Shown: positions 1 to 64,000 of the stretch, in pieces
Position numbering within the stretch: position 1 is the first letter of the stretch
How the letters are laid out: every line of letters begins with the position of its first letter
Assembly (NCBI GenBank): GCA_026388115.1
Contig: JAPLKK010000017.1
Span: 15,667 to 79,666, forward strand
Source: Elusimicrobiota bacterium
Lineage (GTDB): Bacteria; Elusimicrobiota; Elusimicrobia; UBA1565; JACRDR01
Length of the DNA stretch: 64,000 nucleotides
Reading direction: 5' to 3'
Notes under the pieces: generated by a model
Database searches by the model: none
The model's input: the letters and a program-made list of their open reading frames with translations, nothing else
What the model was told of the DNA's origin: nothing
Made by a program: the position numbers and the translations under genes

Positions 1-1
1 C

Positions 2-3000
2 AACCCGAACGGCGGGTTCGTCACCGTCACGGGCTCGAGCCTCACGTCGCTGACCGCCTACAACAATAAGTACTTCGCCGGCGGCGCGGATGGGCGGGTC
101 TATGTGGCCACCGACGGCGTCACGTGGAGCGCCGCCAACGGCGGCGTGGCGTTCGCGACGACGCCGATCCAGACCCTGGCCGCGTTCGACGGAAGGCTGT
201 ACGCCGGCGACGCGACGGGCCGCCTGTACGTCAGCACCGAGGGCAGCGTCTGGATGGTGACGGAGAGCGGCTATCCGATCAGCGGAAGCATCTGGAGCCT
301 GGCGCCGTTCAACGGCAAGCTCTTCACCGCGGACAATATCCTGGCCGGCAATATCTACCAAGTCACGCCGGTCGCCGCCTCCTTCTCCGCCGGCGCGGGC
401 GACGGCACGACGTTGAGCCAGACGCTGAGCGCGACCAACCTCAACCTCGTCAACTCGACGAACACGGCCTCGTGCGCGGGCTTCATGCCCTGCGCCGCGA
501 CGAACCAGGTGATCTTCACGGCGAGCGACCTCGCCGGCAACGTCTTGCGCGCGGGTCCGTTCGCGATCCAGGTGGACGCGACGACGCTGCTCGCGATCTC
601 GACGCCGATCTTCCCGGCCAACGGCGCCTACGTGAACGTCCAGCCGAACTTCGACTGGATCGCTCCCAGCACGACCACGGTCGCCGGCTTGCCGCCGAAC
701 ACGATCTATAACTTCCAGGTCGCGCAGGGCGACCCGTCCTTCCAGCCGATCAGCATCGTCATCAACGTCTCGACGCCGGCCGTGGTGACGAGCACGGTCG
801 TGCCGATGGCTTACGGCGCCTACGTCTCCACCTACGCCCTCGCCAACAACGCGACGTTCTACTGGCGCGTGCAGATCGTCAACGGCATCTACGGCTCCCA
901 GAGCGCGTGGTCTCAGACCTCCAGCTTCGTGACCGCCTTCACCCCGCCGGCGCAGACCGGCGCCTTCCTGAGTTGGGCCTCGACCGGCGGCTTCATCGCC
1001 GAGGTGCAGGTCAACGGCCTGGCCACGGGCGTGACCGCGCAGGTCTCCGTGCAGGATCCGATGGCCGGCCTGGTCGTCTCGACGAACGTGCTGGCCTTCG
1101 CCGGCAACGGCCACGACTTCGCGGGCGGGACCGGCGCGTTCGGCGTCATTTATTCCACGAACTCGGGCCAGACCTGGGTGGACGCCTCGACCGTGACCGT
1201 GGCTAACGGCGGCTACGCGATCGTCGCCTCGAACCTGCGCGCGCTGACCGTGTTCAACAACGCGCTCTATGTCGCCGACGGCAACGGCAGGGTCTACTCG
1301 AGCCCCGACGGCGTGAGCTGGGGCGCGACCAACGGAGGCGCGACCGTCGGCGCCGGCGCCATCCGCGCCATGGCGGTCTTCAACGGTCGTCTGTTCGCGG
1401 GAGACAACACCGGGCGGATCTGGGCGAACAACGGGGTCTCGTGGAGCCAGTCCAACAACAGCCAGGTGGTCGGCACCGGGATCGCGGCCATGACGGTCTT
1501 CAACGGCAACCTGTACGCCGGCGACGGCTCCAGCCCCGGCCGGCTGTACGTGAGCACCGACGGCAACTCCTGGAGGATGGTCCAGGCGGGCATCGGGCCC
1601 TTGGGCACCAGCGGCATCCAGTCCTTGGCCGCGTTCAACGGCCGGCTCTTCGTCGGCGAGCAGGGCATCAGCGCCGCCGCCAGGATATTCTCCTCGGTGG
1701 ACGGCAGCACCTGGCCGTCGAACGCGGTGGCCTCGCTGGGCGCCGTCAACACCAACATCGGCTCGCTGGTCGCGTTCAACAACAAGCTCATCGCCGGCGA
1801 CCAGGGGAACCAGAAGGTGTACGTGAGCACCGACGGCAACTTGTGGAACGCCGGCGTCATGCTCGCGCCCACGGCCAGCAACATCAACGCCCTCACCGTC
1901 TTCAACGGCAAGCTGTACGCCGGGGATTCGCTCGGCCGCCTGTACGTGAGCACCGAGGCGAGCACCTGGCTCGTGACCAACGGCAGCTTCCCGATCGCCG
2001 CCGCCGGCGCCGGCATCCAAGCCTTGGTGCCGTTCAACGGCAAGCTGTACGCGGCCGACAGCGCCGGCTTCGTGTATCAGATGACGCCGACCAGCATGAC
2101 GCTCTCGGGCGCCGACGGCTCGACCGCCTCCCAGGTCCTCGCCGCCAACGCGATGAACCTCGCCAACTCGAGCAACACCCAGACCTGCAACGGTGTCTGG
2201 CCCTGCGGCGCGACCAATCAGGTCCTGTTCACCGTCGTCGATCGCGCGGGCAACGTGGCCAAGTTCGGCCCGTACGCCGTCCAGGTGGACGCGAACACCG
2301 GCCTGGCCGTCTCGGCGCCAAGCCTCCCGGCCAACGGCGCCTACGTGACCACCGGCACCGTGAACTTCGACTGGACCGGCCCGAGCACGGTGACCTTGAG
2401 CGGCCTGCCGGCGGGGACCTCGTACTTCCTGCAGGTGTCGAGGAACGACCCGTCGTTCGCCGGCAACATCGTCGTGGCGATCACCACGCAGGCCGTTCCG
2501 ATCGTGAGCACGACGATGCCCACGGCCTTCGGCGCCTATTACTCGACCTATACGTTGGCCAACAACGCGACCTACTACTGGCGTGTCGCGACGATCAACG
2601 GTACCTACGGCACGGTGAGCCCCTTCTCGCAGACCTACAGCTTCGTGACCGACGTCGCGCTGCCCGTCAGCTCGGGCCCGTTCACGAGCATGGCCCCGGG
2701 CGGAGCGGTGGGCGAGTCCCAGATCAACACGCTGATCGCGAACGTCACGGCCCAGATCGCGCTGTCGCAGGCGGTCAGCGGCTTGGCCGTCTCCACCGGC
2801 GCCGTGGCCTTCGCGGGCGACGGGCACAACTTCCCGGGCGTCACCTCCGGCTTCGGCGTGATGTACTCGACCAACGCGGGACAGACGTGGATCGACTCGT
2901 CGCAGGTCACGGTCGCCAGCGGCGGGATTTCGCTCGGCGGCTACGCCTTGCGCGCCTTCGCGGTGTTCCAGGGCCAGCTGTACGCCGCCGACGCTAACGG

Positions 3001-6000
3001 CAACGTCTTCTTCAGCCCCGACGGCCTGAACTGGAGCGCCTCCAACGCCGCGCTCGGCAAGCCCGTCGGGAACCAAGGTTCGGGCGGTCCGCTCCGCGGC
3101 TTTGCGCTATTCAATGGCAAGCTCTACGTCGCGGACAACAACGCGGCCGGCAGGGTGTACGTCAGCGTGGACGGCCAGAACTGGACGACGAGCAACGGCG
3201 GCAACCCGGTCGGCTCGGTCATCAACGCGATGACCGTCTTCAACGGCCGCCTGTTCGCGTCCGACCCCATTACCAGCCGCGTGTACGTGAGCACCGACGG
3301 GAACATCTGGAGCACCGTACAGGGAGGCAACGCCATTGGCGCCGGCGGCATGATGTCGTTGGGGGTGTTCAACGGCAGAATCTACGCCGGTGACGGGGGC
3401 AACCCGGCCAAGGTCTGGGCCTCGATGGATGGGAGTACCTGGTCAGCCATGAACAGCGGAGCGCCTCTGCCGGGCGCGGTCAAGATTGAGTCGCTGGCCG
3501 TGTTCAACAACAAGCTCATCGCCGCGGACAGCAACAATGGAAAGATCTGGGTCAGCGCGGACGGCAACTCGTGGAGCGCCGCCGTGCAGGCCGGCGGCAA
3601 TGGGATCGCGTCGTTGGCCGTCTTCAACGGGAAGCTGTACGCCGGCGACGGGACGGGCCGGGTGTACGTGAGCACCGAGGCGAGCACCTGGCTGACCGTC
3701 AACGGCGGCTTCGCCGTCGGAGCGAGCACGTTCTACGCCCTGGTGCCCTTCAACGGCAGGCTGTACGCCGGCGACGCCGGCGGCAAGGCCTATCAGATCA
3801 CGCCGGTGACCGCGACGCTCACGGGCGCCGACGGCTCGACGGCGCCGCAGACGCTCACGGCTTTGGGCCTCAGCCTCCTCACCTCGACGAGCGCCAGCAC
3901 CTGCGGCGCCGGGACGGTCTGGCCTTGCGGCGCGACGAACCAGGTGCTGTTCACGGCCAGCGACCTCGCGGGTCGGGCGACGAAGCTCGGGCCCTTCGCG
4001 ATCCTCGTGGACACCCAGACCTCGGGCGGACTCATGGTGTCCACGCCGGCCCTGCCCCTCAACGGGGCCTTCATCAACGTCCAGCCGAACTTCACCTGGA
4101 TCGGCCCGAGCACCCCCACCTTGGCCGGCCTTCCCGCCGGCTCGTCCTATTACCTGCAGGTCTCGGTCAACGACCCGGCCTTCGCGCCCGCCAACATCGC
4201 CATCGCGATCACGACGCCCTCGGTGGTGATGAGCACCGTCGCGCCGACCGGCGCGGGCGCCTATATCTCCACCTTCACGCTGGCCAACAACGCGACCTAT
4301 TACTGGCGCGTGGCGACGATCAACGGCGTGGTGGGCACGCCCGGCCCGTGGTCCGCGACCTACAGCCTCGTGACCGACTTCGTGCCTCCGGTGATGGCCG
4401 GCACGTTCAGGACGCTGAACGCCGCCCAAACGACCCTCGGAGAACTGCAGATCAACAGTCTGGGCAGCGGCGTGACCGCTCAGATCAACGTCCAGGATCT
4501 GGCCAGCGGTCTCGCCGTGTCCACGAGCGTCCTGCTCTTCGCCGGAGACGGCCATGAAGGCCCCGACGTGGTCGGCGGCTTCGGCGTCATGTATTCCACC
4601 AACGCCGGCAAGACCTGGATCGACTTCACGCTCGCCGGCTCCTCCGTCGGCTCCACCGCCTTGTGGGCCGTGACGGCCTTGAACGGCAAGCTGTACGCCG
4701 CCGACAATACCGACTTCGTGTGGGTCAGCACCGACGGCGTCAACTGGAGCAAGACGAATTCCGGAAACAGCAACCTGCCCGTGGGCCTGACCAGCAGCGG
4801 CGGTTCGGCCTTCGCGCCGCTGCGGGCTCTGGTGGCGTTCAACGGCCAATTGTTCACCTCCGACATCACCGGTCGGGTCGATGTCAGCGCGGACGGCGAC
4901 AACTGGATGGCCTACGGCTCCCAGGTGGCCCAGAGCGCGATCCGGGCCATGACCGTGTTCAACGGCCGCCTGTACGCCGGCGACTCGACCGCCCCCGGCC
5001 GGGTCTATATGAGCACCGACGGGGTCAGCAGCTGGAAGGCGGCCGGTCCCGCCGTCGCGCCGCTGCAGACGGCGGGCGTGCTCGCCATGGCCGCGTTCAA
5101 CGGACGGCTCTTCGTCGGCGACGCTCAGGGCAAAGTGTACGTCTCGGTGGACGGCAGCACGTTCACGCTCGGCAACGGCGGCAGCCCGCTGAACACCCTC
5201 AACTCGCCGATCTTCAGCTTCGCCGCCTACAACAACAAGTTCTACGCCGGCGACGGCCTCGGCAAGATCTACGTCAGCAGCGACAGCGGCTCCTCGTGGA
5301 ACGGGACCAACGGCAACGGCGCGACAGGCCTTCCCGTTTCCAGCGGCGCGGCGATCCAGGCCATGATCGCGTTCGACGGCAAGCTGTACGCGGGAGACGC
5401 GGGCGGTCGCGTCTACGTCAGCACCGAAGGCAGCCAATGGCTGGTCGCGAACAGCAGCTTCCCGGTGGGCGTCAGCATCGGCGGCTTCGCCCCGCTGAAC
5501 GGAACGCTTTACGCCGTGGACAATCTCAGCAACTCGGTGTACCGGCTGTCGCCGGTCGCGCCGACGCTGACGGGGACGGACGGCACCACCGGCGCGCAGA
5601 CCCTGAGCGGCACCAGTCTCAACCTGGTGAACTCGCTCGCCTTCACCTACTGCCTGGGCGCCATGCCTTGCAACGCGGTCGACCAGGTGATCTTCACCGC
5701 CACCGACCGCGCCGGCAACGTGTTGAGGGTCGGTCCTTACGCGGTGCAGGTGGACGCGACGATGCCTCTGGCGACCCCCGCGCCGAGCTTCCCGGCCAAC
5801 GGCGCCTATGCGAACGTCCAGCCGAACTTCAACTGGTTCGGTCCGAGCACCGGGGTCATCGCGGGCCTGCCGGCCGGGAGCTCGTACTATCTGCAGGTGT
5901 CCAACGACCCGGCCTTCCAGGCATCGAATCTCGTGGTGAGCGTCTCGACGCCGGCGGTGGTCCTCAGCACCAACCTCCCGACCGGGGCCGGCGCCTATCT

Positions 6001-8968
6001 GTCGACCTACACGTTCACCGACAGCACCACGTACTACTGGCGCGTGGCCATGGTGAACGGCGCCTTCGGCTCCTACAGCCCCTGGTCCTCCACCTTCAGC
6101 TTCGTCACCGACTTGGCCCCGGCCTTGCAGGCATCGATGTTCACGAGCATCGTCAACGGCCAGAGCCAGCCGGAGAGCCAGCTGACGGCCGTGATCTCGG
6201 GGGCGACCGCGCAGCTCACGATCCAGGACCCGGTCAGCGGCCTCGCCATCTCCACGAGCGCCTTCGCGAGCGCAGGCGACGGCCGTTCGGCGCAGGGCGT
6301 CACCGCCGGCTTCGGCGTCATCTATTCCACCAACGGGGGTCAGAATTGGATCGACTTCTCGACCTTCGTGGTGGTGAACGCCGGCCAGCCGATCGTCGGG
6401 GCGCAGAGCCTGCGCACGTTGGCCGTCTTCGGGAACAAGCTGTACGCGGCCGACGGATCCAGCGGCAAGGTATGGCGGAGCCCCGACGGCTTCAATTGGA
6501 GCGCCGCCAACGGCAACAACCCGGTGGGCGCCGCCTTGCGCTCTTTCGCGCTCTTCAACGGCAGGATCTTCGCGGGCGACAACAACGGCAAGGTCTACGT
6601 CAGCACCACGGGCGACACTTGGAGCGCGTCCAACGCGAACGCCGCCGTCGGCGCCTCCATCGGGCCGCTCGGGGTGTTCAACGGCCGGTTGTACGCCGGC
6701 GACGTGTCGAACGGCCGCGTCTATATCAGCACCTCGGGCGACACCTGGAGCGCGACGCTGGGTGGGACAGCGGTCGCCGCGGCGCCGAGCAACGGCATCT
6801 GGTCCTTGGGCTCCTTCAACGGCCGGCTGTACGCCGGCGAGGGCGGGGGCAGCGCCAAGATCTACTACACCGCCGACGGCAGCACTTGGTTCCCGAGCAA
6901 CAACAACGCGGTGGTCGGCTCCTCCATCACCGCCTTGATCGCCCACTCCGGCCGGATGTACGCGGCCGACGGCAATTGGGGCAAGATCTACATGACCACG
7001 GACGGCAACGCCTGGGTTCCGGCCAACGGCGGCGTGACGCTGACGGTCTCGAGCCCGTCGGTGCAGAGCCTGGCCTCTTTCGACGGCAAGCTGTACGCCT
7101 CGGATCCCTCGGGGCGCGTCTACGTGAGCACCGAGGGCAGCACGTTCCTCGCGATCAACAGCAGCGCGCCGATCTCCGCCAGCAGCAATACGGCCCTGGC
7201 GGCCTTCAACGGCAAGCTGTACCTCTCCGGCGCGGACAACCGGGTGTACCAGATCACGCCGGTGACGGCCACGTGGCTGGGCGGAGGGGACGGCACGACC
7301 CTCGCCCAGACCTTGCTGGGCAGGAGCCTCATGCTCGTGACCTCGAGCAACCCCACCGTCTGCGGCGGGAGCTGGCCTTGCGGCGCGTCGAACCAGGTGA
7401 TCTTCACGGTCGCCAATCTGGCCGGCAGCGTCGCGAGGTTCGGCCCGTTCACGGTCCTGGTGGACACGCTGACCGCCGTCGCCATCTCGACGCCCTCGTT
7501 GCCCGCCAACGGCGGGTACGTGAGCCTGCAGCCCAACAACTTCACCTGGATCGGCCCGAGCACCGGGATCGTCTCCGGCCTGCTCGGCGGCTCGGCCTTC
7601 TCCATGCAGGTCTCGGCGAACGACCCGGCCTTCGCGCCCGGCAACGTCGTGATCAGCATCTCGACGCCGGCCGTCGTCGTGAGCACGACCTTGCCGACGA
7701 CCTCCGGGGCGTATCTCTCGACGTTCACCTTGACGGTCAACACGACCTACTACTGGCGCGTGACGACGACGAACGGGCTGTTCGGCGCCTCCGGTCCGTG
7801 GTCGCAGATCTACAGCTTCGTCGCGGCCTCGACGCCGCCCGCGCTGGCCGGGGCCTTCGTCACCGTGACCTCGAGCGGCGGGCTCCTGCCCGAGGGCGCG
7901 GTCAACGGCCTGGCCATCGGCACCACCGACCAGATCGCGAGCCTGGGCACCGGGGTGACCGCGCAGATCGTCCTGCAAGCCGGCAGCGCGGGCCTCGCCG
8001 TCTCCACCTCCGCGCTCGCCTTCTCGGGCGACGGGCACGACAGCCCGGCCGTCACCGGGGCCTGGGGCGTGACCTACTCGTCGAACGCCGGCCAGAGGTG
8101 GGTGGACTACTCGAAAGCAGCGGTCGTACAACAGAACTTCGGCATCGCGTTCTCCGCGATGGCCGCGTTCGCCGGCAACCTCTTCGTGGCCGACGCGGGC
8201 AGCGGCAGGGTCTACTACTATAACCACGTCAGCAACGTTTGGGACTGGTGCAACCACGGCAGCCCGATCAACGGCGCCGCCTCCCAGCTGCGCGCCTTCG
8301 TGAACTTCAGCAACCGGCTCTACGTGGGAGACGGCAACGGCGGCGTCTTCTCGCTCTCGGCTGGCGACCCGACTTGCGGGGGCTCCTGGACCCAATCGGT
8401 CAGCACGATCGGCGTATCGGTGCGGGCGATGGCGGCGTTCAACGGCAGGCTGTTCGCCGGCGATGGGGCCACCGGCAGGATCTACGTCAGCACCGACGGC
8501 CTCACCTGGCCCTGGAGCGCGGTCCAGGCCGGCGGCCAGGTCCTGCAGATGAACAACGTGCAGACCCTCGCCGTCTTCAACGGCCGCATCTTCGCCGGCG
8601 ACGCCTGGGGCAAGATCTATTCCTCCGTCGACGGCAGCACCTGGACCACGGCCAACGGCGGCGCGCCCGTGAGCGGCTCGACGATCACCGTCCTCACGGT
8701 CTATAACAACAAGTTCTACGCCGCCGACTCGACCGGGAAGGTGTACTCGAGCTTCAACGGCACCGCGGGGAGCGGCGCCGTGCAGGTGACGACGGGGACG
8801 AACATCGCCGTCCTGTCCTTCGCCGTCCTCAACGGCAAGCTGTACGCCGGGGAAGCGGCGCCGCCATCGCCGTCAGCAGCGTCGTCGCCCTGTCGCCGTA
8901 CAACGGCAAGCTGTACCTCGCCGACGCGAAGAGCATCTACCAGTACGCTCCGGTGCCCGGCACGATGA
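2..8968 (+). CDS. Giant cell-surface repeat protein, 5' portion. The gene start lies upstream of the window and the reading frame is open from base 2. It is interrupted by a frame change at about 8850-8870 and continues in the 8953..37614 ORF.
   Basis: ORF 104..8968 in the track. Frame 2 is open from the first window codon and already reads the repeat pattern (NPNGGFVTVTGSSLTSLTAYNNKYFAGGADGRVYVATDGVTW). Five complete roughly 1.7-kb supermodules are present, each with blades such as A.AVFNGKLYAGD..GRVYVSTDG.TW carrying the Asp-box S-x-D-G-x-T-W. Confidence 0.85.
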   Translation, partial: NPNGGFVTVTGSSLTSLTAYNNKYFAGGADGRVYVATDGVTWSAANGGVAFATTPIQTLAAFDGRLYAGDATGRLYVSTEGSVWMVTESGYPISGSIWSLAPFNGKLFTADNILAGNIYQVTPVAASFSAGAGDGTTLSQTLSATNLNLVNSTNTASCAGFMPCAATNQVIFTASDLAGNVLRAGPFAIQVDATTLLAISTPIFPANGAYVNVQPNFDWIAPSTTTVAGLPPNTIYNFQVAQGDPSFQPISIVINVSTPAVVTSTVVPMAYGAYVSTYALANNATFYWRVQIVNGIYGSQSAWSQTSSFVTAFTPPAQTGAFLSWASTGGFIAEVQVNGLATGVTAQVSVQDPMAGLVVSTNVLAFAGNGHDFAGGTGAFGVIYSTNSGQTWVDASTVTVANGGYAIVASNLRALTVFNNALYVADGNGRVYSSPDGVSWGATNGGATVGAGAIRAMAVFNGRLFAGDNTGRIWANNGVSWSQSNNSQVVGTGIAAMTVFNGNLYAGDGSSPGRLYVSTDGNSWRMVQAGIGPLGTSGIQSLAAFNGRLFVGEQGISAAARIFSSVDGSTWPSNAVASLGAVNTNIGSLVAFNNKLIAGDQGNQKVYVSTDGNLWNAGVMLAPTASNINALTVFNGKLYAGDSLGRLYVSTEASTWLVTNGSFPIAAAGAGIQALVPFNGKLYAADSAGFVYQMTPTSMTLSGADGSTASQVLAANAMNLANSSNTQTCNGVWPCGATNQVLFTVVDRAGNVAKFGPYAVQVDANTGLAVSAPSLPANGAYVTTGTVNFDWTGPSTVTLSGLPAGTSYFLQVSRNDPSFAGNIVVAITTQAVPIVSTTMPTAFGAYYSTYTLANNATYYWRVATINGTYGTVSPFSQTYSFVTDVALPVSSGPFTSMAPGGAVGESQINTLIANVTAQIALSQAVSGLAVSTGAVAFAGDGHNFPGVTSGFGVMYSTNAGQTWIDSSQVTVASGGISLGGYALRAFAVFQGQLYAADANGNVFFSPDGLNWSASNAALGKPVGNQGSGGPLRGFALFNGKLYVADNNAAGRVYVSVDGQNWTTSNGGNPVGSVINAMTVFNGRLFASDPITSRVYVSTDGNIWSTVQGGNAIGAGGMMSLGVFNGRIYAGDGGNPAKVWASMDGSTWSAMNSGAPLPGAVKIESLAVFNNKLIAADSNNGKIWVSADGNSWSAAVQAGGNGIASLAVFNGKLYAGDGTGRVYVSTEASTWLTVNGGFAVGASTFYALVPFNGRLYAGDAGGKAYQITPVTATLTGADGSTAPQTLTALGLSLLTSTSASTCGAGTVWPCGATNQVLFTASDLAGRATKLGPFAILVDTQTSGGLMVSTPALPLNGAFINVQPNFTWIGPSTPTLAGLPAGSSYYLQVSVNDPAFAPANIAIAITTPSVVMSTVAPTGAGAYISTFTLANNATYYWRVATINGVVGTPGPWSATYSLVTDFVPPVMAGTFRTLNAAQTTLGELQINSLGSGVTAQINVQDLASGLAVSTSVLLFAGDGHEGPDVVGGFGVMYSTNAGKTWIDFTLAGSSVGSTALWAVTALNGKLYAADNTDFVWVSTDGVNWSKTNSGNSNLPVGLTSSGGSAFAPLRALVAFNGQLFTSDITGRVDVSADGDNWMAYGSQVAQSAIRAMTVFNGRLYAGDSTAPGRVYMSTDGVSSWKAAGPAVAPLQTAGVLAMAAFNGRLFVGDAQGKVYVSVDGSTFTLGNGGSPLNTLNSPIFSFAAYNNKFYAGDGLGKIYVSSDSGSSWNGTNGNGATGLPVSSGAAIQAMIAFDGKLYAGDAGGRVYVSTEGSQWLVANSSFPVGVSIGGFAPLNGTLYAVDNLSNSVYRLSPVAPTLTGTDGTTGAQTLSGTSLNLVNSLAFTYCLGAMPCNAVDQVIFTATDRAGNVLRVGPYAVQVDATMPLATPAPSFPANGAYANVQPNFNWFGPSTGVIAGLPAGSSYYLQVSNDPAFQASNLVVSVSTPAVVLSTNLPTGAGAYLSTYTFTDSTTYYWRVAMVNGAFGSYSPWSSTFSFVTDLAPALQASMFTSIVNGQSQPESQLTAVISGATAQLTIQDPVSGLAISTSAFASAGDGRSAQGVTAGFGVIYSTNGGQNWIDFSTFVVVNAGQPIVGAQSLRTLAVFGNKLYAADGSSGKVWRSPDGFNWSAANGNNPVGAALRSFALFNGRIFAGDNNGKVYVSTTGDTWSASNANAAVGASIGPLGVFNGRLYAGDVSNGRVYISTSGDTWSATLGGTAVAAAPSNGIWSLGSFNGRLYAGEGGGSAKIYYTADGSTWFPSNNNAVVGSSITALIAHSGRMYAADGNWGKIYMTTDGNAWVPANGGVTLTVSSPSVQSLASFDGKLYASDPSGRVYVSTEGSTFLAINSSAPISASSNTALAAFNGKLYLSGADNRVYQITPVTATWLGGGDGTTLAQTLLGRSLMLVTSSNPTVCGGSWPCGASNQVIFTVANLAGSVARFGPFTVLVDTLTAVAISTPSLPANGGYVSLQPNNFTWIGPSTGIVSGLLGGSAFSMQVSANDPAFAPGNVVISISTPAVVVSTTLPTTSGAYLSTFTLTVNTTYYWRVTTTNGLFGASGPWSQIYSFVAASTPPALAGAFVTVTSSGGLLPEGAVNGLAIGTTDQIASLGTGVTAQIVLQAGSAGLAVSTSALAFSGDGHDSPAVTGAWGVTYSSNAGQRWVDYSKAAVVQQNFGIAFSAMAAFAGNLFVADAGSGRVYYYNHVSNVWDWCNHGSPINGAASQLRAFVNFSNRLYVGDGNGGVFSLSAGDPTCGGSWTQSVSTIGVSVRAMAAFNGRLFAGDGATGRIYVSTDGLTWPWSAVQAGGQVLQMNNVQTLAVFNGRIFAGDAWGKIYSSVDGSTWTTANGGAPVSGSTITVLTVYNNKFYAADSTGKVYSSFNGTAGSGAVQVTTGTNIAVLSFAVLNGKLYAGEAAPPSPSAASSPCRRTTASCTSPTRRASTSTLRCPAR

Positions 8969-11900
8969 CCGGCTCCGACGGGACCCTGGCCGCGCAGACG
9001 CTGACCATGACCGGCCTGAACCTCGCCAACTCCAGCAATACGGTGGTGTGCGGCGGGTTCGCTCCCTGCGGCGCCACCAACCAGGTGATCTTTACCGCCA
9101 GCGATCTGGCCGGCAACGTCGTGAAGCTCGGGCCCTACTCGATCCTGCTCGACGCGACCACCGCGGTCGCCTACTCGACGCCGGCCGCGCCGGGCCTGGC
9201 CGGCTTCGTCAACGTCCAGCCCAACTTCAACTGGGTGGCGCCGAGCACGCCGATCGCGGCGGCCTTGCCTCCGTCGAGCGCCTACATCCTGCAGGTCTCG
9301 AACAACGACCCCGGCTTCTCGAACGCGAACCTCGTCATCAACATCTCGACGCCGATCAGCGGCGTCGGGGTGAGCCTGAGCACGGCCGTGTCGCCGCCCT
9401 TGTCGGCGTACGTGTCCAGCTTCACGCTGACCAACAACACGACCTATTATTGGCGCGTCGTCACCCTCAACGGCGGCTTCGGCTGGTATGGGCCGTACTC
9501 CTCCACCTTCAGCTTCGTGACCGACTTCAGCGCGCCCACGCAGAACGGCGTCTTCACGACGCTCAGCCCGACGGGAGCGACGCTCACCGAGGCGCAGGTC
9601 AACACGCCGGCGACCTCGTCGGTGACCGCGCAGATCGGCGTTCAGGACACGATCAGCGGCTTGGCGGTCTCCAGCACCGCCGTGGCCTTCGCGGGCGACG
9701 GTCACAACTACACCGGCGCGATGGGCGGCTACGGCGTGGTCTACTCCACCAACGCCGGCCAAAGCTGGATCGACTTCTCGTCGATCACGGCGTCGAGGAG
9801 ATATGACGGCACGGTCACCTTCGGCAGCCAGCTCTACAGCTTCGCCGTTTACAAGGGAGCGCTGTTCGTCTCGGACGCGAACACCGGCTATCTCTACTAC
9901 AGCCCCGACGGCAACATCTGGACGCAGGTGGGCGCGTCCCAGATCGTCCCCGGCGGCTTGTCGAAGCCCCTGGCCGTGTTCAACGGCCGGCTCTTCGCCG
10001 GCGACGGCGCCAACGGCATGATCTACTGGACCGCCGGCGACACCAGCTCATGGAGCACCGCCAACGGCGGGGTGCCGGTCGGCCAAACGATCCGAGCCCT
10101 GGCCCAGTTCAGCGACCGCCTCGTCGCCGCGGACGGGACCAACGGCCACATCTACGTCAGTACGACGGGCGACACCTGGGCGACGTCGCAGGGCGGGCAG
10201 GCGGTGGGCATCGGGGCCATGCCGGCGCTGGCGGCCTATAACGGCCAGCTGTACGCCGGAGACTCGAAGGGCAACATCTACTTCTCGGCCGACGCCAGCA
10301 CCTGGACGAAGTCGAACAACGGCCTCGTCGTGGGCTCGTCCATCTCGGCCTTCGCCGCCTACAACGGCCGCCTGTTCGCGGCCGACGGCCTCAACGGAAG
10401 AGTCTACGCCACGAGCGACGGGGTCAGCTGGAGCACAGTCAACGGAGGGGTCCAGGTCACGACGGCGCCGACCATCGGCGTCGCGGCCCTCGCCTCCTTC
10501 AACGGCAGGCTGTACGCCTCCGCCGTCACCGGCACCGTATCGGTCAGCACCGCGGGCGGCAGCTGGTGGATGTTGAACAACGGCTATCCCATCAGCCCGA
10601 CGGGCGGCGCGTTCTGGGCTCTCGCTCCATTCAACGGGAACCTCGTCGCGGCCGATGCCGGCAGCGTGTACGTGATCGCGCCGGTGAGCGCGACGTTGGG
10701 AGGCGCGGACGGGACGGGCGCGGTCCAGACGCTGACGGCCACGGGCCTGGCGCTTGTGAACTCGACGCGCTCGGTCGTCTGCGGGGGCGTCGCGCCCTGT
10801 TCCGCCACCGACCAGGTGATCTTCACGGCGACGGATCGCGCCGGCAACGCGAAGCCGTTCGGTCCCTTCGCGGTGCTGGTGGACACCCTGACGCAGACCC
10901 TCGTCTCGACGCCGACCTTCCCGGCCAACGGCGCCTGGGTGAACATCCAGCCCAATTTCGACTGGATCGGGCCGAGCACCACGCCGGCCTCGGGCTTGCC
11001 GCCGGGCTCCTCTTATTACTTGCAGGTTTCCAACAACGACCCGGCCTTCGCGCCGGGGAACATCGTCATCAGCGTGTCGACCCAAGAGTACCTCTCGGCG
11101 ACGGGGACGTCGGTGCTGGCGAGCACGTCGTTGCCGACCGCGCAGAGCGGCTACATCTCGAGCTTCACGCTCACCAACGCGACGACCTATTACTGGCACG
11201 TGCTCCTGGGCAACAGCGTCCTCGGCACCAAGGGGCCATGGTCGCAGACGTACAGCTTTGTGACCGATTTCGCCGGACCCGCGCAGGCCGGCGCCTTCCT
11301 GAGCTCTTCGCCGGTCCTCGGCTGGATCGGCGAGACCCAGGTGAACCCGCTGTCGAACGGCGTCACCGTCCAGGTCGGCGTCCAGGATCTGCTCAGCGGC
11401 ATGGCCGTCTCGACGGGCTCGCTGCCGTTCGCGGGCGACGGGCACGATTACGCCGGCGTCACCGCGGGCTACGGCGTGATCTATTCGACCAGCGCGGGAC
11501 AGACCTGGATCGATTTCTCCACCGTGACCGCCGCCGCCGTCTACACCGCCGGCAACGCGGTCACCCCGAGGCTGCTCGCCCTGGCGGTATCCTCGGGCAC
11601 CATCTACGCGGCCTACGCCGACAACAATCTTCCTAAGTTCTACGTCTACCACAGCGCGGATGGAGCCGTCTGGACCGCCAACAACACCCCGTCGTTCTCC
11701 TACGCGCCCCAGGCGCTTGTGCCCTTCAACGGGAAGATCTTCGCCGGCTTCGCCGACGGCAGCATCTATTACTCGCTCAATGCCGGCACCAATTTCTCCC
11801 AGGCGAGACCCGGGCTCACCGGCGGTCTGGCCCCCATCGGCTCGAACATCAATGCGCTGGTCGTCTTCAACGGAAAGCTGTATGCCGGCGACAACAACGG

Positions 11901-14900
11901 CCAGGTGTACGTCAGCACCAGCGGCGACGCCGGCTGGAGCGCGACGCAGGGCGGCAGCGCGCTCTCCAGCAACGGCATCGCATCGCTCGCCGCCTTCGCG
12001 GGCAGGCTGTTCGCCGGCGACAGGGGCGGAAGGGTGTTCGCCACGGTGGACGGCAGCACCTGGACTCTGATGAACGCCGGCGTCGCCGTCGGCTCGAACC
12101 TCGGGTCGCTGGCCGCCTATGACAACCGCCTGTTCGCCGGCGATGCGACGAACGGCAACATCTACGTGAGCACCGATGGCGGCAGGTCCTGGCGCGCCAC
12201 CAACGGCGCCGTCCCGCCCACCGGCAGCGCGATCAGCGCGCTCTCCTCGTTCAGCGGCAAGCTCTATGCGTGCGACAGCGCGGGCAGGGTGATCGTCAGC
12301 ACCGAGGGCTACAGCTGGATGACGCTCAACAGCGGTTATCCGATCACCGGGAGCCTCTCGTACCCCGCCTATGGGCTGGCGCCCTTCAACGGCAAGTTCT
12401 ACGTGGCGGCGAGCAGCAGGGTCTTCCAGATCACGCCGGTGACGGCGAATCTATCGGGCGCCGAAGGCTCGACCGCGGTCCAGACGCTGACGGCGAGCTC
12501 GCTGCGGCTCGTGACCTCGACGACCACGGCCACCTGCGGCGCCGCGATGCCGTGCGGCGCCACCAACCAGGTGCTCTTCACCGCCTCCGACCGGGCCGGC
12601 AACGCGGCCCGCTACGGGCCTTACGCCGTGCTCGTGGACTCGACGATCGCGGTCGCGATCTCGACGCCCGTCTATCCGGCCAACCAGAGCTACGTCAACC
12701 TCCAGCCGAACTTCAACTGGAACGGGCCGAGCACGACCACGGTCTACGGCCTGTCGCAGGGCTCGGCGTACTACCTCCAGGTCTCGCAGAACGATCCCAC
12801 GTTCTCGATGGGCCTTGTGATCAGCATCTCCACGCCGATCGTCAACACGCCGCAGATCAGCGTGAGCACGAGCCTGCCGATCGCCCCCGGCGCCTACCTG
12901 TCGACCTTCACGCTGGCCGATAACGCGACGTATTACTGGCGCGTCGCGGTGGCCAACGCGATGGACGGCATGTTCAGCGCGTGGTCGACGAGCTTCAGCT
13001 TCGTCACCAACTTCACGGCCCCCGCGGCGGCCGGCGTTTTCTACTCGATGAGCCCCGGCGGGCAGCTGTTCGGCGAGACGCAGATCATCGGCATCCAGAA
13101 CGGCGTGACCGCGCAGATCACCGTGCAGGACGCCAACAGCGGCCTCGCCGTTTCGACCTTGAACTTCACCGGCGACGGGCACGACAGCGTGATCCTGACC
13201 GTTCCGTTCGGCGTGATGTACTCGACGACGAGCGGGCAGCAGTGGATCGACTTCTCGGCCGTCACGCCGTCGAACCCCGGCGTCGCCCGCCTCTACAACC
13301 TGACGGTGTACAACAACGAGCTGTACGCGGTCGACGGGGGCGGCGTCCTGTACCGCACCGTTGACGGCGCCGCCTGGTATCCCGGCATCAACAACAACTG
13401 GAACGCGTCCGTCCGGTCGATGGTCGGGTTCAAGTCCGCCGCTTCCTCCACCCTCCGCCTCTTCGCGGGCGACTCCAACGGCAAGATCTACTCGAGCCCG
13501 TCCCCGCCCACGCAAGGCTTTGCGACCGTCTTCTCCGGGGGCTCCAGCATCGGCACGCTCGCCACCTTCAACGGCAGGATCTATGCCGGCGACCTCAAGA
13601 CGGGCCGCATCTACGTCAGCACGAGCGGCGACGCCAACGCGTGGAGCGCGACGCAGGGCGGCAACGCCGTCTCGACCACCGGCATCCAGGCGCTGTCCAC
13701 GCTCAACGGCCGCTTCTTCGCGGCCGACAAGACGGGCAGCGTCTTCGTGTCGGTGGACGGCACCACCTGGACGCTCGGGAACATCGGCGGAGCGCCCGTG
13801 GGCTCCAGCATCACCGCCCTGGCTCCGTTCAACGGCCTGATGTACGCGGCCGACGCGATCACCGGCAAGATCTACTCCAGCCCGGACGGCAACACCTGGA
13901 CCACCGCCAACCAGGGCGTGCAGGTCACGACGAGCCCGAACGTCGGCTTGCAGGCGCTGGCGGTCATGGACGGGAAGCTGTACGCCGGCGACTCGGGCGG
14001 AAACGTCTGGGTCACCGTCGACGGCAGCACCTTCACGGCCGCCTATCCGACGCCCGTCGCCGGCAATATCGGCGGCCTCGCGCCGTTCAACGGCAAGCTG
14101 TACGCCGCCGACAGCGGCAACGGGAACGTGGCCCAGCTCTCCCCGGTCGCCACCGCGCTGGGCGGCGCCGACGGGACGAACGCGGCGCAGGTCCTCACGG
14201 CCAGGGGGCTCAACCTCGCCAACTCGGGGACGGTCTTCACCTGCGCGGGCGTCGCGCCGTGCCTGGCGACGAATCAGATCCTGTTCACGGCATCCAACCG
14301 CGCGGCCAACGCCGCCAAGATCGGCCCCTACGCGATCCTCGTGGACGCCATCACGCCGGTGGTGAGCCTGAGCCTGCCGGCCAACGGGACCTATCTGAAC
14401 GTCCAGCCGAACTTCAACTGGCTTGGGCCGAGCACGATGACGGCGGTGAGCCTGTCCCCGGGCACCTCCTACTATCTCCAGGTCTCCGCCGATCCGACCT
14501 TCAATCCGGCGAACATCCTCGTCAGCATCTCGAGCCCCGTCCTCCCCAGCGCCGGCCAGGCGATCAGCACGATGGCCATCACCTCCGACGGCGCCTACGT
14601 CTCCACCTATACGCTGAACGGGGCGACGACCTACTACTGGCGCGTGGCGACCAACAGCGGACTCTATCACGCCGTCGGCGCCTTCTCGTCGACGTTCACC
14701 TTCATCACGGACTTCGCGCCGCCCTACTCGTCGACGGCGTCGTTCGCGAGCGTCAGCTCTTCGGGAGGGGCGCTCGCCGAGGCGCAGTTCAACGATACGG
14801 CCTCGGGCGTGAGCGCGCAGCTCGCCGTGCAGGACGACGTGGCCCTGGCCGTCTCCACCGCGGCCATGAGCTTCGCGGGCGACGGCCACGATAGCGGCCT

Positions 14901-16480
14901 GAGCGCCGGCGGCTTCGGCGTCATGGTCTCGACCAACGCCGGCGCCACGTGGACGGACTGGACGGTCCCGGCTTCCTCGGTCGCCGTCGCCGCGCCGGTC
15001 CAGGCTTTCGCCGTCTTCGGCGGCAAGCTGTACGCCGGGGGCGCCGGCTCTAACTTGTACGCGACCGCCGACGGTCTCGGGTGGACTACGAAGACGGTCG
15101 CCACCTGCGGCGGCGGAGGCACGATCAACGCTCTCGCCGCCTTCCGAGGGAAGCTCTTCGCGGGCTGCGGCGGCACGCACGGCATTTCGAGCGATGGGAC
15201 CAGCTTCTCCGCCTTCCTCGCGCCCGGCAAGATCCTGTCGTTCGCTTCCTTCAACGGGAGGCTGTACGCCGGCGCCGACAGCCAGCAGGTCTCGATGAGC
15301 ACCGACGGGGCCGCTTGGTGGCAGTTCAGCCTGCCCTTGGGGCAGACGCAGAACTCGAGCCTGGCCGTTTTCCGCGGCCGCCTCTACGCCGGCACCGACT
15401 CCGCCGCGACGCGCGTCTGGCACTCGGTCGACGGCTCGACCTGGTCCAAGACCGCCGGCGGCAGCGCCGGCGGCGCGCCGCCGGCGATGGCGGTCTTCAA
15501 CGGCAGGCTGTACGTCGGCGGCAGCGCCGATACGACCATCCGCGCGAGCGTCGATGGCGTCAACTTCGTCCCGGTCTTCACCGCGCCGTTCGCGGCGGGA
15601 TCGAGCAACATGGCGGCGATGACGGTCTTCAACGGCAAGCTGTACGTCCTCGATGGCGCGAACAAGGCCCTCTTGTGGACGGCCGACGGCTACCGTTGGT
15701 TCACGTCCGCGCTCGCCGTCACCGACGCCGCCTTGAACGCCCTCGCCTCCTTCAACGGCAGCCTGTACATCGGCGGCTCGAGCAACCTGTATCGCCTGCA
15801 GGCGCTGCCCGCGGTCCTGGCGGGGCCGGACGGCACCACCTCCCCGCAGACGCTCTCGGCCAGCTCGCTGAGCCTCGCGCAGTCCTCGGTGACCACGGTC
15901 TGCAACGGCGTCTATCCGTGCGCGGCGACCGACCAACTCGTGTTCACCGCCTCCGACCTGGCGGGCAACACGGCGCTGTTCGGCCCCTTCGCCGTCCTCG
16001 TCGACAGCACCAGCCCGGTCGCGATCTCGACGCCGGCCTTCCCGCTCAACGGCATGCACGTCTCGGGCCAGCCGCGCCTCTACTGGCTGGGGCCGAGCAC
16101 CTCCGTGGCCGCGGGCCTGCAGCCGCCCGCCGCCTATTACCTGCAGGTGGCCAAGAACGACCCGGCCTTCGCGGCCGGCAACCTCGTGGTCAACATCGCC
16201 ACGCCCGTCGTGACGAGCCCCGGCGATCTGACGGCGAACTCGCACTACGTCTCGACCTATACCCTGCTCGACAACACCACCTATTACTGGCGCGTGCGCG
16301 CGCAGAGCGGCCTGGGCACGGCGAGCCCGTGGTCGAAGGCCTTCGTCTTCGCGACCCAATTCACCACGCCGACCTTGAGCGGCCCGTTCGTGAGCAACTC
16401 GACGGGGGCGCTGATCCCGGAGACCCAATTCCACGTCCTGGCCGCGGGGGTCACCGCGCAGCTGACCGTCCAGGATCCCG
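355..16480 (+). repeat. Ten tandem in-frame coding supermodules of about 1.66-1.75 kb. Each is a Cys-pair linker (TLTG.DGT..QTL.A..L.L..S.N..C.G..PCGATNQV.FTA.D.AGN), an FN3-like domain, a GVTAQ..VQD..SGLAVS..FAGDGH module and a roughly 7-blade Asp-box propeller. They are divergent protein-level repeats, not identical DNA.
   Basis: Linker starts fall near 355, 2083, 3790, 5540, 7250, 8940, 10670, 12420, 14130 and 15790, spaced 1660-1750 nt. I read these directly from the translated frames; coordinates are approximate. Confidence 0.8.
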
Positions 16481-19400
16481 GCGGCCTGGCGTTCGATTTC
16501 GTGCCGGCCAACCGCATCGGCACCTGGCACTTCGAGGAGGCGGCGGGCGCGCTCAGCACGGACCTGTCCGGCAACGGCAACATCGCGACGCTCAGCAGCC
16601 CCGCGATGTGGGCCTCGGGCTACCTCGGCACCGGCGTCGCGGCCAACGGGAACTGGGTGGACGTGGCGACGCCGACGGTGGCCGCGTGGAGCGGGCTCAC
16701 GGCGATGGCCTGGGTGTACGTCCCGAGCGCGGGCTTGGGGGTCGTCCGCTCCTCGCAGACCGTGCTCGCCGGCCGGCAGTTCCGGCTCGAGTACAAGGTC
16801 GAGTACCGCTCGGTCGGCTTCTACGCCGACGTCGATCCTGTCACCGGCGGCTGCTCCATCGACGAGGGGCCGGCGGTGCCGCTGCAGGCGGCGGCGGGCA
16901 CGTGGAACCACGTGGCGTTCGTGATGGACCCGGTGAATCTCGTCAACAGCATCTACATCAACGGCGTGCTCTCGCGGACCTGCTCCGGAAACCCGGTGCC
17001 CGGCGACAGCAGCTTCCGCTTCGGCGAAGACGGGCTGAGCGGCATCGGCCTCGCGGACGCGATGAGCGGCTCGATCGACGAGGTGAGCCTGTTCAGCCGG
17101 ACGCTGCCCCAGCCCGAGATCGCCGGCGAGATGAACCGCAAGCTCGGCTTCTGGGTGTACTACTCGACGAACGCCGGCAGCCAGTGGAACCTCGTCGCCT
17201 CGACGGCGCCGGGCAACGGGCCCTACCTGGGCTCTTACGGGGTCAACGGTTCCGTCGGGCCGCTCACCGTGTCGGTGGCCGGGCTCTCGCTGATCCAGTC
17301 CACCAATGCGCTCACGTGCGGCGCCGTCGCCCCGTGCGGCGCGACGAACCAGGTCAAGTTCGTGGTCTCCGACCTGGCGGGCAACGTGCTGTCGGCCGGA
17401 CCGTACGCGATCCTGACCGACTCCACCGCGTTGAGCGCCGTCCCCGCGCTGAGCTACCCGGCCAACGGCGCGAACGTCGGCCTCCAGCCGAACTTCGACT
17501 GGATGGGCCCGTCGACCAAGACGGCCGTGGGCCTGCCGCCCGGCGCCGCCTTCCTGCTGCAGGTGTCCCAGAACGACGTGACGTTCGCGCCGGCGAACGT
17601 CGTCGTCAGCATGTCCACGCCGTGCATCGTGGCCAGCACGTACGTGCCCACCGCCGACGCCACTTACATCTCCACCTACACGCTGGTCGACAACGCCACC
17701 TACTATTGGCGCGTGGCCGTCCAGGATCCGGTCCTCGGCACCCAGAGCCCATGGTCGTCCACCTTCAGTTTCGTCCTGGACCTGACGCCGCCGGCCCAGA
17801 CGGGCGCTTTCACGAGCATCGACGGCGGCCTGAACAACCTGCCGGAGACGACGTTCAACACGCTCTCCGCGGGCGTCACGGCCTTCATCACCGTGCAGGA
17901 CGCGGCCAGCGGCCTGGCGGTATCCAACACCGCCTTGCCGCTCTCGGGCGACGGCCACGACGGCCCGGCCTCGGCCGCCGGCTTCAGCGTGATGTACTCG
18001 ACCACCGCCGGGCGGCTGTGGATCGACGTCTCCACCATGATCGTCGCCAACGGCGGCTTGGCGGTGGGGGCGAAGATCGGCGCGTTGGCCACGTTCGGCG
18101 GCAAGCTGTACGCGACGGACGCGGCGGGGGCCAGGGTGTACAGCAGCGGCAACGGCGGGGTCTCGTGGACCACGGTCAACCTGCCCGCCGCGACGACGCT
18201 CGGCCCGATCGCCGTCTTCGCCGGCAAGATCTATGTCGGCGACACCACGACCGGCATGATCTTCTCGAGCGCGAACGGCTTGACTTGGACCGCCGCCGCC
18301 GGCGGCGCTCCCGTCTCGGCCTGCGGGACGGTGCGCAGCCTTGCCGTGTTCCTGAACAAGCTCTACGCGGCCGACAACTGCGGCAAGGTCTATCTCTCGA
18401 CGGACGGCAACGGGTGGGGGATCGGCAACAACGGCGCCGCCGTGGGCGCGTCGATCGGCGCGCTGGCGGCCTTCAACGGAAAGCTGTACGCCGGCGACGC
18501 CAACGGCAACGTGTACGTCACCCTGCGCGGGATCGTCTGGACTCCGACCAACGGCGGCAACCCGGTCGTCGGCTCCGTCATCGCGCTGGCGATGTTCGAC
18601 GGCCGGCTCTTCGCGGCCGGCGCCGCCGGCGACCTGGCCTTCAGCGCCGACGGCGTCGAATGGCCCGCGGTCAACGGCGGCGTCCCGGTGACGAATTCCT
18701 TCGCCGCTCTCACGGCGTTCAACGGCAAGCTGTACGGCGCCGATCCCGCGACGGGGCGGCTGTACGCGAGCCCGGACGGGAATCTCTGGGTCGTGCTCAA
18801 CAGCAGCGCGCCCGTGGGCGCGGCCCTGGGCGCGCTCGTCCCCTACAACGGCAGCCTGTACGCGGGCGATTCGGCCAACGGCAAGGTGTACCAGCTCGCG
18901 CCGGTGCCCGCTTCGCTCGCGGGCGCGGACGGGACGGCGGCGGCGCAGGCCCTCTCCGCCCTGGCGCTCAACTTCACCTTCTCGACCAACACGCAGGTCT
19001 GCGGCGGCGTCCAGCCTTGCGGCGCGACGAACCAGCTGATCTTCACGGCCTCGGACCGCGCGGGCAACGTCACCGCGGGCGGGCCTTTCGCGATGCTCGT
19101 CGGCACGCCGGTCAACAGCGCGACGCCGACGCTGCACGTGCCGATGGACATGGGCTACGTCAACGTCACCCAGCCGGTCCTGAGCTGGCTGCACCCGAGC
19201 ACGGCCGCCTACCCCGGCTTGACCATCTTCCACCTCGAGGTCTCGGCCGACCCCTCGATGTCGCCGCTGCTGGTGCTCGTCAGCACCAACGTGGGCTTCG
19301 GCGTGCCGGCGGTCACGTATCCCTTGTCGAGCGTGGTGCTGCCGGCCGCCACGACCTATTACTGGCGCGTGCGCGGTGAGACCTTCAGCGGCGTGGTGGG

Positions 19401-22400
19401 ACCGTATTCGGCCGTCCGGTCTTTCCAGACCGTGCTCAGCCCTCCCGCGCTCACGAGCTTCGTGCATCTCAACTCGATGGGCGCGCCCCTCAACGAGTAT
19501 CAGGCGTCGGACCTGGCCCTCGGCGTGACGGCGCAGGTCACGGCGCAGGACGGTCAGACCGGCTTGAACCTCTACGGCACCCCGGATACCACGGCCGTGG
19601 CTTTCTATCCGTTCGAGGACCTGGTGAGCAGCGCGGCGCGCAACGCCTTCAATAACGGCAATCCGGCGGTCCTGATGGGAGGCGCCGTTCCGGCGCCGGG
19701 GCGCTGGGGGGTCGGCGTGGCGCTTGACGGCGCGAGCGGGACGCTCAGGGTGAGCGATGCCCCGAACCTCGACGTGTTCGACCGCATCACGGTGGAGGCG
19801 TGGATCAAGCCGGCCGCCCCCGTGACGGCCGACACGACCTTCGTGCGCAAGGCCGCGGCCAACGGCACGTCGGGCTGGGCGCTCGAGTACCTGGGCGGCC
19901 AGCTCGCCTTCTGGACGGCCAACGGCGGGGCGGCGAACTGCAGCGCGGGCAACGCCGCCTGCGCCCCCGTGTACCTCAACGGCGGGGAATGGTATCACCT
20001 GGTCGGCACCCTCGACGGAGCGACGCTCTCGCTGTACTTGGACGGCGTGCTGGTGTCCAGCCGGAACGTGACCACGGGACCGGGCGAGCCGCATGCCCCC
20101 ATCTACCTGGGCAGCTCGCAGGGGACCGGCCGGTTCTTCGCCGGGACCATCGACGACGTCCGCCTCTTCTACGAGGGGCGCGGCTCCGCCGTGGTCCTGC
20201 AGGACTTCCGCAGCCCGACCTCGCCCGTGGCGGTCTTCTCCTCCGACGCGGGCAACACCTGGAGCATCGTGTCCACGACTTACCCGGTCACCGCCGGGAT
20301 GCCGTTCCTCGCCGTCGGCGGCAGCCAGGGAACGACCGGCGCGCAGGCCTTCCAGCTGGTGAATTTCAACGTCGTCCAGTCGACCACTGCGGCGGTCGGG
20401 GCCGCCGCGACGAACCAGGTCAAGTTCTTCGCCTCGAGCGTCGGCGGCTACGCCAATACGGCCGGACCCTACGGGGTGCTTTACGACGCGGTGGCCAACA
20501 TCGCCATCGACACGCCCACGAGCCCCGCCAACGGCGTCTACGTGAGCTCGCCGAGCCCGACCTTCGTCTGGAACGCGCCGAACCTCGCCGGCGTCACGCT
20601 CTACGAGCTGAGGGTCTCCGCCGACCCGTCGTTCTCGTCGCTGGTGATCAACAACAGCACGCCGGCGGTGACCGGGGTGGCGGTCGGGACGTATTCCGCC
20701 GTCGAGGTCCTCGGGCCCGCCACGACCTATTATTGGCAGGTGCGCTCGCGCACGACCCTGAACCGGACGGGGCCGTGGTCGATCCCGTATTCCTTCGTCA
20801 CCGACTTCACGCCGCCGGGCTTGTTGAACTTCAACACGGTCGGCTCCACGGGCGCCGTCTTCATCGAGACGCAGGTGCAGGTCTCGACGGCCGTCGTCGC
20901 CGACCTCACCGTGTTCGACGGCCTCGCGGGCCTTTCGGCCGCGGCGGGCTTCAGCGCGTCCTTCTCGACCAACGCGGGCCAGGGTTGGAACGTCGTCACG
21001 AGCACGGTCGGCGGCGCCGGGCCGTATCTGAACGTCACGTGGCCGGAGGGCGGCAACGCGGGCATCTTCAGCCTGGTGAATATGCCGGTCGGCCAGTCGA
21101 CGTCGACGGCGGTCTGCGGCGGGGTGCCCCAGCCGTGCGGCGCCACCAACCAGGTCGTCTTCTACCTGCGCGACCGCGCCGGCAACCTGTCGGTCGGCGG
21201 ACCCTACGCGATCCTCGCCGACACGACCGCGGCCGTGGCGATCTCCTCGCCGGCGGCGCCGGCGGCCGGCGCGTGGTCGGGGCTGAACCCCGGCACCGCC
21301 TTCGTCTGGAGCACGCCGAGCACCTACACGCTGTCGGGGCTGCAGAGCTTCTCTCTCGAGGTCTCGTCGAACGCGTCGTTCGCGCCGCTGTCGTTCATCG
21401 TGTCCACGCCGGTGGTGACGGGGGCTCTGGCCGCCTCGTATGTCTCGACCCAGATGCTGCCCGAGGGCACGACGATCTATTGGCGCGTGCGCGTCCTCGA
21501 CTCGCTCGGCAACTTCAGCCCGTACTCCGCCGTCTCCACCTTCCTCGTCGACTCGGGCTCGCCGCTGCCGTTGTCCTACGGCGTGGTCAGCTCGACGGGC
21601 GGCATCCTGACCGAGGCGGACCCGCTGGGCAGCTTCACGGTGTCGGTCGCGCTGTCGGCGCAGGCCGCGGTCAGCGGCCTGCCCGCGACCGGGGCCTCGG
21701 TGATCGTTTCGACGGACGGCGGCGCCCATTGGAGCACCTTCGGTTCGACGCTGACCGTCCTGTCCAGCACGCTGGAAGCCGGGGTCATCTCGGCCAAGGT
21801 GTTCAACGGCTCGGCCTACGCCGGAACCCAGGGCAACGCCCGGCTCTTCCGCAGCCCCGACGGCCGCTCCTGGCCGCCGGTCGCGGCCTTCTCGAACAAC
21901 GTCTCGGTCAACAGCCTCGAGGTCTTCAACGGCAGACTGTACGCGGGCACCGGCGGCGGGCTGGCGGGCGGGCGGGTGTACTCCTCGGCGGACGGCAATG
22001 TCTGGTCGCCGGCGTTCACGCCGTCGGGCGCCTCGTCGGTCGCGGCCCTGGCCGCCTTCAACGGCAGGATCATCGCGGCCTACGACGCCTTCGTCGCGGG
22101 CTCCACCAACGGCGTGAGCTGGTCCAAGCTCGCGACGATGCCCAACGGCCCGGCGACGGCGCTCGCGGTGTTCAACGGCAAGGCGTACGCCGCCTGCGGC
22201 CCCTACGTCTGCTCAAGCTACGGCGGCGCCGCGTGGTCTTCGACCCCGCGCTTCTCCGGGTCGAGCAATCTCTCCGCCATCGCCGCGTTCAACGGCCGCA
22301 TCTACGTCGCCGGAGACATCGGCGTGCAGTCGACGGCCGGCGACGACGCGTGGCCTTGGAGGAGCGAGCTGTCGGTGCCGGGAGAGACCTTCTCGAGCCT

Positions 22401-25400
22401 CGCCGTCGCCGACGGCCGGCTGTACGCGGGCAGCGCGCAGAACGGCTACGTCTATGCGACGGTGGACGGCACCAGCTGGGCGCGCGTGCTCTCCGGCACC
22501 GGCGAGACGGGCATGTCGGCCCTGCAGGCCTTCAACGGCAAGCTGTACGCCGGCACCGCGCCGAACGCCAAGATCCTCGAGCTCTCGCCGTATGCGGCCG
22601 TCTCGGGCGTCGACGGCGCGGTCACCCCGCAGGCCCTCATCGCCACGGGGCTCGCGGTGGCCGCCTCCACCTCGACCGCGTTGTGCGGCGGCGACTGGCC
22701 CTGCTCCGCCAACAACCAGACGCGCTTCGCGGTGTCCAACGAGGCCGGCAACGTGGCCTTCCTCGGGCCGTACGCCGTCATCGTCGACACGGTCATCGCC
22801 CTGGCGCGGCCGCTGCTGGTCGAGCCGACCGTCGAGGGAATGACGCTGCTGCAGCCCGAGTTCCGCTGGACGGTGAGCACCGCCATCGCGGCGGGCAACC
22901 TGACCGGCTTCGAGGTCCAGCTCGCGGGGGCGCCGTCGTTCAACACCCTGCTGCTGGATCAGCCCGTGGCGAACATGTTCCTCCCCTCGCCGCTGATCCT
23001 GGCGGCGTCGGGCGTGTACTATTGGCGCGTGCGCTCCTTCGACGTGTTCGGCGCCAGCTCGAGCTTCTCGGACGCGGCGACGGTGATCATCGACACCCAA
23101 GCGGCCCGGGGCTCCCAGTTCTTGACCTACAACAACCTCGGCGTGACGTTCCCCGAGGGCGGCCTGATGGACCTCGCCACCGGCGTGACCGCGCAGCTGA
23201 ACGTGCAGGAGGGCGTCAGCGGGCTCGAGCGCGCGGGGCCGGGTCCGTTGGCGCCGGTCAGCGGCACGCTGCTGCTGTGGCATCTCGACGAGGGGGCCGG
23301 CTCGACGGTCGGCGACGCCGGGACGTGGGGCAACGGCGGCACGATCTACGGCGCGCCCGTGTGGACGAACGGCCGCTTCGGCAAGGCCCTGCGCTTGCCC
23401 GCGCCGGCGTCCGCGTCGAACTACCTCGCGGCCGCGAGCCAGCCGAGCCTCTCGGCGGCGAACGTCACGCTCGAGGCGTGGATCAACACCCAGAGCACGC
23501 AGGCGGCGGTGCTCCAATCGCAGGGCGGCGCCTACGGCATCACGATCGGGATGGGCGGCGCCGCGGGCGACGTGGGGGCGACGTTCAACGGCGTCAGCGC
23601 CGATTGCCACCGCCGTGTCGACGACGGCGCGTGGCACCATCTCGCCGCGACCTGCGACTTCGGCTCGGCGCGGTTCTACCTCGACGGGGCGCTGTGCGCC
23701 AACGTCGGGGCCCCGTCGTCCATGCCTTCGGCGGGAGCGCTCAGCGTGGGCCTGCGCTTCGACGGCACCCAGCCGTACGCCGGCCTCCTCGACGAGCTGC
23801 GCGTCGTCAACCGGGCCCTCTCGGCCGACGAGATCTACCGCGACGCCACCTACGGCGCGCCGTACACGGCCTTCGTCTCCACCAACGGAGGCCAGAACTT
23901 CCTGGTCGTGGCCACGACCTTCCCGGTGACGCCCGGAGCCCCCTACGTGACCTTGACGGGCGTCGACGGCTCGACGTCGACGGAGGTCCTGCAGGCGCGC
24001 AACCTGAGCCTCGTCCAGTCCACGACGCTTTCCTCCGGGGCGCTGGCGACCGACCAGATCATCTGGCGCGTGGCCAACCGCGCCGGGGCGATCACGGCCA
24101 TCGGACCTTACGCGGTGCTCGTCGATTCCACGGGGCTCGCCGCCCTGCCGAAGCTGACGTACCCGGCTCACGGCGCCTACTCGAACGTGCAGCCCAACTT
24201 CGCCTGGGTCGGCCCGAGCACGACCACGGCCGCGGGGCTGCCGGCCAGCTCGGGCGTCGTGCTCCAGGTCTCCAGCAACGACCCGGCGTTCAGCTTGGCC
24301 AGTATGGTCGTGAACATCTCCACGCCGGTCGTCGTGGCCAGCACCGTCGTCCCCACCGCCGACGGGGCCTACTTCTCCACGTTCACGCTGACGGACGCGA
24401 CCACCTTCTACTGGCACGTCGGGGTCTTGAATGCCGCGCTGGGCACGTACGGCCCGTGGTCGCAGACGTTCAGCTTCGTGACGGACCTGACGAAGCCGGT
24501 CCAGACCGGCAGCTTCTCGTCGTTCAACTCGGTGCAGGCCAGCCTGGGCGAGACGTTCTGGAACGACCTCTCGGCGGGCGTCACCGCGCAGATCACGGTC
24601 CAGGACGGCGGCAGCGGCCTGGCGCTGTCGGCGGGCGCGCTGGCCTTCGCGGGCGACGGCCACGACGGGCCGGGCCTGTCGGGCGGCTACAGCGTGATGT
24701 ACACCACGATGGCGGGCCAGCAGTGGGTGGAGTGGCCCACCTTCACCGTCGGGACCGTCGGGACCTCGGCCATCGATAGCCTCGCCGTGTTCAAAGGCAA
24801 GCTGTACGCGGGCTACGGGACCGGCGGCAAGATCTACTCCTCGCCCAACGGAGCGTTCTGGACCCAGGTGTTCGCGCCCGGCGTCTCGGACTCGGTGAAC
24901 ACCCTGGCGGAGTTCAACGGCAGGCTGTACGCCGGGGCCGGCGGGTCCAGCGCGCTCGTCTACGCCTCGAGCAACGGCGTCAACTGGAGCCAGGTATTCG
25001 CCTCGGCCGACGCGGCCGTTCAAAGCCTCGCGGCCTTCAACGGAAAGCTTTACGCCGGGACCGCGAGCAACGGGAACATCTACGCCTCGACCGACGGCGT
25101 CATCTGGGCGCAGGTGTTCGCGGGCAACTCCTCGCCGTTGTCCGCCCTCGCCGCCTTCAACGGCAGGCTCTATGCGGGCGACGCCGCCAGCGTCTACGCC
25201 TCCGCCGACGGCGTCACCTGGACCGCCGTCTCGCTGCCCGGAGGCGTGGGTCCGGCCGCGTTCGCGGCGTTCAACGGGAAGCTCTTTGCCGGGACCAACG
25301 GCGGCGGAACCAACCACATCTTCTCCTCGCCGGACGGCGTCGCCTGGACGCCGGTATTGAGCTTGGCGGGAGAGGGCGTCACCGCCTGCGCCGTCACCAA

Positions 25401-28400
25401 CGGCAAGCTCGATTGCGCGACCGGCGCCGGCAACCTGTACGCGTCTCCCGACGGCACGGTCTGGGCGCAGACCTTGAGCAGCGCGATGACGAACCAAGGC
25501 CCGATCTATGCCCTGGCGGCCTTCAACGGGAAGCTGAACGCCGGAGCCGGCACGGGCAATGTGATCCAGCTCGCCCCGGTCGCCGCCGCCATCAGCGGGA
25601 CCGACGGCACGCTGGCCTCGCAGAACCTGTCCTCGATGCTGAACCTGACCTTGTCCACGAACACCGCCGTCTGCGCGGGCTCCTGGCCTTGCGGGGCGAC
25701 GAACCAGGTCCTGTTCACGGCCTCCGACCGGGCGGGCAACGTGACGCGGTCCGGGCCGTTCGCCCTCCTCGTCGACACCCCGGTGGACAGCGCCACGCCG
25801 ACGCTGCACCTGCCGATGGACATGGGCTACGCGAGCCAGCCGTCGCCGGTCTTCACCTGGGTGCATCCGAGCACGACGGCCTTCCGCGGGCTCTCGGTGT
25901 TCCATTTCGAGCTGGCCAACTCCGCCTCGATGAGCCCGCTGCTGGTCAACGTGGCCACCCCGGTCGTCTTCGGGATGCCCGCGCCGTCGTACGCCCTGGC
26001 CGCGGCCCTGGCGCCGGCGACCACCTATTTCTGGCGCGTGCGGGCCGAGACGTTCGCAGGCGTGCTCGGCCCGTATTCGTCGACCTACTCGTTCCAGACC
26101 GCCTTCTCCTCGCCGGCGGCGTCGAACTTCGTGCACTTCAGCTCCACGGGCGGGGCGCTGACCGCTCTGCAGGACTCCGACCTGAGCGTCGGCGTCACGG
26201 TGCAGATCACGGCGGTTGACCTGCAGACCGGCTTGAGCTTCTGGGGCTCGCCGGACGCCACGGCGATGCTCTTCTATCCGTTCGAGGACGTCGTCAACCC
26301 GCCGGCCCTCAACGCGTTCAACGGAGTCAACCCGCTCTCCTTCGTGGGCGGCGCGGCCGTCGGTCCGGGCCGCTGGGGCAAGGGCGCGGTGCTCAACGGC
26401 GCCAACGGCACGCTGACGACGCCGAACACGCCCGGGCTGCAGGACCTGACCGGCAGCATCACGCTCGAGACGTGGATCAAGCCGTCCTCGCTCGTCTCGA
26501 ACGACACGACGTTCATCCGCAAGGGCGGCAACGTGTTCGGCTGGTCTTTGGAGTACCTGGGCGGCCTCTTGGTCTTCTGGCTGGGCAACGGCGCCGGGCC
26601 CACCTGCGGAGTGAACGCCGTCTGCGTCAACGCGGTCCTGGCCGGCGGCGAATGGTATCACCTCGCCGGGGCCTACGACGGCACGGCGATGAGCTTGTAT
26701 GTGGACGGCAAGCTGATGGCGGTCACGCCCTATTCGTCCGGCGGCGGGTTCAACTCCGACGCCCTCTATGTCGGCAGCTACCAGGGAACGAGCCGCTTCT
26801 TCGGCGGCGTCATCGACGACGTGCGCGTCTTCGCCGCCGGGCGCACCGCGGCGCAGGTGCTCTACGACTTCCGCAGCCCGACGCCGCCCTTGGCCCTGTA
26901 CTCGACGAGCGCCGGCAACGCCTGGAGCGTGGTCTCGGCCACGTATCCGGCGTATCCCGGCCTGCCGTTCATCTCCTTGACGGGCCTCCAGGGCACGACG
27001 AGCGCCCAACCGGTGCAGCTGGTCGGCTTCAGCGTCGTGCAGTCCACCAGCGTCCTGCCGGGGGCCGGGGCGACGAACCAGGTGAAGTTCCTCTTCGCCG
27101 ACGTGGCGGGCAACGCGGTCGTCGCCGGGCCGTACGGGATGATCTTCGACTCGGTGGCGAGCGTGGCGCTGGACACGCCCTCCGCGCCCGGCAACGGCGT
27201 CTACGTCAGCTCGCCGAGCCCGAATTTCTACTGGCAGGCGGCGGGCTTGGCCGGCGTGACGCTGTATGAGATGCGCGCCTCGATCGACCCCGCCTTCGGT
27301 CCGCTGTCGATCAGCATCAGCACGCCGGCGACGACCGGCGTCTTCATCGGCACCTACAACGCGGTCGAGGTGCTGGCGCCGTCGACCACGTATTACTGGC
27401 AGCTCCGTTCGCGCACGACCCTCAACCGGACCAGCGCCTGGTCCACCGCGTACTCGTTCGTCACTGATTTCGTGCCGCCCGCCCTGGCGACCTACACGAC
27501 GGTGGGCTCCTACGGGGCGGTCCTGACCGAGGCCCAGACGCAGATCTCCACGTCGGTGGCCGTGCGCATCCAGGCCTTCGACGGCCTCGCGGGCCTGGCG
27601 GGCTCGGGCTTCCGCGTCGTCTACTCGAGCAACGCGGGCGCCTCGTGGAGCCTCGTGTCCTCGACGGCGCCCTCGGCCGGCCCGTACCTGCAGGTGACGT
27701 GGCAGGACGGGCAGTCGAGCGGCACGCTGAGCCTCGTCAACCTCTTCCTCGGGCAGTCCACGAGCACGACGATCTGCGGCGGCGCGGCGCCCTGCGCGGC
27801 CACCAACCAAGTCCTCTTCTACATCAACGACCGCGGCGGCAACCTCTCGATCGCCGGGCCCTACGCGATCCTCGCCGACACGACGGCGGCGCTGGCCATC
27901 TCCGCACCGGCGGTCCCCGCCGCCGGAGCGTGGGTCACGGCCAACCCCGGCGCGGCCTACGTCTGGAACACCCCGAGCACCTCGACCTTGTCGGGCTTGG
28001 CCGCCTTCTACCTCGAGGTCGCGGCGAACCCCTCGTTCAACCCGCTGGTGTTCACCGTCTCCACGCCCGCGGTGCCCGGCGCACTGGCCGCGGCCTATGT
28101 GTCCACGCACACGCTGGCCGAAGGGGCGACGATCTACTGGCGGGTGCGCTCCTTGGACAGCCTCGGCAACTTCAGCCCCTACTCGGCGCCGTCCACCTTC
28201 CTCGTGCAGTCGGGCGCGCCCAACCCGCTGGCCTACGGCGTGGTGAGCTCGACGGGCGGCATCCTCACCGAGGCCGACGCGCTCGGGAACTACACCGCCG
28301 CGGTCACGCTCGCGGCCCAGGACTCCTTGAGCGGCCTGTCGGCCGGCGGCGCCTCGGTCGTCGTCTCCATCAACGCGGGCAACGACTGGTACGCCCTGGC

Positions 28401-31400
28401 CGGCACCTTCACCGCGCTGTCGGGCACCGCGGAAACGGGCGTGCTGTCGCTCGCGTACTTCGGCGGCTACCTGTACGCGGGCACCCAGGGGACGGCGCGG
28501 GTGTACCGCTCTCCCGACGGCCGCAACTGGTACCCGGTCTACGCCTTCGGCGGCAACAGCGCGGTGCCGAGCCTCGCGGTCTTCAACGGCCAGCTGTACG
28601 CCGGCACCAGCGGCGGCATGTCCGGAGGCCGCGTGTTCAGCTCGCCGGACGGGACGCAATGGTCGTCGGCCTATGCCCCGGCGGGCGTCGCGAGCATCAG
28701 TGCTCTGGCGGCCTACGACGGCCGCGTCTACGCGACGCTGGATGACGGCTGGATCGCGGCCTCGACCAACGGCGTCAACTGGGCGAAGATGGCGCTGTTG
28801 CCCAACGGAGCGGCCACCGCGCTGACCGTGTTCAAGGGCAAGCTGTACGCGACTTGCGGCGGCGCCTATCTATGCTCGAGCTACGGCGGGACGACTTGGT
28901 CGTCGACCCAGCGCTTCAGCAGCTTCACGGTGCTCGACGCCCTGGCCTCCTTCAACGGCCGTCTCTACGTCGGCGGCGACGGCGGCATCGCGTCCGCCCC
29001 CGACGACCTGACCTGGCCGTGGCGCTTCGAAGTCTGGACGGGGGGCGAGACGGTCGCGAGCTTCGGCACCGTCGGTGGGCGGCTGTACGCGGCCACGGCG
29101 CAGAGCGCGGCGCTGTATGCGGTCATCGACAGCGGCCATTGGGCGCAGGTCTTGTCCGGGACCGGCGAGTCCGACATCGCCGCCTTGCAGGCCTTCAACG
29201 GCAAGCTGTACGCCGGCACGCTGCCCCACGGCTTCGTCCTCGAGCTGAGCCCCTTGGCGGCGCTCATGCCCGGCGGCGACGGCGCCACCGGCGTGCAGTC
29301 CTTGCGCGCCTCCGGCTTGACGCTGACCCAGTCCACGACGACGGCCCTGTGCGGCGGCGCCGTTCCCTGCGGGGCGACCAATGAGGTGCGCTTCACGGCG
29401 GCGAACATGGCGGGCAACGTCCGCTTCGCCGGGCCCTACGCGGTGCTCATCGACACCGTCATCGCCACGGCCCGGCCGATGCTGGTCGAGCCGGTCGTCG
29501 AGGGCTTCTCGCTGAAGGTGCCCGAGTTCCGCTGGACGGTGAGCACCGCGGTCTCGATGGGCAACCTCACGGGCTTCGAGTTCCAGCTGGCCAACGCCCC
29601 CGACTTCATCGCGCTGCTGTGGGCGCAGCGCACGATGGACCGGGCCTTGACGTTGCCCTTCTATCTCGGCGAGGGCGGCAAGTATTACTGGCGCGTGCGC
29701 GCCTTCGACGTGGCCGGCACGACCTCCACCTTCTCCGACGTGTCGACCGTGTTCATCGACACCTTCCCGCCGATCGGCAACAGCTTCGCGGCGTTCACCT
29801 CGACCGGACTGGCCGTGCCGGAAGGCACTCTCATCGACCTGGCCAGCGGCGTAACGGCCCAGCTGACGGTGCAGGACACGGTGAGCGGCCTGCGGCTCAG
29901 CGGGCCCGGGCCGGCGGCCGTCATCCCGGGGACGGCGCTGTTGTGGCGCTTCGACGAGGGGACCTACTCCACGGCCACGTCGAACTCGGCGTGGCCCGGG
30001 CAGAAGGTCTATGACAGCGGGCCTTGGGGCAGCACGGGCGCGGTCGCCGGCTTGCCGGTCTGGGTCAACGGCCGCTTCAACAAGGCCCTGCGCTTCTCGG
30101 GCACGGGAGCGGACTGGGTGTACGGCATCTGGCCCTTCCTGTCGCTGAGCAGCCCGACGGTCGAAGCCTGGATCAACACGCTGAGCACCAGCGGCTACGT
30201 CCTCTCCTCGCAGGGCGGCGCCTACTCGGTGTTGATCGGCTCCGCCGGCTTGAGCGCCGGCGACATCGGCGCCATCTTCAACACGGTGCTCGTGGACTGC
30301 GGCCGTCGCGTCGACGACGGGGGCTGGCACCATGTGGCCGCGACGGACGACGGCGCGGACCTGTCATTCTACCTCGACGGGGCGCTGTGCGGATCCACGC
30401 CGGCGCCGGCGAGCTTGCCCGCGCCGGGCACCTTGGACGTCGGCGTCAACATCGACGGCAGCGGGGCCTTCAGCGGGGTCATCGACGAGGTGCGCATCAT
30501 CGACCACCCGCTCGGCGCGGCGGAGATACTGCGCGACGCCACCTTCGGCGTCCCCTACGCGGCGGCGTTCTCCACCAACGCCGGCCGCAGCTTCCAGCTC
30601 GTGACCTCCACCTATCCCGTCACATCGACGTCGCCGTACGTGTCGGTGAGCGGCGCCGACGGCGCGACGAGCCCGCAGGCCTTGCAGATCTGCAATCTGA
30701 CCCTCACCCAGTCGACGAACACGAAGACCGGCGCCCAGGGGACCAACCAGATGGTCTTCGTGGCGAGCGACCGGTCGGGCAACCTCGCGAAGTTCGGACC
30801 CTTCACGATCCTGGTGGACTCGCTGATCGGCCAGCCGACCGCCTACTACCCGGCGCCGGGGAGCTGGGTCAACAGGCTCTCGCCCGCGTTGACCTGGGCC
30901 GAGGCGAACGCGCTGCCGCGCCACGAGGTCCTGCTGTCGCGCGACAACTTCCTGACCCTGGTGATGGACTCCACCACCGCCAACAGCGACATCCTCCTTT
31001 CGGGCTATCCGACCAGGCTCACGCTGGCGCAGGGCGGCACCTACCAATGGAAGGTGAGGGCGACGGGCTTGACCGGCAATAAGTCGCTGTACTCGGCGGC
31101 GAACCAGTTCACCGTCGACGCCGTCGCGCCGACGGCCGGAGGCTTCGGGACCTACAGCTCGACCGGCGCCTTCCTCGACCAGACGCAGTGGAGCAACCGG
31201 TACGGCGCCAACACCGTCCAGGCGCGCTTCCAAGACACCGGGCCGAGCGGCCTGGCCATGTCCACCGGCTCCTTCGGCGTGATGTACTCGACGACCGCGG
31301 GGCTCAATTGGGTGGACTGGTCCCAGCTCGTGTCGACGCTCGCCGTCCAGGGCGCGACGGCGGTTTCCGCTCTCGCGTCCTTCGACGGCTCGCTCTACGC

Positions 31401-34400
31401 GGGCTCCTCGGGCAACGGGCAGGTCGTGACGAGCGCGGACGGCGTGTCCTGGACGCCGGCCTTCGGGTTCCCGGGCCAGAGCGGCGTCTTGAGCCTGCAG
31501 CCCTTCGCGGGCCAGCTTTTCGCCGGCGTCTCACCCGGCCATCAGGTCTGGGCCTCGGCCGACGGGGCCAGTTGGGCCCAGGCGTTCGACACCGGCGGGG
31601 GCAGCGCGGTCGAGAGCATGGTCCTGTTCGACGGCAAGCTGTTCATGGGCACCGACAACAACGCTTCGATCTACTCCTCGGTGGACGGCTCGAGCTTCAC
31701 GCTGGCCGCCGCCATCGGCGGCCAGACGGACGTCCTGGCCTTCGCGGTCTTCGACGGCCACCTCTACGCCGGGACCGCGGGCGGCAACGGGGCGCAGCTG
31801 TGGCGCAGCCCCGACGGCGCGCGCTGGCAGCTGGCCTGGCCGCCGGCCGGCAACACCACCGGCGAGACGCGCGTGCGCAGCCTCGCCGTCTTCAACGGCA
31901 AGCTTTACATGGGCACGGCGCCCGGCGGGCTGATCCTTGCCTCCGTCGACGGCCTGACCTGGCCCGGCACGGCGCTCTCGGGCACCGGCGCGACCGACGT
32001 CCCGGCGATGACGTCGACCAACGGCAAGCTGTACGCCTCCCTGGCGGCGCCCGGCGGCATGCTGTACGCCACCGCCGACGGCGTGAACTGGCGGCTCACC
32101 CTGAGCGGGACTTCCGACAACGGCTTCGCGAGCCTGACCTCCTTCAACGGCGGGCTGTACGCCGGCGGGAGATCGAGCGGCTGGGTGTACGCGATGCCGC
32201 CCGTCGTCTCCGCTTTCACGGGCGTGGACGGCTCGATCGGCGTGGAGACGATGACGGCGACGGGCCTCGCCCTCACGCAATCCGCCGACGGTACGAGATG
32301 CTCGGGCGGCGTCGGGTCGTGCGCGGCGACGAACCAGGTCCTGTTCTCGGCGAGCGACCGCGCGGGCAACGCGGTGTCCTACGGGCCCTACAGCGTGCTC
32401 GTCGATTCGTCGGTCCCGCAGCCGGTCATCGCTGCCCTGACCGCGACCTCCACGGACTCGGTCCGGGTGGACCTGTACCCGGTGCCCGACCTGCTGTCCG
32501 GGACGTCCGACTACCAGTACTACCTCTCGGGCGTGTCCGACTTCTCGGACGCCGTGACGACCACGCCCTTCGTGACGACCTCGAGCTACACCTTCCGCGG
32601 CCTCGGCGAGGCGACGACCTATTATATCCGCGCCGTCGCCCGCGACAGGGTGGGCAGCGTCTCGCCGTACTCCGTCCTCGCCGCCACGATGACCGACGGC
32701 GTGCTGTACTCGTCGTACACCGATATCACCTCGTCTTCGGCGTACCAGTCCACCGACCAGCCGATGCTGCGTCTGATGCTGTGGACCGAGGTGGGGCGGA
32801 CCGCCCTCCTGAACCGGCTCGAGGTCCACATGGACACCGCCGCCAACCCGGCGGCGCCCTTGTCGTCGCCCCTGGGGGCGGGCAACGACGCTGATATCCT
32901 CATCGCCAAGCTGTACGCCGACGCCCAGGGCTTGGGCGTCTTCGACTCGCACGCGGTGCAGTTGGGCGAGGCGCCGATGTCGAACGGCCGCGCGATAATC
33001 GACCTGAGCGGCAACGTCCAGGCGATCCAGTCCTCCACGCGGACGTACTTCGTCGTGTACAAGGTCGCCGACGCGGCGGCGATCAACGACCGGCTGGACG
33101 CGGTGCTCCTCGACGACAACGCCCTCGGCTTCGCGAACTCCTACCGGGCCCTGGCGGCGTACTCCGTGTCCTCGCTCAACACGTATCCGGTCATCTCCAG
33201 CGGCACGGTGGTCGTCGACGGCCCCAACAACCTGTACGTCGACGCCCTGTCGGTCGCCCCGCAGACCGCGGCGCCGGGCCAGTCGGGGATCCCGATGATG
33301 CGGCTGCGCATGAACACCGACCACGGCACGAGCGCGCTCGACCACGTGGTCTTCGATGTGACCGGCTCCGCGGTGGCGTCGACGGACGTGGCCTCCATCG
33401 CGATCTATCGCGACGACAACGGCGACGGCGTTTACGAGCCCGGCATCGACGGGCTGGTCACGTCGGGCAACGACCTCTTCAGCAACGCCGTGGCGAGTGT
33501 GGCCTTTGTGACCTCACTCCATGTGCCCATCTCCTCGCGCACGATCAACTCGGGCACCCAGGACTATTTCGTCCTGATCAACATGGCGCTCGGCGCCCAG
33601 CCGAGCGACCTGGTCGGCGTCTCGGTGACCGCCTCGAGCTCCGTCGTGACGGTGGGGCCGGACACGCCGATCCTGTCGGCGTCGCCGCTCTCCTCCAGCC
33701 AGGTCCGGCTGTCTTTGCCCAACAGGCTCTATCTGAGGACCAGCTCGGTGGCCCCGCCCTCGGTCAAGCAGGGACAGAAGTACGCGGTGCTCATGACCTC
33801 CATGAACGTCGTCTGCGGCCTGCCCGCCTGCGCCAACCCGGGCGCGACCACGGTGACCGGCCTCCAGGTCAACCGCACAGGCACCGCGCAGGACGGCGAC
33901 GTGGCCGCCGTCGAGGTCTGGAAGAGCGCCAATCCGGGCTCGCCCTTCAACCCGTCGGCCGACTATCCGCTCGGCACCGGGGCGTTCGTCGGCGGCACCT
34001 CCTTCGTCGCCTTCTCGACGCAGACGCTCACGAGCCCGACGACGTCGGTGTTCTTCATCGTCTATACCTTGAGCGTCAACGCCAACGCGGGCGCCACCGT
34101 CGGCGCGAGCCTGACCAACAACACCTACGTCACCGTGACGAACCCCGACACGACGGTGACGGGCGCCTTCCCGATGCCGACGGTCTCGACGACTTCGTTG
34201 ATCGCCCAGACCGTGAACAAGCTCCTGGTCACCAACTCCCAGGACGTCACCGTCGCGGCCCAGTTCCTCCAGGCGCGCGCCGACCTGCCGCTGCTGCGGC
34301 TCGACGTGCACGCCGACCAGAACACCGTCTCGTGGACGGGCCTGACGCTCCGGAGCACCGGCACCGCGATGGACTCGGATATCGCGGCCGTCAAGGTCTA

Positions 34401-37400
34401 TGCGGACGCCAACGGCAACGGACAGCTCGACGTGGGCACCGATACGCTGGTCACCAGCGGCAACGACCGGTTCACCAGCGGGTTGGTCACCGTGGGCTTC
34501 ACGCAGTCCCAGGTCATCGCCGCGAGCACGCAGACGTTCTTCGTCTCTGTGGACATTCCGGCCACAGCCATCCCCGGCGATACCTTCGGCGTGGTCGCGC
34601 TCTCGAGCGGCAGCCTCATCGTCGTCGCGCCGAACACGGTCTCGACGACGAGCGTCTCCTTCCCGCTCAAGACGACGCCCGTGCCGATCCAGCAGTATCC
34701 CAACATCATCACCGCTTCGACGGCCTCTTTGGCCCCGGCCGCGATCGACCCGTCGCAGACCAACGTGGGGATGCTGGCCCTCACGCTCAAGACCAACGTT
34801 TCGAACGCGCGCTGGTCGAAGCTGCTCCTCGATCGCGTCGGCGGCCTCGACGCCGACGTCAAGGAGGTCCGCGTCTATTACGACGCCAACAACGTGGGCT
34901 CATGGGACTCGAGGAACGCGAACGCGTATCTTCTCGTCACCTCGACGGGCCAGAGCTTCGGGCTCAAGGGCATCCAGGGTCAGGTGAGCTTGAGCATCGC
35001 CCTGCCGCCGTCGCAGCCGGTGAACTCGACGCCGAAGACGTTCTATATCGTCATCGACATAGCGAACGGGGCCTTGCCGTCGGACTCGATCGCGGTGCGC
35101 ATCCTCAACGCGAACTACCTCACGGTCGACGCCCCCAACACCGTCGCCGCCTTCTCGGCGCAGTCCGGCGCGTCCGTCGTGAACCAGCAGGCCGCGATGA
35201 TGACGGTCGTCGCCTCCACCGGCGTCCTGCCCGCCGTCGTGCGACAGGGCGACTTCAGCGTGCCGTTCGCGCGCTTCGATCTGCAGATGGACCGCTACAC
35301 CGCGCTGTGGACGAAGCTGACGGTCACCGAGGGAGGCACGGCGGCGGACGCCGACGTCAGCAAGGTCAGGCTGTATCTGGCCGCCAGCTCCAGCGAAACG
35401 ACGGTCCAGCCGTTCAGCGACCAGCAGGTGGCCGCGGGCACCTTCGTCTCGGGCCAGGTCATCCTGACCTTCCAGCTCCCGCAGGTCATCTTGTCGACGA
35501 GGACGTTGACGTACTTCCTGACGTACGACATCTCGCCGGTCGCGCAGGCCGGGGTGCTGGCCGGCGCCACGATGAGCGGCCCGGGCTCGTTCGTGCTGGC
35601 CGCGCCCAACGGCGTCAATCCCACCGGCTTCCCGATCCACTCGGGCCTGGCGCTGATCCAGCCGACGGTGACGGGCGTGCTGGCCAGCTTCCAGGACAAG
35701 GCTCCGGCGGGCCTGAAGCAGGGGGCCACCGCCCAGGTGATGATGAGCCTGACCCTTCAGACGACCTCCAACGAGGCCCTGTGGTCCTCGCTCGTCGTGC
35801 AAAAGACGGGCACCGCGCCGGACGCCGACATCCACGCGGTGCGCCTCTTCGTGGACGCCGACGGCAGCGGCGTCCTCAAGCCCGGAGACGCGGAGCTGAC
35901 CTCCGGCGCCGACCGCTTCATCAACGGCTCGGTGACGCTGGCGTTCAACACGCCGCAGGAGATCAGCCCGACGCCGAAGCGGTACCTGCTCGGTCTCGAC
36001 GTGGACCTCCACGCCTCGCCGACGGACACCGTGGGCCTGGCGATCCCGTCGCCCTCCTACTTCGGTCTCGTCGCGCCGAACTACGTCATCAACAGCGGAT
36101 TCCCGCTGCAGTCGTCGAGGATACCGGTCGCCAAGCTCCCGGATATCCTCGACGTGACCTTCACGGACCTGGCGCCGACGGGGGCCAACGAGGGCTCCGA
36201 AACGCTGATGGCGCGGTTGCGGCTGCGCGCCGAGCGCGACAACGCCGTCTTCACGAGCTTGCGCCTGCTCAAGATGGGCTCGTTGCCCGACGTGAATGTG
36301 ACGCAGGTGCGCCTGTATCTCGATGCGAACAACAACGGCGCGGTGGACCCGCAGGACGTGCTCGTGGCGACGGCCGCCTTCTCCAACGGCATGGTCGCGT
36401 TGAGCACGTCGAACGCGATCCTCACCTCGACGCAGACGTACCTGCTGACCTGCGTCCTCGACCCCGGCGCCGCGGTCGGCGCGACGCTGGGCTTGCGCGT
36501 GCCGGACAGCACCTACGTGGGCGCGGCCTTCCCGGACACCCTGTCGGCGCCGGCCTTGCCCTTCTCGACCATCCTCGTCAACGTGCTCGACGCCCGCACG
36601 CCGTCGAAGCCCGTGGTCACGGTGCCCGGCGGGTACTGGGCCGCCTTCGACAACCTGCCGTTCAGCTGGACCTCCCAGGTGGCGCTGGGCTCGATCATGG
36701 ACGTGCAGTACGCCGTCGGCACGGCTTCGACGATGACCGATGTCCTGGCTTGGCAGGACCTGCCGCCGTCGCAGGCGGACGTGACCATCGCCGGGCTCAA
36801 CCTGCAGAGCGGGATCACGTACTTCGTGCTCGTCCGGGCGATCAACGTCATCGGAGGCGTGACGTTCGTCAGCCCCATCGGCGTGTCGCAGGGAGTGCTC
36901 ATCGACTATCAGATCCCGCGGCCGCCCGTGCCCTTGGTCAGCGTGAGCGAAAACGCGGTGCGCATCGCCTGGCCGGCCGTGACGACGGCGGTCGACAGCT
37001 CGACGCTCCCGTCGGGGATCATGGGGTACCTGGTCCAATACCGCACGGGAGCGAGCCCCGTCTGGATCAACGCCAAGACCCAGCTGGCGGTCCCGTCGTC
37101 CATGGCCTTCGGCCCGGCGGCCGCGTGGGCCGCGCGCAAGGCGGCCCAGAACGGCGTCGCGCCGGCGGCGGTCGCGCTCTCGTCGGCGGATCTCATCACC
37201 AACACCAGCTACAATTTCGCTCCGCCGGCCGGCACGGTCTACCTTAAGGCGAGCGCGGTCAGCAACTCCGGACAGATCAGCGCGGACTCGCCGGTGCAGA
37301 AGGTCCAGGTCGGCGCCCTGCCGAAGGGCGGCATCACCAACGTCAGAAACTACCCGAACCCGTTCGACTCGCGCACCGGGGTGACGACGATCAACTTCAC

Positions 37401-37614
37401 GCTGAGCACGGACAGCGACGTGACGATCCGCATCATGACGGTCTTCGGCCAGCAGATCCGAACGATCCACTACAAGGGCTCGGCCGGCTCGGGCAACGAC
37501 GTCCCGTGGGACGGCACCGACGACTCGGGGCGAAAGGTCTCCAAGGGCATCTACCTCGCGGTCATCGAGGGCGGCGGCGCGAGGGTCGTCCAGAAGGTCG
37601 GCATCATCCATTAG
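8953..37614 (+). CDS. Giant cell-surface repeat protein, main portion (9553 aa). Contains Asp-box/BNR beta-propellers, FN3-like domains, five LamG-like domains, nine C-terminal Ca-binding-like repeats, two FN3 domains and a C-terminal FlgD-Ig/Por_Secre_tail-like sorting domain. The same frame is open from about 8707.
   Basis: Uninterrupted 28.6-kb ORF with strong periodic protein repeat structure. Recognisable motifs include the Asp-box S/T-x-D-G-x-T-W, FN3-like TYYWRV, LamG_3-like W.FDEG...DEVR.F.RALSA.EI, and the C-terminal NYPNPF...IY.L..PWDG.D..G..V.KGIYL tail. The stop codon TAG is at 37612-37614. Confidence 0.9.
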   Translation: MPGTMTGSDGTLAAQTLTMTGLNLANSSNTVVCGGFAPCGATNQVIFTASDLAGNVVKLGPYSILLDATTAVAYSTPAAPGLAGFVNVQPNFNWVAPSTPIAAALPPSSAYILQVSNNDPGFSNANLVINISTPISGVGVSLSTAVSPPLSAYVSSFTLTNNTTYYWRVVTLNGGFGWYGPYSSTFSFVTDFSAPTQNGVFTTLSPTGATLTEAQVNTPATSSVTAQIGVQDTISGLAVSSTAVAFAGDGHNYTGAMGGYGVVYSTNAGQSWIDFSSITASRRYDGTVTFGSQLYSFAVYKGALFVSDANTGYLYYSPDGNIWTQVGASQIVPGGLSKPLAVFNGRLFAGDGANGMIYWTAGDTSSWSTANGGVPVGQTIRALAQFSDRLVAADGTNGHIYVSTTGDTWATSQGGQAVGIGAMPALAAYNGQLYAGDSKGNIYFSADASTWTKSNNGLVVGSSISAFAAYNGRLFAADGLNGRVYATSDGVSWSTVNGGVQVTTAPTIGVAALASFNGRLYASAVTGTVSVSTAGGSWWMLNNGYPISPTGGAFWALAPFNGNLVAADAGSVYVIAPVSATLGGADGTGAVQTLTATGLALVNSTRSVVCGGVAPCSATDQVIFTATDRAGNAKPFGPFAVLVDTLTQTLVSTPTFPANGAWVNIQPNFDWIGPSTTPASGLPPGSSYYLQVSNNDPAFAPGNIVISVSTQEYLSATGTSVLASTSLPTAQSGYISSFTLTNATTYYWHVLLGNSVLGTKGPWSQTYSFVTDFAGPAQAGAFLSSSPVLGWIGETQVNPLSNGVTVQVGVQDLLSGMAVSTGSLPFAGDGHDYAGVTAGYGVIYSTSAGQTWIDFSTVTAAAVYTAGNAVTPRLLALAVSSGTIYAAYADNNLPKFYVYHSADGAVWTANNTPSFSYAPQALVPFNGKIFAGFADGSIYYSLNAGTNFSQARPGLTGGLAPIGSNINALVVFNGKLYAGDNNGQVYVSTSGDAGWSATQGGSALSSNGIASLAAFAGRLFAGDRGGRVFATVDGSTWTLMNAGVAVGSNLGSLAAYDNRLFAGDATNGNIYVSTDGGRSWRATNGAVPPTGSAISALSSFSGKLYACDSAGRVIVSTEGYSWMTLNSGYPITGSLSYPAYGLAPFNGKFYVAASSRVFQITPVTANLSGAEGSTAVQTLTASSLRLVTSTTTATCGAAMPCGATNQVLFTASDRAGNAARYGPYAVLVDSTIAVAISTPVYPANQSYVNLQPNFNWNGPSTTTVYGLSQGSAYYLQVSQNDPTFSMGLVISISTPIVNTPQISVSTSLPIAPGAYLSTFTLADNATYYWRVAVANAMDGMFSAWSTSFSFVTNFTAPAAAGVFYSMSPGGQLFGETQIIGIQNGVTAQITVQDANSGLAVSTLNFTGDGHDSVILTVPFGVMYSTTSGQQWIDFSAVTPSNPGVARLYNLTVYNNELYAVDGGGVLYRTVDGAAWYPGINNNWNASVRSMVGFKSAASSTLRLFAGDSNGKIYSSPSPPTQGFATVFSGGSSIGTLATFNGRIYAGDLKTGRIYVSTSGDANAWSATQGGNAVSTTGIQALSTLNGRFFAADKTGSVFVSVDGTTWTLGNIGGAPVGSSITALAPFNGLMYAADAITGKIYSSPDGNTWTTANQGVQVTTSPNVGLQALAVMDGKLYAGDSGGNVWVTVDGSTFTAAYPTPVAGNIGGLAPFNGKLYAADSGNGNVAQLSPVATALGGADGTNAAQVLTARGLNLANSGTVFTCAGVAPCLATNQILFTASNRAANAAKIGPYAILVDAITPVVSLSLPANGTYLNVQPNFNWLGPSTMTAVSLSPGTSYYLQVSADPTFNPANILVSISSPVLPSAGQAISTMAITSDGAYVSTYTLNGATTYYWRVATNSGLYHAVGAFSSTFTFITDFAPPYSSTASFASVSSSGGALAEAQFNDTASGVSAQLAVQDDVALAVSTAAMSFAGDGHDSGLSAGGFGVMVSTNAGATWTDWTVPASSVAVAAPVQAFAVFGGKLYAGGAGSNLYATADGLGWTTKTVATCGGGGTINALAAFRGKLFAGCGGTHGISSDGTSFSAFLAPGKILSFASFNGRLYAGADSQQVSMSTDGAAWWQFSLPLGQTQNSSLAVFRGRLYAGTDSAATRVWHSVDGSTWSKTAGGSAGGAPPAMAVFNGRLYVGGSADTTIRASVDGVNFVPVFTAPFAAGSSNMAAMTVFNGKLYVLDGANKALLWTADGYRWFTSALAVTDAALNALASFNGSLYIGGSSNLYRLQALPAVLAGPDGTTSPQTLSASSLSLAQSSVTTVCNGVYPCAATDQLVFTASDLAGNTALFGPFAVLVDSTSPVAISTPAFPLNGMHVSGQPRLYWLGPSTSVAAGLQPPAAYYLQVAKNDPAFAAGNLVVNIATPVVTSPGDLTANSHYVSTYTLLDNTTYYWRVRAQSGLGTASPWSKAFVFATQFTTPTLSGPFVSNSTGALIPETQFHVLAAGVTAQLTVQDPGGLAFDFVPANRIGTWHFEEAAGALSTDLSGNGNIATLSSPAMWASGYLGTGVAANGNWVDVATPTVAAWSGLTAMAWVYVPSAGLGVVRSSQTVLAGRQFRLEYKVEYRSVGFYADVDPVTGGCSIDEGPAVPLQAAAGTWNHVAFVMDPVNLVNSIYINGVLSRTCSGNPVPGDSSFRFGEDGLSGIGLADAMSGSIDEVSLFSRTLPQPEIAGEMNRKLGFWVYYSTNAGSQWNLVASTAPGNGPYLGSYGVNGSVGPLTVSVAGLSLIQSTNALTCGAVAPCGATNQVKFVVSDLAGNVLSAGPYAILTDSTALSAVPALSYPANGANVGLQPNFDWMGPSTKTAVGLPPGAAFLLQVSQNDVTFAPANVVVSMSTPCIVASTYVPTADATYISTYTLVDNATYYWRVAVQDPVLGTQSPWSSTFSFVLDLTPPAQTGAFTSIDGGLNNLPETTFNTLSAGVTAFITVQDAASGLAVSNTALPLSGDGHDGPASAAGFSVMYSTTAGRLWIDVSTMIVANGGLAVGAKIGALATFGGKLYATDAAGARVYSSGNGGVSWTTVNLPAATTLGPIAVFAGKIYVGDTTTGMIFSSANGLTWTAAAGGAPVSACGTVRSLAVFLNKLYAADNCGKVYLSTDGNGWGIGNNGAAVGASIGALAAFNGKLYAGDANGNVYVTLRGIVWTPTNGGNPVVGSVIALAMFDGRLFAAGAAGDLAFSADGVEWPAVNGGVPVTNSFAALTAFNGKLYGADPATGRLYASPDGNLWVVLNSSAPVGAALGALVPYNGSLYAGDSANGKVYQLAPVPASLAGADGTAAAQALSALALNFTFSTNTQVCGGVQPCGATNQLIFTASDRAGNVTAGGPFAMLVGTPVNSATPTLHVPMDMGYVNVTQPVLSWLHPSTAAYPGLTIFHLEVSADPSMSPLLVLVSTNVGFGVPAVTYPLSSVVLPAATTYYWRVRGETFSGVVGPYSAVRSFQTVLSPPALTSFVHLNSMGAPLNEYQASDLALGVTAQVTAQDGQTGLNLYGTPDTTAVAFYPFEDLVSSAARNAFNNGNPAVLMGGAVPAPGRWGVGVALDGASGTLRVSDAPNLDVFDRITVEAWIKPAAPVTADTTFVRKAAANGTSGWALEYLGGQLAFWTANGGAANCSAGNAACAPVYLNGGEWYHLVGTLDGATLSLYLDGVLVSSRNVTTGPGEPHAPIYLGSSQGTGRFFAGTIDDVRLFYEGRGSAVVLQDFRSPTSPVAVFSSDAGNTWSIVSTTYPVTAGMPFLAVGGSQGTTGAQAFQLVNFNVVQSTTAAVGAAATNQVKFFASSVGGYANTAGPYGVLYDAVANIAIDTPTSPANGVYVSSPSPTFVWNAPNLAGVTLYELRVSADPSFSSLVINNSTPAVTGVAVGTYSAVEVLGPATTYYWQVRSRTTLNRTGPWSIPYSFVTDFTPPGLLNFNTVGSTGAVFIETQVQVSTAVVADLTVFDGLAGLSAAAGFSASFSTNAGQGWNVVTSTVGGAGPYLNVTWPEGGNAGIFSLVNMPVGQSTSTAVCGGVPQPCGATNQVVFYLRDRAGNLSVGGPYAILADTTAAVAISSPAAPAAGAWSGLNPGTAFVWSTPSTYTLSGLQSFSLEVSSNASFAPLSFIVSTPVVTGALAASYVSTQMLPEGTTIYWRVRVLDSLGNFSPYSAVSTFLVDSGSPLPLSYGVVSSTGGILTEADPLGSFTVSVALSAQAAVSGLPATGASVIVSTDGGAHWSTFGSTLTVLSSTLEAGVISAKVFNGSAYAGTQGNARLFRSPDGRSWPPVAAFSNNVSVNSLEVFNGRLYAGTGGGLAGGRVYSSADGNVWSPAFTPSGASSVAALAAFNGRIIAAYDAFVAGSTNGVSWSKLATMPNGPATALAVFNGKAYAACGPYVCSSYGGAAWSSTPRFSGSSNLSAIAAFNGRIYVAGDIGVQSTAGDDAWPWRSELSVPGETFSSLAVADGRLYAGSAQNGYVYATVDGTSWARVLSGTGETGMSALQAFNGKLYAGTAPNAKILELSPYAAVSGVDGAVTPQALIATGLAVAASTSTALCGGDWPCSANNQTRFAVSNEAGNVAFLGPYAVIVDTVIALARPLLVEPTVEGMTLLQPEFRWTVSTAIAAGNLTGFEVQLAGAPSFNTLLLDQPVANMFLPSPLILAASGVYYWRVRSFDVFGASSSFSDAATVIIDTQAARGSQFLTYNNLGVTFPEGGLMDLATGVTAQLNVQEGVSGLERAGPGPLAPVSGTLLLWHLDEGAGSTVGDAGTWGNGGTIYGAPVWTNGRFGKALRLPAPASASNYLAAASQPSLSAANVTLEAWINTQSTQAAVLQSQGGAYGITIGMGGAAGDVGATFNGVSADCHRRVDDGAWHHLAATCDFGSARFYLDGALCANVGAPSSMPSAGALSVGLRFDGTQPYAGLLDELRVVNRALSADEIYRDATYGAPYTAFVSTNGGQNFLVVATTFPVTPGAPYVTLTGVDGSTSTEVLQARNLSLVQSTTLSSGALATDQIIWRVANRAGAITAIGPYAVLVDSTGLAALPKLTYPAHGAYSNVQPNFAWVGPSTTTAAGLPASSGVVLQVSSNDPAFSLASMVVNISTPVVVASTVVPTADGAYFSTFTLTDATTFYWHVGVLNAALGTYGPWSQTFSFVTDLTKPVQTGSFSSFNSVQASLGETFWNDLSAGVTAQITVQDGGSGLALSAGALAFAGDGHDGPGLSGGYSVMYTTMAGQQWVEWPTFTVGTVGTSAIDSLAVFKGKLYAGYGTGGKIYSSPNGAFWTQVFAPGVSDSVNTLAEFNGRLYAGAGGSSALVYASSNGVNWSQVFASADAAVQSLAAFNGKLYAGTASNGNIYASTDGVIWAQVFAGNSSPLSALAAFNGRLYAGDAASVYASADGVTWTAVSLPGGVGPAAFAAFNGKLFAGTNGGGTNHIFSSPDGVAWTPVLSLAGEGVTACAVTNGKLDCATGAGNLYASPDGTVWAQTLSSAMTNQGPIYALAAFNGKLNAGAGTGNVIQLAPVAAAISGTDGTLASQNLSSMLNLTLSTNTAVCAGSWPCGATNQVLFTASDRAGNVTRSGPFALLVDTPVDSATPTLHLPMDMGYASQPSPVFTWVHPSTTAFRGLSVFHFELANSASMSPLLVNVATPVVFGMPAPSYALAAALAPATTYFWRVRAETFAGVLGPYSSTYSFQTAFSSPAASNFVHFSSTGGALTALQDSDLSVGVTVQITAVDLQTGLSFWGSPDATAMLFYPFEDVVNPPALNAFNGVNPLSFVGGAAVGPGRWGKGAVLNGANGTLTTPNTPGLQDLTGSITLETWIKPSSLVSNDTTFIRKGGNVFGWSLEYLGGLLVFWLGNGAGPTCGVNAVCVNAVLAGGEWYHLAGAYDGTAMSLYVDGKLMAVTPYSSGGGFNSDALYVGSYQGTSRFFGGVIDDVRVFAAGRTAAQVLYDFRSPTPPLALYSTSAGNAWSVVSATYPAYPGLPFISLTGLQGTTSAQPVQLVGFSVVQSTSVLPGAGATNQVKFLFADVAGNAVVAGPYGMIFDSVASVALDTPSAPGNGVYVSSPSPNFYWQAAGLAGVTLYEMRASIDPAFGPLSISISTPATTGVFIGTYNAVEVLAPSTTYYWQLRSRTTLNRTSAWSTAYSFVTDFVPPALATYTTVGSYGAVLTEAQTQISTSVAVRIQAFDGLAGLAGSGFRVVYSSNAGASWSLVSSTAPSAGPYLQVTWQDGQSSGTLSLVNLFLGQSTSTTICGGAAPCAATNQVLFYINDRGGNLSIAGPYAILADTTAALAISAPAVPAAGAWVTANPGAAYVWNTPSTSTLSGLAAFYLEVAANPSFNPLVFTVSTPAVPGALAAAYVSTHTLAEGATIYWRVRSLDSLGNFSPYSAPSTFLVQSGAPNPLAYGVVSSTGGILTEADALGNYTAAVTLAAQDSLSGLSAGGASVVVSINAGNDWYALAGTFTALSGTAETGVLSLAYFGGYLYAGTQGTARVYRSPDGRNWYPVYAFGGNSAVPSLAVFNGQLYAGTSGGMSGGRVFSSPDGTQWSSAYAPAGVASISALAAYDGRVYATLDDGWIAASTNGVNWAKMALLPNGAATALTVFKGKLYATCGGAYLCSSYGGTTWSSTQRFSSFTVLDALASFNGRLYVGGDGGIASAPDDLTWPWRFEVWTGGETVASFGTVGGRLYAATAQSAALYAVIDSGHWAQVLSGTGESDIAALQAFNGKLYAGTLPHGFVLELSPLAALMPGGDGATGVQSLRASGLTLTQSTTTALCGGAVPCGATNEVRFTAANMAGNVRFAGPYAVLIDTVIATARPMLVEPVVEGFSLKVPEFRWTVSTAVSMGNLTGFEFQLANAPDFIALLWAQRTMDRALTLPFYLGEGGKYYWRVRAFDVAGTTSTFSDVSTVFIDTFPPIGNSFAAFTSTGLAVPEGTLIDLASGVTAQLTVQDTVSGLRLSGPGPAAVIPGTALLWRFDEGTYSTATSNSAWPGQKVYDSGPWGSTGAVAGLPVWVNGRFNKALRFSGTGADWVYGIWPFLSLSSPTVEAWINTLSTSGYVLSSQGGAYSVLIGSAGLSAGDIGAIFNTVLVDCGRRVDDGGWHHVAATDDGADLSFYLDGALCGSTPAPASLPAPGTLDVGVNIDGSGAFSGVIDEVRIIDHPLGAAEILRDATFGVPYAAAFSTNAGRSFQLVTSTYPVTSTSPYVSVSGADGATSPQALQICNLTLTQSTNTKTGAQGTNQMVFVASDRSGNLAKFGPFTILVDSLIGQPTAYYPAPGSWVNRLSPALTWAEANALPRHEVLLSRDNFLTLVMDSTTANSDILLSGYPTRLTLAQGGTYQWKVRATGLTGNKSLYSAANQFTVDAVAPTAGGFGTYSSTGAFLDQTQWSNRYGANTVQARFQDTGPSGLAMSTGSFGVMYSTTAGLNWVDWSQLVSTLAVQGATAVSALASFDGSLYAGSSGNGQVVTSADGVSWTPAFGFPGQSGVLSLQPFAGQLFAGVSPGHQVWASADGASWAQAFDTGGGSAVESMVLFDGKLFMGTDNNASIYSSVDGSSFTLAAAIGGQTDVLAFAVFDGHLYAGTAGGNGAQLWRSPDGARWQLAWPPAGNTTGETRVRSLAVFNGKLYMGTAPGGLILASVDGLTWPGTALSGTGATDVPAMTSTNGKLYASLAAPGGMLYATADGVNWRLTLSGTSDNGFASLTSFNGGLYAGGRSSGWVYAMPPVVSAFTGVDGSIGVETMTATGLALTQSADGTRCSGGVGSCAATNQVLFSASDRAGNAVSYGPYSVLVDSSVPQPVIAALTATSTDSVRVDLYPVPDLLSGTSDYQYYLSGVSDFSDAVTTTPFVTTSSYTFRGLGEATTYYIRAVARDRVGSVSPYSVLAATMTDGVLYSSYTDITSSSAYQSTDQPMLRLMLWTEVGRTALLNRLEVHMDTAANPAAPLSSPLGAGNDADILIAKLYADAQGLGVFDSHAVQLGEAPMSNGRAIIDLSGNVQAIQSSTRTYFVVYKVADAAAINDRLDAVLLDDNALGFANSYRALAAYSVSSLNTYPVISSGTVVVDGPNNLYVDALSVAPQTAAPGQSGIPMMRLRMNTDHGTSALDHVVFDVTGSAVASTDVASIAIYRDDNGDGVYEPGIDGLVTSGNDLFSNAVASVAFVTSLHVPISSRTINSGTQDYFVLINMALGAQPSDLVGVSVTASSSVVTVGPDTPILSASPLSSSQVRLSLPNRLYLRTSSVAPPSVKQGQKYAVLMTSMNVVCGLPACANPGATTVTGLQVNRTGTAQDGDVAAVEVWKSANPGSPFNPSADYPLGTGAFVGGTSFVAFSTQTLTSPTTSVFFIVYTLSVNANAGATVGASLTNNTYVTVTNPDTTVTGAFPMPTVSTTSLIAQTVNKLLVTNSQDVTVAAQFLQARADLPLLRLDVHADQNTVSWTGLTLRSTGTAMDSDIAAVKVYADANGNGQLDVGTDTLVTSGNDRFTSGLVTVGFTQSQVIAASTQTFFVSVDIPATAIPGDTFGVVALSSGSLIVVAPNTVSTTSVSFPLKTTPVPIQQYPNIITASTASLAPAAIDPSQTNVGMLALTLKTNVSNARWSKLLLDRVGGLDADVKEVRVYYDANNVGSWDSRNANAYLLVTSTGQSFGLKGIQGQVSLSIALPPSQPVNSTPKTFYIVIDIANGALPSDSIAVRILNANYLTVDAPNTVAAFSAQSGASVVNQQAAMMTVVASTGVLPAVVRQGDFSVPFARFDLQMDRYTALWTKLTVTEGGTAADADVSKVRLYLAASSSETTVQPFSDQQVAAGTFVSGQVILTFQLPQVILSTRTLTYFLTYDISPVAQAGVLAGATMSGPGSFVLAAPNGVNPTGFPIHSGLALIQPTVTGVLASFQDKAPAGLKQGATAQVMMSLTLQTTSNEALWSSLVVQKTGTAPDADIHAVRLFVDADGSGVLKPGDAELTSGADRFINGSVTLAFNTPQEISPTPKRYLLGLDVDLHASPTDTVGLAIPSPSYFGLVAPNYVINSGFPLQSSRIPVAKLPDILDVTFTDLAPTGANEGSETLMARLRLRAERDNAVFTSLRLLKMGSLPDVNVTQVRLYLDANNNGAVDPQDVLVATAAFSNGMVALSTSNAILTSTQTYLLTCVLDPGAAVGATLGLRVPDSTYVGAAFPDTLSAPALPFSTILVNVLDARTPSKPVVTVPGGYWAAFDNLPFSWTSQVALGSIMDVQYAVGTASTMTDVLAWQDLPPSQADVTIAGLNLQSGITYFVLVRAINVIGGVTFVSPIGVSQGVLIDYQIPRPPVPLVSVSENAVRIAWPAVTTAVDSSTLPSGIMGYLVQYRTGASPVWINAKTQLAVPSSMAFGPAAAWAARKAAQNGVAPAAVALSSADLITNTSYNFAPPAGTVYLKASAVSNSGQISADSPVQKVQVGALPKGGITNVRNYPNPFDSRTGVTTINFTLSTDSDVTIRIMTVFGQQIRTIHYKGSAGSGNDVPWDGTDDSGRKVSKGIYLAVIEGGGARVVQKVGIIH
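16480..17140 (+). other. LamG/concanavalin-A-like lectin domain 1 (Laminin_G_3-like) inside the giant protein.
   Basis: Translated segment GTWHFEEAAGALSTDLSGNGN...GTWNHVAFV...IYINGVLS...SIDEVSLFSRTLPQPEIAGE. This matches the LamG_3 pattern W.FDE..G....D.SGNGN....W..G..G.AL.FDG...L.DE+..+.RALS..EI. Confidence 0.65.
19590..20210 (+). other. LamG-like domain 2.
   Basis: VAFYPFEDLVSS...RWGVGVALDGASGTLRV...ITVEAWIKP...EWYHLVGTLDGATLSLYLDGVL...GTIDDVRLFYEGRGSAVVLQDF. Confidence 0.65.
23270..23850 (+). other. LamG-like domain 3.
   Basis: LLLWHLDEGAGSTVGDAGTWGNGGTIYGAPVWTNGRFGKALRL...VTLEAWINT...AWHHLAATCDFGSARFYLDGAL...LLDELRVVNRALSADEIYRDAT. Confidence 0.7.
26265..26880 (+). other. LamG-like domain 4.
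   Basis: AMLFYPFEDVVNPPALNAF...RWGKGAVLNGANGTL...ITLETWIKP...EWYHLAGAYDGTAMSLYVDGKL...GVIDDVRVFAAGRTAAQVLYDF. Confidence 0.65.
29935..30545 (+). other. LamG-like domain 5.
   Basis: ALLWRFDEGTYSTATSNSAWPGQKVYDSGPWGSTGAVAGLPVWVNGRFNKALRFSG...PTVEAWINT...GWHHVAATDDGADLSFYLDGAL...VIDEVRIIDHPLGAAEILRDAT. Confidence 0.65.
32700..36600 (+). repeat. Nine tandem in-frame repeats of roughly 140-150 aa in the C-terminal third of the giant protein. Each carries an EF-hand/FG-GAP/dockerin-like DxNxDG..D loop, which predicts Ca-binding beta-sandwich-like modules of unknown family.
   Basis: Recurrent pattern A.W..L.L...GT..D.DI..V.VY.DANGNG.LD.GTD.LVTSG.D.F..G.V.L.F...Q.I....+TYF...DI...A.PGDT.G. Examples: YRDDNGDGVYEPGIDGLVTSGNDLF, YADANGNGQLDVGTDTLVTSGNDRF, FVDADGSGVLKPGDAELTSGADRF, YLDANNNGAVDPQDVLV. 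Confidence 0.6.
36600..37300 (+). other. Two fibronectin-III-like domains that precede the sorting domain.
   Basis: PSKPVVTVPGGYWAAFDNLPFSWTSQ...GITYFVLVRAINVIGGVT and PVPLVSVSENAVRIAWPAV...GYLVQYRTG...YNFAPPAGTVYLKASAVSNSG. Confidence 0.5.
37320..37614 (+). other. C-terminal sorting domain of the FlgD-Ig-like / Por_Secre_tail (T9SS-type CTD) kind.
   Basis: PKGGITNVRNYPNPFDSRTGVTTINFTLSTDSDVTIRIMTVFGQQIRTIHYKGSAGSGNDVPWDGTDDSGRKVSKGIYLAVIEGGGARVVQKVGIIH. This is the canonical YPNPF..T.I.F.L.....V.I.I....G..V..L....AG.....WDG.D..G..V..G.Y shape of about 90 aa at the extreme C-terminus. Confidence 0.7.
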
Positions 37615-37644
37615 CGTCCGAACCGGCCGCGCGCCTCGAGGCTC

Positions 37645-37727
37645 TTGACAGCGCAAGCAAGATCGAGCCCCAGTCAAGGCCGCAATCGATTTAAGCTGCA
37701 ACAACAACACCTTTTTTATTAAAAAAT
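37645..37727 (+). promoter_or_regulatory. Intergenic candidate promoter region for the downstream PorV-like operon. It has a TTGACA hexamer at 37645-37650 and an AT-rich tract ttttttattaaaaaat at 37712-37727.
   Basis: This is the only AT-rich stretch in about 38 kb. I do not see a convincing -10 at 17 bp from the TTGACA, so the exact promoter is uncertain. Confidence 0.3.
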
Positions 37728-37775
37728 CTCAGAATGTCTTCGTGATTAGGGGGGCTATCCCGTTAAACTTGTGGT

Positions 37776-39410
37776 GTGCCGCGCTCCCTCCTCCTCGCGA
37801 GCCTCACCTTCCTCGGCGGTTTGATCGCCGCCCCCGCTTTTGCGCAGGTTTCCGCGATCAATCCCGGCCAACTTTACTCCGCCGGCGGCGGCGCCCGCGG
37901 CCTCGCTATGGGAAGCGCGCTCACCAGCGTCGCGGGCGACATCTCCTCGCTGTACTACAATCCCTCCGGCCTCGCGACCCTGAGCGGCCGCCAGATCACC
38001 GCGATGCAGGCGTCCCTCTACGACGGCGCGGCCTACCAGTACCTCGGCTACGGTCAGGGACTGCGCCGCAGCCTCGGCGGCTTCGGCCTCGAGGTCATGC
38101 GGCTCGGCATCTCGGGCGCCGACGGCCGCGACGCCAGCAACCTCGGAACCGGGTCTTTCGGCTACAGCGAGCAGAGCATCGGCGCGGGCTTCGGCATGCG
38201 CGGCGTGCTCCACCCCGACCTGTCGGTGGGCATGAAGGTGCATCGGCTCACCCGCAGCCTCGGCGGCTCCTCCGACAACCTGACCGGCGTCGACTTCGGC
38301 GGGATGTACGGCCCGATCTTCGGCGAGCGGCTGACCCTCGGCTTCATCGTCCAGAACGCGCTGCAGAAGAGCCAGGGCGACACCTCCGACAAGCTCGCCG
38401 CGCTGACCCGCGTGGGCGCGGCCTATAATCTCGCCGAGGGCTTCCTGCTCGCCGCCGACGTCTCGAGCGACAAGGACTTCCGCATCGGCACCGAGTACAA
38501 CTGGGGCATCGCCACCTTCCGCGCCGGCTATACCGGCGCCGGCGTGAGCTTCGGCACGGGCCTGCTGTTCCGCCAGGCGCTCGTCCTCGACCTCGCCATG
38601 GTGAACAGCTCGGTGCTCGGCAACTCCACCCGCGTGTCGCTGGGCTATAAGTTCCGCGAGGCCGCGGCGAAGCGCAACGTGCAGGCGATCGCCGAGGAGT
38701 ACCTGGCGAACGCGCTGCTCGAGCTGAAGGCCCGCGACTACGTGCGGGCGTCGAAGGGGCTCGACGCCGCGCTGGGCATCAGCCCGCGCCTGGGCGAGCT
38801 GGGCTGGAAGGTGCGGGCCCAGCGGCTGCGCAGCCTGGTCATCGAGCTCGACCTCGCCAACCTCCCCGAGTTCCAGGAGATCTACAAGGCGCAGACCGCC
38901 CCGGCCCTGCTGGCGCACGAGGGCGTGATGGCGCTGCTGGACGAGGACAACGGGCGCGCCATGCTCTTCGTCCACGCGGCCCTCGGCCAGAACTCGCGCG
39001 AGAGCGCCTACCGCAAGCTCCTCGAGGCGATGTCGCGCCTGACCAAGGGCGAGATCCACCGCGAGGACATCCTCCCGCCGTCGGCGCTGGTCGAGCGCCG
39101 CCTGCAGCGCGCCGTGGACCAGATCTACGGCGGCCACTACGACACGGCCATCGTGGACTGCAAGGACGCGCTGGCCCTGGACCCGAACAACGCCACGGCC
39201 TGGATGAGGCTGGGCTCGGCGTACTTCGCCGCCGGCGACAAGTCCGACGCCGCCACGGCGTACCGCAACTCGCTGAGCCTCGACCCGACCAACGAGAGGC
39301 TCCGCCAGTTCATGCAGCAGCAAAGGATGCCGCTCTACACCCCGCGCGTGGCACCGCTTCCAAGCGGTGCCATGCTCGGGCTCATGGTGAGCCGCTTGGA
39401 GGTTCGATAA
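37776..39410 (+). CDS. Outer-membrane PorV/PorQ-family-like beta-barrel (T9SS-associated shuttle-like) with a C-terminal TPR-repeat region. GTG start; cleavable signal peptide ...APAFA/QV.
   Basis: Signal peptide MPRSLLLASLTFLGGLIAAPAFA. The N-terminal motif SAGGGARGLAMGSALTSVAGDISSLYYNPSGLA resembles the PorV N-terminal signature (GMG....A...DA....YNPA.LA). Gly/Tyr-rich alternating strands end ...SLGYKF. The C-terminal roughly 240 aa is helical, with a TPR-like stretch NATAWMRLGSAYFAAGDKSDAATAYRNSLSLDPTN. Family assignment is by motif only. Confidence 0.55.
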   Translation: MPRSLLLASLTFLGGLIAAPAFAQVSAINPGQLYSAGGGARGLAMGSALTSVAGDISSLYYNPSGLATLSGRQITAMQASLYDGAAYQYLGYGQGLRRSLGGFGLEVMRLGISGADGRDASNLGTGSFGYSEQSIGAGFGMRGVLHPDLSVGMKVHRLTRSLGGSSDNLTGVDFGGMYGPIFGERLTLGFIVQNALQKSQGDTSDKLAALTRVGAAYNLAEGFLLAADVSSDKDFRIGTEYNWGIATFRAGYTGAGVSFGTGLLFRQALVLDLAMVNSSVLGNSTRVSLGYKFREAAAKRNVQAIAEEYLANALLELKARDYVRASKGLDAALGISPRLGELGWKVRAQRLRSLVIELDLANLPEFQEIYKAQTAPALLAHEGVMALLDEDNGRAMLFVHAALGQNSRESAYRKLLEAMSRLTKGEIHREDILPPSALVERRLQRAVDQIYGGHYDTAIVDCKDALALDPNNATAWMRLGSAYFAAGDKSDAATAYRNSLSLDPTNERLRQFMQQQRMPLYTPRVAPLPSGAMLGLMVSRLEVR

Positions 39411-41884
39411 TGGAGTTCCTGCTCATCGCCGCGATGCCGCTGATGTTCCTGCTCCTGGCGACCGTGATGATGGTCGTGAGCGAGACGTCCGGCTTCTTCA
39501 CCTTCACGCGCATGTCGGCCCGCCAGCGGGCGACCAACCGGGTGCTGCTGGGCTACGTCCAGCGCCAGCGCATGGCGCGCCGCCAGCTCTCCTTGCGCAG
39601 CCGCCAGCTCGCGGGCCTTTCGGCGAGCCTGGCGGGCTCCAACCGCGAGCTCGAGCAGCTCAACAGCCTCAAGTCGCGCTTCTTGTCGGTGGCCGCGCAC
39701 GACATGCGCACGCCGCTGGCCTCCATCCGCGGCTTCGCCGAGAGCCTCTCGGGGCAGAAGATGCTGACGCCCAAGGACCGCCGCTACGTCGGCAACATCA
39801 TGACGGCCGCGGACCAGATGGGGCGGCTGACGGCGGACCTGACGGACCTGTCGATCATCGAGGCCGGCAAGCTCAAGATGGAGCCGGCGCCCTTCGACTA
39901 CGCCGCGCTCATCGAGGAGCTGTGGGGACAGCTGAGCCTGGTGGCCGAGCGCAAGGGGGTGCGCCTCATCGCCTCGGAGCTTCCGCGCGGCCTCGTCCTC
40001 GCCGGCGACCGCTTCCGCATCGGTCAGGTCGTCAGCAACCTCGTCGGCAACGCGATCAAGTTCACCCCGGCCGGAGGCGTGGTGGACCTGCGGGTGCGCG
40101 AGGCGGCGTCGGGCGTGATGACCGTCGTCGCCGACACCGGCCCTGGCATCCATCCCTCCGAGCAGAAGCGCATCTTCGAGAAGTTCTATCAGGCGCGCTA
40201 CGGGGCGAGCGCCGCCGCCGCCAAGCAGGGCTGGGGCCTCGGCCTCTCCATCGCCTTCGAGATCGTGCATGCCCATCACGGCGAGATCGGCGTCGAGTCG
40301 CCGGGCCTGGGCCGCGGATCGAAGTTCTGGTTCTTCATCCCGCGCGAGCCGGCGGCGCGCAGGCCCGGGGCGGGGCTGTTGCGCGCCCTGGCGGCGGCGG
40401 CGCTCCTGCTCGCGTTCGTCTTGAGGACGGGAGCGCAGGCGCAGACCCTCCCCTTGGAGGACAAATCGCGCTACGACAAGTACCTCGAGCAGAAGGTCGA
40501 GTCGGTGCTGACCGACATGCTCGGCCCCGGCCGCGCCAAGGTGGTCGTGGACGCCACGGTGGACTTCACGCGCATCGAGAAGTTCACGGTCGCCGGGGGC
40601 GAGGGCAAGGGCAAGGATAAGGCCGGCCAGGAAGCCCTGTACGCCTGGCAGAACATCGTCGCCCAGACCAGCGGCCCCAACGAGTTCCTGCCGGGCGTGC
40701 CGGTCCATGAGGGCGGCCCCGGCGGGGCGCCGACCTCCTATGAGCGTCAGTCGGGATTCACCCCCGAATTCCTTAAGAAGCTCTCGGTGACGCTCATCGT
40801 GGACCAGAGCGTCCCGGAAAGGCAGGTGGGCGACATCCAGGACATCGTCACCAACCTCCTGCAGGTGGACGAGGCCCGCGGCGACGCGTTGACGGTCGTG
40901 CGCACGACCTTCCCGCCTCCCTGGAAGACGATGTGGTATTCGCAGGACTCGGTGAGCATGGTCTTCCGCTACTCGATCCTGGGCCTGTTGTGCCTGGCGA
41001 CGCTCACCGTGGTGGCCTTTTGCTTCTACCGCCTCGCGGGGGCCATGGACGCCATGGCGCGCAGCCAGGCGAACTACGGCTTCGACCTGGGCCAGGAGGC
41101 CGCGGGATTGGGCGAGCCGGCGGCCGAGCCGCCCGCCATCGAGGCCGAGCAGAAAGAGGAGCCGCAGGCCCTTGCGGGCCCCGAGGGAGAGCAGATCGTC
41201 ATCGCGGTGCGCGAGGACCAGATGCCCGTGCTGGTGACCATGATGCTGGGAGAGGAGCCGGAGAACATCGCGCTGGTCATGGCCCACCTGGACCCCGAGC
41301 GCCGGCGCGACTTCATGCGCCAGATGCCGCGCGAGCTGGAGGCGAAGGTGCTGGGCAGCCTCGCGCAGGTGCGCTTCGTGGAGGAGAGCCTGGTCCAGTC
41401 TATAAAGGAAGAGATCGAGCGCCGGCTGGCGGGGGCGGTGGGGGGCCTGCACAGCGTCTATCAGATCGTCGACCAGGCGGACCCATCGGCCAAGCGGGAG
41501 CTGTTGGAGATCCTGCGGCGCACCGACCCCGACCTGGCGAAGGCCGTCCGCTCGCGCATCCTGCTCATGGAGGACCTGCTGCGGCTCAGCGCCGACGGCT
41601 GGAGCCTCCTCACCGGGCGGGTGCGCCTGGAGGACTGGGCCTCGGCGCTCAAGGACGCCTCGTCCGAGCTCAAGGACGCCTTGCGGTCCCAGATGCTGCC
41701 GAGGACGTGGGCGATCCTGGAGCAGGTGGCCGAATCGGGCGAGGCCACCCCCGAGAAGCTCGCCGCCGCCCAATCGGCCATCCTCGACGAGGTCTCGCGG
41801 ATGATCTCGGCGAACCTCATCGAGGACCCGCGGCCGACCGAGGAAGCGCCGCAGCGTTTGGAAGCGCCGGCGGTAGGAGCATAA
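39410..41884 (+). CDS. Chimeric membrane protein. An N-terminal TM is followed by a histidine kinase (HisKA plus HATPase_c), then a TM and a FliF/YscJ-type ring-building (RBM3-like) periplasmic domain, then a TM and a FliG-like domain (N domain plus C-terminal torque helix). The start overlaps the upstream stop (ATAATG).
   Basis: Kinase part: His[15 protein letters not shown]; HATPase N-box [24 protein letters not shown]. FliF-like part: [29 protein letters not shown] (compare Salmonella FliF IEAILSPIVGNGNVHAQVTAQLDF), LSVTLIVDQ, and [13 protein letters not shown] preceding the [26 protein letters not shown]. FliG N-like: [25 protein letters not shown]. FliG C-like: [27 protein letters not shown] (compare FliG ALKGASEELREKIFKNMSKRAAEMLREDLE). 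There is no in-frame stop between the parts. Confidence 0.7.
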
Positions 41885-41887
41885 GCC

Positions 41888-42844
41888 ATGGCGAACGAGC
41901 CCACCAAGAAAGCGGCGTCGTTTCTGGCCTCCTTGCGCGGCGGCGCGCGGGGAGCGGCGGGGGGGGCGGCGGCCGCGGGCGGCGCCCCGCCCGAAGAGCT
42001 GGTCCGTCCGCTGCAGCGGCGCGTCGACGAGCTCGAGAAGCGCGTGCAGGACGTCTTGAAGGCGGCCGCGGGACCCGAGGAGGGCGAGCCTCCGCGCGCG
42101 CCGACGGAGCTGATGATGTACATCCACGCTCGCACCGAGCTCCTCGAGCGCAAGCTGCAGGAAGCGCAGGCCGAGGCCCTGCGCGCGAACCTCCTGCTGC
42201 ACGAGCGCGAGACGGCCCAGCGGCAGGCGCAGAAGGAGGTGGAGGAGCTGTTCCGCACCATCAAGGAGCACGAGCGCGCCGCGCGCTACGACGGCGCGCT
42301 TCGCGAGCAGCTATCGTCGGCCCAAAGGAAGATCGCGGAGCTGGAACGGAAGGTCGGGGGAGGGGAGCCGCCGTCGTCGGCGCCTCCCGCGCCGCCTGCT
42401 GAGGCCCAATTGGCCACAACCGTCCGCGACGTCGACTCTATGGCGCTGCTCGTGCTGACGGCGAAGCTCGCCGATCTGGAGCGGGAACTCGAGGCGGCGC
42501 GGCGGGAGAGGGATGAGGAGCGCGCGCGCAGGACCCGGTGGGAGCGCGAGACGGCCGCGACGCTGGCCCAAGCCCATTGGAAGAAGCCCACCAACATCGA
42601 GCTCACGGTCGAGGCCGCGCTCGAGACGATGGCGCTGGCCTTGCGCGAGCGCGAAGACACCGAGCGGGAGCTGAAGGAGGCTATGGCTCAGGCGGAGAGT
42701 CAACCGCCGGACGCCGGTCCCGATCCCGTGCTGCGCGCCCGCATCACGGGCGCGCAGGAGCGTCTTGACCGGCTGTCGCGGACGCTGGACGAGCAGATGC
42801 ATCTGGTCCAGGCGTGGATCGCGGGGAATAAACAGGCAGGGTGA
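41888..42844 (+). CDS. Charged coiled-coil protein with an Ala/Gly-rich N-terminus. A FliH/FliJ-like role is speculative.
   Basis: ATG at 41888, 4 nt after the upstream stop. Heptad-rich E/R/A/L sequence (LQRRVDELEKRVQDVLKAAAG..., RELEAARRERDEERARRTRWERE). No globular domain recognised. Confidence 0.5.
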   Translation: MANEPTKKAASFLASLRGGARGAAGGAAAAGGAPPEELVRPLQRRVDELEKRVQDVLKAAAGPEEGEPPRAPTELMMYIHARTELLERKLQEAQAEALRANLLLHERETAQRQAQKEVEELFRTIKEHERAARYDGALREQLSSAQRKIAELERKVGGGEPPSSAPPAPPAEAQLATTVRDVDSMALLVLTAKLADLERELEAARRERDEERARRTRWERETAATLAQAHWKKPTNIELTVEAALETMALALREREDTERELKEAMAQAESQPPDAGPDPVLRARITGAQERLDRLSRTLDEQMHLVQAWIAGNKQAG

Positions 42845-44408
42845 AATAGAATACGCTGCCTTTTTCGGGCTCCGATTCCGCCCAGATCCTGCCGCCGTGC
42901 CCCTCGACGATCGTCTTGCAGATCGAAAGCCCCAGGCCCGTGCCCTCCACCGGCGTCGCCCGGTGATGGTCGTCCACGATCCTTTCGAACTTGACGAACA
43001 GCCGTCCCATATCCTCGGGCCGTATCCCGAGGCCGGTGTCCTTGACCGCGCAGCGGATGAAGTCCCCGTCGCGTCCGGCCTCGATGCGGACCGAGCCGCC
43101 GCGCGGGGTGAACTTGAGGGCGTTGCCGATCAGGTTGTTGAAGACCTGGTCGAGCTTCTCGGGATCCGCCCAGACGGCGGGCAGGTCCTCTGGAACGTCG
43201 TGGCTGAAGGCGACGCCGCGCGAGGCCGCGCTCGCGGCTAACAGAGCCAGGCGCGGCACGAGCTCCTGGAGGCGCGCCTCCTTCATCATGAATTTGAACC
43301 GCCCCGAGCGGATCCTCGCCGCGTCCAGGATGTTGGCCACGAAAGCCGACAGCTTCCGCGTCGAGTTCTTGATGAGGTTCACCAGCCGCGTCTGCTCCTC
43401 GCCGAGCGAGCCGTAGTCGCCGGTCGTGAGCGCGTCGGTGATCATCGTGACGGCGTTGAGGGGCCCGCGCAGGTCGTGCGAGACCATCGAGATGAACTCG
43501 TCTTTGAGCTGGTCGAGGGTGCGCAGCCGGTCGTACAGCTTGGCGTTGTGGATCGCCTGGGCGATCATCGAGCAGAAGATGGCGGCGTGCCGCAGGTCCT
43601 GGGCCACGAACGGCTGCTGGCCCGGCTTGCGGTTGACGCTCAGCACGCCCAAAAGGTCCTCGTTGAGCATGATCGGGTACACCAGCGACACGCCGACGTC
43701 CTTGCGCCCCGGCAGGTCGGCGAAGCGCGGGTCGGTCTGCAGGGGGCCGTTGATGTTGACGCCGGTCCGCCATTGGGCGACGCGGTCGGCCACGGCGGGG
43801 GCCGGGGCCACGGAGGGCATGCGCCCCCACTCCTCGCGGGGGAGGGCGGTCGAGGCGGTCAGCGTGAACTGCTTCTGGTCGTTGAGGAGCATCACGCTCA
43901 CGTCATCGGCGCTCAGGACCTTGGCGGCCAGCGAGATGAGATCGGGCAGCAGCTCCTCGAGCTCCGTGTCGGCGAAGACGCTGCGCGTCGCCTCATAGAG
44001 CGCGACCAGCGCCTTGAGGCCGATCTTCTCGCCGAGGGCGGGCAGGAGCGCCTCGAGCTCGACCTGGGCGAACGGCTTGATAAGGAAGGCGTAGGCCCCG
44101 AGGCGGATGGCCTGCCGCGCGACGCGCTCGGCGAGGGCGTCGCCGGTGGCCAGGATCACCTCGATGTCGGGGTCCACCCGGCGCAGGGCCTCGAGGGTCT
44201 GCAGGCCGTCTTTGCCCGGGAGCTGGTAGTCCACCACGGCGACCTGGAACTTGCGCCGGCGGGCCTCGGCCACCGCCTTTTCAGCGGTGTCAACGCCGAC
44301 CACCTCGTAGCCCTTGGCCTTCAGGCTCGCGGAGACAAGCTCCCGCCACTCGTCGTCATCTTCGACGACAAGGATGCGGTGAGCGTCAGAAGCCTCAGAC
44401 GCTCCCAT
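42744..44408 (-). CDS. Hybrid signalling protein: receiver (REC) domain, GAF-like domain and histidine kinase.
   Basis: REC: ILVVEDDDEW...VAVVDYQLPGKDGL...LIKPF. HisKA: FISMVSHDLRGPLNAV. HATPase: FNNLIGNALKFTP, DTGLGI, GTGLGLSICK. Its 3' end overlaps the convergent coiled-coil ORF by about 100 nt. Confidence 0.8.
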   Translation of the reverse strand: MGASEASDAHRILVVEDDDEWRELVSASLKAKGYEVVGVDTAEKAVAEARRRKFQVAVVDYQLPGKDGLQTLEALRRVDPDIEVILATGDALAERVARQAIRLGAYAFLIKPFAQVELEALLPALGEKIGLKALVALYEATRSVFADTELEELLPDLISLAAKVLSADDVSVMLLNDQKQFTLTASTALPREEWGRMPSVAPAPAVADRVAQWRTGVNINGPLQTDPRFADLPGRKDVGVSLVYPIMLNEDLLGVLSVNRKPGQQPFVAQDLRHAAIFCSMIAQAIHNAKLYDRLRTLDQLKDEFISMVSHDLRGPLNAVTMITDALTTGDYGSLGEEQTRLVNLIKNSTRKLSAFVANILDAARIRSGRFKFMMKEARLQELVPRLALLAASAASRGVAFSHDVPEDLPAVWADPEKLDQVFNNLIGNALKFTPRGGSVRIEAGRDGDFIRCAVKDTGLGIRPEDMGRLFVKFERIVDDHHRATPVEGTGLGLSICKTIVEGHGGRIWAESEPEKGSVFYFTLPVYSPRSTPGPDASARPASATAGQDAPARP

Positions 44409-44545
44409 TCAGTTAATTTTTCGCTTATGAGGAAGCTCTGTCAAGTGGGGAATTGTCAGCGCTAGTCAGCGGCGCTGCAATCGCCGAGGCCCCTTCCTCG
44501 ACCCGGGGTGAAGGAAGTTGTAGTATTGTCGAGAGCGGAAATGAC

Positions 44546-45406
44546 ATGGCCTCGCTGACGGCCCTAAAAAACATCGCGGATAGCTATAGATTTCAGCTTC
44601 GGCTTCGCGGCCAACTGGGGCCGCGTCTGGCCTACACCACGCTGTACTGGGGGCGGTACCTCGCCGCCCGCTACGGCCCGCGGCGTCTGGACAGCAGCGG
44701 CGCCCACTGCGCCGCCTTCGCTTATCTCGGCCGCAGCGGCCGCAGCGCTCGGACCGTCACCGTCGCCACGCCGCAGGGCCTGCGCCTCCGGGTCTATCTC
44801 ATGACCGCTTTCATGGTGCTCAAGGAGCTCTACGGCGAGCGCATCTATGAGGACTGCGACCTCGATGACTTCCGGGTCGGTGAGGGCCAGGTGGTCTTCG
44901 ACATCGGCAGCCAGCAGGGCGTCTTCGCGCTGGCCGCCGCCCGGCGGGCCGGCGCGGGCGGGCGCGTCGTCGCCGTCGAGCCGGAGCCGCGCAACCGCGA
45001 GCTGCTGCTCGCGAACATCGCCTTGAACGGCCTCTCGAACGTCCGCGTCTTCGATTGCGCGATCTCGGACCAGGAGGGCTCCGCGCGGCTGTTCATCAAT
45101 GCCGAGAACACCGGCGCCCATTCGCTGGTGGGGGCCGGCTCCGGCCGCCACGTCGTCGTGCGGACGATCACGCTCGACCAGCTGGCGCGCGAGGCCGGCT
45201 GCGCGCCGCAGCTGGTCAAGATCGACGTGGAGGGCAGCACCCTGGCGGTGCTGCGCGGGGGCCTCGAGACCATCGGCGCTTCCAGGCCCCGCATCGTCCT
45301 GGAGCTGGACGCTCCGGAGGACGAGGCGACGATCCGGGCGCTGCTCGAGCCTTTGGGCTACCGCCTGCGCCGGAAAGGCAACAATCTCTTTGCCAGCGCG
45401 GCGTAA
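44546..45406 (+). CDS. FkbM-family SAM-dependent methyltransferase. Likely start is the internal ATG (MASLTALKN...); the track ORF begins at 44453.
   Basis: VVFDIGSQQGVFALAAARRAG..GRVVAVEPEPRNRELLLANIALNGLSNVRVFDCAISDQEGSARLFIN...SLVG...ITLDQLAREAGCAPQLVKIDVEGSTLAVLRGG matches the Methyltransf_21 (FkbM) pattern. Confidence 0.75.
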   Translation: MASLTALKNIADSYRFQLRLRGQLGPRLAYTTLYWGRYLAARYGPRRLDSSGAHCAAFAYLGRSGRSARTVTVATPQGLRLRVYLMTAFMVLKELYGERIYEDCDLDDFRVGEGQVVFDIGSQQGVFALAAARRAGAGGRVVAVEPEPRNRELLLANIALNGLSNVRVFDCAISDQEGSARLFINAENTGAHSLVGAGSGRHVVVRTITLDQLAREAGCAPQLVKIDVEGSTLAVLRGGLETIGASRPRIVLELDAPEDEATIRALLEPLGYRLRRKGNNLFASAA

Positions 45407-45417
45407 TATCGCCGACC

Positions 45418-45446
45418 TTGACAGCCCCGACGGCGGCTGGTATTCT
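45418..45446 (+). promoter_or_regulatory. Sigma70-like promoter upstream of motA: TTGACA at 45418-45423, a 17-nt spacer, and TATTCT at 45441-45446. A GAGGGA Shine-Dalgarno sits about 10 nt before the ATG at 45479.
   Basis: Read directly from the sequence: cgaccTTGACAgccccgacggcggctggTATTCTtttgtcgcccacgccGAGGGAacttcaccgctATG. Confidence 0.5.
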
Positions 45447-45478
45447 TTTGTCGCCCACGCCGAGGGAACTTCACCGCT

Positions 45479-46222
45479 ATGGACCTCACCACAATCCTTG
45501 GCATCTTCGGTATCTTCGGCTTAGGCGCCGTCGTCTGGGTCACCGGCCAGGTCTCCTCCGCCTTCCTGAACGCGCACGGTCTGACCATGGTGATCGGCGG
45601 CGCCCTGGTCGCCATCCTCGTGAACACTCCCCTGCCGCTGTTCCTCGAGGCGCTGCGGGCTCTCTTCGTGCTGTTTCGGCGCGAGTCGGCGGGCGATCCG
45701 CGCGAGATCGTCCCCGTCCTGGTGACGGCGTCGCAGAACGTCCACGCGCGCGGCATCAACGCCCTGGCGGGCATGGACCCCGCGGTGGCCGGGGGGTTTT
45801 TGGCCCGCGCCGCGCAGATCGCGATGGAATTCAAGGACCCCGTCTACGTGAACGAGGTCCTCGGCGCGGAGTTGGCGCGCGAGAATGAGCATCACAACGA
45901 GATCGTGAACGTGTACCGGACGCTCAGCGTCCTCTTTCCGATGTTCGGCCTCATCGGCACTCTGTTCGGCATCGTGCACGTGCTGAAGAACCTCGGGACC
46001 GACCCCGGCGCCATCGGCCCGGCCATGGCCGTCGCCATCACCTCCGCCTTCTACGGCATCTCGTTCGCGAACCTCTTCGCCGTGCCGGTGGCGGGAAAGC
46101 TCCGCATCAAGTTCCGCCAGGAGCTGTTCGTCAAATCCGTGATCGCGGAGGCGGTGGTCGAGATGCTCAAGGGGACCGCACCGGTCCTCGTCGAGCGCCG
46201 CCTGGAGTCGGCCCTCTTGTAG
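45479..46222 (+). CDS. motA: MotA/PomA-family proton-channel stator subunit (4 TM).
   Basis: About 247 aa with TM1/TM2, a cytoplasmic loop, and TM3/TM4. The TM4 signature AMAVAITSAFYGISFANLFAVPVAGKLR is typical of MotA. The size matches PomA/MotA. Confidence 0.8.
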   Translation: MDLTTILGIFGIFGLGAVVWVTGQVSSAFLNAHGLTMVIGGALVAILVNTPLPLFLEALRALFVLFRRESAGDPREIVPVLVTASQNVHARGINALAGMDPAVAGGFLARAAQIAMEFKDPVYVNEVLGAELARENEHHNEIVNVYRTLSVLFPMFGLIGTLFGIVHVLKNLGTDPGAIGPAMAVAITSAFYGISFANLFAVPVAGKLRIKFRQELFVKSVIAEAVVEMLKGTAPVLVERRLESALL

Positions 46223-46237
46223 GGCGGGGCCGCGCCG

Positions 46238-46936
46238 ATGCCGATCCTGCACCTGCCGGAAGACGACCTCGAAAGCAAGCTCAACTCCAGCGCGCTGTGG
46301 GCCGTGACCTACGGCGACATGATGAGCTATCTGATGATCTTCTTCCTGGTCCTGTTCGCCTTCAACGTCACGAAGAAGGTGGACCAGAAGGAGGTGCAGC
46401 CCGATAAGAAGACCGACGATACGGTCATCAGCATCGTGAACGTGTTCGGCGGTAAGATCGACCTCGAGCGGCAGAAGCGCTTGAAGCAGCGTCAGGCGGA
46501 GCAGGAGATGGCGCAGAAGGCCGAGGCGGAGGCGAAGGCGGGGCCCGCGGGCATGGAGGTCAAGAATCTGGCCGACCGGGTCCAGTTCGTGCTCGACAGC
46601 GCCGTGCTCTTCGACTCGGGCCACGCCGAGCTCAGGAAGGAGGCGGTCCCGACGCTCGAGAAGATCGCCGAGAACCTCAAGGAATCGCCCAACGAGATCG
46701 TGGTGGAGGGGCACACCGACAACGTGCCCATCCACCACGGCAAGTACAGCTCCAACTACGAGCTGTCCATGGCCCGCGCCTACAGCGTCGTAACCTTCTT
46801 GATCAATCACGGCATCGCGCCTCAGCGCCTGTCGGGGGCGGGCTACGGCGAGTACAAACCCGTGGCCGACAATCAGACGGCCGAAGGCAAGGCCAAGAAC
46901 CGCCGCATCGAGATCGCGCTTTTCCGCACCAAGTGA
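46238..46936 (+). CDS. motB: MotB-family stator subunit with an OmpA-like peptidoglycan-binding C-terminal domain.
   Basis: N-terminal LWAVTYGDMMSYLMIFFLVLFAF (compare MotB W.VTYADLMTLLMAFF, with the conserved protonatable Asp). The OmpA-like C-terminus reads VVEGHTDNVPI...YSSNYELSMARAYSVVTFL...NRRIEI. Confidence 0.85.
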   Translation: MPILHLPEDDLESKLNSSALWAVTYGDMMSYLMIFFLVLFAFNVTKKVDQKEVQPDKKTDDTVISIVNVFGGKIDLERQKRLKQRQAEQEMAQKAEAEAKAGPAGMEVKNLADRVQFVLDSAVLFDSGHAELRKEAVPTLEKIAENLKESPNEIVVEGHTDNVPIHHGKYSSNYELSMARAYSVVTFLINHGIAPQRLSGAGYGEYKPVADNQTAEGKAKNRRIEIALFRTK

Positions 46937-48324
46937 AGCCTCTCCGGGTCGCTCGCCGAGTCCGCTTATCACTGCGGGCATTCGAAGCCGCCGCCGCATT
47001 CCAGGCGCTGGCGGGCGGCGCGCGCCAGGCCTTCCTCATCGAGCGCGGCGGCTGGGGCGGCGAGCCGGAGACCGCCTGCCTCGGCTGGGGTCCCGCGGCC
47101 GTCTTCCGCCTCTCGCGCGGCCGCTTGGCGGCTCTCGGCGCGCGGGCGCTCTCCGGACCTCACCCTCTCGCGGCCCTGGGCCGCTCGCTCCAAGCGGTCC
47201 TGGCCGCTCGCGCGGGCCCGGCCTGGGCCGGCGGCGCGGTCGGCTACCTGGCCTACGAGGTCGTCCGCCACGTCGAGCCGGTCCCCGCGCGGCCGCATCT
47301 GGCGGAGGAAGGCCTGCTGATGGTCTTCGACCGCGCGCTGATGCATGACTACCGCACCGGCGTGACGGAGCTGGTCCTGTGGGACCGGGGCGCCGCTGCC
47401 GCGCGGGAGGAAGCCGCCGTCGTCGAGAAGGCGCTTCTTGCCGTTGTTCCCTCTCCCCGCGTTCGGGGAGAGGGTAGGGTGAGGGTGAATTCCGTTAAAC
47501 TCACCAGTAGTCTCGGCCGCTCCGGCTACATGGCCGGGGTGCGGCGGCTCAAAGAGCACATCCGCGCCGGGGATATCTTCCAGGCCGTCCTGTCCGACCA
47601 GTTCCGCGCGAGCGTCCGCCCCGGCGACCTCGCGCTCTATCGCGCGCTGCGGGCCTCCAATCCCTCCCCCTACCATTTCCTCCTGCGCGACGGCGACGAA
47701 AGCTTCGTCGGCGCCTCGCCGGAACGCCTCATCAAGGTGGAGGGGAGGCGCGCGCTCTACAGCCCGATCGCCGGCACGCGCCCGCGCTCGCCGTCGGCGT
47801 CCCGGGACCGGCGGCTCGAGGCCGCGCTCAAGCGCAGCCCCAAGGAGCGCGCCGAGCATCTGATGCTCGTCGATCTCGGCCGCAACGACCTCGGCCGCGT
47901 CTGCCGGCCCGGCACCATCCGCGTGTCCCGCTTCATGGACGTGCGGCGCTTCTCGCGCGTCATGCATCTGGTCAGCGAGCTCGAGGGGCGGCTGGAGCGA
48001 GGAAAGTCCGCTTGGGACGCGCTCGAGGCGGCCTTCCCCGCGGGAACCGTGACGGGCGCTCCGAAGGTGCGCGCCATGCAGCTGCTGCATGAGCTGGAGC
48101 CGGCCGCCCGCGGCTTCTACGCGGGCGCCGTCGTTCAGCTGGATCCTCTCGGCAACCTCGACTCGTGCATCAGCCTGCGCAGCATCCGGCTGACGCCTTC
48201 GGGGGCGGTCCTGCAGGCGGGCGCCGGCATCGTCGCCGATTCGAACCCCGCGCGCGAGTACCGGGAGGTCCTGGACAAGCTCGAGGCCGGCCGCCGCGCG
48301 CTCGCGGCCGCCGCGCTCCTGTGA
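46933..48324 (+). CDS. trpE: Anthranilate synthase component I. Carries an in-frame palindromic-repeat insertion at about 47445-47490.
   Basis: Chorismate-binding core: GDIFQAVLSDQF, SPYHFLL, SPERL, LVDLGRNDLGRV, GTVTGAPKVRAMQLL, GFYAGAV. The ATGA overlap with the motB stop is read directly. Confidence 0.85.
   Translation: MKPLRVARRVRLSLRAFEAAAAFQALAGGARQAFLIERGGWGGEPETACLGWGPAAVFRLSRGRLAALGARALSGPHPLAALGRSLQAVLAARAGPAWAGGAVGYLAYEVVRHVEPVPARPHLAEEGLLMVFDRALMHDYRTGVTELVLWDRGAAAAREEAAVVEKALLAVVPSPRVRGEGRVRVNSVKLTSSLGRSGYMAGVRRLKEHIRAGDIFQAVLSDQFRASVRPGDLALYRALRASNPSPYHFLLRDGDESFVGASPERLIKVEGRRALYSPIAGTRPRSPSASRDRRLEAALKRSPKERAEHLMLVDLGRNDLGRVCRPGTIRVSRFMDVRRFSRVMHLVSELEGRLERGKSAWDALEAAFPAGTVTGAPKVRAMQLLHELEPAARGFYAGAVVQLDPLGNLDSCISLRSIRLTPSGAVLQAGAGIVADSNPAREYREVLDKLEAGRRALAAAALL
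47449..47488 (+). repeat. GC-rich palindromic REP-like element, copy 1: an 11-bp stem ccctctccccg / cggggagaggg with a cgtt loop, followed by tagggtgagggtga. It lies in-frame inside trpE and encodes ...PSPRVRGEGRVRVN...
   Basis: Perfect inverted repeat at 47449-47459 and 47464-47474. It is near-identical to copy 2 at 54270-54310. Confidence 0.7.
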
Positions 48325-48905
48325 AGAACATCCTCCTCATCGACAACTACGATTCCTTCACGTATAACTTGTACCAGGCGCTCCGAGGGCTCGGGGCGCG
48401 GGTGGAGGTGGTGCGCAACGACAAGATCGACGTCGCCGGGATCCGCAAGCGCCGCCCGAGCCATCTCGTGCTCTCGCCCGGGCCCGGCCGCCCCGAGGAC
48501 GCCGGCATCACGCTCGACGCCGTCGGCGCCTTCGCGGGGCGCGTTCCGATCCTGGGCGTCTGTCTGGGCCATCAGGCGATCGGCCTGGCCTTCGGGGGCC
48601 GCGTGGTGCGCGCGCCGCGGCTGATGCACGGAAAGACGAGCCGGATCCGCCACGACGGGCTGGGCGTCTATCGCGGGCTGGCCAACCCGTTCACGGCCAC
48701 CCGCTATCATTCGCTGCTCGTCGAGGAAGCGAGCCTGCCCCGCTGCCTTCAGGCCACCTCAAGGGCCGACGACGGGGAGCTGATGGGGATCCGCCATCGC
48801 TCGCTCGCGGTCGAGGGGGTCCAGTTCCATCCGGAATCGGTGATGACGCCGGAGGGCGTGCGGCTCTTGGATAATTTCCTCGCCTTCTCATGCAAGAATT
48901 CCTGA
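48321..48905 (+). CDS. trpG: Anthranilate synthase component II, a glutamine amidotransferase. GTG start overlaps the trpE stop.
   Basis: KNILLIDNYDSFTYNLYQ...PILGVCLGHQAIG...HSLLV...GVQFHPES is the class-I GATase triad pattern. Confidence 0.85.
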   Translation: MKNILLIDNYDSFTYNLYQALRGLGARVEVVRNDKIDVAGIRKRRPSHLVLSPGPGRPEDAGITLDAVGAFAGRVPILGVCLGHQAIGLAFGGRVVRAPRLMHGKTSRIRHDGLGVYRGLANPFTATRYHSLLVEEASLPRCLQATSRADDGELMGIRHRSLAVEGVQFHPESVMTPEGVRLLDNFLAFSCKNS

Positions 48906-49912
48906 AGCCTTTGCTCGAGGGGAGGGGCCTGGCGCAGGCCGACGCCCGGCGCGCCATGGACACTATCATCGGCGGCTCGGCCACGGCCGCGCAGATCGGC
49001 GCCTTCCTCGCCGCCTTGCGCGTGCGCGGCGAGACCGAGGAAGAGCTTGCCGGCTTCGCCGAGGCGATGCGCTCGCGCGCGCGGGCGGTGACGATCTCCC
49101 GCCGGCCCCTCTTGGATACGTGCGGCACCGGGGGCGACGGCGCCGGCACCTTCAACATCTCGACGGCGGCCGCGCTGGTGGCGGCGGGAGCGGGCGCGGC
49201 GGTGGCCAAGCACGGCAACCGCGGCGTGTCCAGCCGCTGCGGCTCGGCCGACGTGCTCGAGGCCCTGGGCGTGCGCTGCGACGCGCCGGCGGCGCTGGCC
49301 GCCTTGGCGGAGCGGTGCGTTTGCGAGGCCGGCGTCTGCTTCCTCTTCGCCCCTTCCTTCCATCCCGCCATGAAGCACGCGGCCCCGGTCCGCAAGGAGC
49401 TGGGCGTGCGCACCGTATTCAACCTCCTGGGGCCTCTGTCGAACCCCGCCGGGGCGACGAGGCATCTGTTGGGCGTCTATGATCCGAGCCTGGTGCCGGT
49501 CGTCGCCCGGGCGCTCGGGCGCCTCGGCGTCGAGGAGGCGATGGTGGTCGCGGGGACCGACGGCCTCGACGAGCTCTCTCCCTTCGCTCCGACCCGCGTC
49601 GCGCATCTGAAGGGCGGCCGGCTCGAGCAGTACGAGGTGCTGCCCGAGGCGGCGGGGATCAGCCGCCAAACGCCGGGTTCCTGCCGCGGCGGGGACGCGG
49701 CCGAGAACGCGCGCATATTGCGCGGCGTGCTCGAAGGCGTTCCGGGCCCGGCCCGCGAGGCGGTGAGGCTCAATGCCGGCGCGGCGCTGATGGTCGCCGG
49801 CCTCGCCCGCGACCTGAAAGAGGGCGCGCTCCTCGCCGCCGAGGCCATCGACTCGGGCAAGGCGCTCGGCGCGCTGGAAAAGCTGAAGGCGTTGACGAAT
49901 GAGCGTCCTTGA
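48890..49912 (+). CDS. trpD: Anthranilate phosphoribosyltransferase.
   Basis: LDTCGTGGDGAGTFNISTAAALVAAGAGAAVAKHGNRGVSSRCGSADVLEALG. Confidence 0.85.
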   Translation: MQEFLKPLLEGRGLAQADARRAMDTIIGGSATAAQIGAFLAALRVRGETEEELAGFAEAMRSRARAVTISRRPLLDTCGTGGDGAGTFNISTAAALVAAGAGAAVAKHGNRGVSSRCGSADVLEALGVRCDAPAALAALAERCVCEAGVCFLFAPSFHPAMKHAAPVRKELGVRTVFNLLGPLSNPAGATRHLLGVYDPSLVPVVARALGRLGVEEAMVVAGTDGLDELSPFAPTRVAHLKGGRLEQYEVLPEAAGISRQTPGSCRGGDAAENARILRGVLEGVPGPAREAVRLNAGAALMVAGLARDLKEGALLAAEAIDSGKALGALEKLKALTNERP

Positions 49913-50699
49913 CGACATCCTCGCCCGCACGCGCGGACGCGTCGAGCGGCTCAAAGCCGAGCGCCCCGCCGATACCCTGCGCGCCGACGCCCTGTACGCT
50001 CGCGAGCCGCGCGATTTCCGGCGGGCGTTCCTCAAGGGCGGCCCCTGCGTGATCGCCGAGATCAAGTTCTCGTCACCCTCCAAGGGCGCGATCTACCCGG
50101 GCGAGGCCTCGGCGGCCCAAGCGGCGCGGATCGCCTCGGAGTACCTCGCCTCGGGCGCCGTTGCGTTGTCGGTCCTGACCGAGCCGGAGTTCTTCAAGGG
50201 CGATGCGGCGTTCCTGCGCCGCGTCCGCCAAGAACACCCCCGCGCGCCTCTCTTGATGAAGGATTTCGTCGTGGACGTGTATCAGCTCCACCTGGCCCGC
50301 TGGGCGGGCGCCGACGCCGTCCTGCTCATCGCCGCCGCGCTCGGCCGCCGGCTGCCGCTCTTGCTGGAAGGCGCCCAGGCCTTGGGGCTCGCTGCGCTCG
50401 TCGAGGTGCACGATGAAGCCGAGATGGCCGATGCCTGCAAGGCCGGGGCCGCGCTCATCGGGGTCAACAGCCGCGATCTAATGACCCTCAAGACGGACCT
50501 CGGAGTGGCCCGAAGATTGGCGCTCGAGGGAAAATCTGCGGCGGGGTCGCGGGCTGTCCTGATCGCGGAGAGCGGCATCACCTGCCGCGCCCAACTCGAA
50601 GAGTTGGCCGCGCTCGGTTACCGCGGTTTCTTGGTGGGGACCTCGCTGATGGCGACCGGCAGGCCGGGAGAAGCGCTGAAGGAGCTGCTGGCGGGATGA
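49899..50699 (+). CDS. trpC: Indole-3-glycerol-phosphate synthase.
   Basis: ILARTRGRVERLK...FRRAFLKGGPCVIAEIKFSSPSKGAIY...IGVNSRDLMTLKTD. Confidence 0.85.
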   Translation: MSVLDDILARTRGRVERLKAERPADTLRADALYAREPRDFRRAFLKGGPCVIAEIKFSSPSKGAIYPGEASAAQAARIASEYLASGAVALSVLTEPEFFKGDAAFLRRVRQEHPRAPLLMKDFVVDVYQLHLARWAGADAVLLIAAALGRRLPLLLEGAQALGLAALVEVHDEAEMADACKAGAALIGVNSRDLMTLKTDLGVARRLALEGKSAAGSRAVLIAESGITCRAQLEELAALGYRGFLVGTSLMATGRPGEALKELLAG

Positions 50700-51330
50700 G
50701 GATCAAGATCTGCGGCGTGACGACCGCCGGCGACGCCTATATGGCCAGCTCGTTGGGCGCGTGGGCCGTCGGCCTGATCTTCGTCCCCTCGAGCCCCCGC
50801 GCGCTCGACGTCGCCGCGGCCCGCCTCATCCGCAGCGCCATCGGCCCGGACACCCTCGCGATCGGCGTCTTCCAGGACGCCGAGCCCGCTTTCATCCAGC
50901 GCGCGATCTCAGCGTGCCGCCTGGACGCCGTGCAGCTCCACGGGTCCGAGACGCCCGAGGCTTGCGCCTCGGCGGCCGTGCCGGTATATAAGGGGGTGCC
51001 TCTCGCTTCCGCGGCCGACTTGGCTGCCTTGGACCCGTACGCCGGCCGGGTGGCGGGATTCCTGGTCGAGACGGTCCGGCGGCTGCCGGCCGGCCGCGAG
51101 GCCATCGACGAGCGCGAACGGCGCGCCCGCTGGGCGCTGGTCAGGCAGGCCGGGCTCTCCATGGCCGTCATTTTGGCGGGAGAGCTTACGCCGGAGAATG
51201 TCGGCGAGGCGGTCCGGCTGGCCGAGCCGGCGGGCGTAGACGTCTGCGGCGGCGTGGAAGCCTCGCCGGGCCTGAAAGACCCGGGCAAGCTGAAGGCGTT
51301 CTTCGACGCCGTGCGGGCGGTGGAAAGGAC

Positions 51331-51334
<4 letters not shown>
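50696..51334 (+). CDS. trpF: Phosphoribosylanthranilate isomerase.
   Basis: [38 protein letters not shown]...QLHGSE. Overlaps trpC by 4 nt. Confidence 0.8.
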
Positions 51335-52392
<1,058 letters not shown>

Positions 52393-52396
<4 letters not shown>

Positions 52397-53190
52397 CGCT
52401 CGCCGAGGCGCTGGCGCGCGCGCGCCCTTCGAAGCGGTCGGGATTCGTGGCGTTCTTGACCGCCGGGGACCCCGACTTGCGCGCCACGGCCCGCTATGTG
52501 TCCGCCCTGCGCTCGGAAGGGGCGGACATCGTGGAGCTGGGGATCCCGTTCTCCGATCCGGTGGCTGACGGGCCCGTCATCCAGGCCGCCGCAGAGCGCG
52601 CCTTGAAGAAGGGCACGCGGCTCCTGGACGTGCTCGCCGCGCTCAGGCGCCTGCGCGCGGCCGGCGAACGCGTGCCGGTCATCCTCTTCAGCTACCTGAA
52701 CCCCGCGCTGCGGCTCGGGGCCGAGCGCTTCGCCCGCGAGGCCGCCGCCGCGGGAGCGCAGGGAGCCTTGCTCGTCGACCTGCCCGCCGAGAGCGCGGGG
52801 CCTTGGAGGCGGGCGCTCGCGCGCGCGGGCGTGGAGCTCGTGCTGCTCGCCTCCCCGACGACGTCGGATGAGCGCCTGCGCCTCATCGGAGACGGCAGCG
52901 GCTCGATCGTCTATTATGTGTCGCGCGAGGGCGTGACGGGGGCGCGCCGCGGGCTGCCTCCGGGGCTGGCCGAACGCCTGGCGCGCGTGCGCCGGCTCAC
53001 GGGCAAGCCGCTCATCGTGGGCTTCGGCGTCTGCGGCGCCGATCAGGCGCGCCGGCTGGCTCCCTTCGCCGCGGGTGTCGTCGTCGGCTCGGCGCTGGTC
53101 CGGGCGGCGGCGGGGAAGTCCGCCGCGGCGGGCGAGAGGGCGCTGCGGCGGCTGGCGAAGGACATCGTTCGGGGGTTATCGGAATGCTGA
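52393..53190 (+). CDS. trpA: Tryptophan synthase alpha chain.
   Basis: [14 protein letters not shown]...[21 protein letters not shown]...[14 protein letters not shown] overlap with trpB. Confidence 0.85.
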
Positions 53191-54245
53191 TCTTGATGGA
53201 GGCGGGGCACGAGGAGAAGCAGCTCGAAGCGGTGATCGAGAAGGTCCGGTCGCTGGGATTCAAGGCTCACGTCATCCCCGGCGCGCAGAATGTCGCCGTC
53301 GGCGTCACCGGCAACAACGCCGCCATCGACCCGAGGCTCTTCGAGGGCATGCCGGGCGTCGCCGATGCCATCCCCGTCACCAAGCCCTACAAGCTGGCCG
53401 GCCGCGATTTCAAGCGCGGCGAGACCGAGATCCGCGTCGGCGGGGTCGTCTTGGGCGGCTACGATTTCGTCGTGATCGCGGGCCCTTGCGCCGTCGAGTC
53501 CGAGGAGCAGACCCTGCGCATCGCCCGCGCCGTCAAAAAGGCCGGGGCGCATCTCTTGCGCGGAGGGGCCTACAAGCCGCGGACCTCGCCGTACGCTTTC
53601 CAGGGGCTGGGAGAGGAGGGCTTGAAGATCCTTGCCGCGGCGCGGGCCGAGGTGGGCCTGCCGATCGTGACCGAGGTGCTGGATCAGAGGAGCCTCGATG
53701 CCGTGGCCGCGACCGCGGACGTCCTGCAGGTCGGCGCGCGCAACATGCAGAACTTCGCCCTCCTGAAGGACCTCGGCAAGATCCATAAGCCGGTCATGCT
53801 CAAGCGCGGCCTGTCCGCCACGCTGGAGGAGTGGCTGCAGTCCGCCGAGTACATCCTGGCCGAGGGCAACCCCGACGTCTTCCTGTGCGAGCGCGGCGTG
53901 CGCACGTTCGCCGACCACGCCCGCAACACGCTCGACCTGAACGTGGTGCCGGCGATCCAAGAGTTGAGTCACCTGCCGATCTTCGTGGACCCCAGCCATG
54001 CCACCGGCCTGCGCCGCCGCGTCACGCCCATGGCGCGCGCCGCCGCCGCGGCGGGCGCGCACGGCGTCATGGTCGAGGTCCATGATCAGCCGCAGCACGC
54101 GCTCTGCGACGGCCCCCAGGCGCTGTCGCCGGACGAATTCGGCCACCTGATGGACGATCTCGACAAGCTCTGCCGCGCCATCGGCAAGCAGCTGGCCCCG
54201 CAGCCCGCCGCGACCGCCGCCTCCCGCACCAAGAGCCACCGCTAG
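53184..54245 (+). CDS. DAHP synthase of the I-beta (KDOPS-like) type, with an N-terminal ferredoxin-like/ACT-like regulatory domain.
   Basis: The N-terminal roughly 80 aa ([33 protein letters not shown]...) is followed by a DAHPS I-beta core: FVVIAGPCAVES...LLRGGAYKPRTSPYAFQGLGEEGL...VGARNMQNF...KPVMLKRG...DPSHATG. Overlaps the trpA stop by 7 nt. Confidence 0.8.
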   Translation: MLILMEAGHEEKQLEAVIEKVRSLGFKAHVIPGAQNVAVGVTGNNAAIDPRLFEGMPGVADAIPVTKPYKLAGRDFKRGETEIRVGGVVLGGYDFVVIAGPCAVESEEQTLRIARAVKKAGAHLLRGGAYKPRTSPYAFQGLGEEGLKILAAARAEVGLPIVTEVLDQRSLDAVAATADVLQVGARNMQNFALLKDLGKIHKPVMLKRGLSATLEEWLQSAEYILAEGNPDVFLCERGVRTFADHARNTLDLNVVPAIQELSHLPIFVDPSHATGLRRRVTPMARAAAAAGAHGVMVEVHDQPQHALCDGPQALSPDEFGHLMDDLDKLCRAIGKQLAPQPAATAASRTKSHR

Positions 54246-54269
54246 TCACACCGTTCTGCTTGTCGTTCT

Positions 54270-54310
54270 CCCTCTCCCGACGTTCGGGAGAGGGCCGGGG
54301 TGAGGGCAGG
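54270..54310 (+). repeat. GC-rich palindromic REP-like element, copy 2: stem ccctctcccg / cgggagaggg with an acgtt loop, followed by ccggggtgagggcagg. Intergenic, downstream of the DAHP synthase gene.
   Basis: Copy 1 tgttcCCTCTCCCcGcGTTCGGGgAGAGGGtaGGGTGAGGG aligns with copy 2 cgttctCCCTCTCCCGaCGTTCGGGAGAGGGccgGGGTGAGGG. Confidence 0.7.
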
Positions 54311-54352
54311 TTTCCGTTTCTTTTCTTCTCCAAGCTTTTCCTTCGGGCCGTG

Positions 54353-54473
54353 TCGGATATTGGTCCGGCGGAGACGCTCGCCGCGCTTTGGGCGCGGCTC
54401 GCTCGGTTACGGACGGCGCGGCTAGATGTGAGAACGCGCCGTCCTCCACACGCCCCGGCGGACCAATATCCGA
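54353..54473. repeat. MITE-like nested hairpin element: 19-bp terminal inverted repeats (18 of 19 complementary) flank an 83-nt core that contains a second 10-bp inverted repeat.
   Basis: tcggatattggtccggcgg at 54353-54371 pairs with ccggcggaccaatatccga at 54455-54473. The inner pair is ggacggcgcg ... cgcgccgtcc. Confidence 0.6.
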
Positions 54474-54583
54474 CCTGGCCCTCTGCGCCACGGCTACGTT
54501 GACGAAAACAGCTATCCAGACTACCTTCGGCCGCGGTGCGTAGATTAGCCCGGTTATTCTACGCAATTTAAGCGTAATATAAC

Positions 54584-54612
54584 TTGATTTAATCTCCCGT
54601 GTCCCCTACAAT
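54584..54612 (+). promoter_or_regulatory. Sigma70-like promoter for fic: TTGATT at 54584-54589, a 17-nt spacer, and TACAAT at 54607-54612. An AAGAG Shine-Dalgarno sits about 8 nt before the ATG at 54633. A 9-bp inverted repeat attctacgc...gcgtagaat brackets the promoter.
   Basis: Read directly from the sequence. Confidence 0.55.
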
Positions 54613-54632
54613 ATACGCACTAAGAGCGTAGA

Positions 54633-55739
54633 ATGACACAATACATCCACGAACTGAGCGATTGGCCCAATTTCCAATGGAGACAGGAGGTCCTGACCGA
54701 GATCCTAGCGAACGTCCGCCTCAAGCAAGGCCAGCTCATCGGTTCGATGGAAAGCCTAGGCTTCTCCCAGCAGAACGAGGCCGTGCTTAAGGCCTTGACG
54801 CAAGATGTCCTCAAGTCGAGCGAGATCGAGGGGGAGATCCTCAACCCGGATCAGGTGAGGTCGTCCATCGCTCGCCGGTTGGGCATAGACATTGCGGGTC
54901 TCACGCCCGCCGATCGTCAGGTTGAAGGCGTGGTGGAGATGACCCTTGAGGCCACGCAAAATTACTCCGAACCGCTGACGAAGGAGCGACTGTTCGGCTG
55001 GCATAAGGCATTGTTTCCCAGCGCGTCGCCGAGTGTGCAAGTGGGCCGGTGGCGCGACGACGCGAAGGGGCCGATGCAGGTGGTCTCGGGAGCCCTTGGT
55101 CGGGAGCGTGTCCATTACGAAGCGCCCGCAGCCGAGCGCTTGGATCGGGAGATGGAAGCCTTCTTCGAATGGGCGAATCGGTCCGGCGACATCGACCCGC
55201 TTCTTCGGGCGGCTAAGGCGCATCTTTGGTTCGTGAACATCCATCCATTCGACGACGGCAACGGCCGCATCGCGCGCGCCATCGCGGATTGGGCATTAGC
55301 GCGATCCGAGAACAGATTGCGCCGCGCCTACAGCATGTCGGCGCAAATCCAACTCGAACGCAAGGCCTACTATCAGATCCTTGAAAGCACCGGAAAGGGA
55401 GACCTCGACATCACGGACTGGATGTTATGGTTTCTCGGCTGCCTTGATCGGGCCATCGCCGGAGCGCAGGCTTCTCTAGGGTCCGTCTTGGAAAGAGACA
55501 AGTTCTGGAAGACGTACGCTCCGCTCCCGTTGAACGAGAGGCAAAAGCAGATGCTGAACAGGCTGCTCGACGGCAGTTTCAAGGGGAAACTGACCACGAC
55601 CAAATGGGCGAAGCTGACGAAATGCTCTCATGACACGGCGCAGCGCGACATCGTCAATCTCATCGAGCACGGAATCATGGTGAAGGACGCCGGCGGAGGC
55701 CGAAGTACGAGCTATTCCCTGAAGCAGGCGCGGATCTGA
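54633..55739 (+). CDS. fic: Fic-family (Fido) protein with an N-terminal DUF4172-like region. It has the HPFDDGNGRIAR active-site motif and an upstream SSEIEG inhibitory-helix-like motif. GC is lower than its surroundings.
   Basis: HPFDDGNGRIARAIADW matches HPFx[DE]GNGRxxR. SSEIEG matches [ST]xxxE[GN], N-terminal to the core. GC is about 57% against about 70% locally. Confidence 0.8.
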   Translation: MTQYIHELSDWPNFQWRQEVLTEILANVRLKQGQLIGSMESLGFSQQNEAVLKALTQDVLKSSEIEGEILNPDQVRSSIARRLGIDIAGLTPADRQVEGVVEMTLEATQNYSEPLTKERLFGWHKALFPSASPSVQVGRWRDDAKGPMQVVSGALGRERVHYEAPAAERLDREMEAFFEWANRSGDIDPLLRAAKAHLWFVNIHPFDDGNGRIARAIADWALARSENRLRRAYSMSAQIQLERKAYYQILESTGKGDLDITDWMLWFLGCLDRAIAGAQASLGSVLERDKFWKTYAPLPLNERQKQMLNRLLDGSFKGKLTTTKWAKLTKCSHDTAQRDIVNLIEHGIMVKDAGGGRSTSYSLKQARI

Positions 55740-55805
55740 TGGGCCGAAAGCTTCGTGCACTGCCGGATCAAGCGTTTCGTTAGTTTTATAGGATAGCCGT
55801 CAGCG

Positions 55806-57146
55806 ATGCCCCAGCCCTACCACCCCCGGTCGTGGATGCCCGCGGGCCGCAAGCCGCTCGTCGGCGAGCTGCGCGTCCCCGGCGACAAGTCGGTGTCTCA
55901 TCGCGCCCTGATCCTCGGCGCCCTCGCGGAGGGCACGACCGCGATCCGCGGGCTCTCCGACGGCGCGGACGTCGCCTCCACGCGCCGATGCCTCGAGCAG
56001 CTGGGCGTCCGCGTGGAGGACGGCGGCGAGCTCGTGAAGACGGCGGCGGGAGAGGCCTGGAGCGAGGTGCGCGTCCACGGGGCCGGCGCGGGCGGCCTTG
56101 CCGCTTCGCGCAGGGCCCTCGACTGCGGCAACTCGGGCACGACCCTGCGCCTGCTCCTCGGCGTGCTGGCGGGCCAGCCCTTCCGCTCCCGGCTCACCGG
56201 CGACGCCTCCTTGAGGCGGCGCCCGATGGGCCGCGTGGCCGAGCCCTTGCGCGCGATGGGGGCGAAGGTCGAGCTCTCCGACGGCGACCATGCGCCCTTG
56301 AGCGTGCGGGGCGGCGCCCTGCGGGGCATCGCGTACCGCTCCCCGGTGGCGAGCGCACAGCTCAAGAGCGCCGTGCTCTTGGCGGGGCTGTCCGCCTCGG
56401 GGGAGACGTCGGTCGAGGAGCCGAGCCCGAGCCGCGACCACACCGAGCGGATGCTCCGGCATTTCGGCGTGAAGGTGGGCGTCGAGGGCTCGCGCGTCTG
56501 GGTCCATGGCGGCGCCAGGCTGAAGGCCTCCAAGGTGCGCGTGCCCGGCGACGTCTCCTCGGCGGCTTTCTGGCTCGTGGCGGCCTGCGTGGTGCCGGGC
56601 TCCACGCTCCGGGTCGGAGGCGTCGGCATCAACCCCACGCGCGCGGGCGCCGTCGAGGTCCTGCGGCGCATGGGCGCCCGGCTCCAGGTGCGGCCGGCCC
56701 AGGCCGGCGCGGGTGAGGAGCCGGCGGCCGACATCACGGCGCGCCACGGGCCGTTGGTCGCGACCGAGACCACGCCGCAGGAGTTCCCCACGCTCGTCGA
56801 CGAGGCGCCGATCCTGGCCGTCGCCGCCACCCAAGCGCGCGGCACGACCCGCATCCGCGGCGCGGGCGAGCTGCGCGTGAAGGAATCCGACCGGCTCGAA
56901 GGGACGGTGCGGATGCTCGCGGCCTTCGGCGCCGAGGCCAAAGTCGAGGGCGACGACCTTGTCGTCTTCGGTCCGCAGGCGCTGCGAGGGGGCGTGGTCG
57001 ATCCGCGCGCCGACCATCGCATCGCCATGGCCGCGGCGGTCGCCGCGCTGATCGCCGACGGTCCGGCGAAAGTCCTCGACCCCGGCTGCGCCCAGATATC
57101 GTATCCTGCATTCTTTCCGACCCTCGATGCCCTCCTCAAAGCTTAA
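55806..57146 (+). CDS. aroA: 3-phosphoshikimate 1-carboxyvinyltransferase (EPSP synthase).
   Basis: LRVPGDKSVSHRALILGALAEG...LDCGNSGTTLRLL...RPM.RV..PL..MGA. Confidence 0.85.
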   Translation: MPQPYHPRSWMPAGRKPLVGELRVPGDKSVSHRALILGALAEGTTAIRGLSDGADVASTRRCLEQLGVRVEDGGELVKTAAGEAWSEVRVHGAGAGGLAASRRALDCGNSGTTLRLLLGVLAGQPFRSRLTGDASLRRRPMGRVAEPLRAMGAKVELSDGDHAPLSVRGGALRGIAYRSPVASAQLKSAVLLAGLSASGETSVEEPSPSRDHTERMLRHFGVKVGVEGSRVWVHGGARLKASKVRVPGDVSSAAFWLVAACVVPGSTLRVGGVGINPTRAGAVEVLRRMGARLQVRPAQAGAGEEPAADITARHGPLVATETTPQEFPTLVDEAPILAVAATQARGTTRIRGAGELRVKESDRLEGTVRMLAAFGAEAKVEGDDLVVFGPQALRGGVVDPRADHRIAMAAAVAALIADGPAKVLDPGCAQISYPAFFPTLDALLKA

Positions 57147-57993
57147 GCCCCGCAAGGCGGCGGTGATCGCCTGGCCGGCCGGCCACACGAGATCGCCGGA
57201 CCTCCACCACGAGATGGCGAAGCTGCTGAAGCGGCCCGTCCAGTACGAGCGGATCGCGGTGCCTCCGCACGAGCTGTCCGCCTTCCTCGACAAGATCCGC
57301 AAGACGGGCGAGGCCGATGGCTGGGTGGGCTTCAACGTGACCATCCCGCATAAGGAAGCGGTCTTGCGCCTTCTGGACGCGGTCGCGCCCGAGGCCAAGG
57401 GCATCGGGGCGGCGAACGTGGTGACGGTCGGCCGCCGCAAGCTCTCGGGCGACAACACCGACGCGGGCGGCTTCCTGGACGCGTTGACCGAGCGCGGAGT
57501 GCCGGTCGCCGGGACGGAGGTGCTCGTCTTCGGCGCGGGCGGCGCGGCCCGCGCGGTCTGCTGGTCGCTGGCGGGGGCGGGAGCCAAGCGCATCCACCTG
57601 CTCAACCGCAACGCGGGGCGGGCGTTCGAGCTCGCGGGGTCCCTCGCCCGCCATTTCCCGAAGACGCAGTTCACCGCCGGCCCGCAGTGGCCGCGCGACG
57701 CGATGGTCTGGGTCAACGCCACGCCGCTCGGCATGGAGGGCTTCCCGGCCGTGAGCCCGATCCCGCATGGCGTGACCCTGCCCCGCGGGATGTGGGCCTA
57801 CGACCTTGTGTGCACCCCGCCGAAGACGCCGTTCCTCCAGCAGGCGGCCGCGGCCGGCGCGCGAACGATCGGCGGAGCGGACATGCTGGTCTATCAGGCG
57901 CTGCGCACCTGGGAGCTGTGGTTCGAGCCGCTGGGGGGCCGGCGTCGGCGCGAGCTCAAGAGCGAGCTCATGGAAAGGGTGAAGTGGCGCTGA
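57127..57993 (+). CDS. aroE: Shikimate dehydrogenase.
   Basis: AVIAWPAGHTRSP (compare AVIG.PI.HS.SP), then NVTIPHK and LVFGAGGAARAV. The exact start is uncertain. The track ORF overlaps aroA by 20 nt. Confidence 0.75.
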   Translation: MPSSKLKPRKAAVIAWPAGHTRSPDLHHEMAKLLKRPVQYERIAVPPHELSAFLDKIRKTGEADGWVGFNVTIPHKEAVLRLLDAVAPEAKGIGAANVVTVGRRKLSGDNTDAGGFLDALTERGVPVAGTEVLVFGAGGAARAVCWSLAGAGAKRIHLLNRNAGRAFELAGSLARHFPKTQFTAGPQWPRDAMVWVNATPLGMEGFPAVSPIPHGVTLPRGMWAYDLVCTPPKTPFLQQAAAAGARTIGGADMLVYQALRTWELWFEPLGGRRRRELKSELMERVKWR

Positions 57994-59141
57994 GGTTCTT
58001 GACCGCGGGCGAATCGCACGGGGTTGCGCTCGTGGGAATCATCGAGGGCATGCCGGCCGGGCTCGCGCTCACCGCCGAGTATCTCCAGGCTCAGGCGGCC
58101 CGGCGAAAGCTGGGCTTCGGCCGGGGCGGCCGTCAGAAGATCGAGACCGACGAGGTGCGCATCCTCTCGGGCGTGCGCCGCGGCTTCACCCTGGGAAGCC
58201 CGATCGCGCTGCTCATCGAGAACCGCGATTTCGCCAATTGGAGGGACGTGATGCGGGTGGAGCCCGCGCGGGGGGAGGCCCGGCGGCGCGTGGACGTCCC
58301 GCGGCCGGGGCACGCCGACCTCGGAGGGGCGCTCAAGTACCGGCATCAGGATATGCGCGACGTGCTGGAGCGGGCCAGCGCGCGCGAGACCGCGATGCGC
58401 GTGGCGCTGGGGTCGGCGGCGCGGCGGCTGCTGGAGGGGCTGGGGGTGGCGCTTGGCAGCCGCGTCGCGGCGCTCGGGCCGGTGGCGGACGATTCCGATT
58501 ACGGCGACGCGAAGACGCTGAACGCGCGCGCCGACCGCTCGCCGGTGAGGAGCCTGCGCAGGAGCCGGGAGATGGCCGCCTTCATCGACGGCGCGCGCGG
58601 CGCCGGAGACACGGTCGGCGGGGTCATCGAGGTGGTCGCGGGCGGCATGCCGACGGGCCTGGGCTCCTACGCGCAATGGGACCGGCGGATCGAGGGCCCC
58701 ATCGCCTCCGCGTTCATGAGCCTCAACGGCGTCAAGGGAGTCGAGATCGGCCTGGGCTTCGGCGCGGCCGGCAGGCCCGGCTCGAAAGCCCACGACGAGT
58801 ACGCCCCCGCGCCCGCCGGGCGCGTGCGGTTCTTGTCGAACCGCTCGGGCGGCATCGACGGCGGCATCACCACGGGGCAGGACCTCGTCGTCCGCGCGGC
58901 CATGAAGCCGCTGGCGACCCTGATGCGCCCGCTCCGGTCGGTGGACCTGCGCACGGGCAAGAGCGCCTCGGCCCACGTCGAGCGGTCGGACGTGTGCGCG
59001 CTGCCTTCGGCGGCCGTGATCGGCGAGGCCCTGCTCGCGTTGGTGCTCGCCTCGGCCGTCCTCGACAAGTTCGGCGGCGACTCGATGGACGAGCTGCTCC
59101 CCAGGGTGAGGCAGTGGCGAAAGACGGGAACATCTATCTGA
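57984..59141 (+). CDS. aroC: Chorismate synthase. GTG start overlaps the aroE stop; the track ORF at 57687 is an in-frame N-terminal extension.
   Basis: (M)ALRFLTAGESHG...GGRQKIETDEVRILSGV...GRSSARETA...LNGVKGVEIG. Confidence 0.85.
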   Translation: MALRFLTAGESHGVALVGIIEGMPAGLALTAEYLQAQAARRKLGFGRGGRQKIETDEVRILSGVRRGFTLGSPIALLIENRDFANWRDVMRVEPARGEARRRVDVPRPGHADLGGALKYRHQDMRDVLERASARETAMRVALGSAARRLLEGLGVALGSRVAALGPVADDSDYGDAKTLNARADRSPVRSLRRSREMAAFIDGARGAGDTVGGVIEVVAGGMPTGLGSYAQWDRRIEGPIASAFMSLNGVKGVEIGLGFGAAGRPGSKAHDEYAPAPAGRVRFLSNRSGGIDGGITTGQDLVVRAAMKPLATLMRPLRSVDLRTGKSASAHVERSDVCALPSAAVIGEALLALVLASAVLDKFGGDSMDELLPRVRQWRKTGTSI

Positions 59142-59650
59142 TCGGACCCATGGGCTCGGGAAAGACGGCCGTGGGACGCGAGCTGGCCCGGAGGCTCAAG
59201 CGGCGCTTCGTGGACACCGACCTCGTGCTTGTGCGGCGCTGCGGGGCCTCCATCGAGGACGTCTTCGCCAAGCGCGGCGAGCCGGCGTTCCGCCGCCTCG
59301 AGCTGGGCGAGGTCCGCCGCGTGGCGAAGCGCTCGAGCCTCGTCGTCGCCCTGGGCGGCGGGGCGCCCTCTCAGTCCGAGGTGCGGCGCCTGCTCAGCTC
59401 CACGGGGACGACCGTGCTCTTGACGTGCGACCAGCGGACGCTGTGGAAGCGTCTTGCGCCCCGGAAGCGCTCGCGCCCCCTGCTGCACGCCCCGTCGGAC
59501 GCGCACAGCCGCGCGCGGCTGGCCTCCTTGATCCGCAAGCGCAAGCACGCCTATCCCAAAGGCGACTTCCGCATCTCCACCACGCGCCTGGACGCCAAGG
59601 CGGTCGCGCGCGCGATCGTTCGGCGTTTATCGGATGAAGAGCGCAATTAA
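59114..59650 (+). CDS. aroK: Shikimate kinase. GTG start; the track ORF at 58238 is an N-terminal extension.
   Basis: NIYLIGPMGSGKTAVGRELARRL...FVDTD (Walker A plus the shikimate-kinase pattern). Confidence 0.8.
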   Translation: MAKDGNIYLIGPMGSGKTAVGRELARRLKRRFVDTDLVLVRRCGASIEDVFAKRGEPAFRRLELGEVRRVAKRSSLVVALGGGAPSQSEVRRLLSSTGTTVLLTCDQRTLWKRLAPRKRSRPLLHAPSDAHSRARLASLIRKRKHAYPKGDFRISTTRLDAKAVARAIVRRLSDEERN

Positions 59651-60671
59651 AGTCGGCCGCGGCCTCCTCCGCAAGCCGGCCTGGGCGAGGCTGCTCGGCA
59701 GGCGCGTGTGCCTGGTCACCGAGCCCGAGGCCCATCGGCGCTTCGGGAGGAAGCTGCTCGACGCATTGAGGCGCGAGGGCATCGAAGCGGCGCTGCACCT
59801 CCTGCCGGCCGGCGAGGCGGCCAAGACGCTCGCGTGCGTCCATTCCATCTACCGCACGCTCGTGCGCTCGGGCCTCGGCCGCGACGGGGGCGTCATCGCC
59901 CTGGGCGGCGGCGCCGTGACCGACGCGGCCGGCTTCGCGGCCGCCACTTATCTGCGCGGCGTCCCGTGGATCACCGTCCCTACGACCCTGCTTGGCCAGG
60001 TCGATAGCGGCATCGGGGGCAAGACCGGCGTGAACATCGCGGAGGGAAAGAACCTGGTCGGAGCTTTCCATCAGCCGCGCGCGGTCATCTGCGACCTGGC
60101 CGTTCTGGACTCCCTGCCCTTGCGGGAGGTGATCTCGGGCTTGGGCGAAGCGGTCAAATACGGCCTCGTCTTCGACCGCGCCTTCTTCGACCGCATGCGC
60201 CGGGATTGGGACCGTCTGCTCGCGCTGGACCCTTTGGCGCTCGCTCCCGTCGTGAGGCGCTGCGCCGCCCTGAAGGCGGAGATCGTCGCCAAGGACGAGC
60301 GCGAGACGACCGGGCTCCGGGAGCTGCTCAACTTCGGCCATACCGTCGGCCACGCGCTCGAGACGGAGGCGGGCTACGGCACGCTGCGCCACGGCGAGGC
60401 GGTCGTGTGGGGGATGCGGGCCGCGCTGGCGCTCTCGTTGATGAAGACCGGGTTGCCGAAGGCGGACGCGCTCGACGCGGGGCGCGTCTTGGCGCAGATC
60501 CCCGTGCCGCGGCCGCCGGCGAGGCCCGAGCGATTGCTGGCCCGCATGCGGCGCGACAAGAAGGCGCGCGGCGGCCGCATCCGCTTCGTGCTGCTCAAGC
60601 GCATCGGCCGGCCGGTCGTCGCGGCGGTCACCGAGAGCGAGGCCCGCGCGGCCCTGGAGGTCCTGAGGTAA
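59634..60671 (+). CDS. aroB: 3-dehydroquinate synthase.
   Basis: GGGAVTDAAGFAAATYLRGVPWITVPTTLLGQVDSGIGGKTGVN...NFGHTVGHALE. Confidence 0.85.
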   Translation: MKSAIKVGRGLLRKPAWARLLGRRVCLVTEPEAHRRFGRKLLDALRREGIEAALHLLPAGEAAKTLACVHSIYRTLVRSGLGRDGGVIALGGGAVTDAAGFAAATYLRGVPWITVPTTLLGQVDSGIGGKTGVNIAEGKNLVGAFHQPRAVICDLAVLDSLPLREVISGLGEAVKYGLVFDRAFFDRMRRDWDRLLALDPLALAPVVRRCAALKAEIVAKDERETTGLRELLNFGHTVGHALETEAGYGTLRHGEAVVWGMRAALALSLMKTGLPKADALDAGRVLAQIPVPRPPARPERLLARMRRDKKARGGRIRFVLLKRIGRPVVAAVTESEARAALEVLR

Positions 60672-60672
60672 G

Positions 60673-61113
60673 GTGGCGCGGTCCGGGAGGAACGTCCTCG
60701 TCCTGCACGGCCCGAACCTGAACCTGCTCGGCGAGCGCGAGACCGGGATCTACGGCGTGCGCAGCCTGGCCGAGCTGAACGCGGCGCTGCGCAAGAAGGC
60801 TCGCGAACTGGGCCTCACGCTGAAGATCTTCCAGAGCAACCATGAGGGCCGCCTCATCGATCTCTTGCACGCGAACCGCAAGTGGGCCTCGGCGGTCGTG
60901 ATCAATCCGGGCGCCTACACGCATTACAGCTACGCGCTGCGCGACGCCGTCGCCGCCGTCAGCCTGCGCGCCATCGAGGTTCATCTTTCGAACATCAAGA
61001 AGCGCGAGCCCTTCCGGCGCGTGTCGGTCATCGCCCCGGTCTGCGAGGCGCAGATCTCGGGCAAGGGCTTCGGCTCCTACGTCGCCGCGCTCGAGCGGCT
61101 CGCGAAGGGATGA
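60673..61113 (+). CDS. aroQ: Type II 3-dehydroquinate dehydratase.
   Basis: VLVLHGPNLNLLGERE..IYG...QSNHEGRLID...VINPGAYTHYSYALRDA. Confidence 0.85.
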   Translation: MARSGRNVLVLHGPNLNLLGERETGIYGVRSLAELNAALRKKARELGLTLKIFQSNHEGRLIDLLHANRKWASAVVINPGAYTHYSYALRDAVAAVSLRAIEVHLSNIKKREPFRRVSVIAPVCEAQISGKGFGSYVAALERLAKG

Positions 61114-61649
61114 CCGAGCGCGGCTTCGGCGGACGCCGCATCCGCCTGGTCCAAGGGGACATCACGAGATGCCCGGCCGACGCCATCGTCAACGCCGCCA
61201 ACTCCAGCCTGGCGGGCGGCGGGGGCGTCGACGGCGCCATCCACGACGCGGGCGGGCCGTCGATCATGGAGGAGCTCGACCGCATCCGCGGCCAGGGCTG
61301 CCCGACCGGTTCCGCCGTGATGACCGGGGCGGGGGACCTTCCCGCCAAGCACGTCATCCACGCCGTCGGTCCCCGCTGGCGGGGAGGCGGAAAAGGCGAG
61401 GAGCAGCTGCTCGCCAGCGCCTATCTATCGAGCCTGCGCCTCGCCGAGAAGGCGGGAGCCGCGGTCGTCACCTTCCCCTCGATCAGCACCGGCATCTACG
61501 GCTATCCCGTCGAAAAGGCCGCGCCGGTCGCCCTGGGGGCCGTGAGCGAGTTCCTCAAGGCGGAGGCGAAGGCCGTGCGCGAGGCGCAGTTCGTGCTCTT
61601 CGACCGGTTCACCTTCGCCGCCTACGAGGCGGCGCTCGGCGCGCTCTAA
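61110..61649 (+). CDS. Macro-domain protein (O-acetyl-ADP-ribose deacetylase / YmdB-like). ATG overlaps the aroQ stop; the track ORF at 60882 is an N-terminal extension.
   Basis: IRLVQGDITRCPADAIVNAANSSLAGGGGVDGAIHDAGG...HVIHAVGPRW...SISTGIYGYP. Confidence 0.8.
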   Translation: MTERGFGGRRIRLVQGDITRCPADAIVNAANSSLAGGGGVDGAIHDAGGPSIMEELDRIRGQGCPTGSAVMTGAGDLPAKHVIHAVGPRWRGGGKGEEQLLASAYLSSLRLAEKAGAAVVTFPSISTGIYGYPVEKAAPVALGAVSEFLKAEAKAVREAQFVLFDRFTFAAYEAALGAL

Positions 61650-61651
61650 CC

Positions 61652-62278
61652 CTAACGGACGGGCTTCTCGAGAGAGAGGAGCTTTGCGCCCCTGAACTTC
61701 CCGGCGTTGGTGAAGTCGTAGGCGATGCTTGCGACGGCGAGGTCCTCGCAGGCGTGGCAGGTGCGAAGGGGGACCGACGCCGTGAAGCGGAAGCCGTCGT
61801 TGGTGGGAACCCGCTCGGGCAGCGTGAAGCCGTCGAACACCAGGAAGGCGCTCTTCCATGCGCGGCGGTTCTCGCGGTACAGCGGCTCGCGCGTCAGATC
61901 GACCTTCTTCAGGACCTTGTCGTCGGCCTCATCGATTCTCGGCGGGTCGCCGTTGAGGAAGTAGATGGTCTGGTTCGTGTTGGCGCGGAAGGGGAAGTCG
62001 ACACGGCCGAGGTCGATCTTCTCCTTGGGGATGAATTCGCGCAGGTAGCCCGGCTGATCGAGCGTCTCGGAGAAGGCGATCGCCTCCAGGCTCGCCTCCG
62101 TTTGCTTCATATAGTCGCGCAGGCATTTGCCGAGCCCCTTGCCGCTCGCGTTCTTGCAGGCGACGTGGAGTTGGGCGTCGACGTCCATCAAGGGCGCCCA
62201 CACGGCGTCGGGCCCGGTCCGCGTCGCGGGCGCCGCGGCCATCGCGGCCGCCGCGATGAGAAGGAGAGGGATTCGCAT
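61652..62278 (-). CDS. Secreted hypothetical protein (208 aa) with a signal peptide.
   Basis: MRIPLLLIAAAAMAAAPATRTG at the internal Met; no recognised domain. The longer track ORF to 62335 is likely an N-terminal extension. Confidence 0.5.
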   Translation of the reverse strand: MRIPLLLIAAAAMAAAPATRTGPDAVWAPLMDVDAQLHVACKNASGKGLGKCLRDYMKQTEASLEAIAFSETLDQPGYLREFIPKEKIDLGRVDFPFRANTNQTIYFLNGDPPRIDEADDKVLKKVDLTREPLYRENRRAWKSAFLVFDGFTLPERVPTNDGFRFTASVPLRTCHACEDLAVASIAYDFTNAGKFRGAKLLSLEKPVR

Positions 62279-62353
62279 GGCTGAAGGATGGCCTGTCCAG
62301 GCGTTTTTAGCAAGGTCTCGCGCTGCCCGCTCCATGGCAAGGCTCGGCGGGCG

Positions 62354-63076
62354 CTACGTCCGCTGCGCCGGCGCCGCTTGCGGGGCGGCCGGCAGATAGG
62401 CGGAGAAGAGGTTCTCTATCTCCTGCAGCGAATCATCCAGGATCGAGATCACCGTGACGGCGGCGAAACAATCCAAGCTGACCAGCGCGTTGAGGCTCGC
62501 GTCCTGGAGCTTGATCGTCTTCAGCCGCTTCACAAAATCACGGTTCACAGTGCTGACGGCATTGTAGATATCCACGAGGTGCTTGAGGTCCCAGTCGGGC
62601 TGGCGTCCCCGTTTGTAAACGAAGAACTGGGCCAGCAGGTACATGGAGATGGCCCGGTACATGGTCTCGATCGTCTCCGGGAAGGGCATGTGGATGCGCA
62701 CCATGGGCCGCAGCTTGTCCAAGACCGGACAGCCGCTGGTGACCATCACGATGCCGATGAGCCCGCTGATGCCCTCCTGCAGAGCGGCCTTCTTGCGGAA
62801 CTCGCGGGCCTCGGTGAGGATGGATATCTCCGCCTCATGGAAGGAGATGCTGTCCTTGAATTCCTCGATGACCCCGGCGAGGTTGGCGGCGATGGGGCAG
62901 TGAGGATGATCCTGCTCGTTCAGCGGGCAGATCGAACACCGCCGGTTGCCGAGCCGCGTCCATTCAGGCAGGGGCTCGGGCGCCGGGTTCATGAGGGCGA
63001 GGGAAGCGGGGTCGAGGGAGAGATCGAATTCCTTCACCCTGCCGCCCGTCAGGGCAAAACGGTATCGGATATGCAT
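62354..63076 (-). CDS. Hypothetical protein (240 aa from the internal Met MHIRYRF...) with a CSICPLNEQDHPHCP Cys/His motif. GC is lower, at about 60%.
   Basis: ORF 62354..63217 in the track. The N-terminal 47 aa (RGRELDQGQRLRERARP...) look like a non-coding extension. No family recognised. Confidence 0.45.
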   Translation of the reverse strand: MHIRYRFALTGGRVKEFDLSLDPASLALMNPAPEPLPEWTRLGNRRCSICPLNEQDHPHCPIAANLAGVIEEFKDSISFHEAEISILTEAREFRKKAALQEGISGLIGIVMVTSGCPVLDKLRPMVRIHMPFPETIETMYRAISMYLLAQFFVYKRGRQPDWDLKHLVDIYNAVSTVNRDFVKRLKTIKLQDASLNALVSLDCFAAVTVISILDDSLQEIENLFSAYLPAAPQAAPAQRT

Positions 63077-63090
63077 GCCCTCTTCGACTC

Positions 63091-63477
63091 CTACTTGACG
63101 ACCGGGAGGCCGGCGTTCTCCCAGGCGCGGATGCCTCCGGAAAGGTCGTGCACGCTCGCGTAGCCTCTGGCCTTGATCAAGCTCGCGGCCACGGCCGATC
63201 GGCCGCCCATCGCGCAATACACCAGAATGTTGGCCCTCTTCTCCGCCGGCAGCTCCTGGAGCCTTCCCGGCAGCTGCTGGATCGGGATGAGGACGGCCCG
63301 CTCCAGATGCCCCTGGGCGAATTCCCCCTCGCTGCGCACGTCCAGGATGAACGTCCCGGGGTCCTTGGCCAGCTCAGCGGCCACGTTCGGCTTGGTCGCG
63401 GCGGTCCGCGAGCAGGCCACCGCCGCCAGCACCATCACTCCTGCGCCCAAAGCCACCGCTTCCCATATGCCGATCAC
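63091..63477 (-). CDS. Rhodanese-domain sulfurtransferase with an N-terminal signal/lipoprotein-like peptide.
   Basis: ILDVRSEGEFAQGHLERAVLIP...ILVYCAMGGRSAVAAS...GGIRAW (active-site Cys in CAMGGRS). N-terminus: MIGIWEAVALGAGVMVLAAVAC. Confidence 0.75.
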   Translation of the reverse strand: MIGIWEAVALGAGVMVLAAVACSRTAATKPNVAAELAKDPGTFILDVRSEGEFAQGHLERAVLIPIQQLPGRLQELPAEKRANILVYCAMGGRSAVAASLIKARGYASVHDLSGGIRAWENAGLPVVK

Positions 63478-63511
63478 CGGAGCCTCCTCCCGCTTGCGTT
63501 ATCTTATCGCT

Positions 63512-64000
63512 TTAATCGCATCCTGAGTTCAACCGATGCATAAGAGCGGCCGCCAGCGCCGCGAAAGCCGCGGCGTGCAGGCATGCCATGCCCGCGAGCA
63601 GCGGGCGGGCGCCGGCGAGAGGGAGGAGCAGGGTCCCGCATAGGAAGGCGGCGAGGGCTGCGCCCATGGTGTCCGCGGCGTACAAGGCGCCGGCGCCGCC
63701 CTCGCCGTAGACCTCGAGCGCCGCCGGGAATTCGGCTCCCAGCACCAAGGCGCAGACGAATATCCCGGCGCCGATCGCCGGGCCCGAGTCCGCGCCGCAA
63801 ACGAAGGCGGACAGGCCGCAGGAAGCGATCATCGCGGCCCTCAAGCCCAGCAAGCCGCGCGCCTTCAAGCCTGTGCGCGCGCCGAGCCAGGCTCCCGCGG
63901 CCAAGCCGAGCATATACGCGGCGAACAGCGCGCCGACCGCCCTATATAGCTGGCCCGACCGGCTCTGGTAGGCGTAGATGAGCGCCAGTTCGCCCGCCAT
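63512..64000 (-). CDS. Polytopic membrane protein, C-terminal part only. The gene continues beyond the window end.
   Basis: Hydrophobic Ala/Gly/Leu-rich helices; the ORF is open to position 64000. Confidence 0.4.
   Translation of the reverse strand: MAGELALIYAYQSRSGQLYRAVGALFAAYMLGLAAGAWLGARTGLKARGLLGLRAAMIASCGLSAFVCGADSGPAIGAGIFVCALVLGAEFPAALEVYGEGGAGALYAADTMGAALAAFLCGTLLLPLAGARPLLAGMACLHAAAFAALAAALMHRLNSGCD

Follow-up and report, generated by a model that had tools for sequence, protein, structure and literature searches.

In the 64,000-nucleotide stretch of Elusimicrobiota DNA analyzed here (the window; all features given below lie on its plus strand), a giant surface adhesin and a PorV-like outer-membrane barrel are encoded side by side within a cluster of flagellar motor parts that occurs in many uncultured Elusimicrobia, members of a phylum reported to be without flagella. 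We found no description of this cluster in the published literature. Its gene order, PorV-TPR, histidine kinase-FliF-FliG, coiled-coil protein, MotA/MotB, is best explained as that of an Elusimicrobiota-specific, envelope-spanning apparatus. Derived solely from sequence, predicted structure and gene order, our preferred model is that the adhesin and the barrel-TPR protein might form a cognate pair of cargo and carrier or anchor, coupled through the TPR part to a proton-driven motor, so that T9SS logic would be realized with flagellar hardware; we assign this model a probability of about 45%.

The main part of the adhesin is encoded at positions 8953–37614 (9553 amino acids as given in the ORF list), and the gene begins beyond the left edge of the window with an N-terminal fragment in an open frame of GC3 0.94 (2–8968). 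This fragment encodes beta-propeller-like repeats (...FNGKLYAGD...), followed by an out-of-frame junk tail (AAPPSPSAASSPCRRTT... up to the stop). Exactly where the first frame degenerates, the second one, which is open from 8707, carries on the same repeat motif (...AIAVSSVVALSPYNGKLYLAD). The two ORFs are probably one giant gene that was split by a frameshift of a single nucleotide in the G run of gccggggaagcgg (8845–8860); including the upstream fragment, the adhesin exceeds 12,500 amino acids. Pfam domains in the main part are Laminin_G_3, Ig-like (Ig_Rha78A_N), DUF6242, fn3-like and FlgD_ig, and cargo homologues with a visible N-terminus start with a Sec signal peptide. The initial annotation had ascribed to the adhesin tail the shape of FlgD-Ig or Por_Secre_tail domains, and profile searches bear this out. 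The last approximately 98 residues (37318–37611; NYPNPFDSRTGVTTINFTL...KVSKGIYLAV...KVGIIH, then the stop) match FlgD_ig (PF13860) with 31.9 bits (cutoff 27) and the T9SS type A sorting domain TIGR04183 with 27.6 bits, or 30.1 bits for a 110-residue tail (cutoff 23); the score against PF18962 (23.4 bits) is slightly below the cutoff of 27. These similarities support a type-A-like C-terminal domain (CTD) of the T9SS kind. TIGR04183 is also matched by the tail of the protein upstream of the barrel in 37 of 38 homologous loci, and the CTD matches are confined to the extreme C-termini of proteins encoded on the same strand immediately 5' of the PorV-like gene.

The barrel-TPR protein (37776–39410, GTG start) has the signal peptide, the barrel ending in F and the C-terminal TPR-like helices that had been proposed for it. 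Its Sec signal peptide (residues 1–24; 37776–37847), read from the translation, would be cleaved between AFA and Q, and this N-terminus is kept in the family alignment. Residues 25–293 (37848–38654) comprise a hatch motif and, in the AlphaFold model (pLDDT 86.7), an outer-membrane beta-barrel with 14 strands at residues 73–292, the last of which ends in F293, a residue invariant in the family. A solenoid of 13 TPR-like helices is modeled at residues 296–515 (38661–39320), where Pfam assigns TPR only at about residues 439–506. Residues 37–293 cover the PorV/PorQ family profile NF033709 end to end (positions 10–326 of 326; E-value 1e-17), with a score of 64.8 bits that is below the NCBI curated cutoff of 90. 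All 40 family members compared with NCBIfam profiles match PorV_fam and PorVQ2; four match the true PorV equivalog model, weakly, and matches to BcsC and PgaA are weak and arise from the TPR part. When the PDB was searched with a profile of the barrel alone, PorV was the sole significant match (E-value 1.1e-16) and FadL was not matched; Pfam Toluene_X did not match the protein. PorV is the closest relative of the barrel in sequence and fold, and the data support a barrel of the PorV family that is extended, unusually, by a C-terminal TPR part of about 220 amino acids, which we infer to be periplasmic. The reading of the N-terminus as a PorV/PorQ signature holds for the family match to NF033709, but the motif itself (GGGARGLAMGSA...YYNPSGL) is not PorV-specific, as we take it to be the N-terminal hatch signature common to the whole FadL superfamily.

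The TAA of the barrel-TPR gene (39408–39410) overlaps the ATG of the kinase gene (39410–39412) in the sequence ATAATG. This overlap, previously read as a sign of coupling, is present in the sequence, but it was created by a deletion of 17 nucleotides in the window and is therefore not a conserved feature. Alignment with a 98%-identical contig (L085) revealed that the deletion, which is specific to the window, removed the native stop; in L085 and every other homologue barrel-TPR ends 24 residues sooner (...QQQRMPL, then the stop) and a spacer precedes the kinase gene. The spurious read-through tail of 24 residues (39336–39407), natively intergenic spacer and found in no homologue, has a pLDDT below 50 in the AlphaFold model. 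The native spacer contains a perfect hairpin (GGCACCGC-TTCCAA-GCGGTGCC; 39350–39371).

The gene that follows (39410–41884) encodes a rotor-like partner at the inner membrane, a fusion of a histidine kinase, an RBM3/beta-collar-like periplasmic domain of FliF and the M and C domains of FliG. Detectable similarity to FliF is limited to the C-terminal RBM3 part. According to an AF2 model of moderate quality (pLDDT 69), the kinase lacks a sensor domain of its own in the periplasm, and the FliF-like domain is its sole periplasmic part. Only three of the five torque-helix charges of Escherichia coli FliG are retained (K264, R281 and D288, the latter as E), the others being altered (D289 to Q and R297 to T). 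Further downstream are genes for a coiled-coil-rich protein without known domain (41888–42844; no match in Pfam or NCBIfam), MotA/PomA (45479–46222; PF01618, and PomA model NF006527 over its full length with an E-value of 2e-38) and MotB (46238–46936), which carries MotB_plug (PF13677) and the peptidoglycan-binding OmpA-like domain PF00691 and matches the MotD/MotB/MotS models with E-values of 1e-38 to 1e-45. By these sequence matches the stator is of the flagellar type. The window also harbors a gene for an FkbM methyltransferase, found elsewhere among the annotated loci only in the closest relative, L085.

The cluster was found in at least 60 Elusimicrobiota species represented by MAGs. In type-1 loci, a giant CTD-bearing cargo is encoded directly upstream of barrel-TPR (28 of 29), accompanied by FliG (27/27), FliF (26/27), the histidine kinase (24/27), MotA (19/21), MotB (17/21) and, in most loci according to tblastn, the coiled-coil protein. 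About 30 type-2 loci contain an equivalent cluster without adjacent CTD cargo (histidine kinase 24/25, FliF and FliG each 23/25, MotA and MotB each 15/19). The kinase is fused or adjacent to FliF-FliG in 24 of 27 type-1 and 24 of 25 type-2 loci, and the cluster of related loci includes a Trans_reg_C (OmpR-type) regulator gene that is absent from the window. Barrel-only relatives with a CTD neighbor occur in Zixibacteria and other MAGs. Tblastn with the motor genes of the window gave no match in any barrel-only locus, and in the two such loci with annotated downstream genes (L081 and L077) the cargo is present and the motor absent. Because TPR and motor occur without cargo in type-2 loci, and cargo without motor in these two loci, the TPR goes with the motor and not with the cargo. 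The proposed adjacency of cargo and barrel is thus recovered in type-1 loci and in barrel-only relatives, but a private shuttle for one cargo is contradicted by the type-2 loci, in which barrel-TPR is an integral cluster member. The T9SS reading of the locus is likewise not sustained, as the genes beside that of the barrel encode a histidine kinase and motor parts of the flagellar type, not parts of a T9SS.

In the T9SS, CTDs are bound by the carriers PorV and PorP/SprF. PorV with its CTD cargo is extracted from the translocon by the energy of a PMF motor, and the TPR lipoprotein SprE is required for release (PMC10994853). The giant adhesin SprB is anchored by cognate, adjacently encoded PorP/SprF barrels, and PorP binds the TPR protein PorE (PMC9143113). 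In our preferred model, the adhesin would pass the inner membrane via Sec, and the barrel would bind its CTD and keep the adhesin on the cell surface without a covalent link, while the periplasmic TPR domain would dock either on the stator or on the FliF-like ring. MotAB, driven by protons, could then act on FliG and pass mechanical energy to the barrel-adhesin complex, and the rotor-fused kinase might report the motor or load state to the OmpR-type regulator. As in the T9SS, a PMF motor would pull carrier and cargo, with flagellar-type parts replacing GldLM/PorLM. We know of no case in which a protein passes through a barrel of FadL size, and no translocon candidate for the adhesin was identified.

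Flavobacterium johnsoniae PorV (PDB 6H3I chain F) is likewise a FadL-family barrel of 14 strands with a hatch at its N-terminus, and PorV, the type-A carrier of Bacteroidota, also has partners with type-A-like CTDs. Unlike PorV, the barrel described here is fused to the TPR extension, its gene adjoins those of the cargo and FliF/FliG/MotAB, and it scores below the curated family cutoff without matching the PorV equivalog model. SprB-SprF of F. johnsoniae and PG1035-PorP-PorE of Porphyromonas gingivalis also have a FadL-family barrel gene right after a giant repetitive adhesin, and share with our model non-covalent anchoring of the adhesin by the barrel and the association of the barrel with a periplasmic TPR partner (PorE) and with a peptidoglycan-binding OmpA-like domain (PMC9143113). 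Here, however, the CTD is type-A-like and not type B, the PorP/SprF profile TIGR03519 matches only one of 40 barrel-TPR family members, the TPR is on the barrel chain and the OmpA-like domain on MotB. The T9SS energy chain (GldLM/PorLM-hub-SprE/PorW-carrier), in which a PMF motor of the 5:2 type is proposed to pull the CTD-loaded barrel and a TPR element acts at the outer membrane (PMC10994853), differs by using GldL/GldM instead of MotA/MotB on FliF-FliG; moreover, GldK/N ring genes are absent from the cluster and the rotor carries a fused histidine kinase. The plug-bearing MotB and PomA-like MotA resemble the flagellar stator, but in contrast to the flagellum FliF and FliG are one chain, and the cluster has no genes for export gate, rod, hook, filament, FliM or FliN; Elusimicrobiota have been reported to be without flagellar structural genes (bioRxiv 10.1101/2022.07.08.499144). 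TonB-ExbBD transducers and SiiAB-SiiE also couple an outer-membrane barrel or giant adhesin to a PMF motor from the MotAB/ExbBD superfamily, with a signaling output, and in Zixibacteria a PorV-like gene with TPR is followed by ExbB-ExbD-ExbD. Barrels of TonB-ExbBD transducers have 22 strands, however, and neither a TonB box nor T1SS components were seen.

Alternatively, the cluster could encode a trans-envelope surface or load sensor, in which adhesin, barrel and TPR signal contact, tension or ligand to the inner-membrane kinase, with MotAB and FliG as load-sensitive element and transcription via the OmpR-type regulator as output. Such a sensor, which would resemble TonB-dependent cell-surface signaling and flagellar mechanosensing, is possible though rather unlikely. 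The association of the kinase with FliF-FliG, its only periplasmic part being FliF-like, and the regulator gene argue for it, and a signaling role is also favored by the genes that, in place of motor genes, follow other CTD-preceded PorV-like barrels, encoding RsbW-like/Cache/HAMP/SpoIIE, STAS and GGDEF proteins in the motor-less Zixibacteria loci examined (L074, L077) and, in Elusimicrobia locus L081, a Ser/Thr kinase with TPR. It leaves adhesin secretion unexplained, however, and to our knowledge no PorV-family barrel functions in signaling; since it is compatible with the motor-coupled carrier, both may hold. A canonical T9SS, in which the adhesin would be a common type-A substrate and barrel-TPR a dedicated PorV paralogue that shuttles it from a SprA/Sov translocon, powered by PorLM/GldLM encoded elsewhere in the genome, appears improbable. 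The CTD score above the TIGR04183 cutoff and the proximity of the barrel to PorV would fit, but the host lineage, Elusimicrobiota, does not, and SprA is not known from this phylum. Moreover, only 4/40 family members match the PorV equivalog, the barrel co-occurs with FliF/FliG/MotAB instead of Por/Gld genes, and Pfam and NCBIfam profile searches found no core T9SS gene (SprA, PorU, PorK-N) within the 64-kb window. The T9SS was confined to Bacteroidetes among 1,528 diderm genomes (PMC4793230), and reviews limit the canonical system to Bacteroidota/FCB (PMC12398890).

Slightly less probable still is a gliding machine, in which MotAB would turn a FliF-FliG ring and so move the adhesin, bound to its barrel, along or around the cell surface in the manner of Flavobacterium SprB/SprF. 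A giant repetitive adhesin, a cognate adjacent FadL-family barrel and a PMF rotary motor are Flavobacterium-like parts, but the cluster has no track or GldJ/K/N-like genes, type-2 loci lack an adjacent adhesin, the fused kinase would have no explanation, and we know of no motility described for these uncultured lineages. Free-living Elusimicrobiota are reported to keep motAB and fliG without flagellar structural genes, and the role of these genes has been called unclear, with a possible link to gliding being raised (bioRxiv 10.1101/2022.07.08.499144). Finally, it is very improbable that the neighbors are unrelated, the barrel being either a FadL-like importer of hydrophobic compounds or a TPR-bearing polysaccharide porin similar to PgaA/BcsC, and its adjacency to the adhesin functionally meaningless. 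The weak BcsC/PgaA matches and the FkbM gene would agree with this, but FkbM is restricted to L085 among the other annotated loci, no polysaccharide synthase is encoded in the cluster, and the barrel profile matches PorV and not FadL in the PDB, with Toluene_X unmatched in Pfam. In addition, the CTD is encoded immediately upstream on the same strand in 28 of 29 type-1 loci and in other phyla.

The gene (37776..39410) that follows the giant adhesin ORF encodes a protein with an N-terminal Sec signal peptide, ending in AFA followed by Q. Residues 37-293 of this protein are matched from end to end by NF033709, the model of the PorV/PorQ family, at E 1e-17 and 64.8 bits, below the curated cutoff of 90. 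The same model (PorV_fam) was matched at E≤1e-3 by all 40 family members, with a best value of 5.5e-28; the 'PorV2' model was likewise matched by 40/40 and PorQ by 39/40. The PorV equivalog NF033710, by contrast, gave a weak match in four of the 40 only, and PF19572, the model for PorV proper, found nothing in the window protein. Because every member matches PorV_fam and PorV2 but just four weakly match the equivalog, the barrel, as judged by these profiles, belongs to the PorV/PorQ superfamily as a divergent form and is not a PorV orthologue. The profiles do not place it in the PorP/SprF family: TIGR03519 matched one of 40 members (E 1e-4), and a precomputed match to PF11751 exists for the distant protein P0045 only.

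An AlphaFold model computed from the alignment of the 40 members (mean pLDDT 86.7) predicts 14 beta strands in residues 73-292, with strands 3 and 4 the longest and the last ending at the invariant F293, followed by 13 helices in residues 296-515, near the end of which Pfam places TPR repeats. The predicted fold is that of a 14-stranded FadL-type outer-membrane barrel with an N-terminal hatch. The initial annotation of a signal-peptide-bearing, PorV-like barrel with TPR-like helices at its C-terminus thus agrees with the profile and structure data. Its N-terminal motif GGARGLAMG...YYNPSGL, cited there as a PorV/PorQ signature, is indeed present, but we take it to be a hatch signature general to the FadL superfamily. 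In a PDB search with the full-length family profile, designed TPR proteins dominated the matches, and a single-sequence phmmer search with the barrel gave no meaningful match; this was resolved by a barrel-only profile (A5, built from the barrel region of 25 sequences), for which the one significant structure was PorV of F. johnsoniae (6h3i_F; E 1.1e-16), whereas FadL, TodX and BamG chains were not found at E≤10. In this respect the family is specifically related to F. johnsoniae PorV and not to FadL. An importer of hydrophobic compounds of the FadL/TodX type (PF03349) was rejected, as the Toluene_X/FadL profile found no match, and so was a TPR-porin of the PgaA/BcsC type, in which an N-terminal TPR domain precedes a C-terminal barrel of 16-18 strands and the gene lies near a polysaccharide synthase, an architecture and setting that this protein does not share. 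By the general topology of outer-membrane proteins, a barrel of 14 strands has its two termini in the periplasm, and the TPR domain should therefore be periplasmic.

The adhesin ORF 8953..37614 (9553 aa) ends in the tail NYPNPFDSRTGVTTINFTL...WDGTDDSGRKVSKGIYLAV...KVGIIH*. This tail scored 31.9 bits against FlgD_ig (PF13860; cutoff 27); with TIGR04183, the model of the T9SS type A sorting domain (cutoff 23), it reached 27.6 bits in a 399-aa query and 30.1 bits as an isolated 110-aa segment, and it fell just below the cutoff of 27 with PF18962 (23.4 bits), which bears out the earlier assignment of the last ~98 aa as a C-terminal domain (CTD) of this kind. TIGR04183 was also matched by 37 of 38 tails of upstream proteins in homologous loci. 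Matches of a CTD HMM in the window and 85 loci were confined to the last ~100 aa of ORFs and always lay on the same strand as, and directly 5' of, a PorV-like gene. Type A CTDs are defined by recognition through the SprA/PorV translocon and subsequent cleavage by the PorU sortase. The remainder of the window cargo contains LamG, Ig-like, fn3-like and propeller-like repeats, and cargo homologues with a visible N-terminus carry Sec signal peptides; the N-terminus of the window cargo lies outside the window. In the window (~69% G+C), ORF 8953..37614 and the upstream fragment 2..8968 appear to be parts of a single gene of >12,500 aa, interrupted by a 1-nt frameshift within a G run: at the junction (~8845-8860, near 8850) one frame ends in a junk tail and the other carries on the same repeat motif. 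The cargo is even larger than the initial annotation stated. Either an assembly error or a genuine site of pseudogenisation or phase variation could account for the frameshift.

The terminal ...K(I/V)GVIH-COOH of cargo tails in the loci with an adjacent giant cargo (type 1; e.g., window 37594-37611) hardly varies, and the tails adjoining relatives that consist of the barrel only end otherwise, in ALIK, AVVK or VVNR. TPR domains are known to read C-terminal peptides, as in PEX5-PTS1 and Hop-EEVD, and a conserved free cargo C-terminus beside a TPR-bearing partner recalls, by analogy, this mode of recognition. In some type-1 loci the giant cargo is separated from the barrel-TPR gene by a gene for a small secreted protein (126-144 aa) that consists only of a signal peptide and a CTD, a 'cargo-less CTD' (L001, 9588-10001; L004, 9621-10001; also L013 and L035).

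Downstream of the barrel-TPR gene, an 824-aa protein (39410..41884) combines HisKA, HATPase_c, YscJ_FliF_C, FliG_M and FliG_C domains, all above cutoff. Its AlphaFold model (pLDDT 69) predicts a periplasmic alpha-beta-beta-[insert]-alpha-beta domain between the membrane helices. Likeness to E. coli FliF is restricted to the C-terminal RBM3 part, and among the charges of the FliG torque helix K264 and R281 of E. coli are retained, with D288 replaced by E, D289 by Q and R297 by T. The conserved stator genes at the end of the cluster (45479..46936) encode a PomA-like MotA, which aligns over its full length with PomA/MotA models and in its TM3-TM4 part only with E. coli MotA, and a MotB in which an OmpA-like domain accompanies the flagellar plug. 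The FliF, FliG, MotA and MotB domains of a flagellar motor are thus all represented. Genes for the export apparatus, rod, hook, filament or FliM/FliN were found neither in the window nor in the annotated loci. Free-living Elusimicrobiota have been described as lacking flagellar structural genes yet keeping motAB and fliG, whose role was called 'unclear' (bioRxiv 10.1101/2022.07.08.499144).

Full-length homologues of the barrel-TPR protein (~504-550 aa, 39-98% identity) are labelled Elusimicrobia wherever they bear a name. When one genome per species was scanned, the family turned up in at least 60 Elusimicrobiota MAGs, with two to four loci in several of these, and an exhaustive HMMER search yielded ~75 full-length clusters at 50% identity among the best 150 matches. 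Gene context, derived from gene calls on three long contigs and from tblastn of the window proteins over 84 loci spanning ±10 kb, separates two arrangements. Type 1 (≥37% identity, window included) has the order giant protein, PorV-TPR, HK-FliF-FliG (HK, histidine kinase), coiled-coil protein, MotA, MotB; in type 2 (25-31% identity) the order is PorV-TPR, HK, MotA, FliF-FliG, coiled-coil protein, MotB, as confirmed by Pfam on representative loci. A CTD cargo lies directly upstream in 28/29 type-1 and 0/29 type-2 loci. Of the other genes, the downstream HK was present in 24/27 type-1 and 24/25 type-2 loci, FliF in 26/27 and 23/25, FliG in 27/27 and 23/25, MotA in 19/21 and 15/19, and MotB in 17/21 and 15/19, respectively. 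In type 2 (L036-L071, e.g., L041 4644-11752) the cluster genes form a tight operon and most loci contain no CTD protein within 10 kb; type-2 cargo, if any, is encoded elsewhere.

Relatives outside the barrel-TPR family show a similar association. Each barrel-only PorV-like gene, found in Elusimicrobia, Zixibacteria and MAGs labelled Firmicutes or Bacillota, comes after a CTD protein of 986 to >3300 aa. Zixibacteria locus L072 (1631-14225) encodes two CTD proteins and a PorV-like+TPR protein, then ExbB-ExbD-ExbD; in L074 (5561-17792) and L077 (7044-16391) of the same group, a Cache-HAMP-SpoIIE/RsbW-like protein comes next after the PorV-like gene, and then STAS and GGDEF genes; together these form a set for partner-switching and c-di-GMP signalling. 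In Elusimicrobia L081 a TPR-Ser/Thr kinase lies downstream of the PorV-like gene. Three elements recur: a CTD protein, a PorV-like barrel that often bears TPR, and, in the inner membrane, a motor and/or a signalling protein. The occurrence of the TPR extension goes with that of the motor or signalling partner, not with that of the cargo. From the Zixibacteria loci, this pattern of cargo, barrel and inner-membrane partner therefore reaches beyond Elusimicrobiota.

In the T9SS, the CTD binds extracellular loops of PorV inside SprA, and the carrier-cargo complex is extracted by energy from a PMF motor, with release requiring the TPR lipoprotein SprE (PMC10994853). The 669-kDa adhesin SprB, a type-B cargo, is anchored by the cognate, adjacently encoded PorP-like barrel SprF, and PorP binds the TPR/OmpA-like protein PorE (PMC9143113). 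The barrels described here share with PorP/SprF the adjacency to a cognate CTD cargo gene, in type 1 and in the barrel-only relatives; the likeness is one of function and arrangement, not of sequence membership. By analogy with these systems and from synteny, the Elusimicrobiota barrel could capture and anchor the CTD of the adjoining adhesin, its periplasmic TPR arm could couple the barrel to the FliF-FliG/MotAB module, and the fused kinase could report the state of this module. We tentatively propose, with a probability of about 0.35, an envelope-spanning machine in which a FliF-FliG ring with fused HK, together with MotAB, would act as a rotor and stator either descended from those of the flagellar motor or ancestral to them. 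The periplasmic TPR arm of the PorV-like barrel would link them mechanically to the giant CTD-anchored adhesin, which would be secreted, moved or tension-tested by means of proton flow. This reading as a whole builds on sequence, predicted structures and gene order; from the observed domain identities and gene linkage we infer all physical contacts, the direction of energy flow and the route of the cargo across the outer membrane. As to its purpose, load or surface sensing, gliding and handling of the cargo by a canonical T9SS are rivals that the sequence data do not separate.

A canonical T9SS would have to be encoded elsewhere in the genome. We disfavour this explanation because the T9SS is reported only from Bacteroidota/FCB (PMC4793230; PMC12398890), and because its core genes are absent from the 64-kb window, where profile searches found neither SprA nor PorU. 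On a cautious view, the locus varies the T9SS carrier/cargo principle in a new way; on a bolder one, it encodes an undescribed envelope machine re-using flagellar rotor and stator parts. If the bolder view holds, FliG-MotAB torque would be put to use outside flagella, and a T9SS-like carrier system would operate without the known T9SS core in a phylum that does not belong to the FCB group. CTD/PorV-type cargo handling, treated as exclusive to the type IX system of Bacteroidota/FCB, would then also occur in Elusimicrobiota with different machinery, and FliG-MotAB torque, treated as exclusive to flagella, would be connected to a barrel in the outer membrane and to a giant adhesin. In this phylum, which is reported to have no flagellar structural genes, at least 60 species conserve the FliF-FliG/MotAB set. 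Three questions would become testable: the capabilities of flagellar rotor and stator parts beyond the flagellum, which bear on the origin of the motor; the way in which energy reaches outer-membrane carrier barrels; and the function of the orphan motAB and fliG genes in Elusimicrobiota. The literature searched describes neither a fusion of a PorV-like barrel with TPR nor a PorV/FliF-FliG/MotAB cluster; the orphan genes have been remarked on by one preprint (bioRxiv 10.1101/2022.07.08.499144).

The initial annotation had argued for a dedicated secretion and attachment unit from the adjacency of cargo and barrel and from an overlap of the barrel-TPR stop with the kinase start. The adjacency is borne out by the type-1 loci. 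The overlap (TAATG within ATAATG) exists in the window, but it is the product of a 17-nt deletion at 39337 that, by comparison with the 98%-identical contig L085, removed the native TAA stop of the barrel-TPR gene and added 24 junk residues. Translational coupling via this overlap was rejected, since the deletion is specific to the window. Without it the protein ends in ...QQQRMPL* and is followed by a spacer of ~88 nt with a perfect hairpin (39350-39371; 8-bp stem GGCACCGC/GCGGTGCC); in other loci, gaps of 1-57 nt separate the barrel-TPR gene from the next. Owing to the deletion-derived tail, the exact window protein has no database record, and the 98%-identical homologue P0001 was found instead. 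A consensus scan of 37400-39600 for promoters and terminators found none.

Between the coiled-coil gene and motA, the window contains a response-regulator-GAF-histidine-kinase gene on the minus strand (42744..44408) and an FkbM-type methyltransferase gene on the plus strand (44453..45406). L085 carries both, and L007 shares the former, with a 3-kb gap before MotA; in most other loci the coiled-coil gene directly adjoins motA, with no insertion. Downstream of the cluster, Pfam and NCBIfam models identified genes of tryptophan and aromatic amino-acid biosynthesis (trpE, trpD, trpC, DAHP synthase, aroA and aroE; 46933..57993, with 54633..55739). A Fic-domain gene breaks up this series, in a locally low-GC stretch (62.5% vs. 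~70%) that is possibly acquired DNA.

Follow-up and report, generated by a model that had tools for sequence, protein, structure and literature searches.

The locus raises the question of whether a single gene joins a histidine kinase to parts of the flagellar rotor, and what such a protein might do. In the window analysed, the whole stretch of 64,000 nucleotides, an ORF on the forward strand (39410..41884, +) runs from an ATG at 39410 to a stop codon at 41882-41884 and encodes 824 aa with zero internal stops. The claim of the sequence-only reading that the kinase part continues into the rotor part without a stop codon was therefore correct, and all motif strings quoted in it were found in the translation. 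GC3 was 0.88-1.00 per 150-nt window and stayed in the same frame from end to end; it was uniform across 40300-40400 and 41150-41200, the two junctions where a frameshift artefact had been suspected, and because it was uniformly high in one frame there is no sign of a frame change. When the curated Pfam cut-offs were applied to the protein, all five domains exceeded theirs, YscJ_FliF_C, FliG_M and FliG_C included. The domain order is TM helix, HisKA/HATPase_c, signal-peptide-like TM helix, FliF RBM3, TM helix, acidic linker, FliG_M and FliG_C. This succession of histidine kinase, FliF RBM3 and FliG is backed by Pfam, PDB profile matches and Foldseek searches with the AlphaFold model, the structural comparison upholding both the RBM3 and the FliG assignment. 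Hydropathy gave three hydrophobic segments (residues ~3-24, 320-345 and 517-541), at the positions read before, so that the three TM helices and the in/out topology proposed for them hold.

The fusion recurs elsewhere. A 98%-identical 824-aa protein is encoded on a separate ENA contig, about 49 more full-length homologues (41-55% identity, 808-849 aa) have the identical domain set, and the kinase is fused in frame to FliF/FliG at 16 GTDB species-representative loci; together these findings exclude an assembly artefact. All named sources of the fusion were Elusimicrobiota. The ORF is confirmed as real, uninterrupted and conserved, and the search for the same fusion in other genomes, suggested by the earlier reading, was successful.

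The protein begins with TM1 (residues 3-24; 39416..39481, +; hydropathy peak 2.61), whose N-terminus is placed outside by the positive residues that follow the helix, and neither Pfam nor hydropathy revealed an extracytoplasmic sensor domain in the kinase. The cytoplasmic kinase core (39671..40348, +) comprises HisKA (residues 88-153, 59.8 bits; cut-off 26.9), whose HDMRT motif contains the phospho-acceptor H97, and HATPase_c (residues 199-313, 86.4 bits; cut-off 26.4), with N, G1 and G2 boxes. H97, N214, D242/G244/G246 and G274-L279 were invariant among 31 homologues, and the family profile matched histidine kinases in the PDB at E-values down to 7e-49. The fused kinase is sensor-less, and these residues and matches show it to be catalytically intact.

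TM2 (residues 320-345; 40367..40444, +), delimited by hydropathy and homologue comparison, resembles a signal peptide and ends in AQA|Q, a candidate signal peptidase I site. Unfused homologues start at this very position with a classical signal peptide, and in 49 of 49 fused sequences both the (-3,-1) AXA|Q site after the hydrophobic core and a positively charged n-region before it (net charge +3.2) are kept. On this comparison, TM2 was once the cleavable signal peptide of a FliF-FliG protein that stood alone. Because the fused proteins retain these features, signal peptidase I may cleave between A345 and Q346 and split the kinase from the rotor half. The kinase had been described as physically fused to the rotor; this stands for the ORF, but the mature protein may be cut.

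Behind TM2 lies a periplasmic ring-building domain of the FliF RBM3 type (residues 346-510; 40445..40939, +), assigned by Pfam, PDB profile and Foldseek. YscJ_FliF_C matched best over residues 454-501 (34.1 bits; cut-off 23.8), the only PDB matches of the periplasmic-domain family profile were FliF chains (E = 2e-8 to 8e-6), and Foldseek on the AlphaFold model aligned it with the FliF RBM3/collar (E ~1e-5, TM-score ~0.55-0.59). Where FliF has its beta-collar, it carries a short insertion of ~65 residues (~392-457), for which the model is of low confidence (pLDDT ~40). RBM1 and RBM2 were absent by Pfam and Foldseek, as had been noted from the sequence. TM3 (residues 517-541; 40958..41032, +; hydropathy 2.22) is followed by an acidic low-complexity linker (~550-600) that is variable and gapped in the homologue alignment and has a pLDDT below 50.

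The remainder is FliG, and here the domain assignment had to be changed. The segment once taken for a FliG N-domain is the middle domain (ARM_M), an ARM repeat with the EHPQR motif (residues 608-676, 37.6 bits; cut-off 25), followed by a conserved Gly-Gly, G678-G679 (41231..41437, +); FliG_N was absent by Pfam and structure comparison. Nor is most of the FliM-binding middle domain lacking, as had been supposed: the alignment with Thermotoga maritima FliG_MC covers chain residues 9-218, and the domain is complete. N619, G678 and G679 were invariant among aligned homologues; the EHPQR motif for FliM binding has degenerated to EEPEN. The putative torque helix does lie within FliG_C (residues 702-804; 41513..41821, +; 53.0 bits; cut-off 23.3), which Foldseek superposed on 1qc7 with a TM-score of 0.82-0.93 and an rmsd of 1.2-1.3 Å. 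The family profile matched FliG_MC 1LKV at E=6e-32, and the AlphaFold model found FliG at E ~4e-11. Note that the torque charges are not canonical: only the R281 equivalent persists (as K/R), the D288/D289 equivalents being Q and a hydrophobic residue. The suggestion that the machine has no C-ring is plausible, given this degenerate motif and the absence of fliM and fliN from seven Pfam-annotated neighbourhoods. The rest of the 64-kb window likewise has neither of the two genes, and flagellar export-gate, rod and hook genes were absent from window and neighbourhoods (~10 kb) alike.

Synteny across Elusimicrobiota loci gave the module order giant-CTD gene, PorV-TPR gene, (kinase)rotor gene, coiled-coil gene, MotA, MotB. 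Upstream in the window, a giant surface protein of at least 12,500 aa with a T9SS-type C-terminal sorting domain (CTD) was delimited by ORFs, GC3 and profiles (104..37614, +). Its gene reads as two ORFs, 104..8968 and 8953..37614, with an apparent frameshift near 8850-8870 (GC3, translation), and its frame is still open at the window start. It contains beta-propeller, Ig and LamG-type repeats, and its sorting domain (~37351-37599) passed TIGR04183 (25.0 bits; cut-off 23) and FlgD_ig (28.9; cut-off 27), Por_Secre_tail remaining below its cut-off (20.7 vs 27). A homologous CTD precedes the PorV-like gene at 17 loci. The PorV-like gene itself (37776..39410, +), assigned with NCBIfam, Pfam, Foldseek and an AF2 model (pLDDT 85), immediately precedes the kinase or rotor gene at almost every locus. 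It encodes an N-terminal signal peptide, an outer-membrane barrel (~30-293) and a Pfam-matched TPR domain (~296-515) predicted to be periplasmic. PorV_fam did not reach its cut-off (64.8 vs 90 bits), and the best Foldseek PDB matches were chain F of the T9SS translocon, 8gl6 (1.3e-10) and 6h3i (3e-9), and then FadL; in structure the barrel comes closest to T9SS PorV.

Immediately 3' of the rotor gene, here as in all loci, is a gene for a cytoplasmic coiled-coil protein (41888..42844, +; 318 aa), recognised by homology across loci, which measures 260-836 aa elsewhere, shares an N-terminal KAASFLASLRG motif and had no match in Pfam, NCBIfam or PDB. On the opposite strand follows a hybrid receiver-GAF-histidine kinase (42744..44408, -; Pfam Response_reg, GAF, HisKA, HATPase_c), a lineage-specific insert with 61% identical copies at the same position in the closest relatives (L004, L022); it may be the phospho-partner with which the fused kinase works. 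Some receiver-domain protein is usually near the module, be it RR-GGDEF (shortly downstream in at least six loci), CheY-like, a winged-helix protein (3' of motB in at least 11 loci) or, at this locus, RR-GAF-HK.

The stator genes come next. MotA (45479..46222, +; 247 aa, 4 TM) was identified as a flagellar-type A subunit by Pfam MotA_ExbB, by full-length PDB matches, best to flagellar MotA/PomA (5e-30 to 1e-19), and by NCBIfam (PomA 132 bits vs TolQ 20 bits). P173 and P222 have invariant counterparts, whereas those of R90 and E98 are not canonical: the latter is R/K in 20 of 25 family sequences, A/G/Q in the other five and acidic in none, and the former is kept only in unfused type C lineages and the distant variant L034. 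Since the family does not keep the canonical charge pairs between rotor and stator, the MotA-FliG torque interface is an assumption. MotB (46238..46936, +; Pfam, NCBIfam) combines the channel aspartate, D27 of TYGDMMSYL, with a plug (MotB_plug, 41.3 bits) and an OmpA-like peptidoglycan-binding domain (75.1 bits), and its NCBIfam matches are MotD, MotB and MotS. Note that motA/motB, 3.6 kb downstream, and the upstream PorV-like and giant genes were absent from the sequence-only reading and are the main basis of the functional argument.

How the fusion relates to this module can be read from other lineages. Kinase and FliF-FliG occupy separate genes in sister lineages, so the fusion is derived, a 'Rosetta-stone' event. 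A kinase fused to a rotor-like protein had been called highly unusual; it is not a one-off, and the kinase is usually a separate neighbour in the conserved module. It stays in the cluster across five gene orders, its position varying in unfused loci, and stand-alone RBM3-TM-FliG_MC proteins form more than 100 clusters at 50% identity. In type C loci the giant CTD gene is not adjacent, and MotAB was not found within 10 kb of one locus (L032). L034 has the FliF-FliG/MotAB/PorV-like/giant-protein module without a kinase, indicating that the motor is the older core, to which the kinase is accessory. According to Uzun et al. (bioRxiv 10.1101/2022.07.08.499144), structural flagellar genes are missing from most free-living Elusimicrobiota, which nevertheless carry motAB and fliG homologues with a role called 'unclear'; a few members of the phylum have full flagellar gene sets. 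Our literature search found no prior description of a kinase-rotor fusion machine.

An operon that unites rotor and stator parts of flagellar type with a giant surface protein and an outer-membrane barrel points to an undescribed rotary envelope machine. We give about even chances to the ORF encoding the rotor subunit of an envelope machine of free-living Elusimicrobiota that is conserved, not flagellar and driven by protons through MotAB, with the machine's own histidine kinase genetically fused to that subunit in this lineage; rotation, outer-membrane coupling and the role of the kinase are inferred. In such a machine, a FliF-like ring built from the RBM3 domains would sit in the inner membrane, underlain by a FliG ring; it would lack a type III export gate, a rod and a FliM/FliN C-ring. 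Powered by the proton gradient, peptidoglycan-anchored MotA/MotB would push against FliG_C and so rotate or strain the ring. On its periplasmic side the ring would be coupled to the PorV-like barrel that holds the CTD of the giant adhesin, probably by way of the TPR domain, so that motor work would move or tension the surface protein. The TPR-RBM3 contact is conjectural, and no axial or periplasmic connector from ring to outer membrane was identified. The model draws its analogy from Bacteroidota gliding and type IX secretion, in which it is an established principle that a motor-driven periplasmic track drags outer-membrane proteins (PMC12635249). The rotor-tethered, sensor-less kinase would sense by membrane contacts what state the motor is in (assembly, load or stall) and signal to neighbouring receivers, the RR-GGDEF proteins of many lineages implying c-di-GMP output. 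Signal peptidase I would probably cut A345|Q346 after membrane insertion; if so, the fusion would serve to insert the two halves together and make them at 1:1, not to link them covalently for good.

Other readings of the locus differ widely in probability. High-GC DNA gives long spurious ORFs, the neighbouring giant gene does show an apparent frameshift, and MotB matches ZorB models, so that a frameshift or mis-assembly that joined two genes, the pseudogene remnant of a flagellum or a MotAB defence system resembling Zorya might be suspected. This is effectively refuted by the single-frame GC3, by the 16 in-frame loci and the separate contig, by catalytic and structural residues that are invariant despite 41-55% overall identity, and by a MotA that has neither a ZorA match nor the long ZorA tail. 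We regard it as very improbable that the protein is the MS-ring/FliG of a divergent genuine flagellum whose other genes lie elsewhere in the genome. FliF RBM3, FliG_MC and MotAB are all flagellar families, complete sets do occur in the phylum, and engineered FliF-FliG fusions (PDB 8z4d) work in Salmonella and form rings in Vibrio. However, RBM1/RBM2, which hold the export gate, and FliG_N are missing, the EHPQR motif and torque charges are degenerate, the neighbourhoods contain a PorV-like protein and a giant adhesin instead of other flagellar genes, and most free-living relatives keep motAB and fliG without the structural genes.

An unlikely reading, though less so, centres on the kinase: FliF, FliG and MotAB would be an input device of the two-component system, sensing pmf, ion flux or envelope strain, for example, with output in transcription or c-di-GMP and nothing mechanical at the surface. 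Flagellar stators are mechanosensors feeding c-di-GMP in Caulobacter and Pseudomonas, a kinase lacking its own sensor must read a membrane partner, and its retention through five gene orders close to receiver genes fits this role. Against it, the L034 module exists without a kinase, FliF-FliG stands alone in over 100 clusters, and a sensor confined to the cytoplasmic membrane would have no evident use for the conserved partners in the outer membrane and at the surface. In the least unlikely of the alternatives, the FliF-FliG ring and MotAB would instead energise secretion or assembly, transducing pmf to the outer membrane and so filling the place that GldLM/PorLM have in type IX secretion. The giant protein would then be exported, folded or anchored via the PorV-like barrel, the adhesin would not be moved, and the kinase would regulate expression only. 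A T9SS-type CTD is a cargo tag and a PorV-like barrel a cargo shuttle of that secretion system, a winged-helix regulator follows motB in at least 11 loci, and the SpoIIIAG and SctJ-type RBM rings among the Foldseek matches serve transport machines. T9SS also needs a 5:2 motor, with which PorXY two-component proteins associate. Yet no SprA-like translocon, PorU or GldK/N homologue occurred in any Pfam-annotated neighbourhood, the FliG torque domain and the plug-bearing, peptidoglycan-anchored stator are typical of machines that rotate against a ring, and the giant gene lies apart in type C loci. This secretion-energising scheme overlaps with the rotary envelope machine that we prefer.

The frame at 39410-41884 (+) proved to be one open reading frame of 824 codons that begins with ATG and runs without an internal stop, as the sequence-only reading had it. 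Note that long spurious ORFs are common in the window because its G+C content is ~69%. The third-codon-position GC (GC3) of this frame was 0.88-1.00 in every 150-nt window along the gene, and both junctions at which a change of frame had been suspected (40300-40400 and 41150-41200) were read through in the same frame. The gene starts in an overlap with the stop codon of the gene before it (TAATG), and the coiled-coil gene begins 4 nt past the stop of the fusion gene, a tight operon arrangement of the three genes. Five Pfam domains were detected in the 824-aa protein, all above curated cut-offs: HisKA (residues 88-153, 59.8 bits), HATPase_c (199-313, 86.4 bits), YscJ_FliF_C (best stretch 454-501, 34.1 bits against a cut-off of 23.8), FliG_M (608-676, 37.6 bits, cut-off 25) and FliG_C (702-804, 53 bits, cut-off 23.3). 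Hydropathy placed membrane segments at residues 3-24, 320-345 and 517-541. The protein is a new domain architecture made from known families, and the literature searched (on the fusion, on FliG/MotAB of Elusimicrobia and on repurposed flagellar motors) contained no prior description of it or of its gene cluster.

The same fusion was found in other genomes. A search of 5.8 billion proteins returned the 824-aa protein at 98% identity on a separate ENA contig, together with ~49 further full-length homologues of 808-849 aa (41-55% identity) carrying the same Pfam set; nearly all the named ones were annotated as Elusimicrobia or Elusimicrobiota. In a scan of GTDB species representatives, 27 loci were recovered, and the named ones were all from Elusimicrobiota except for one contig binned as Curvibacter, where the match was short and partial (query residues 1-82). 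In 16 of these 27 loci, kinase and FliF/FliG share one frame. Given the uniform GC3, the homologues with the same fusion and the in-frame fusion in 16 loci, we rejected a frameshift artefact. Using the RBM3-TM-FliG_MC profile with HMMER, we searched 1.84 billion representatives exhaustively and obtained 171 clusters at E<=1e-30, the best 150 of which were mostly 480-700-aa proteins matched end to end, indicating that stand-alone FliF(RBM3)-FliG is a sizeable family and the kinase fusion one branch of it. Both of the distant members with informative source names came from Elusimicrobiota. The kinase fusion is derived relative to the separate kinase and FliF-FliG genes of sister lineages.

A profile of 16 periplasmic-domain sequences matched FliF chains only in the PDB (E=2e-8 to 8e-6), in two collinear pieces flanking a ~65-residue insertion at the position of the FliF beta-collar. 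The insertion carries a conserved W413 and the motifs LPG and SYER, was modelled at pLDDT ~40, and is shorter than its counterpart in Vibrio FliF (chain residues ~306-417). In the AlphaFold2 model of residues 320-824 (mean pLDDT 80), the periplasmic domain runs alpha-beta-beta, insertion, beta-beta-alpha-beta, and is followed by a long TM helix and by the FliG part, the fold of which is predicted with confidence. When the PDB was searched with Foldseek, FliG ranked first (E ~4e-11) and FliF RBM3/collar second (6sd1/7cg7/8z4g; E ~1e-5 to 1e-4, target TM-score 0.55-0.59), with SpoIIIAG (E=0.08) and PrgK/EscJ (E ~0.1) far behind FliF. Pfam, profile and Foldseek thus all identify the RBM3 ring-building domain of FliF. 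RBM1 and RBM2 (the SctJ-homology region), already noted as missing from the sequence, are indeed absent, the periplasmic region of ~165 residues being fully accounted for by RBM3 and the insertion. SpoIIIAG and the SctJ proteins PrgK and EscJ have in common with the present protein the RBM fold and a membrane anchor at one or each end of the periplasmic ring-forming domain, and SpoIIIAG also has an RBM with a beta insertion; unlike the protein here, they have no FliG domain and do not work with MotAB.

The FliG part was more complete than had been supposed. T. maritima FliG_MC (1LKV) was matched by positions 600-798 of the family profile (E=6e-32) and by the window sequence alone (E=3e-21), the latter with chain residues 9-218, i.e., the middle and C-terminal domains, aligned. 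By Foldseek, the middle domain (ARM_M) gave TM-scores of ~0.8-0.87 with 4qrm/3soh, and the C-terminal domain with its torque helix 0.82-0.93 with 1qc7 (rmsd 1.2-1.3 A). The similarity to FliF and FliG first seen in the sequence therefore held up both by profile (FliF 2e-8, FliG 6e-32) and by structure comparison (~1e-5 and ~4e-11). Two domain labels did not: the segment called FliG N-like is really the FliG middle domain, which had been thought mostly missing and is in fact complete. FliG_N, which in FliG binds the C-terminus of FliF, is absent: its Pfam match (15.4 bits, cut-off 25) sits on the FliG_M stretch, and TM3 is joined to FliG_M by nothing but an acidic linker. The Gly-Gly linking the M and C domains is invariant (G678, G679) and aligns with VGG of T. 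maritima FliG. The EHPQR motif that contacts FliM is not conserved, the family consensus being E-[DE]-P-x-N, with the H, Q and R160 equivalents replaced (FliG and MotA residue numbers are those of E. coli, whose sequences were used for the alignment). Among the torque-helix charges K264, R281, D288, D289 and R297, only the R281 equivalent (K/R) is kept; Q and a hydrophobic residue (V/M) stand at the D288/D289 equivalents.

The kinase part has the H box and the N, G1 and G2 boxes of class I histidine kinases. In a 31-sequence alignment, H97 (the phospho-acceptor, in HDMRT), N214, D242, G244, G246 and G274-L279 were invariant, as were many positions of the periplasmic and FliG parts. Between the kinase and RBM3 lies the second membrane segment (TM2), which is equivalent to the classical signal peptide with which unfused FliF-FliG proteins begin (e.g., MRLAGLFFAFALPAAAQ/TIPLE, the slash marking the cut). 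A (-3,-1) small-residue site after the hydrophobic core was present in 49 of 49 fused sequences, the n-region was positively charged (mean net charge +3.2 over the 49), and Pro or Gly occurred at positions -4 to -7 in 40 of them. The candidate site in the window protein is AQA/Q, residues 345/346. Cleavage of TM2 is what we infer, since the site rule is crude and the region Ala-rich; on these features, signal peptidase I likely releases the mature RBM3-TM-FliG protein from a kinase with two TM segments. The kinase and rotor are thus encoded in one ORF, as first described, and given the predicted cut their physical fusion may hold for the nascent chain only.

The sequence-only reading was sound in outline; besides some domain labels, it missed the operon context. 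Upstream, on the same strand, are a giant ORF (104..37614, +), the last ~85 residues of which pass FlgD_ig and TIGR04183, the model of the T9SS type-A sorting domain, and a 544-aa protein with a signal peptide, a PorV/PorQ-like barrel and TPR repeats (37776..39410, +). The fusion gene (39410..41884, +) is followed by genes for a 318-aa coiled-coil protein (41888..42844, +), for which no relatives were found in Pfam, NCBIfam or PDB, a receiver-GAF-kinase hybrid (42744..44408, -), an FkbM methyltransferase (44453..45406, +), MotA (45479..46222, +) and MotB (46238..46936, +), and, from 46933 (+), by tryptophan and aromatic amino-acid genes. The AlphaFold2 model of the 544-aa protein (pLDDT 85) shows a beta-barrel and then TPR repeats, and its best PDB matches were chain F of the T9SS translocon 8gl6, with CTD substrate bound (E=1.3e-10), and 6h3i (3e-9), ahead of FadL. 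By its size and fold, we take the matched chain in these structures to be PorV. PorV_fam (NCBIfam) gave the 544-aa protein 64.8 bits, below its cut-off of 90, and the TPR domain is foreign to PorV. The C-terminal sorting domain (CTD) of the giant protein passed TIGR04183 marginally (25.0 bits, cut-off 23) and fell below the cut-off of Pfam Por_Secre_tail (20.7 bits, cut-off 27).

MotA is a four-TM protein with full-length matches to flagellar MotA/PomA structures (E=5e-30 to 1e-19), and it is closer to flagellar A subunits than to the Exb/Tol clades; NCBIfam PomA scored 132 bits against 20 bits for TolQ, all below equivalog cut-offs. The P173 and P222 equivalents are invariant. MotB is a B subunit with the channel Asp D27 (TYGDMMSYL), a MotB_plug match of 41.3 bits and an OmpA-like PG-binding domain of 75.1 bits. 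At the position equivalent to MotA R90, fused-type loci have H/Q, and R is confined to type C (the types are described below) and the distant locus L034. Of 25 family sequences, 20 have R/K and 5 have A/G/Q at the E98 position, and none has an acidic residue there. In type C, MotA K98-D/E99 stands opposite FliG D/E280-K281, charges that could be a swapped pair. We also considered co-variation of charges between MotA (90/98) and FliG (280-289) across the arrangement types and drew no conclusion, the fused-type loci being a misfit.

Arrangement types were assigned by tblastn of the window proteins against all fetched loci, ORF checks, and Pfam-annotated gene calls of public assemblies. Type A (the window and 16 loci) has the order giant-CTD gene, PorV-TPR, kinase-FliF-FliG fusion, coiled coil, MotA, MotB. 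Type B (L011, L026, L031) keeps this order with kinase and FliF-FliG as separate genes in an ATGA overlap, a split that is real because the unfused protein P0125 was read on 24 contigs. Type C (seven loci) runs PorV-TPR, kinase (~313 aa), MotA, FliF-FliG (~500-535 aa), coiled coil, MotB, and in L015/L016 a CheY-like receiver follows MotB. Type D (L032) comprises FliF-FliG, coiled coil and kinase, and type E (L033) has two tandem FliF-FliG paralogues. The kinase-less type F (the distant L034) has a 16,931-aa giant protein, a PorV/FadL-like-TPR protein, FliF-FliG, MotA and MotB, with a PilZ protein nearby. In L034:1-19481, MotA shows the canonical R90/E98 pattern (ARTDGFLSLE), and the L034 protein was also found on a 2.88-Mb contig. 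The L033 paralogues (6034-11211 of a groundwater contig) are 562 and 565 aa long with a faintly FapA-like protein and MotA between them, and suggest a duplication of the rotor subunit.

A kinase without an extracytoplasmic sensor must read a membrane partner, as in intramembrane-sensing kinases of the BceS/LiaS type, which the kinase here resembles in having no such sensor. As far as we searched, there is no known BceS/LiaS-type kinase that is fused to a rotor protein or encoded inside one. Candidate response regulators occur nearby, none of them universal: the receiver-GAF-kinase in the window, RR-GGDEF proteins, CheY-like proteins, and a winged-helix protein whose receiver is doubtful. At least six loci have an RR-GGDEF gene 1-2 kb past motB, downstream on the opposite strand (L006:15328-16254, L009:15711-16943, L026:13142-14116, L027:15152-16087, L028:15386-16399 and L031:15994-16968, all -), and in the lineage of the window the receiver-GAF-kinase takes its place. 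The recurrence of RR-GGDEF points to c-di-GMP as the putative output of the kinase in many lineages, and such nearby receivers recall motor-to-c-di-GMP tactile signalling. MotB of type A usually has a winged-helix (Trans_reg_C) protein behind it (at least 11 loci). Its N-terminal half (L010:14117-14845, L013:13960-14619 and equivalents) is receiver-like and does not score as a receiver, and the L010 protein seems to lack the phospho-acceptor Asp; this half is possibly a pseudo-receiver.

Compared with the flagellar rotor and stator, the module has RBM3, the whole FliG middle and C-terminal region with its Gly-Gly, and full-length MotA and MotB with plug and channel Asp. It differs in having no RBM1, RBM2 or FliG_N, in carrying FliF and FliG on one polypeptide, in not conserving EHPQR or the R90/E98-R281/D288/D289 charge pairs, and in the kinase, PorV-like barrel and giant adhesin to which it is linked. 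The nearest precedent is the FliF-FliG protein of Chlamydiaceae (CT719; Bergeron 2016, PMC4768692), in which a reduced periplasmic region of FliF, a TM helix and a FliG-like cytoplasmic domain are likewise joined naturally in a single polypeptide, in flagellum-less hosts. However, CT719 (~330 aa) keeps RBM2 and one RBM-like domain without a SpoIIIAG-like RBM3, has FliG_M alone fused, and is discussed as injectisome-associated with no MotAB partner reported (PMC4768692), whereas the present protein combines a kinase, RBM3 as its only RBM and both FliG_M and FliG_C, with MotAB encoded nearby, and so is not of the CT719 layout. Engineered FliF-FliG fusions form rings in Vibrio (PDB 8z4d/8z4g) and give a rotating flagellum in Salmonella, indicating that a 1:1 fused rotor is mechanically feasible; these differ in being laboratory constructs, in which both proteins are full-length and the flagellum is complete.

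Genes for the flagellar export gate (FlhA/B, FliPQR), ATPase, rod, hook, filament, FliM and FliN were absent from the 64-kb window and from seven Pfam-annotated neighbourhoods. Doud et al. reported that flagellar genes are absent in Elusimicrobia, and Meheust et al. 2020 did not mention flagella or motility genes. Among 219 Elusimicrobiota genomes, Uzun et al. (bioRxiv 10.1101/2022.07.08.499144) found a complete flagellar set in few; most free-living members lacked flagellar export and structural genes, and orphan motAB and fliG were considered enigmatic. The same authors described 'magnetotactic' Elusimicrobiota without flagella, whose means of movement was left open. The architecture and gene cluster are not described there, and the motAB and fliG that they saw are very probably the present cluster, which would then account for these orphan genes.

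The conserved module plausibly encodes a flagellum-independent rotary machine. RBM3 would build a ring in the inner membrane, as FliF does with ~33-34 subunits, with a FliG ring beneath it, and PG-anchored MotAB would turn proton flux into torque on FliG_C. The loss of the canonical charge pairs between MotA (R90/E98) and FliG is a weak point of this model. The periplasmic face of the ring would couple, probably via the TPR domain, to the PorV-like barrel holding the CTD of the adhesin, and motor work could then move or tension the giant surface protein, by analogy with the motor-driven periplasmic track of Bacteroidota (PMC12635249). The sensor-less kinase may read the motor state by membrane contacts and signal to nearby receivers. 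In its full form, which we favour tentatively and stop short of calling probable, this reading is that free-living Elusimicrobiota possess an unrecognised class of envelope-spanning rotary machine, in which a FliF-RBM3/FliG ring with MotAB works without type III core, rod or filament, its output is taken by a PorV-like barrel with a giant adhesin (2,000 to >16,000 aa), and a rotor-resident kinase feeds c-di-GMP or transcription. Such a rotor-stator would be independent of the flagellar export apparatus, as a stripped-down descendant or a relative of a pre-flagellar motor.

Against this reading we weighed several others. A divergent true flagellum would share RBM3, FliG and MotAB with the module, and is unlikely in view of the lack of export, rod, hook and filament genes in the window and the annotated neighbourhoods. 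The Bacteroidota T9SS/gliding system (GldLM motor, PorV, SprF/SprB) resembles the module in its giant adhesin with a T9SS-type CTD, its outer-membrane barrel (PorV, the best structural match of the PorV-like protein here), its inner-membrane 5:2-type ion-driven motor and its associated two-component system (PorXY), and outer-membrane proteins in Bacteroidota are coupled via a periplasmic extension to the motor-driven track (PMC12635249). In contrast, that system uses GldLM with GldKN where MotAB and a FliF/FliG ring are found here, the present barrel carries its own TPR domain, the host phylum is Elusimicrobiota, and no genes for SprA, PorU or GldJ/K/L/M/N occurred in the neighbourhoods examined. 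A module that energises secretion or assembly of the giant protein, a reading that overlaps computationally with the rotary machine, seems to us doubtful. A sensor of pmf or strain centred on the kinase, to which the sensor-less kinase and nearby receivers could belong, is weakened by the kinase-less variants, and we regard it as improbable. An artefact, a relic and a Zorya-like defence system were rejected; in the last case only MotB matches ZorB, and MotA has no PADLOC match and, at 247 aa, no long ZorA tail.

In the flagellum, MotAB-FliG sits on a type III secretion core, and to our knowledge this rotor-stator pair has been studied essentially only there. If the rotary-machine reading is true, the core of the flagellar motor can work, or be kept by selection, outside the flagellum, and the module is a concrete system in which to ask which of the two, motor or secretion, is the older part of the flagellum. 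The module would, moreover, couple a rotary motor to two-component/c-di-GMP signalling by natural hard-wiring, with a bearing on mechanical surface sensing, and is a candidate apparatus for motility or surface sensing in a phylum that is widespread and mostly uncultured.

Several further features of the window were observed. The giant ORFs 104..8968 and 8953..37614 form one gene with an apparent frameshift near 8850-8870, where GC3 switches frame and the repeat motif (…NGKLY…YQYAPVPGT…) goes on in the new frame; this could be an assembly indel in the repeats or a real frameshift. Since the frame of the first ORF is still open where the window begins, the giant protein has at least 12,500 residues. 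The coiled-coil gene (stop ending at 42844) and the receiver-GAF-kinase gene (-, stop at 42744-42746) are convergent, and their 3' ends overlap by ~100 nt (42744-42844). The slot between the receiver-GAF-kinase gene and motA, filled by FkbM at 44453-45406, holds a glycosyltransferase or dicarboxylate symporter gene in the relatives' loci L004 and L022, indicating that it is variable. Finally, a low-GC island at 54000-56000 (0.625 vs ~0.70) encodes a DUF4172-Fic-HTH protein (ORF 54633..55739) amid aromatic amino-acid biosynthesis genes, and is possibly a horizontally acquired insert.

Follow-up and report, generated by a model that had tools for sequence, protein, structure and literature searches.

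To our knowledge, torque generation by FliG and MotAB is known from flagella only. In Salmonella, SPI-4 encodes SiiAB, a MotAB-like proton channel pair, together with the giant non-fimbrial adhesin SiiE, for which the pair is needed; SiiAB operates with a type I secretion system, without any FliG partner. The list of 5:2 motors, a family that serves many envelope tasks, includes it (PMC12204202), and the 'FIT' stators, with their TGI4/PomA-like group, have been described by Puente-Lelievre et al. (mBio 2025, PMC12505986). Most free-living Elusimicrobiota have no flagellar structural genes, yet they carry numerous motAB and fliG homologues, which a preprint calls enigmatic and their role 'unclear'; a few members of the phylum carry full flagellar gene sets (bioRxiv 10.1101/2022.07.08.499144). 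Except for this preprint on unexplained motAB and fliG, literature searches gave no description of the gene cluster reported here.

The window, a 64-kb stretch of the Elusimicrobiota bacterium contig JAPLKK010000017.1, contains both stator genes in intact form (features lie on its forward strand unless stated otherwise). motA (45479-46222) encodes a stator A subunit of 247 residues with four TM helices, in agreement with the TM scan, and a cytoplasmic torque-interface domain; the protein contains AITSAFYGISFANLFAVPVAGKLR and matches Pfam MotA_ExbB at 5.8e-19. The stator B subunit encoded by motB (46238-46936) comprises 232 residues, with a TM helix bearing the channel aspartate, a plug, and an OmpA-like peptidoglycan-binding domain at the C-terminus. 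It contains LWAVTYGDMMSYLMIFF, and both MotB_plug (1.2e-10, 41.3 bits, cutoff 24) and OmpA (6e-21, 75.1 bits, cutoff 27.2) are found by Pfam. The best NCBIfam MotA model is PomA (2e-38, covering 1-244 of 247), with TolQ matching a partial stretch only (5e-4), while MotB is best described by MotD over its full length (2.6e-45); with 132 bits against 341 and 155 bits against 283, neither protein reaches the equivalog cutoff. Full-length PDB matches of MotA are flagellar stators only (8GQY, 4.7e-30; PomA 8BRI, 4.5e-27; also 9LUC, 6YSF, 6YSL, and 6YKM), and MotB matches 6YSL and 6YSF. Against E. coli proteins, MotA scores 26.4 bits with MotA, 15.6 with TolQ, and 9.1 with ExbB; the family profile gives 59, 17, and 13 bits, respectively. 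Judged by these profile and PDB matches, the pair is flagellar-type (PomA/MotA/MotD-like) and not TolQR, ExbBD, or Zorya, which agrees with an earlier note, made from the letters of this DNA, that had regarded the MotA and MotB calls as clear.

As the 5:2 family has many envelope uses (PMC12204202), the pair could instead be a Tol/Ton-like or Zorya-like energiser, in which MotAB drives a force transducer in the periplasm or an effector against phage and not a FliG ring. In PADLOC, MotB does match ZorB models, but only via generic MotB similarity, and MotA has no ZorA match, so that a ZorAB identity was rejected. An identity as TolQR or ExbBD was rejected as well: TolQ and ExbB score far below MotA/PomA, and there is no TolA/TonB-like gene beside motAB, nor one resembling ZorC/D. 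Among the 60 PDB matches listed, no ExbB or TolQ chain was found for MotA and no ExbD or TolR chain for MotB at E <= 1e-3, and the MotB plug and OmpA domain are unlike TolR and ExbD. We consider this energiser role hardly credible.

Residues central to stator function are conserved to different degrees. MotA Pro173 and Pro222 (E. coli numbering) are invariant in 118 of 118 family members, the window protein included, and the equivalent of the ion-binding Asp32 in the TM helix of MotB is invariant in all 59 cluster-linked MotB sequences, among them the one of this species. At the position of MotA R90 the window protein has H, with Q, R, or H across the family; E98 is replaced by A, and by R, K, S, T, or G elsewhere in the family.

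The protein that we propose as the partner of this stator has 824 residues and is encoded at 39410..41884. Pfam, a TM scan, AF2 models, and Foldseek were combined for its annotation. Along the chain follow TM1, HisKA/HATPase_c, TM2, a periplasmic FliF RBM3/collar-like domain, TM3, a linker, FliG_M, and FliG_C, and the TM topology from the scan and the AF2 models fits this layout. FliG_M, FliG_C, and YscJ_FliF_C all score above their Pfam cutoffs (34.1 bits for YscJ_FliF_C, cutoff 23.8); neither Pfam nor the AF2 models show a FliG_N or FliF RBM1/RBM2 domain. A sequence match to T. maritima FliG_MC was obtained at E 7.6e-21, and the Gly-Gly linker is invariant. Because the model of the full-length fusion returned only histidine kinases in Foldseek, the C-terminal 495 residues were re-modelled and used for the fold search. 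This model matched FliG_MC (1LKV, 8.5e-12) and the FliF RBM3/collar (8FTF, 1.6e-4; 6SD1, 2.8e-4; range to 6e-4, TMt 0.50-0.56), and its FliG_C domain matched the stator-bound FliG 8UCS_H with a TMt of 0.80. The RBM3-like region appears as a single alpha-beta-beta-alpha-beta domain with a 65-residue insertion, which was modelled with low confidence. The rotor protein is thus predicted to join three parts in one chain, a histidine kinase, a FliF RBM3/collar-like domain, and a FliG_M-FliG_C region.

As in MotA, charged residues through which rotor and stator canonically touch have changed in the FliG part: D288 is replaced by Q in 24/25, D289 by a hydrophobic residue, and R281 is K or R in 16/25. 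Of the EHPQR motif, the FliM-binding element of FliG, only a degenerate EEPE is left, without conservation of R160. With the charges of both MotA R90/E98 and FliG D288/D289 replaced, the interface, if it exists, would have been rewired. A search for charges exchanged in a simple compensatory way between the two proteins showed charges that appear shifted by 1-2 positions in both partners, without demonstrable co-variation. The H-box and the N, G1, and G2 boxes of the kinase are nearly invariant, and the TM scan and the models show no periplasmic sensor domain in it.

Directly downstream of the rotor gene lies a conserved gene for a 318-residue coiled-coil protein without a TM segment (41888..42844), which has no match in Pfam, NCBIfam, or the PDB. 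A weak PADLOC match to LmuB (E 3.8e-4, no significant stretch) was disregarded. Upstream, the rotor gene start overlaps the stop codon of another gene (TAATG), whose predicted product is a PorV/PorQ-like barrel of the outer membrane that has a signal peptide and, at its C-terminus, a TPR domain (37776..39410). The PorV_fam match (1e-17) spans profile positions 10-326 of 326 with 64.8 bits, which is below the cutoff of 90; for the homologues in the related loci L007, L087, and L088, a Pfam UPF0164 or PorV match is recorded. Further upstream, a giant surface protein of 9553 residues with Laminin_G_3, DUF6242, and Ig-like repeats according to Pfam (8953..37614) carries at its C-terminus a T9SS type A sorting domain at about 37351-37611 (TIGR04183 Por_Secre_tail, 28.3 bits, cutoff 23; motif NYPNPFD). 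Its ORF is overlapped by 16 nt by a second giant ORF of 2954 residues with DUF6242 and beta-propeller repeats (104..8968).

For comparison, 72 FliF/FliG-like loci were collected, most of them from Elusimicrobia/Elusimicrobiota and a few labelled just 'bacterium'. Synteny was counted over the 42 Elusimicrobiota species-representative loci with sufficient flank. L001 is a different contig that carries the window's own motA sequence (100% identical), and L002 and L003 are two contigs of a single further species, with P0011 on both. Of the 42 loci, 41 have motA beside the FliF/FliG-like gene, 40 have motB, and 41 have a PorV-like/TPR gene upstream of it. Two main orders are observed. In type I (18 loci) the coiled-coil gene lies between the FliF/FliG gene and motA. 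In type II (23/42) the FliF/FliG gene has motA upstream, and all contigs that extend to motB show the order HK-motA-FliF/FliG-coiled coil-motB. The coiled-coil homologues precede motA in type I and motB in type II at most loci. The kinase is a separate, adjoining gene in type II, and hence the fusion in the window unites neighbouring partners. A third, more distant architecture (L087 and L088; MotA ~31% identical to the family, GC 45%) keeps PorV-like, FliG fusion, coiled coil, MotA, and MotB, and has no kinase. A gene with a homologous terminal sorting domain was found upstream in 16 of 18 type I loci and, with the query used, in 1 of 23 type II loci. The pair described earlier as a stand-alone motAB is hence the tail of a conserved cluster, which two inserted genes have split in the window genome.

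Flagellated bacteria often have motAB pairs apart from their other flagellar genes, and with a flagellar-type MotA/MotB in which every channel residue is present, the genes could encode an ordinary flagellar stator that strayed from its flagellar genes and drives a flagellum whose genes lie elsewhere in the genome. The complete flagellar gene sets of a few Elusimicrobiota would fit this explanation, although free-living members of the phylum mostly lack flagellar structural genes (bioRxiv 10.1101/2022.07.08.499144). Against a strayed stator stand the loss of the canonical R90/E98 charges and the near-universal linkage to the FliF/FliG fusion gene across 42 species, in many of which motA and motB flank it. 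The 64-kb window contains no flagellar structural genes, as had been noted before, and there are no flagellar genes among the called genes of eight related loci. In one related genome a second motAB pair was found; its neighbours are kinases and a FliG-like gene, and not genes of a flagellum. We regard a strayed flagellar stator as very unlikely.

The first of the two inserted genes in the window encodes a receiver-GAF-histidine kinase (42744..44408, reverse strand; Pfam and synteny), has a promoter-like site at 44444..44416, and is also present in L009 and L071 and absent in L002. The second, an FkbM-family methyltransferase gene (44546..45406; Pfam Methyltransf_21, 1e-20), lies in a frame open from 44453, and its start at 44546 corresponds to the gene call in L001 after conversion of the coordinates. 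Relatives carry other genes at this place, in L071 a receiver gene and a gene for a large multi-pass membrane protein, which we read as transporter-like. The ancestral order was presumably PorV-like, rotor, coiled coil, motA, motB, regulator, and the two inserted genes would have broken it in the window genome.

A promoter-like element is located between the second insertion and motA (45418..45446), with a -35 TTGACA at 45418-45423, a 17-nt spacer, and a -10 TATTCT at 45441-45446. Together with a Shine-Dalgarno-like GAGGGA (45462..45467), 11 nt ahead of the motA ATG, it had been proposed in the earlier note, and both elements were located. The -10 region reads TG-n-TATTCT, and 10 of 12 consensus positions match in addition to the TG. 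Two promoter-like sites, both intergenic, were found in 7 kb, compared with 0.2 expected in shuffles, so that the motA-proximal site exceeds chance. In the whole 64-kb window the extended motif TTGACAG-N10-GGCTGNTANNCT is found a single time (0.00 expected); it is conserved just 5' of motA in L001, L002/L003, L009, and L071. In L071 the promoter scan gave no site within its thresholds; the alignment shows a conserved -35 and a -10 TAACCT. GAGGG also precedes motA in L002. The element contains an inverted repeat, CAGCC/GGCTG. As the motA leader RNA folds no better than shuffles (z 0.48), the repeat was not read as a terminator, and a role as an operator is possible. Rfam gave nothing in the window. 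In the window genome motAB would be transcribed from this motA-proximal promoter, which relatives also have.

At its 3' end motB runs into trpE (46933..48324; Pfam Chorismate_bind, 1e-87, and Anth_synt_I_N), a neighbour and not a component of the machine, and the first gene of a downstream trpEGDCFBA-aro supraoperon. The overlap of the motB stop with the trpE start described earlier is real, but the junction at 46933..46936 reads GTGA (GTG 46933-46935, TGA 46934-46936) instead of ATGA. The GTG is the first ATG/GTG/TTG in its frame, and in our reading no other precedes the start of the Anth_synt_I_N match at residue 20. trpB in the window is itself disrupted. The 4-nt overlap leaves no intergenic space in which a trp promoter could lie, and L002 and L071 likewise have trp genes downstream of the cluster, which could be taken to mean that there is a physiological reason for regulating the stator together with tryptophan synthesis. 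This is barely plausible to us. Trp genes adjoin the cluster in none of the 42 well-flanked loci, the linkage is clade-specific, confined to the window (with its duplicate contig L001), L002, and L071, and in the latter two a regulator gene sits between motB and trp. In L071 the order is motB-regulator-trpE, motB and the regulator gene meet in an identical GTGA junction, and the trpE N-termini align. As this relative keeps the regulator behind the same junction, the motB-trpE junction of the window resembles a deletion scar, and it looks as if the regulator gene was lost near-precisely, bringing trpE against motB. The disrupted trpB likewise speaks against a functional coupling. The link between motB and trp is probably a recent accident, and with trpE placed directly after motB, transcription from motAB probably continues into the trp operon.

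The regulator gene, of the Trans_reg_C type, follows motB in 7 of 18 type I loci, and was found neither in type II loci nor in the window. It bears on the question of whether the module might be mainly a sensor, in which stator engagement or ion flux shifts the FliG/FliF ring and thereby modulates the fused kinase, which signals, in relatives through this OmpR-type regulator, to set expression of the giant protein, in response to proton-motive force, load, or surface contact. The kinase is fused to or placed beside the rotor in both main architectures, with its catalytic boxes intact and no periplasmic sensor domain of its own, which would suit such a role, as would the regulator where it occurs. 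However, the third architecture retains FliG, coiled coil, MotA, MotB, and the PorV-like protein without any kinase, the type II loci and the window lack the regulator, and the stator has kept all elements for torque generation. Signalling and mechanical work could also coexist. A primarily sensory function is therefore rather unlikely in our view.

We think it likely that MotAB is a flagellar-type, ion-driven stator of the 5:2 class and that its partner is not a flagellum but a ring of the kinase-FliF-FliG fusion. The earlier suggestion that the stator serves the upstream FliG-like protein is supported by the classification, the synteny, and the paralogous pair beside a FliG-like gene. The partner ring would be built from the protein encoded 3.6 kb upstream of motAB. 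The OmpA-like domain of MotB would anchor the stator to peptidoglycan, the ion path would run past the invariant MotB aspartate, and the MotA cytoplasmic domain would push the FliG_C domains of the ring; candidate contact surfaces are the 'RTWAILEQ' helix of FliG and the stretch of MotA around HARGINALAGMD. With FliG joined covalently to the membrane ring, FliG_N would be dispensable. FliM/FliN, export apparatus, rod, hook, and filament are outside the cluster, and the output is most likely in the envelope, from the FliF-like periplasmic ring via the PorV-like barrel/TPR protein to the giant protein, with export, anchoring, or movement of this T9SS-type protein as possible effects. The kinase, together with the OmpR-type regulator in relatives, may supply control or feedback. 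Homology, domain architecture, residue conservation, and synteny are observed for the cluster; from them we infer that rotor and stator touch physically, that the ring rotates, and that the machine is linked to the giant protein. Conserved across Elusimicrobiota, the cluster looks like an undescribed rotary envelope machine. Its more specific form is put forward as a tentative idea: a previously undescribed Elusimicrobiota apparatus for rotary secretion or gliding, in which MotAB might turn a minimal, free-standing FliF(RBM3)-FliG ring, without type III export gate, rod, hook, or filament, coupled via the PorV-like barrel/TPR protein to giant surface proteins bearing T9SS-type sorting domains.

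If this holds, a phylum-wide rotor-stator pair without adjoining export or axial genes would mean that the flagellar engine can serve another purpose. Here rotor and stator would be seen at work in a living organism without a flagellum, in a module either ancestral to or derived from the flagellar motor, and the long-standing question of what a bare MS-ring/FliG/stator module does on its own would be open to direct test. The rewired charges at the presumed interface would be a natural experiment on stator-rotor recognition. The association with a PorV-like protein and giant T9SS-type cargo suggests a second, independent coupling of an inner-membrane ion motor to surface adhesins, which bears on attachment and movement of the mostly uncultured, reportedly non-motile Elusimicrobiota.

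Several known systems resemble parts of the cluster. SiiAB/SiiE resembles it in pairing a MotAB-like channel with a giant adhesin. The T9SS/gliding machinery of Bacteroidota (GldLM/PorLM, PorV, SprB-like) shares with it a 5:2-family motor beside a PorV/PorQ-like barrel and, encoded next to them, a giant repetitive surface protein that carries a type A sorting domain at its C-terminus. It differs in phylum and in its motor, which is GldLM and not MotAB with a FliG ring; moreover, the PorV match in the window is below cutoff, and SprA, PorK/N, PorU, and GldLM/PorLM were not seen among the window proteins scanned.

Another such system is the flagellar core of FliF and FliG. Compared with it, the window fusion has no RBM1/RBM2 and no FliG_N and has gained an N-terminal histidine kinase, and the FliM/FliN, export gate, and rod genes of the flagellar MS-ring and C-ring are not near it. 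The RBM3/collar-like domain, a TM helix, FliG_M, and FliG_C follow each other along one chain, with the conserved Gly-Gly linker and a FliG_C fold like that of stator-bound FliG. FliF-FliG fusions have been engineered for structural work (e.g. PDB 8Z4D), whereas here the fusion is natural. Compared with the flagellar stators MotAB and PomAB ('FIT', TGI4/PomA-like), the window pair has no flagellar gene linked to it, carries other residues in place of the R90/E98 charges, and stays below the NCBIfam equivalog cutoffs, and the FliG of the cluster lacks FliG_N, an intact EHPQR motif, and D288/D289. Both subunits are homologous to these stators over their full length, sharing the four-TM MotA with its torque-interface domain and Pro173/Pro222, and the MotB aspartate, plug, and OmpA-like domain, and a FliG_C domain, the likely target, is encoded in the same cluster.

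The window holds intact motA (45479-46222, 247 aa) and motB (46238-46936, 232 aa) genes in the same orientation (+ strand), and the peptide motifs that the earlier note had quoted for MotA and MotB are both present in the two reading frames. In Pfam, MotA matches MotA_ExbB, and MotB matches MotB_plug and OmpA. In NCBIfam, the A subunit is best matched by PomA (full-length, 2e-38), MotP and MotA, and the B subunit by MotD, MotB and MotS; TolQ matches MotA only as a fragment (5e-4). Among solved structures, the full-length matches of MotA are flagellar stators only (Aquifex 8GQY, 4.7e-30; Vibrio PomA, 4.5e-27; further entries from Paenibacillus, Clostridium, Bacillus and Campylobacter), and no ExbB or TolQ chain is among the matches listed. 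Against a profile built from the MotA family of Elusimicrobiota, E. coli MotA reaches 59 bits, TolQ 17 and ExbB 13, and no match to ZorA was obtained for MotA with PADLOC. In E. coli numbering, Pro173 and Pro222 are invariant in 118 members of the MotA family and Asp32 in 59 cluster-linked MotB proteins. These matches and invariant residues bear out the assignment as motAB rather than TolQR or ExbBD, and hence the pair is an ion-driven stator of the flagellar type that is presumably functional. By its sequence it is a divergent one, as neither subunit reaches the NCBIfam equivalog cutoff and the MotA charges R90 and E98 are replaced by His and Ala (Q/R/H and R/K/S/T/G, respectively, in the family).

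The candidate partner of this stator is an 824-aa protein (39410-41884) with HisKA, HATPase_c, YscJ_FliF_C, FliG_M and FliG_C domains, all above the Pfam cutoffs. Its topology, derived consistently from hydrophobicity and two AlphaFold models, has a first TM segment (residues 5-23), a cytoplasmic kinase and TM2 (320-338) in the N-terminal half; then come a periplasmic domain of alpha-beta-[65-residue insertion]-beta-alpha-beta layout, TM3 (521-539), a linker of low complexity and the cytoplasmic FliG_M and FliG_C domains. With Foldseek, the C-terminal model matched FliG_MC structures (1LKV, 8.5e-12) and the RBM3/collar of the Salmonella FliF MS-ring (8FTF, 6SD1, 7CG7; E ~1e-4, TMt 0.50-0.56), and FliG_C matched the stator-bound FliG 8UCS_H with a TMt of 0.80. 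The FliG part also matches T. maritima FliG_MC at the sequence level (7.6e-21), and its Gly-Gly linker is invariant. FliG_N, FliF RBM1/2 and an intact EHPQR motif are absent from the protein, which is thus a natural miniature FliF-FliG fusion with a kinase at its N-terminus. The absence of FliG_N makes sense, because FliG would already be covalently tied to the membrane ring and the domain dispensable. At the putative stator interface, Gln replaces FliG D288 in 24 of 25 members, and the D289 position is hydrophobic; a conserved Glu lies one position before D288, and R281 is Lys or Arg in 16/25.

The start of the fusion gene is overlapped by the stop of a gene (37776-39410) for a 544-aa protein with a signal peptide, a PorV/PorQ-like barrel and TPR repeats; its PorV_fam match covers the full profile at 64.8 bits, below the cutoff of 90. 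Further upstream, a giant 9553-aa protein (8953-37614) combines Laminin_G_3, DUF6242 and Ig-like repeats with a C-terminal T9SS type A sorting domain (TIGR04183, 28.3 bits vs a cutoff of 23; NYPNPFD motif). It overlaps another giant ORF (104-8968, 2954 aa), which does not end in such a domain, by 16 nt, and neither has a signal peptide at its listed start; the two may be one frameshifted gene of >12,000 codons, or the first may extend upstream of the window. The 161-nt AT-rich stretch between the giant and PorV-like genes (37615-37775), with a TTGACA at ~37644 and a T/A-rich tract, may contain the promoter of the PorV-like/rotor/coiled-coil operon. The coiled-coil protein (318 aa, no TM segment) has no relatives among known families. 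Its gene (+ strand) overlaps convergently by 101 nt (42744-42844) with a receiver-GAF-kinase gene (- strand), within the low-complexity tail of the kinase past its HATPase_c domain.

Homologues of MotA and of the fusion protein are found almost only in Elusimicrobiota metagenome-assembled genomes, and a shared cluster was already visible from the contexts of five MotA homologues. A search with the FliF/FliG part against 185,579 species genomes gave 72 loci, mostly titled Elusimicrobia or Elusimicrobiota and a few just 'bacterium'; ORFs were called in all loci and searched with the proteins of the window. Counts were made on the 42 loci whose flanks reach at least 2.5 kb upstream and at least 5 kb downstream of the FliF/FliG gene. 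A PorV-like/TPR gene lies just upstream of this gene in 41 of them, and motA and motB are nearby in 41/42 and 40/42, respectively. The 18 loci of type I, to which the window belongs, encode sorting-domain cargo, PorV-like protein, kinase-FliF-FliG fusion, coiled coil, MotA and MotB, often followed by an OmpR-type regulator; in 16 of the 18, a gene before the PorV-like one encodes a homologous C-terminal sorting domain. In the 23 type II loci motA is upstream of the FliF/FliG gene, the order being PorV-like, separate kinase, motA, FliF/FliG, coiled coil and, wherever the contig extends to it, motB. The separate kinase of type II indicates that the fusion joins neighbouring partners. As the stator genes of type II flank the rotor gene on either side, the gene order is hard to explain unless their products act together, which favours the FliG-like partner proposed in the earlier note as the predicted target of the stator. 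One type II genome (GCA_028688015.1, L006 10001-20771) has a paralogous motAB with genes for a dCache kinase, two receivers and an OmpR-type regulator after it; the opposite strand encodes a 478-aa FliG_M/C protein, a HATPase_c protein and a HAMP kinase. A genome can hence hold several FliG-MotAB modules. A third, more distant architecture occurs on contigs of the JGI metagenomes 3300033143 and 3300033144 (L087 8447-17648 and L088 1-17540; GC 45%). It comprises a UPF0164/PorV-like and TPR protein, a 684-687-aa FliG_M-FliG_C-TPR fusion without kinase, MotA (265 aa, ~31% identical to the family), MotB (340 aa) and a Wzy_C and TPR protein, with a 1007-aa coiled-coil protein (L088) or a Pfam-less 1234-aa protein (L087) in the coiled-coil place. 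In L088, an ORF of >1800 aa is followed by a PorP/SprF-like gene as well.

In the 72-nt gap before motA, the promoter-like site described earlier is present on the + strand (TTGACA 45418-45423, 17-nt spacer, TATTCT 45441-45446, with a TG just 5' of the second hexamer), as is GAGGGA 11 nt 5' of the ATG. When 7 kb were scanned for the consensus, only two such sites came up, both intergenic, vs 0.2 expected from shuffles. The other (TTGACA-17-AAAAAT, 44416-44444, - strand) lies between the receiver-GAF-kinase gene, just 5' of it, and a divergent FkbM methyltransferase gene. These two genes are insertions in the window. The same site with TG precedes motA in the insert-free L002, a locus of a different species (MotA 68% identical) in which motA directly follows the coiled-coil gene. 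An extended form of the site, TTGACAG-N10-GGCTGNTANNCT, is present a single time in the window (0.00 expected) and, among 80 loci, upstream of motA in L001 (a second contig bearing the window's own motA sequence), L002/L003 (two contigs of one further species), L009 and L071 and nowhere else. In this clade, the motA-proximal promoter is thus older than the insertions. Within the motif lies an inverted repeat, CAGCC/GGCTG, which could suggest a terminator; since the motA leader folds no better than shuffles, we prefer a promoter, possibly with an operator.

The coupling to trpE holds in part. The motB stop and trpE start do overlap by four bases, but as GTGA and not ATGA. The trpE frame has no ATG, GTG or TTG before this GTG, and by our reading no other follows before residue 20, where the Anth_synt_I_N match starts. 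In L002, motB is followed by a regulator gene and then trpG and trpD. In L071, the coiled-coil gene and motA are separated by an opposite-strand receiver-GAF-kinase gene and by genes for a receiver and for a large multi-pass membrane protein that we read as transporter-like; motB there runs into a regulator gene through the same GTGA overlap, and trpE comes next. The regulator gene is absent from the window, and the N-termini of TrpE from the window (MKPLRVARRVRLSLRAFEAAAAF) and from L071 (MSRPSPRRVPLSVRHFDAAAAY) align from directly behind the start. The simplest reading of these sequences is a near-precise deletion of the regulator gene by which trpE took over the old overlapping start, and therefore the coupling, although real in sequence, is clade-specific and most likely accidental; trp genes are near the FliF/FliG gene in none of the 42 loci. 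Downstream of trpE follow trpG, D, C, F, B and A, aroF, a Fic gene and aroA, E, K and B. The Fic/DOC gene (54633-55739; DUF4172 and HTH domain) is thus placed inside the trp/aro supraoperon, and trpB (51331-52396) is broken over two reading frames with ~30 conserved-core codons absent, either as a pseudogene or through an assembly error. No RNA families (Rfam) were found in the window and, as the earlier note had remarked, no flagellar structural genes across its 64 kb.

The genes for a channel-competent stator of the flagellar type and for a FliF(RBM3)-FliG(MC) membrane protein are almost always linked to each other and to that for a PorV-like outer-membrane protein, and those of type I also to one for a sorting-domain giant protein. 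The fusion protein may assemble into a ring, with peptidoglycan-anchored MotA5B2 units acting on its FliG_C domains via a rewired charged interface. The periplasmic ring would then hand its output to the PorV-like/TPR and giant surface proteins for export, anchoring or movement, and the kinase could supply control or feedback. The chief rival is a mainly sensory role of the module, which does not exclude a mechanical one. Most free-living Elusimicrobiota are described as having no flagellar structural genes, although homologues of motAB and fliG, with a role termed 'unclear', are numerous in them (bioRxiv 10.1101/2022.07.08.499144). We found no published description of the cluster, the fusion protein or the link to PorV-like and sorting-domain genes, and a recent stator survey that defined flagellar and generic classes does not mention the phylum (PMC12505986). 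The stator itself is a variant of known stators; its surrounding system may represent a new type of machine.
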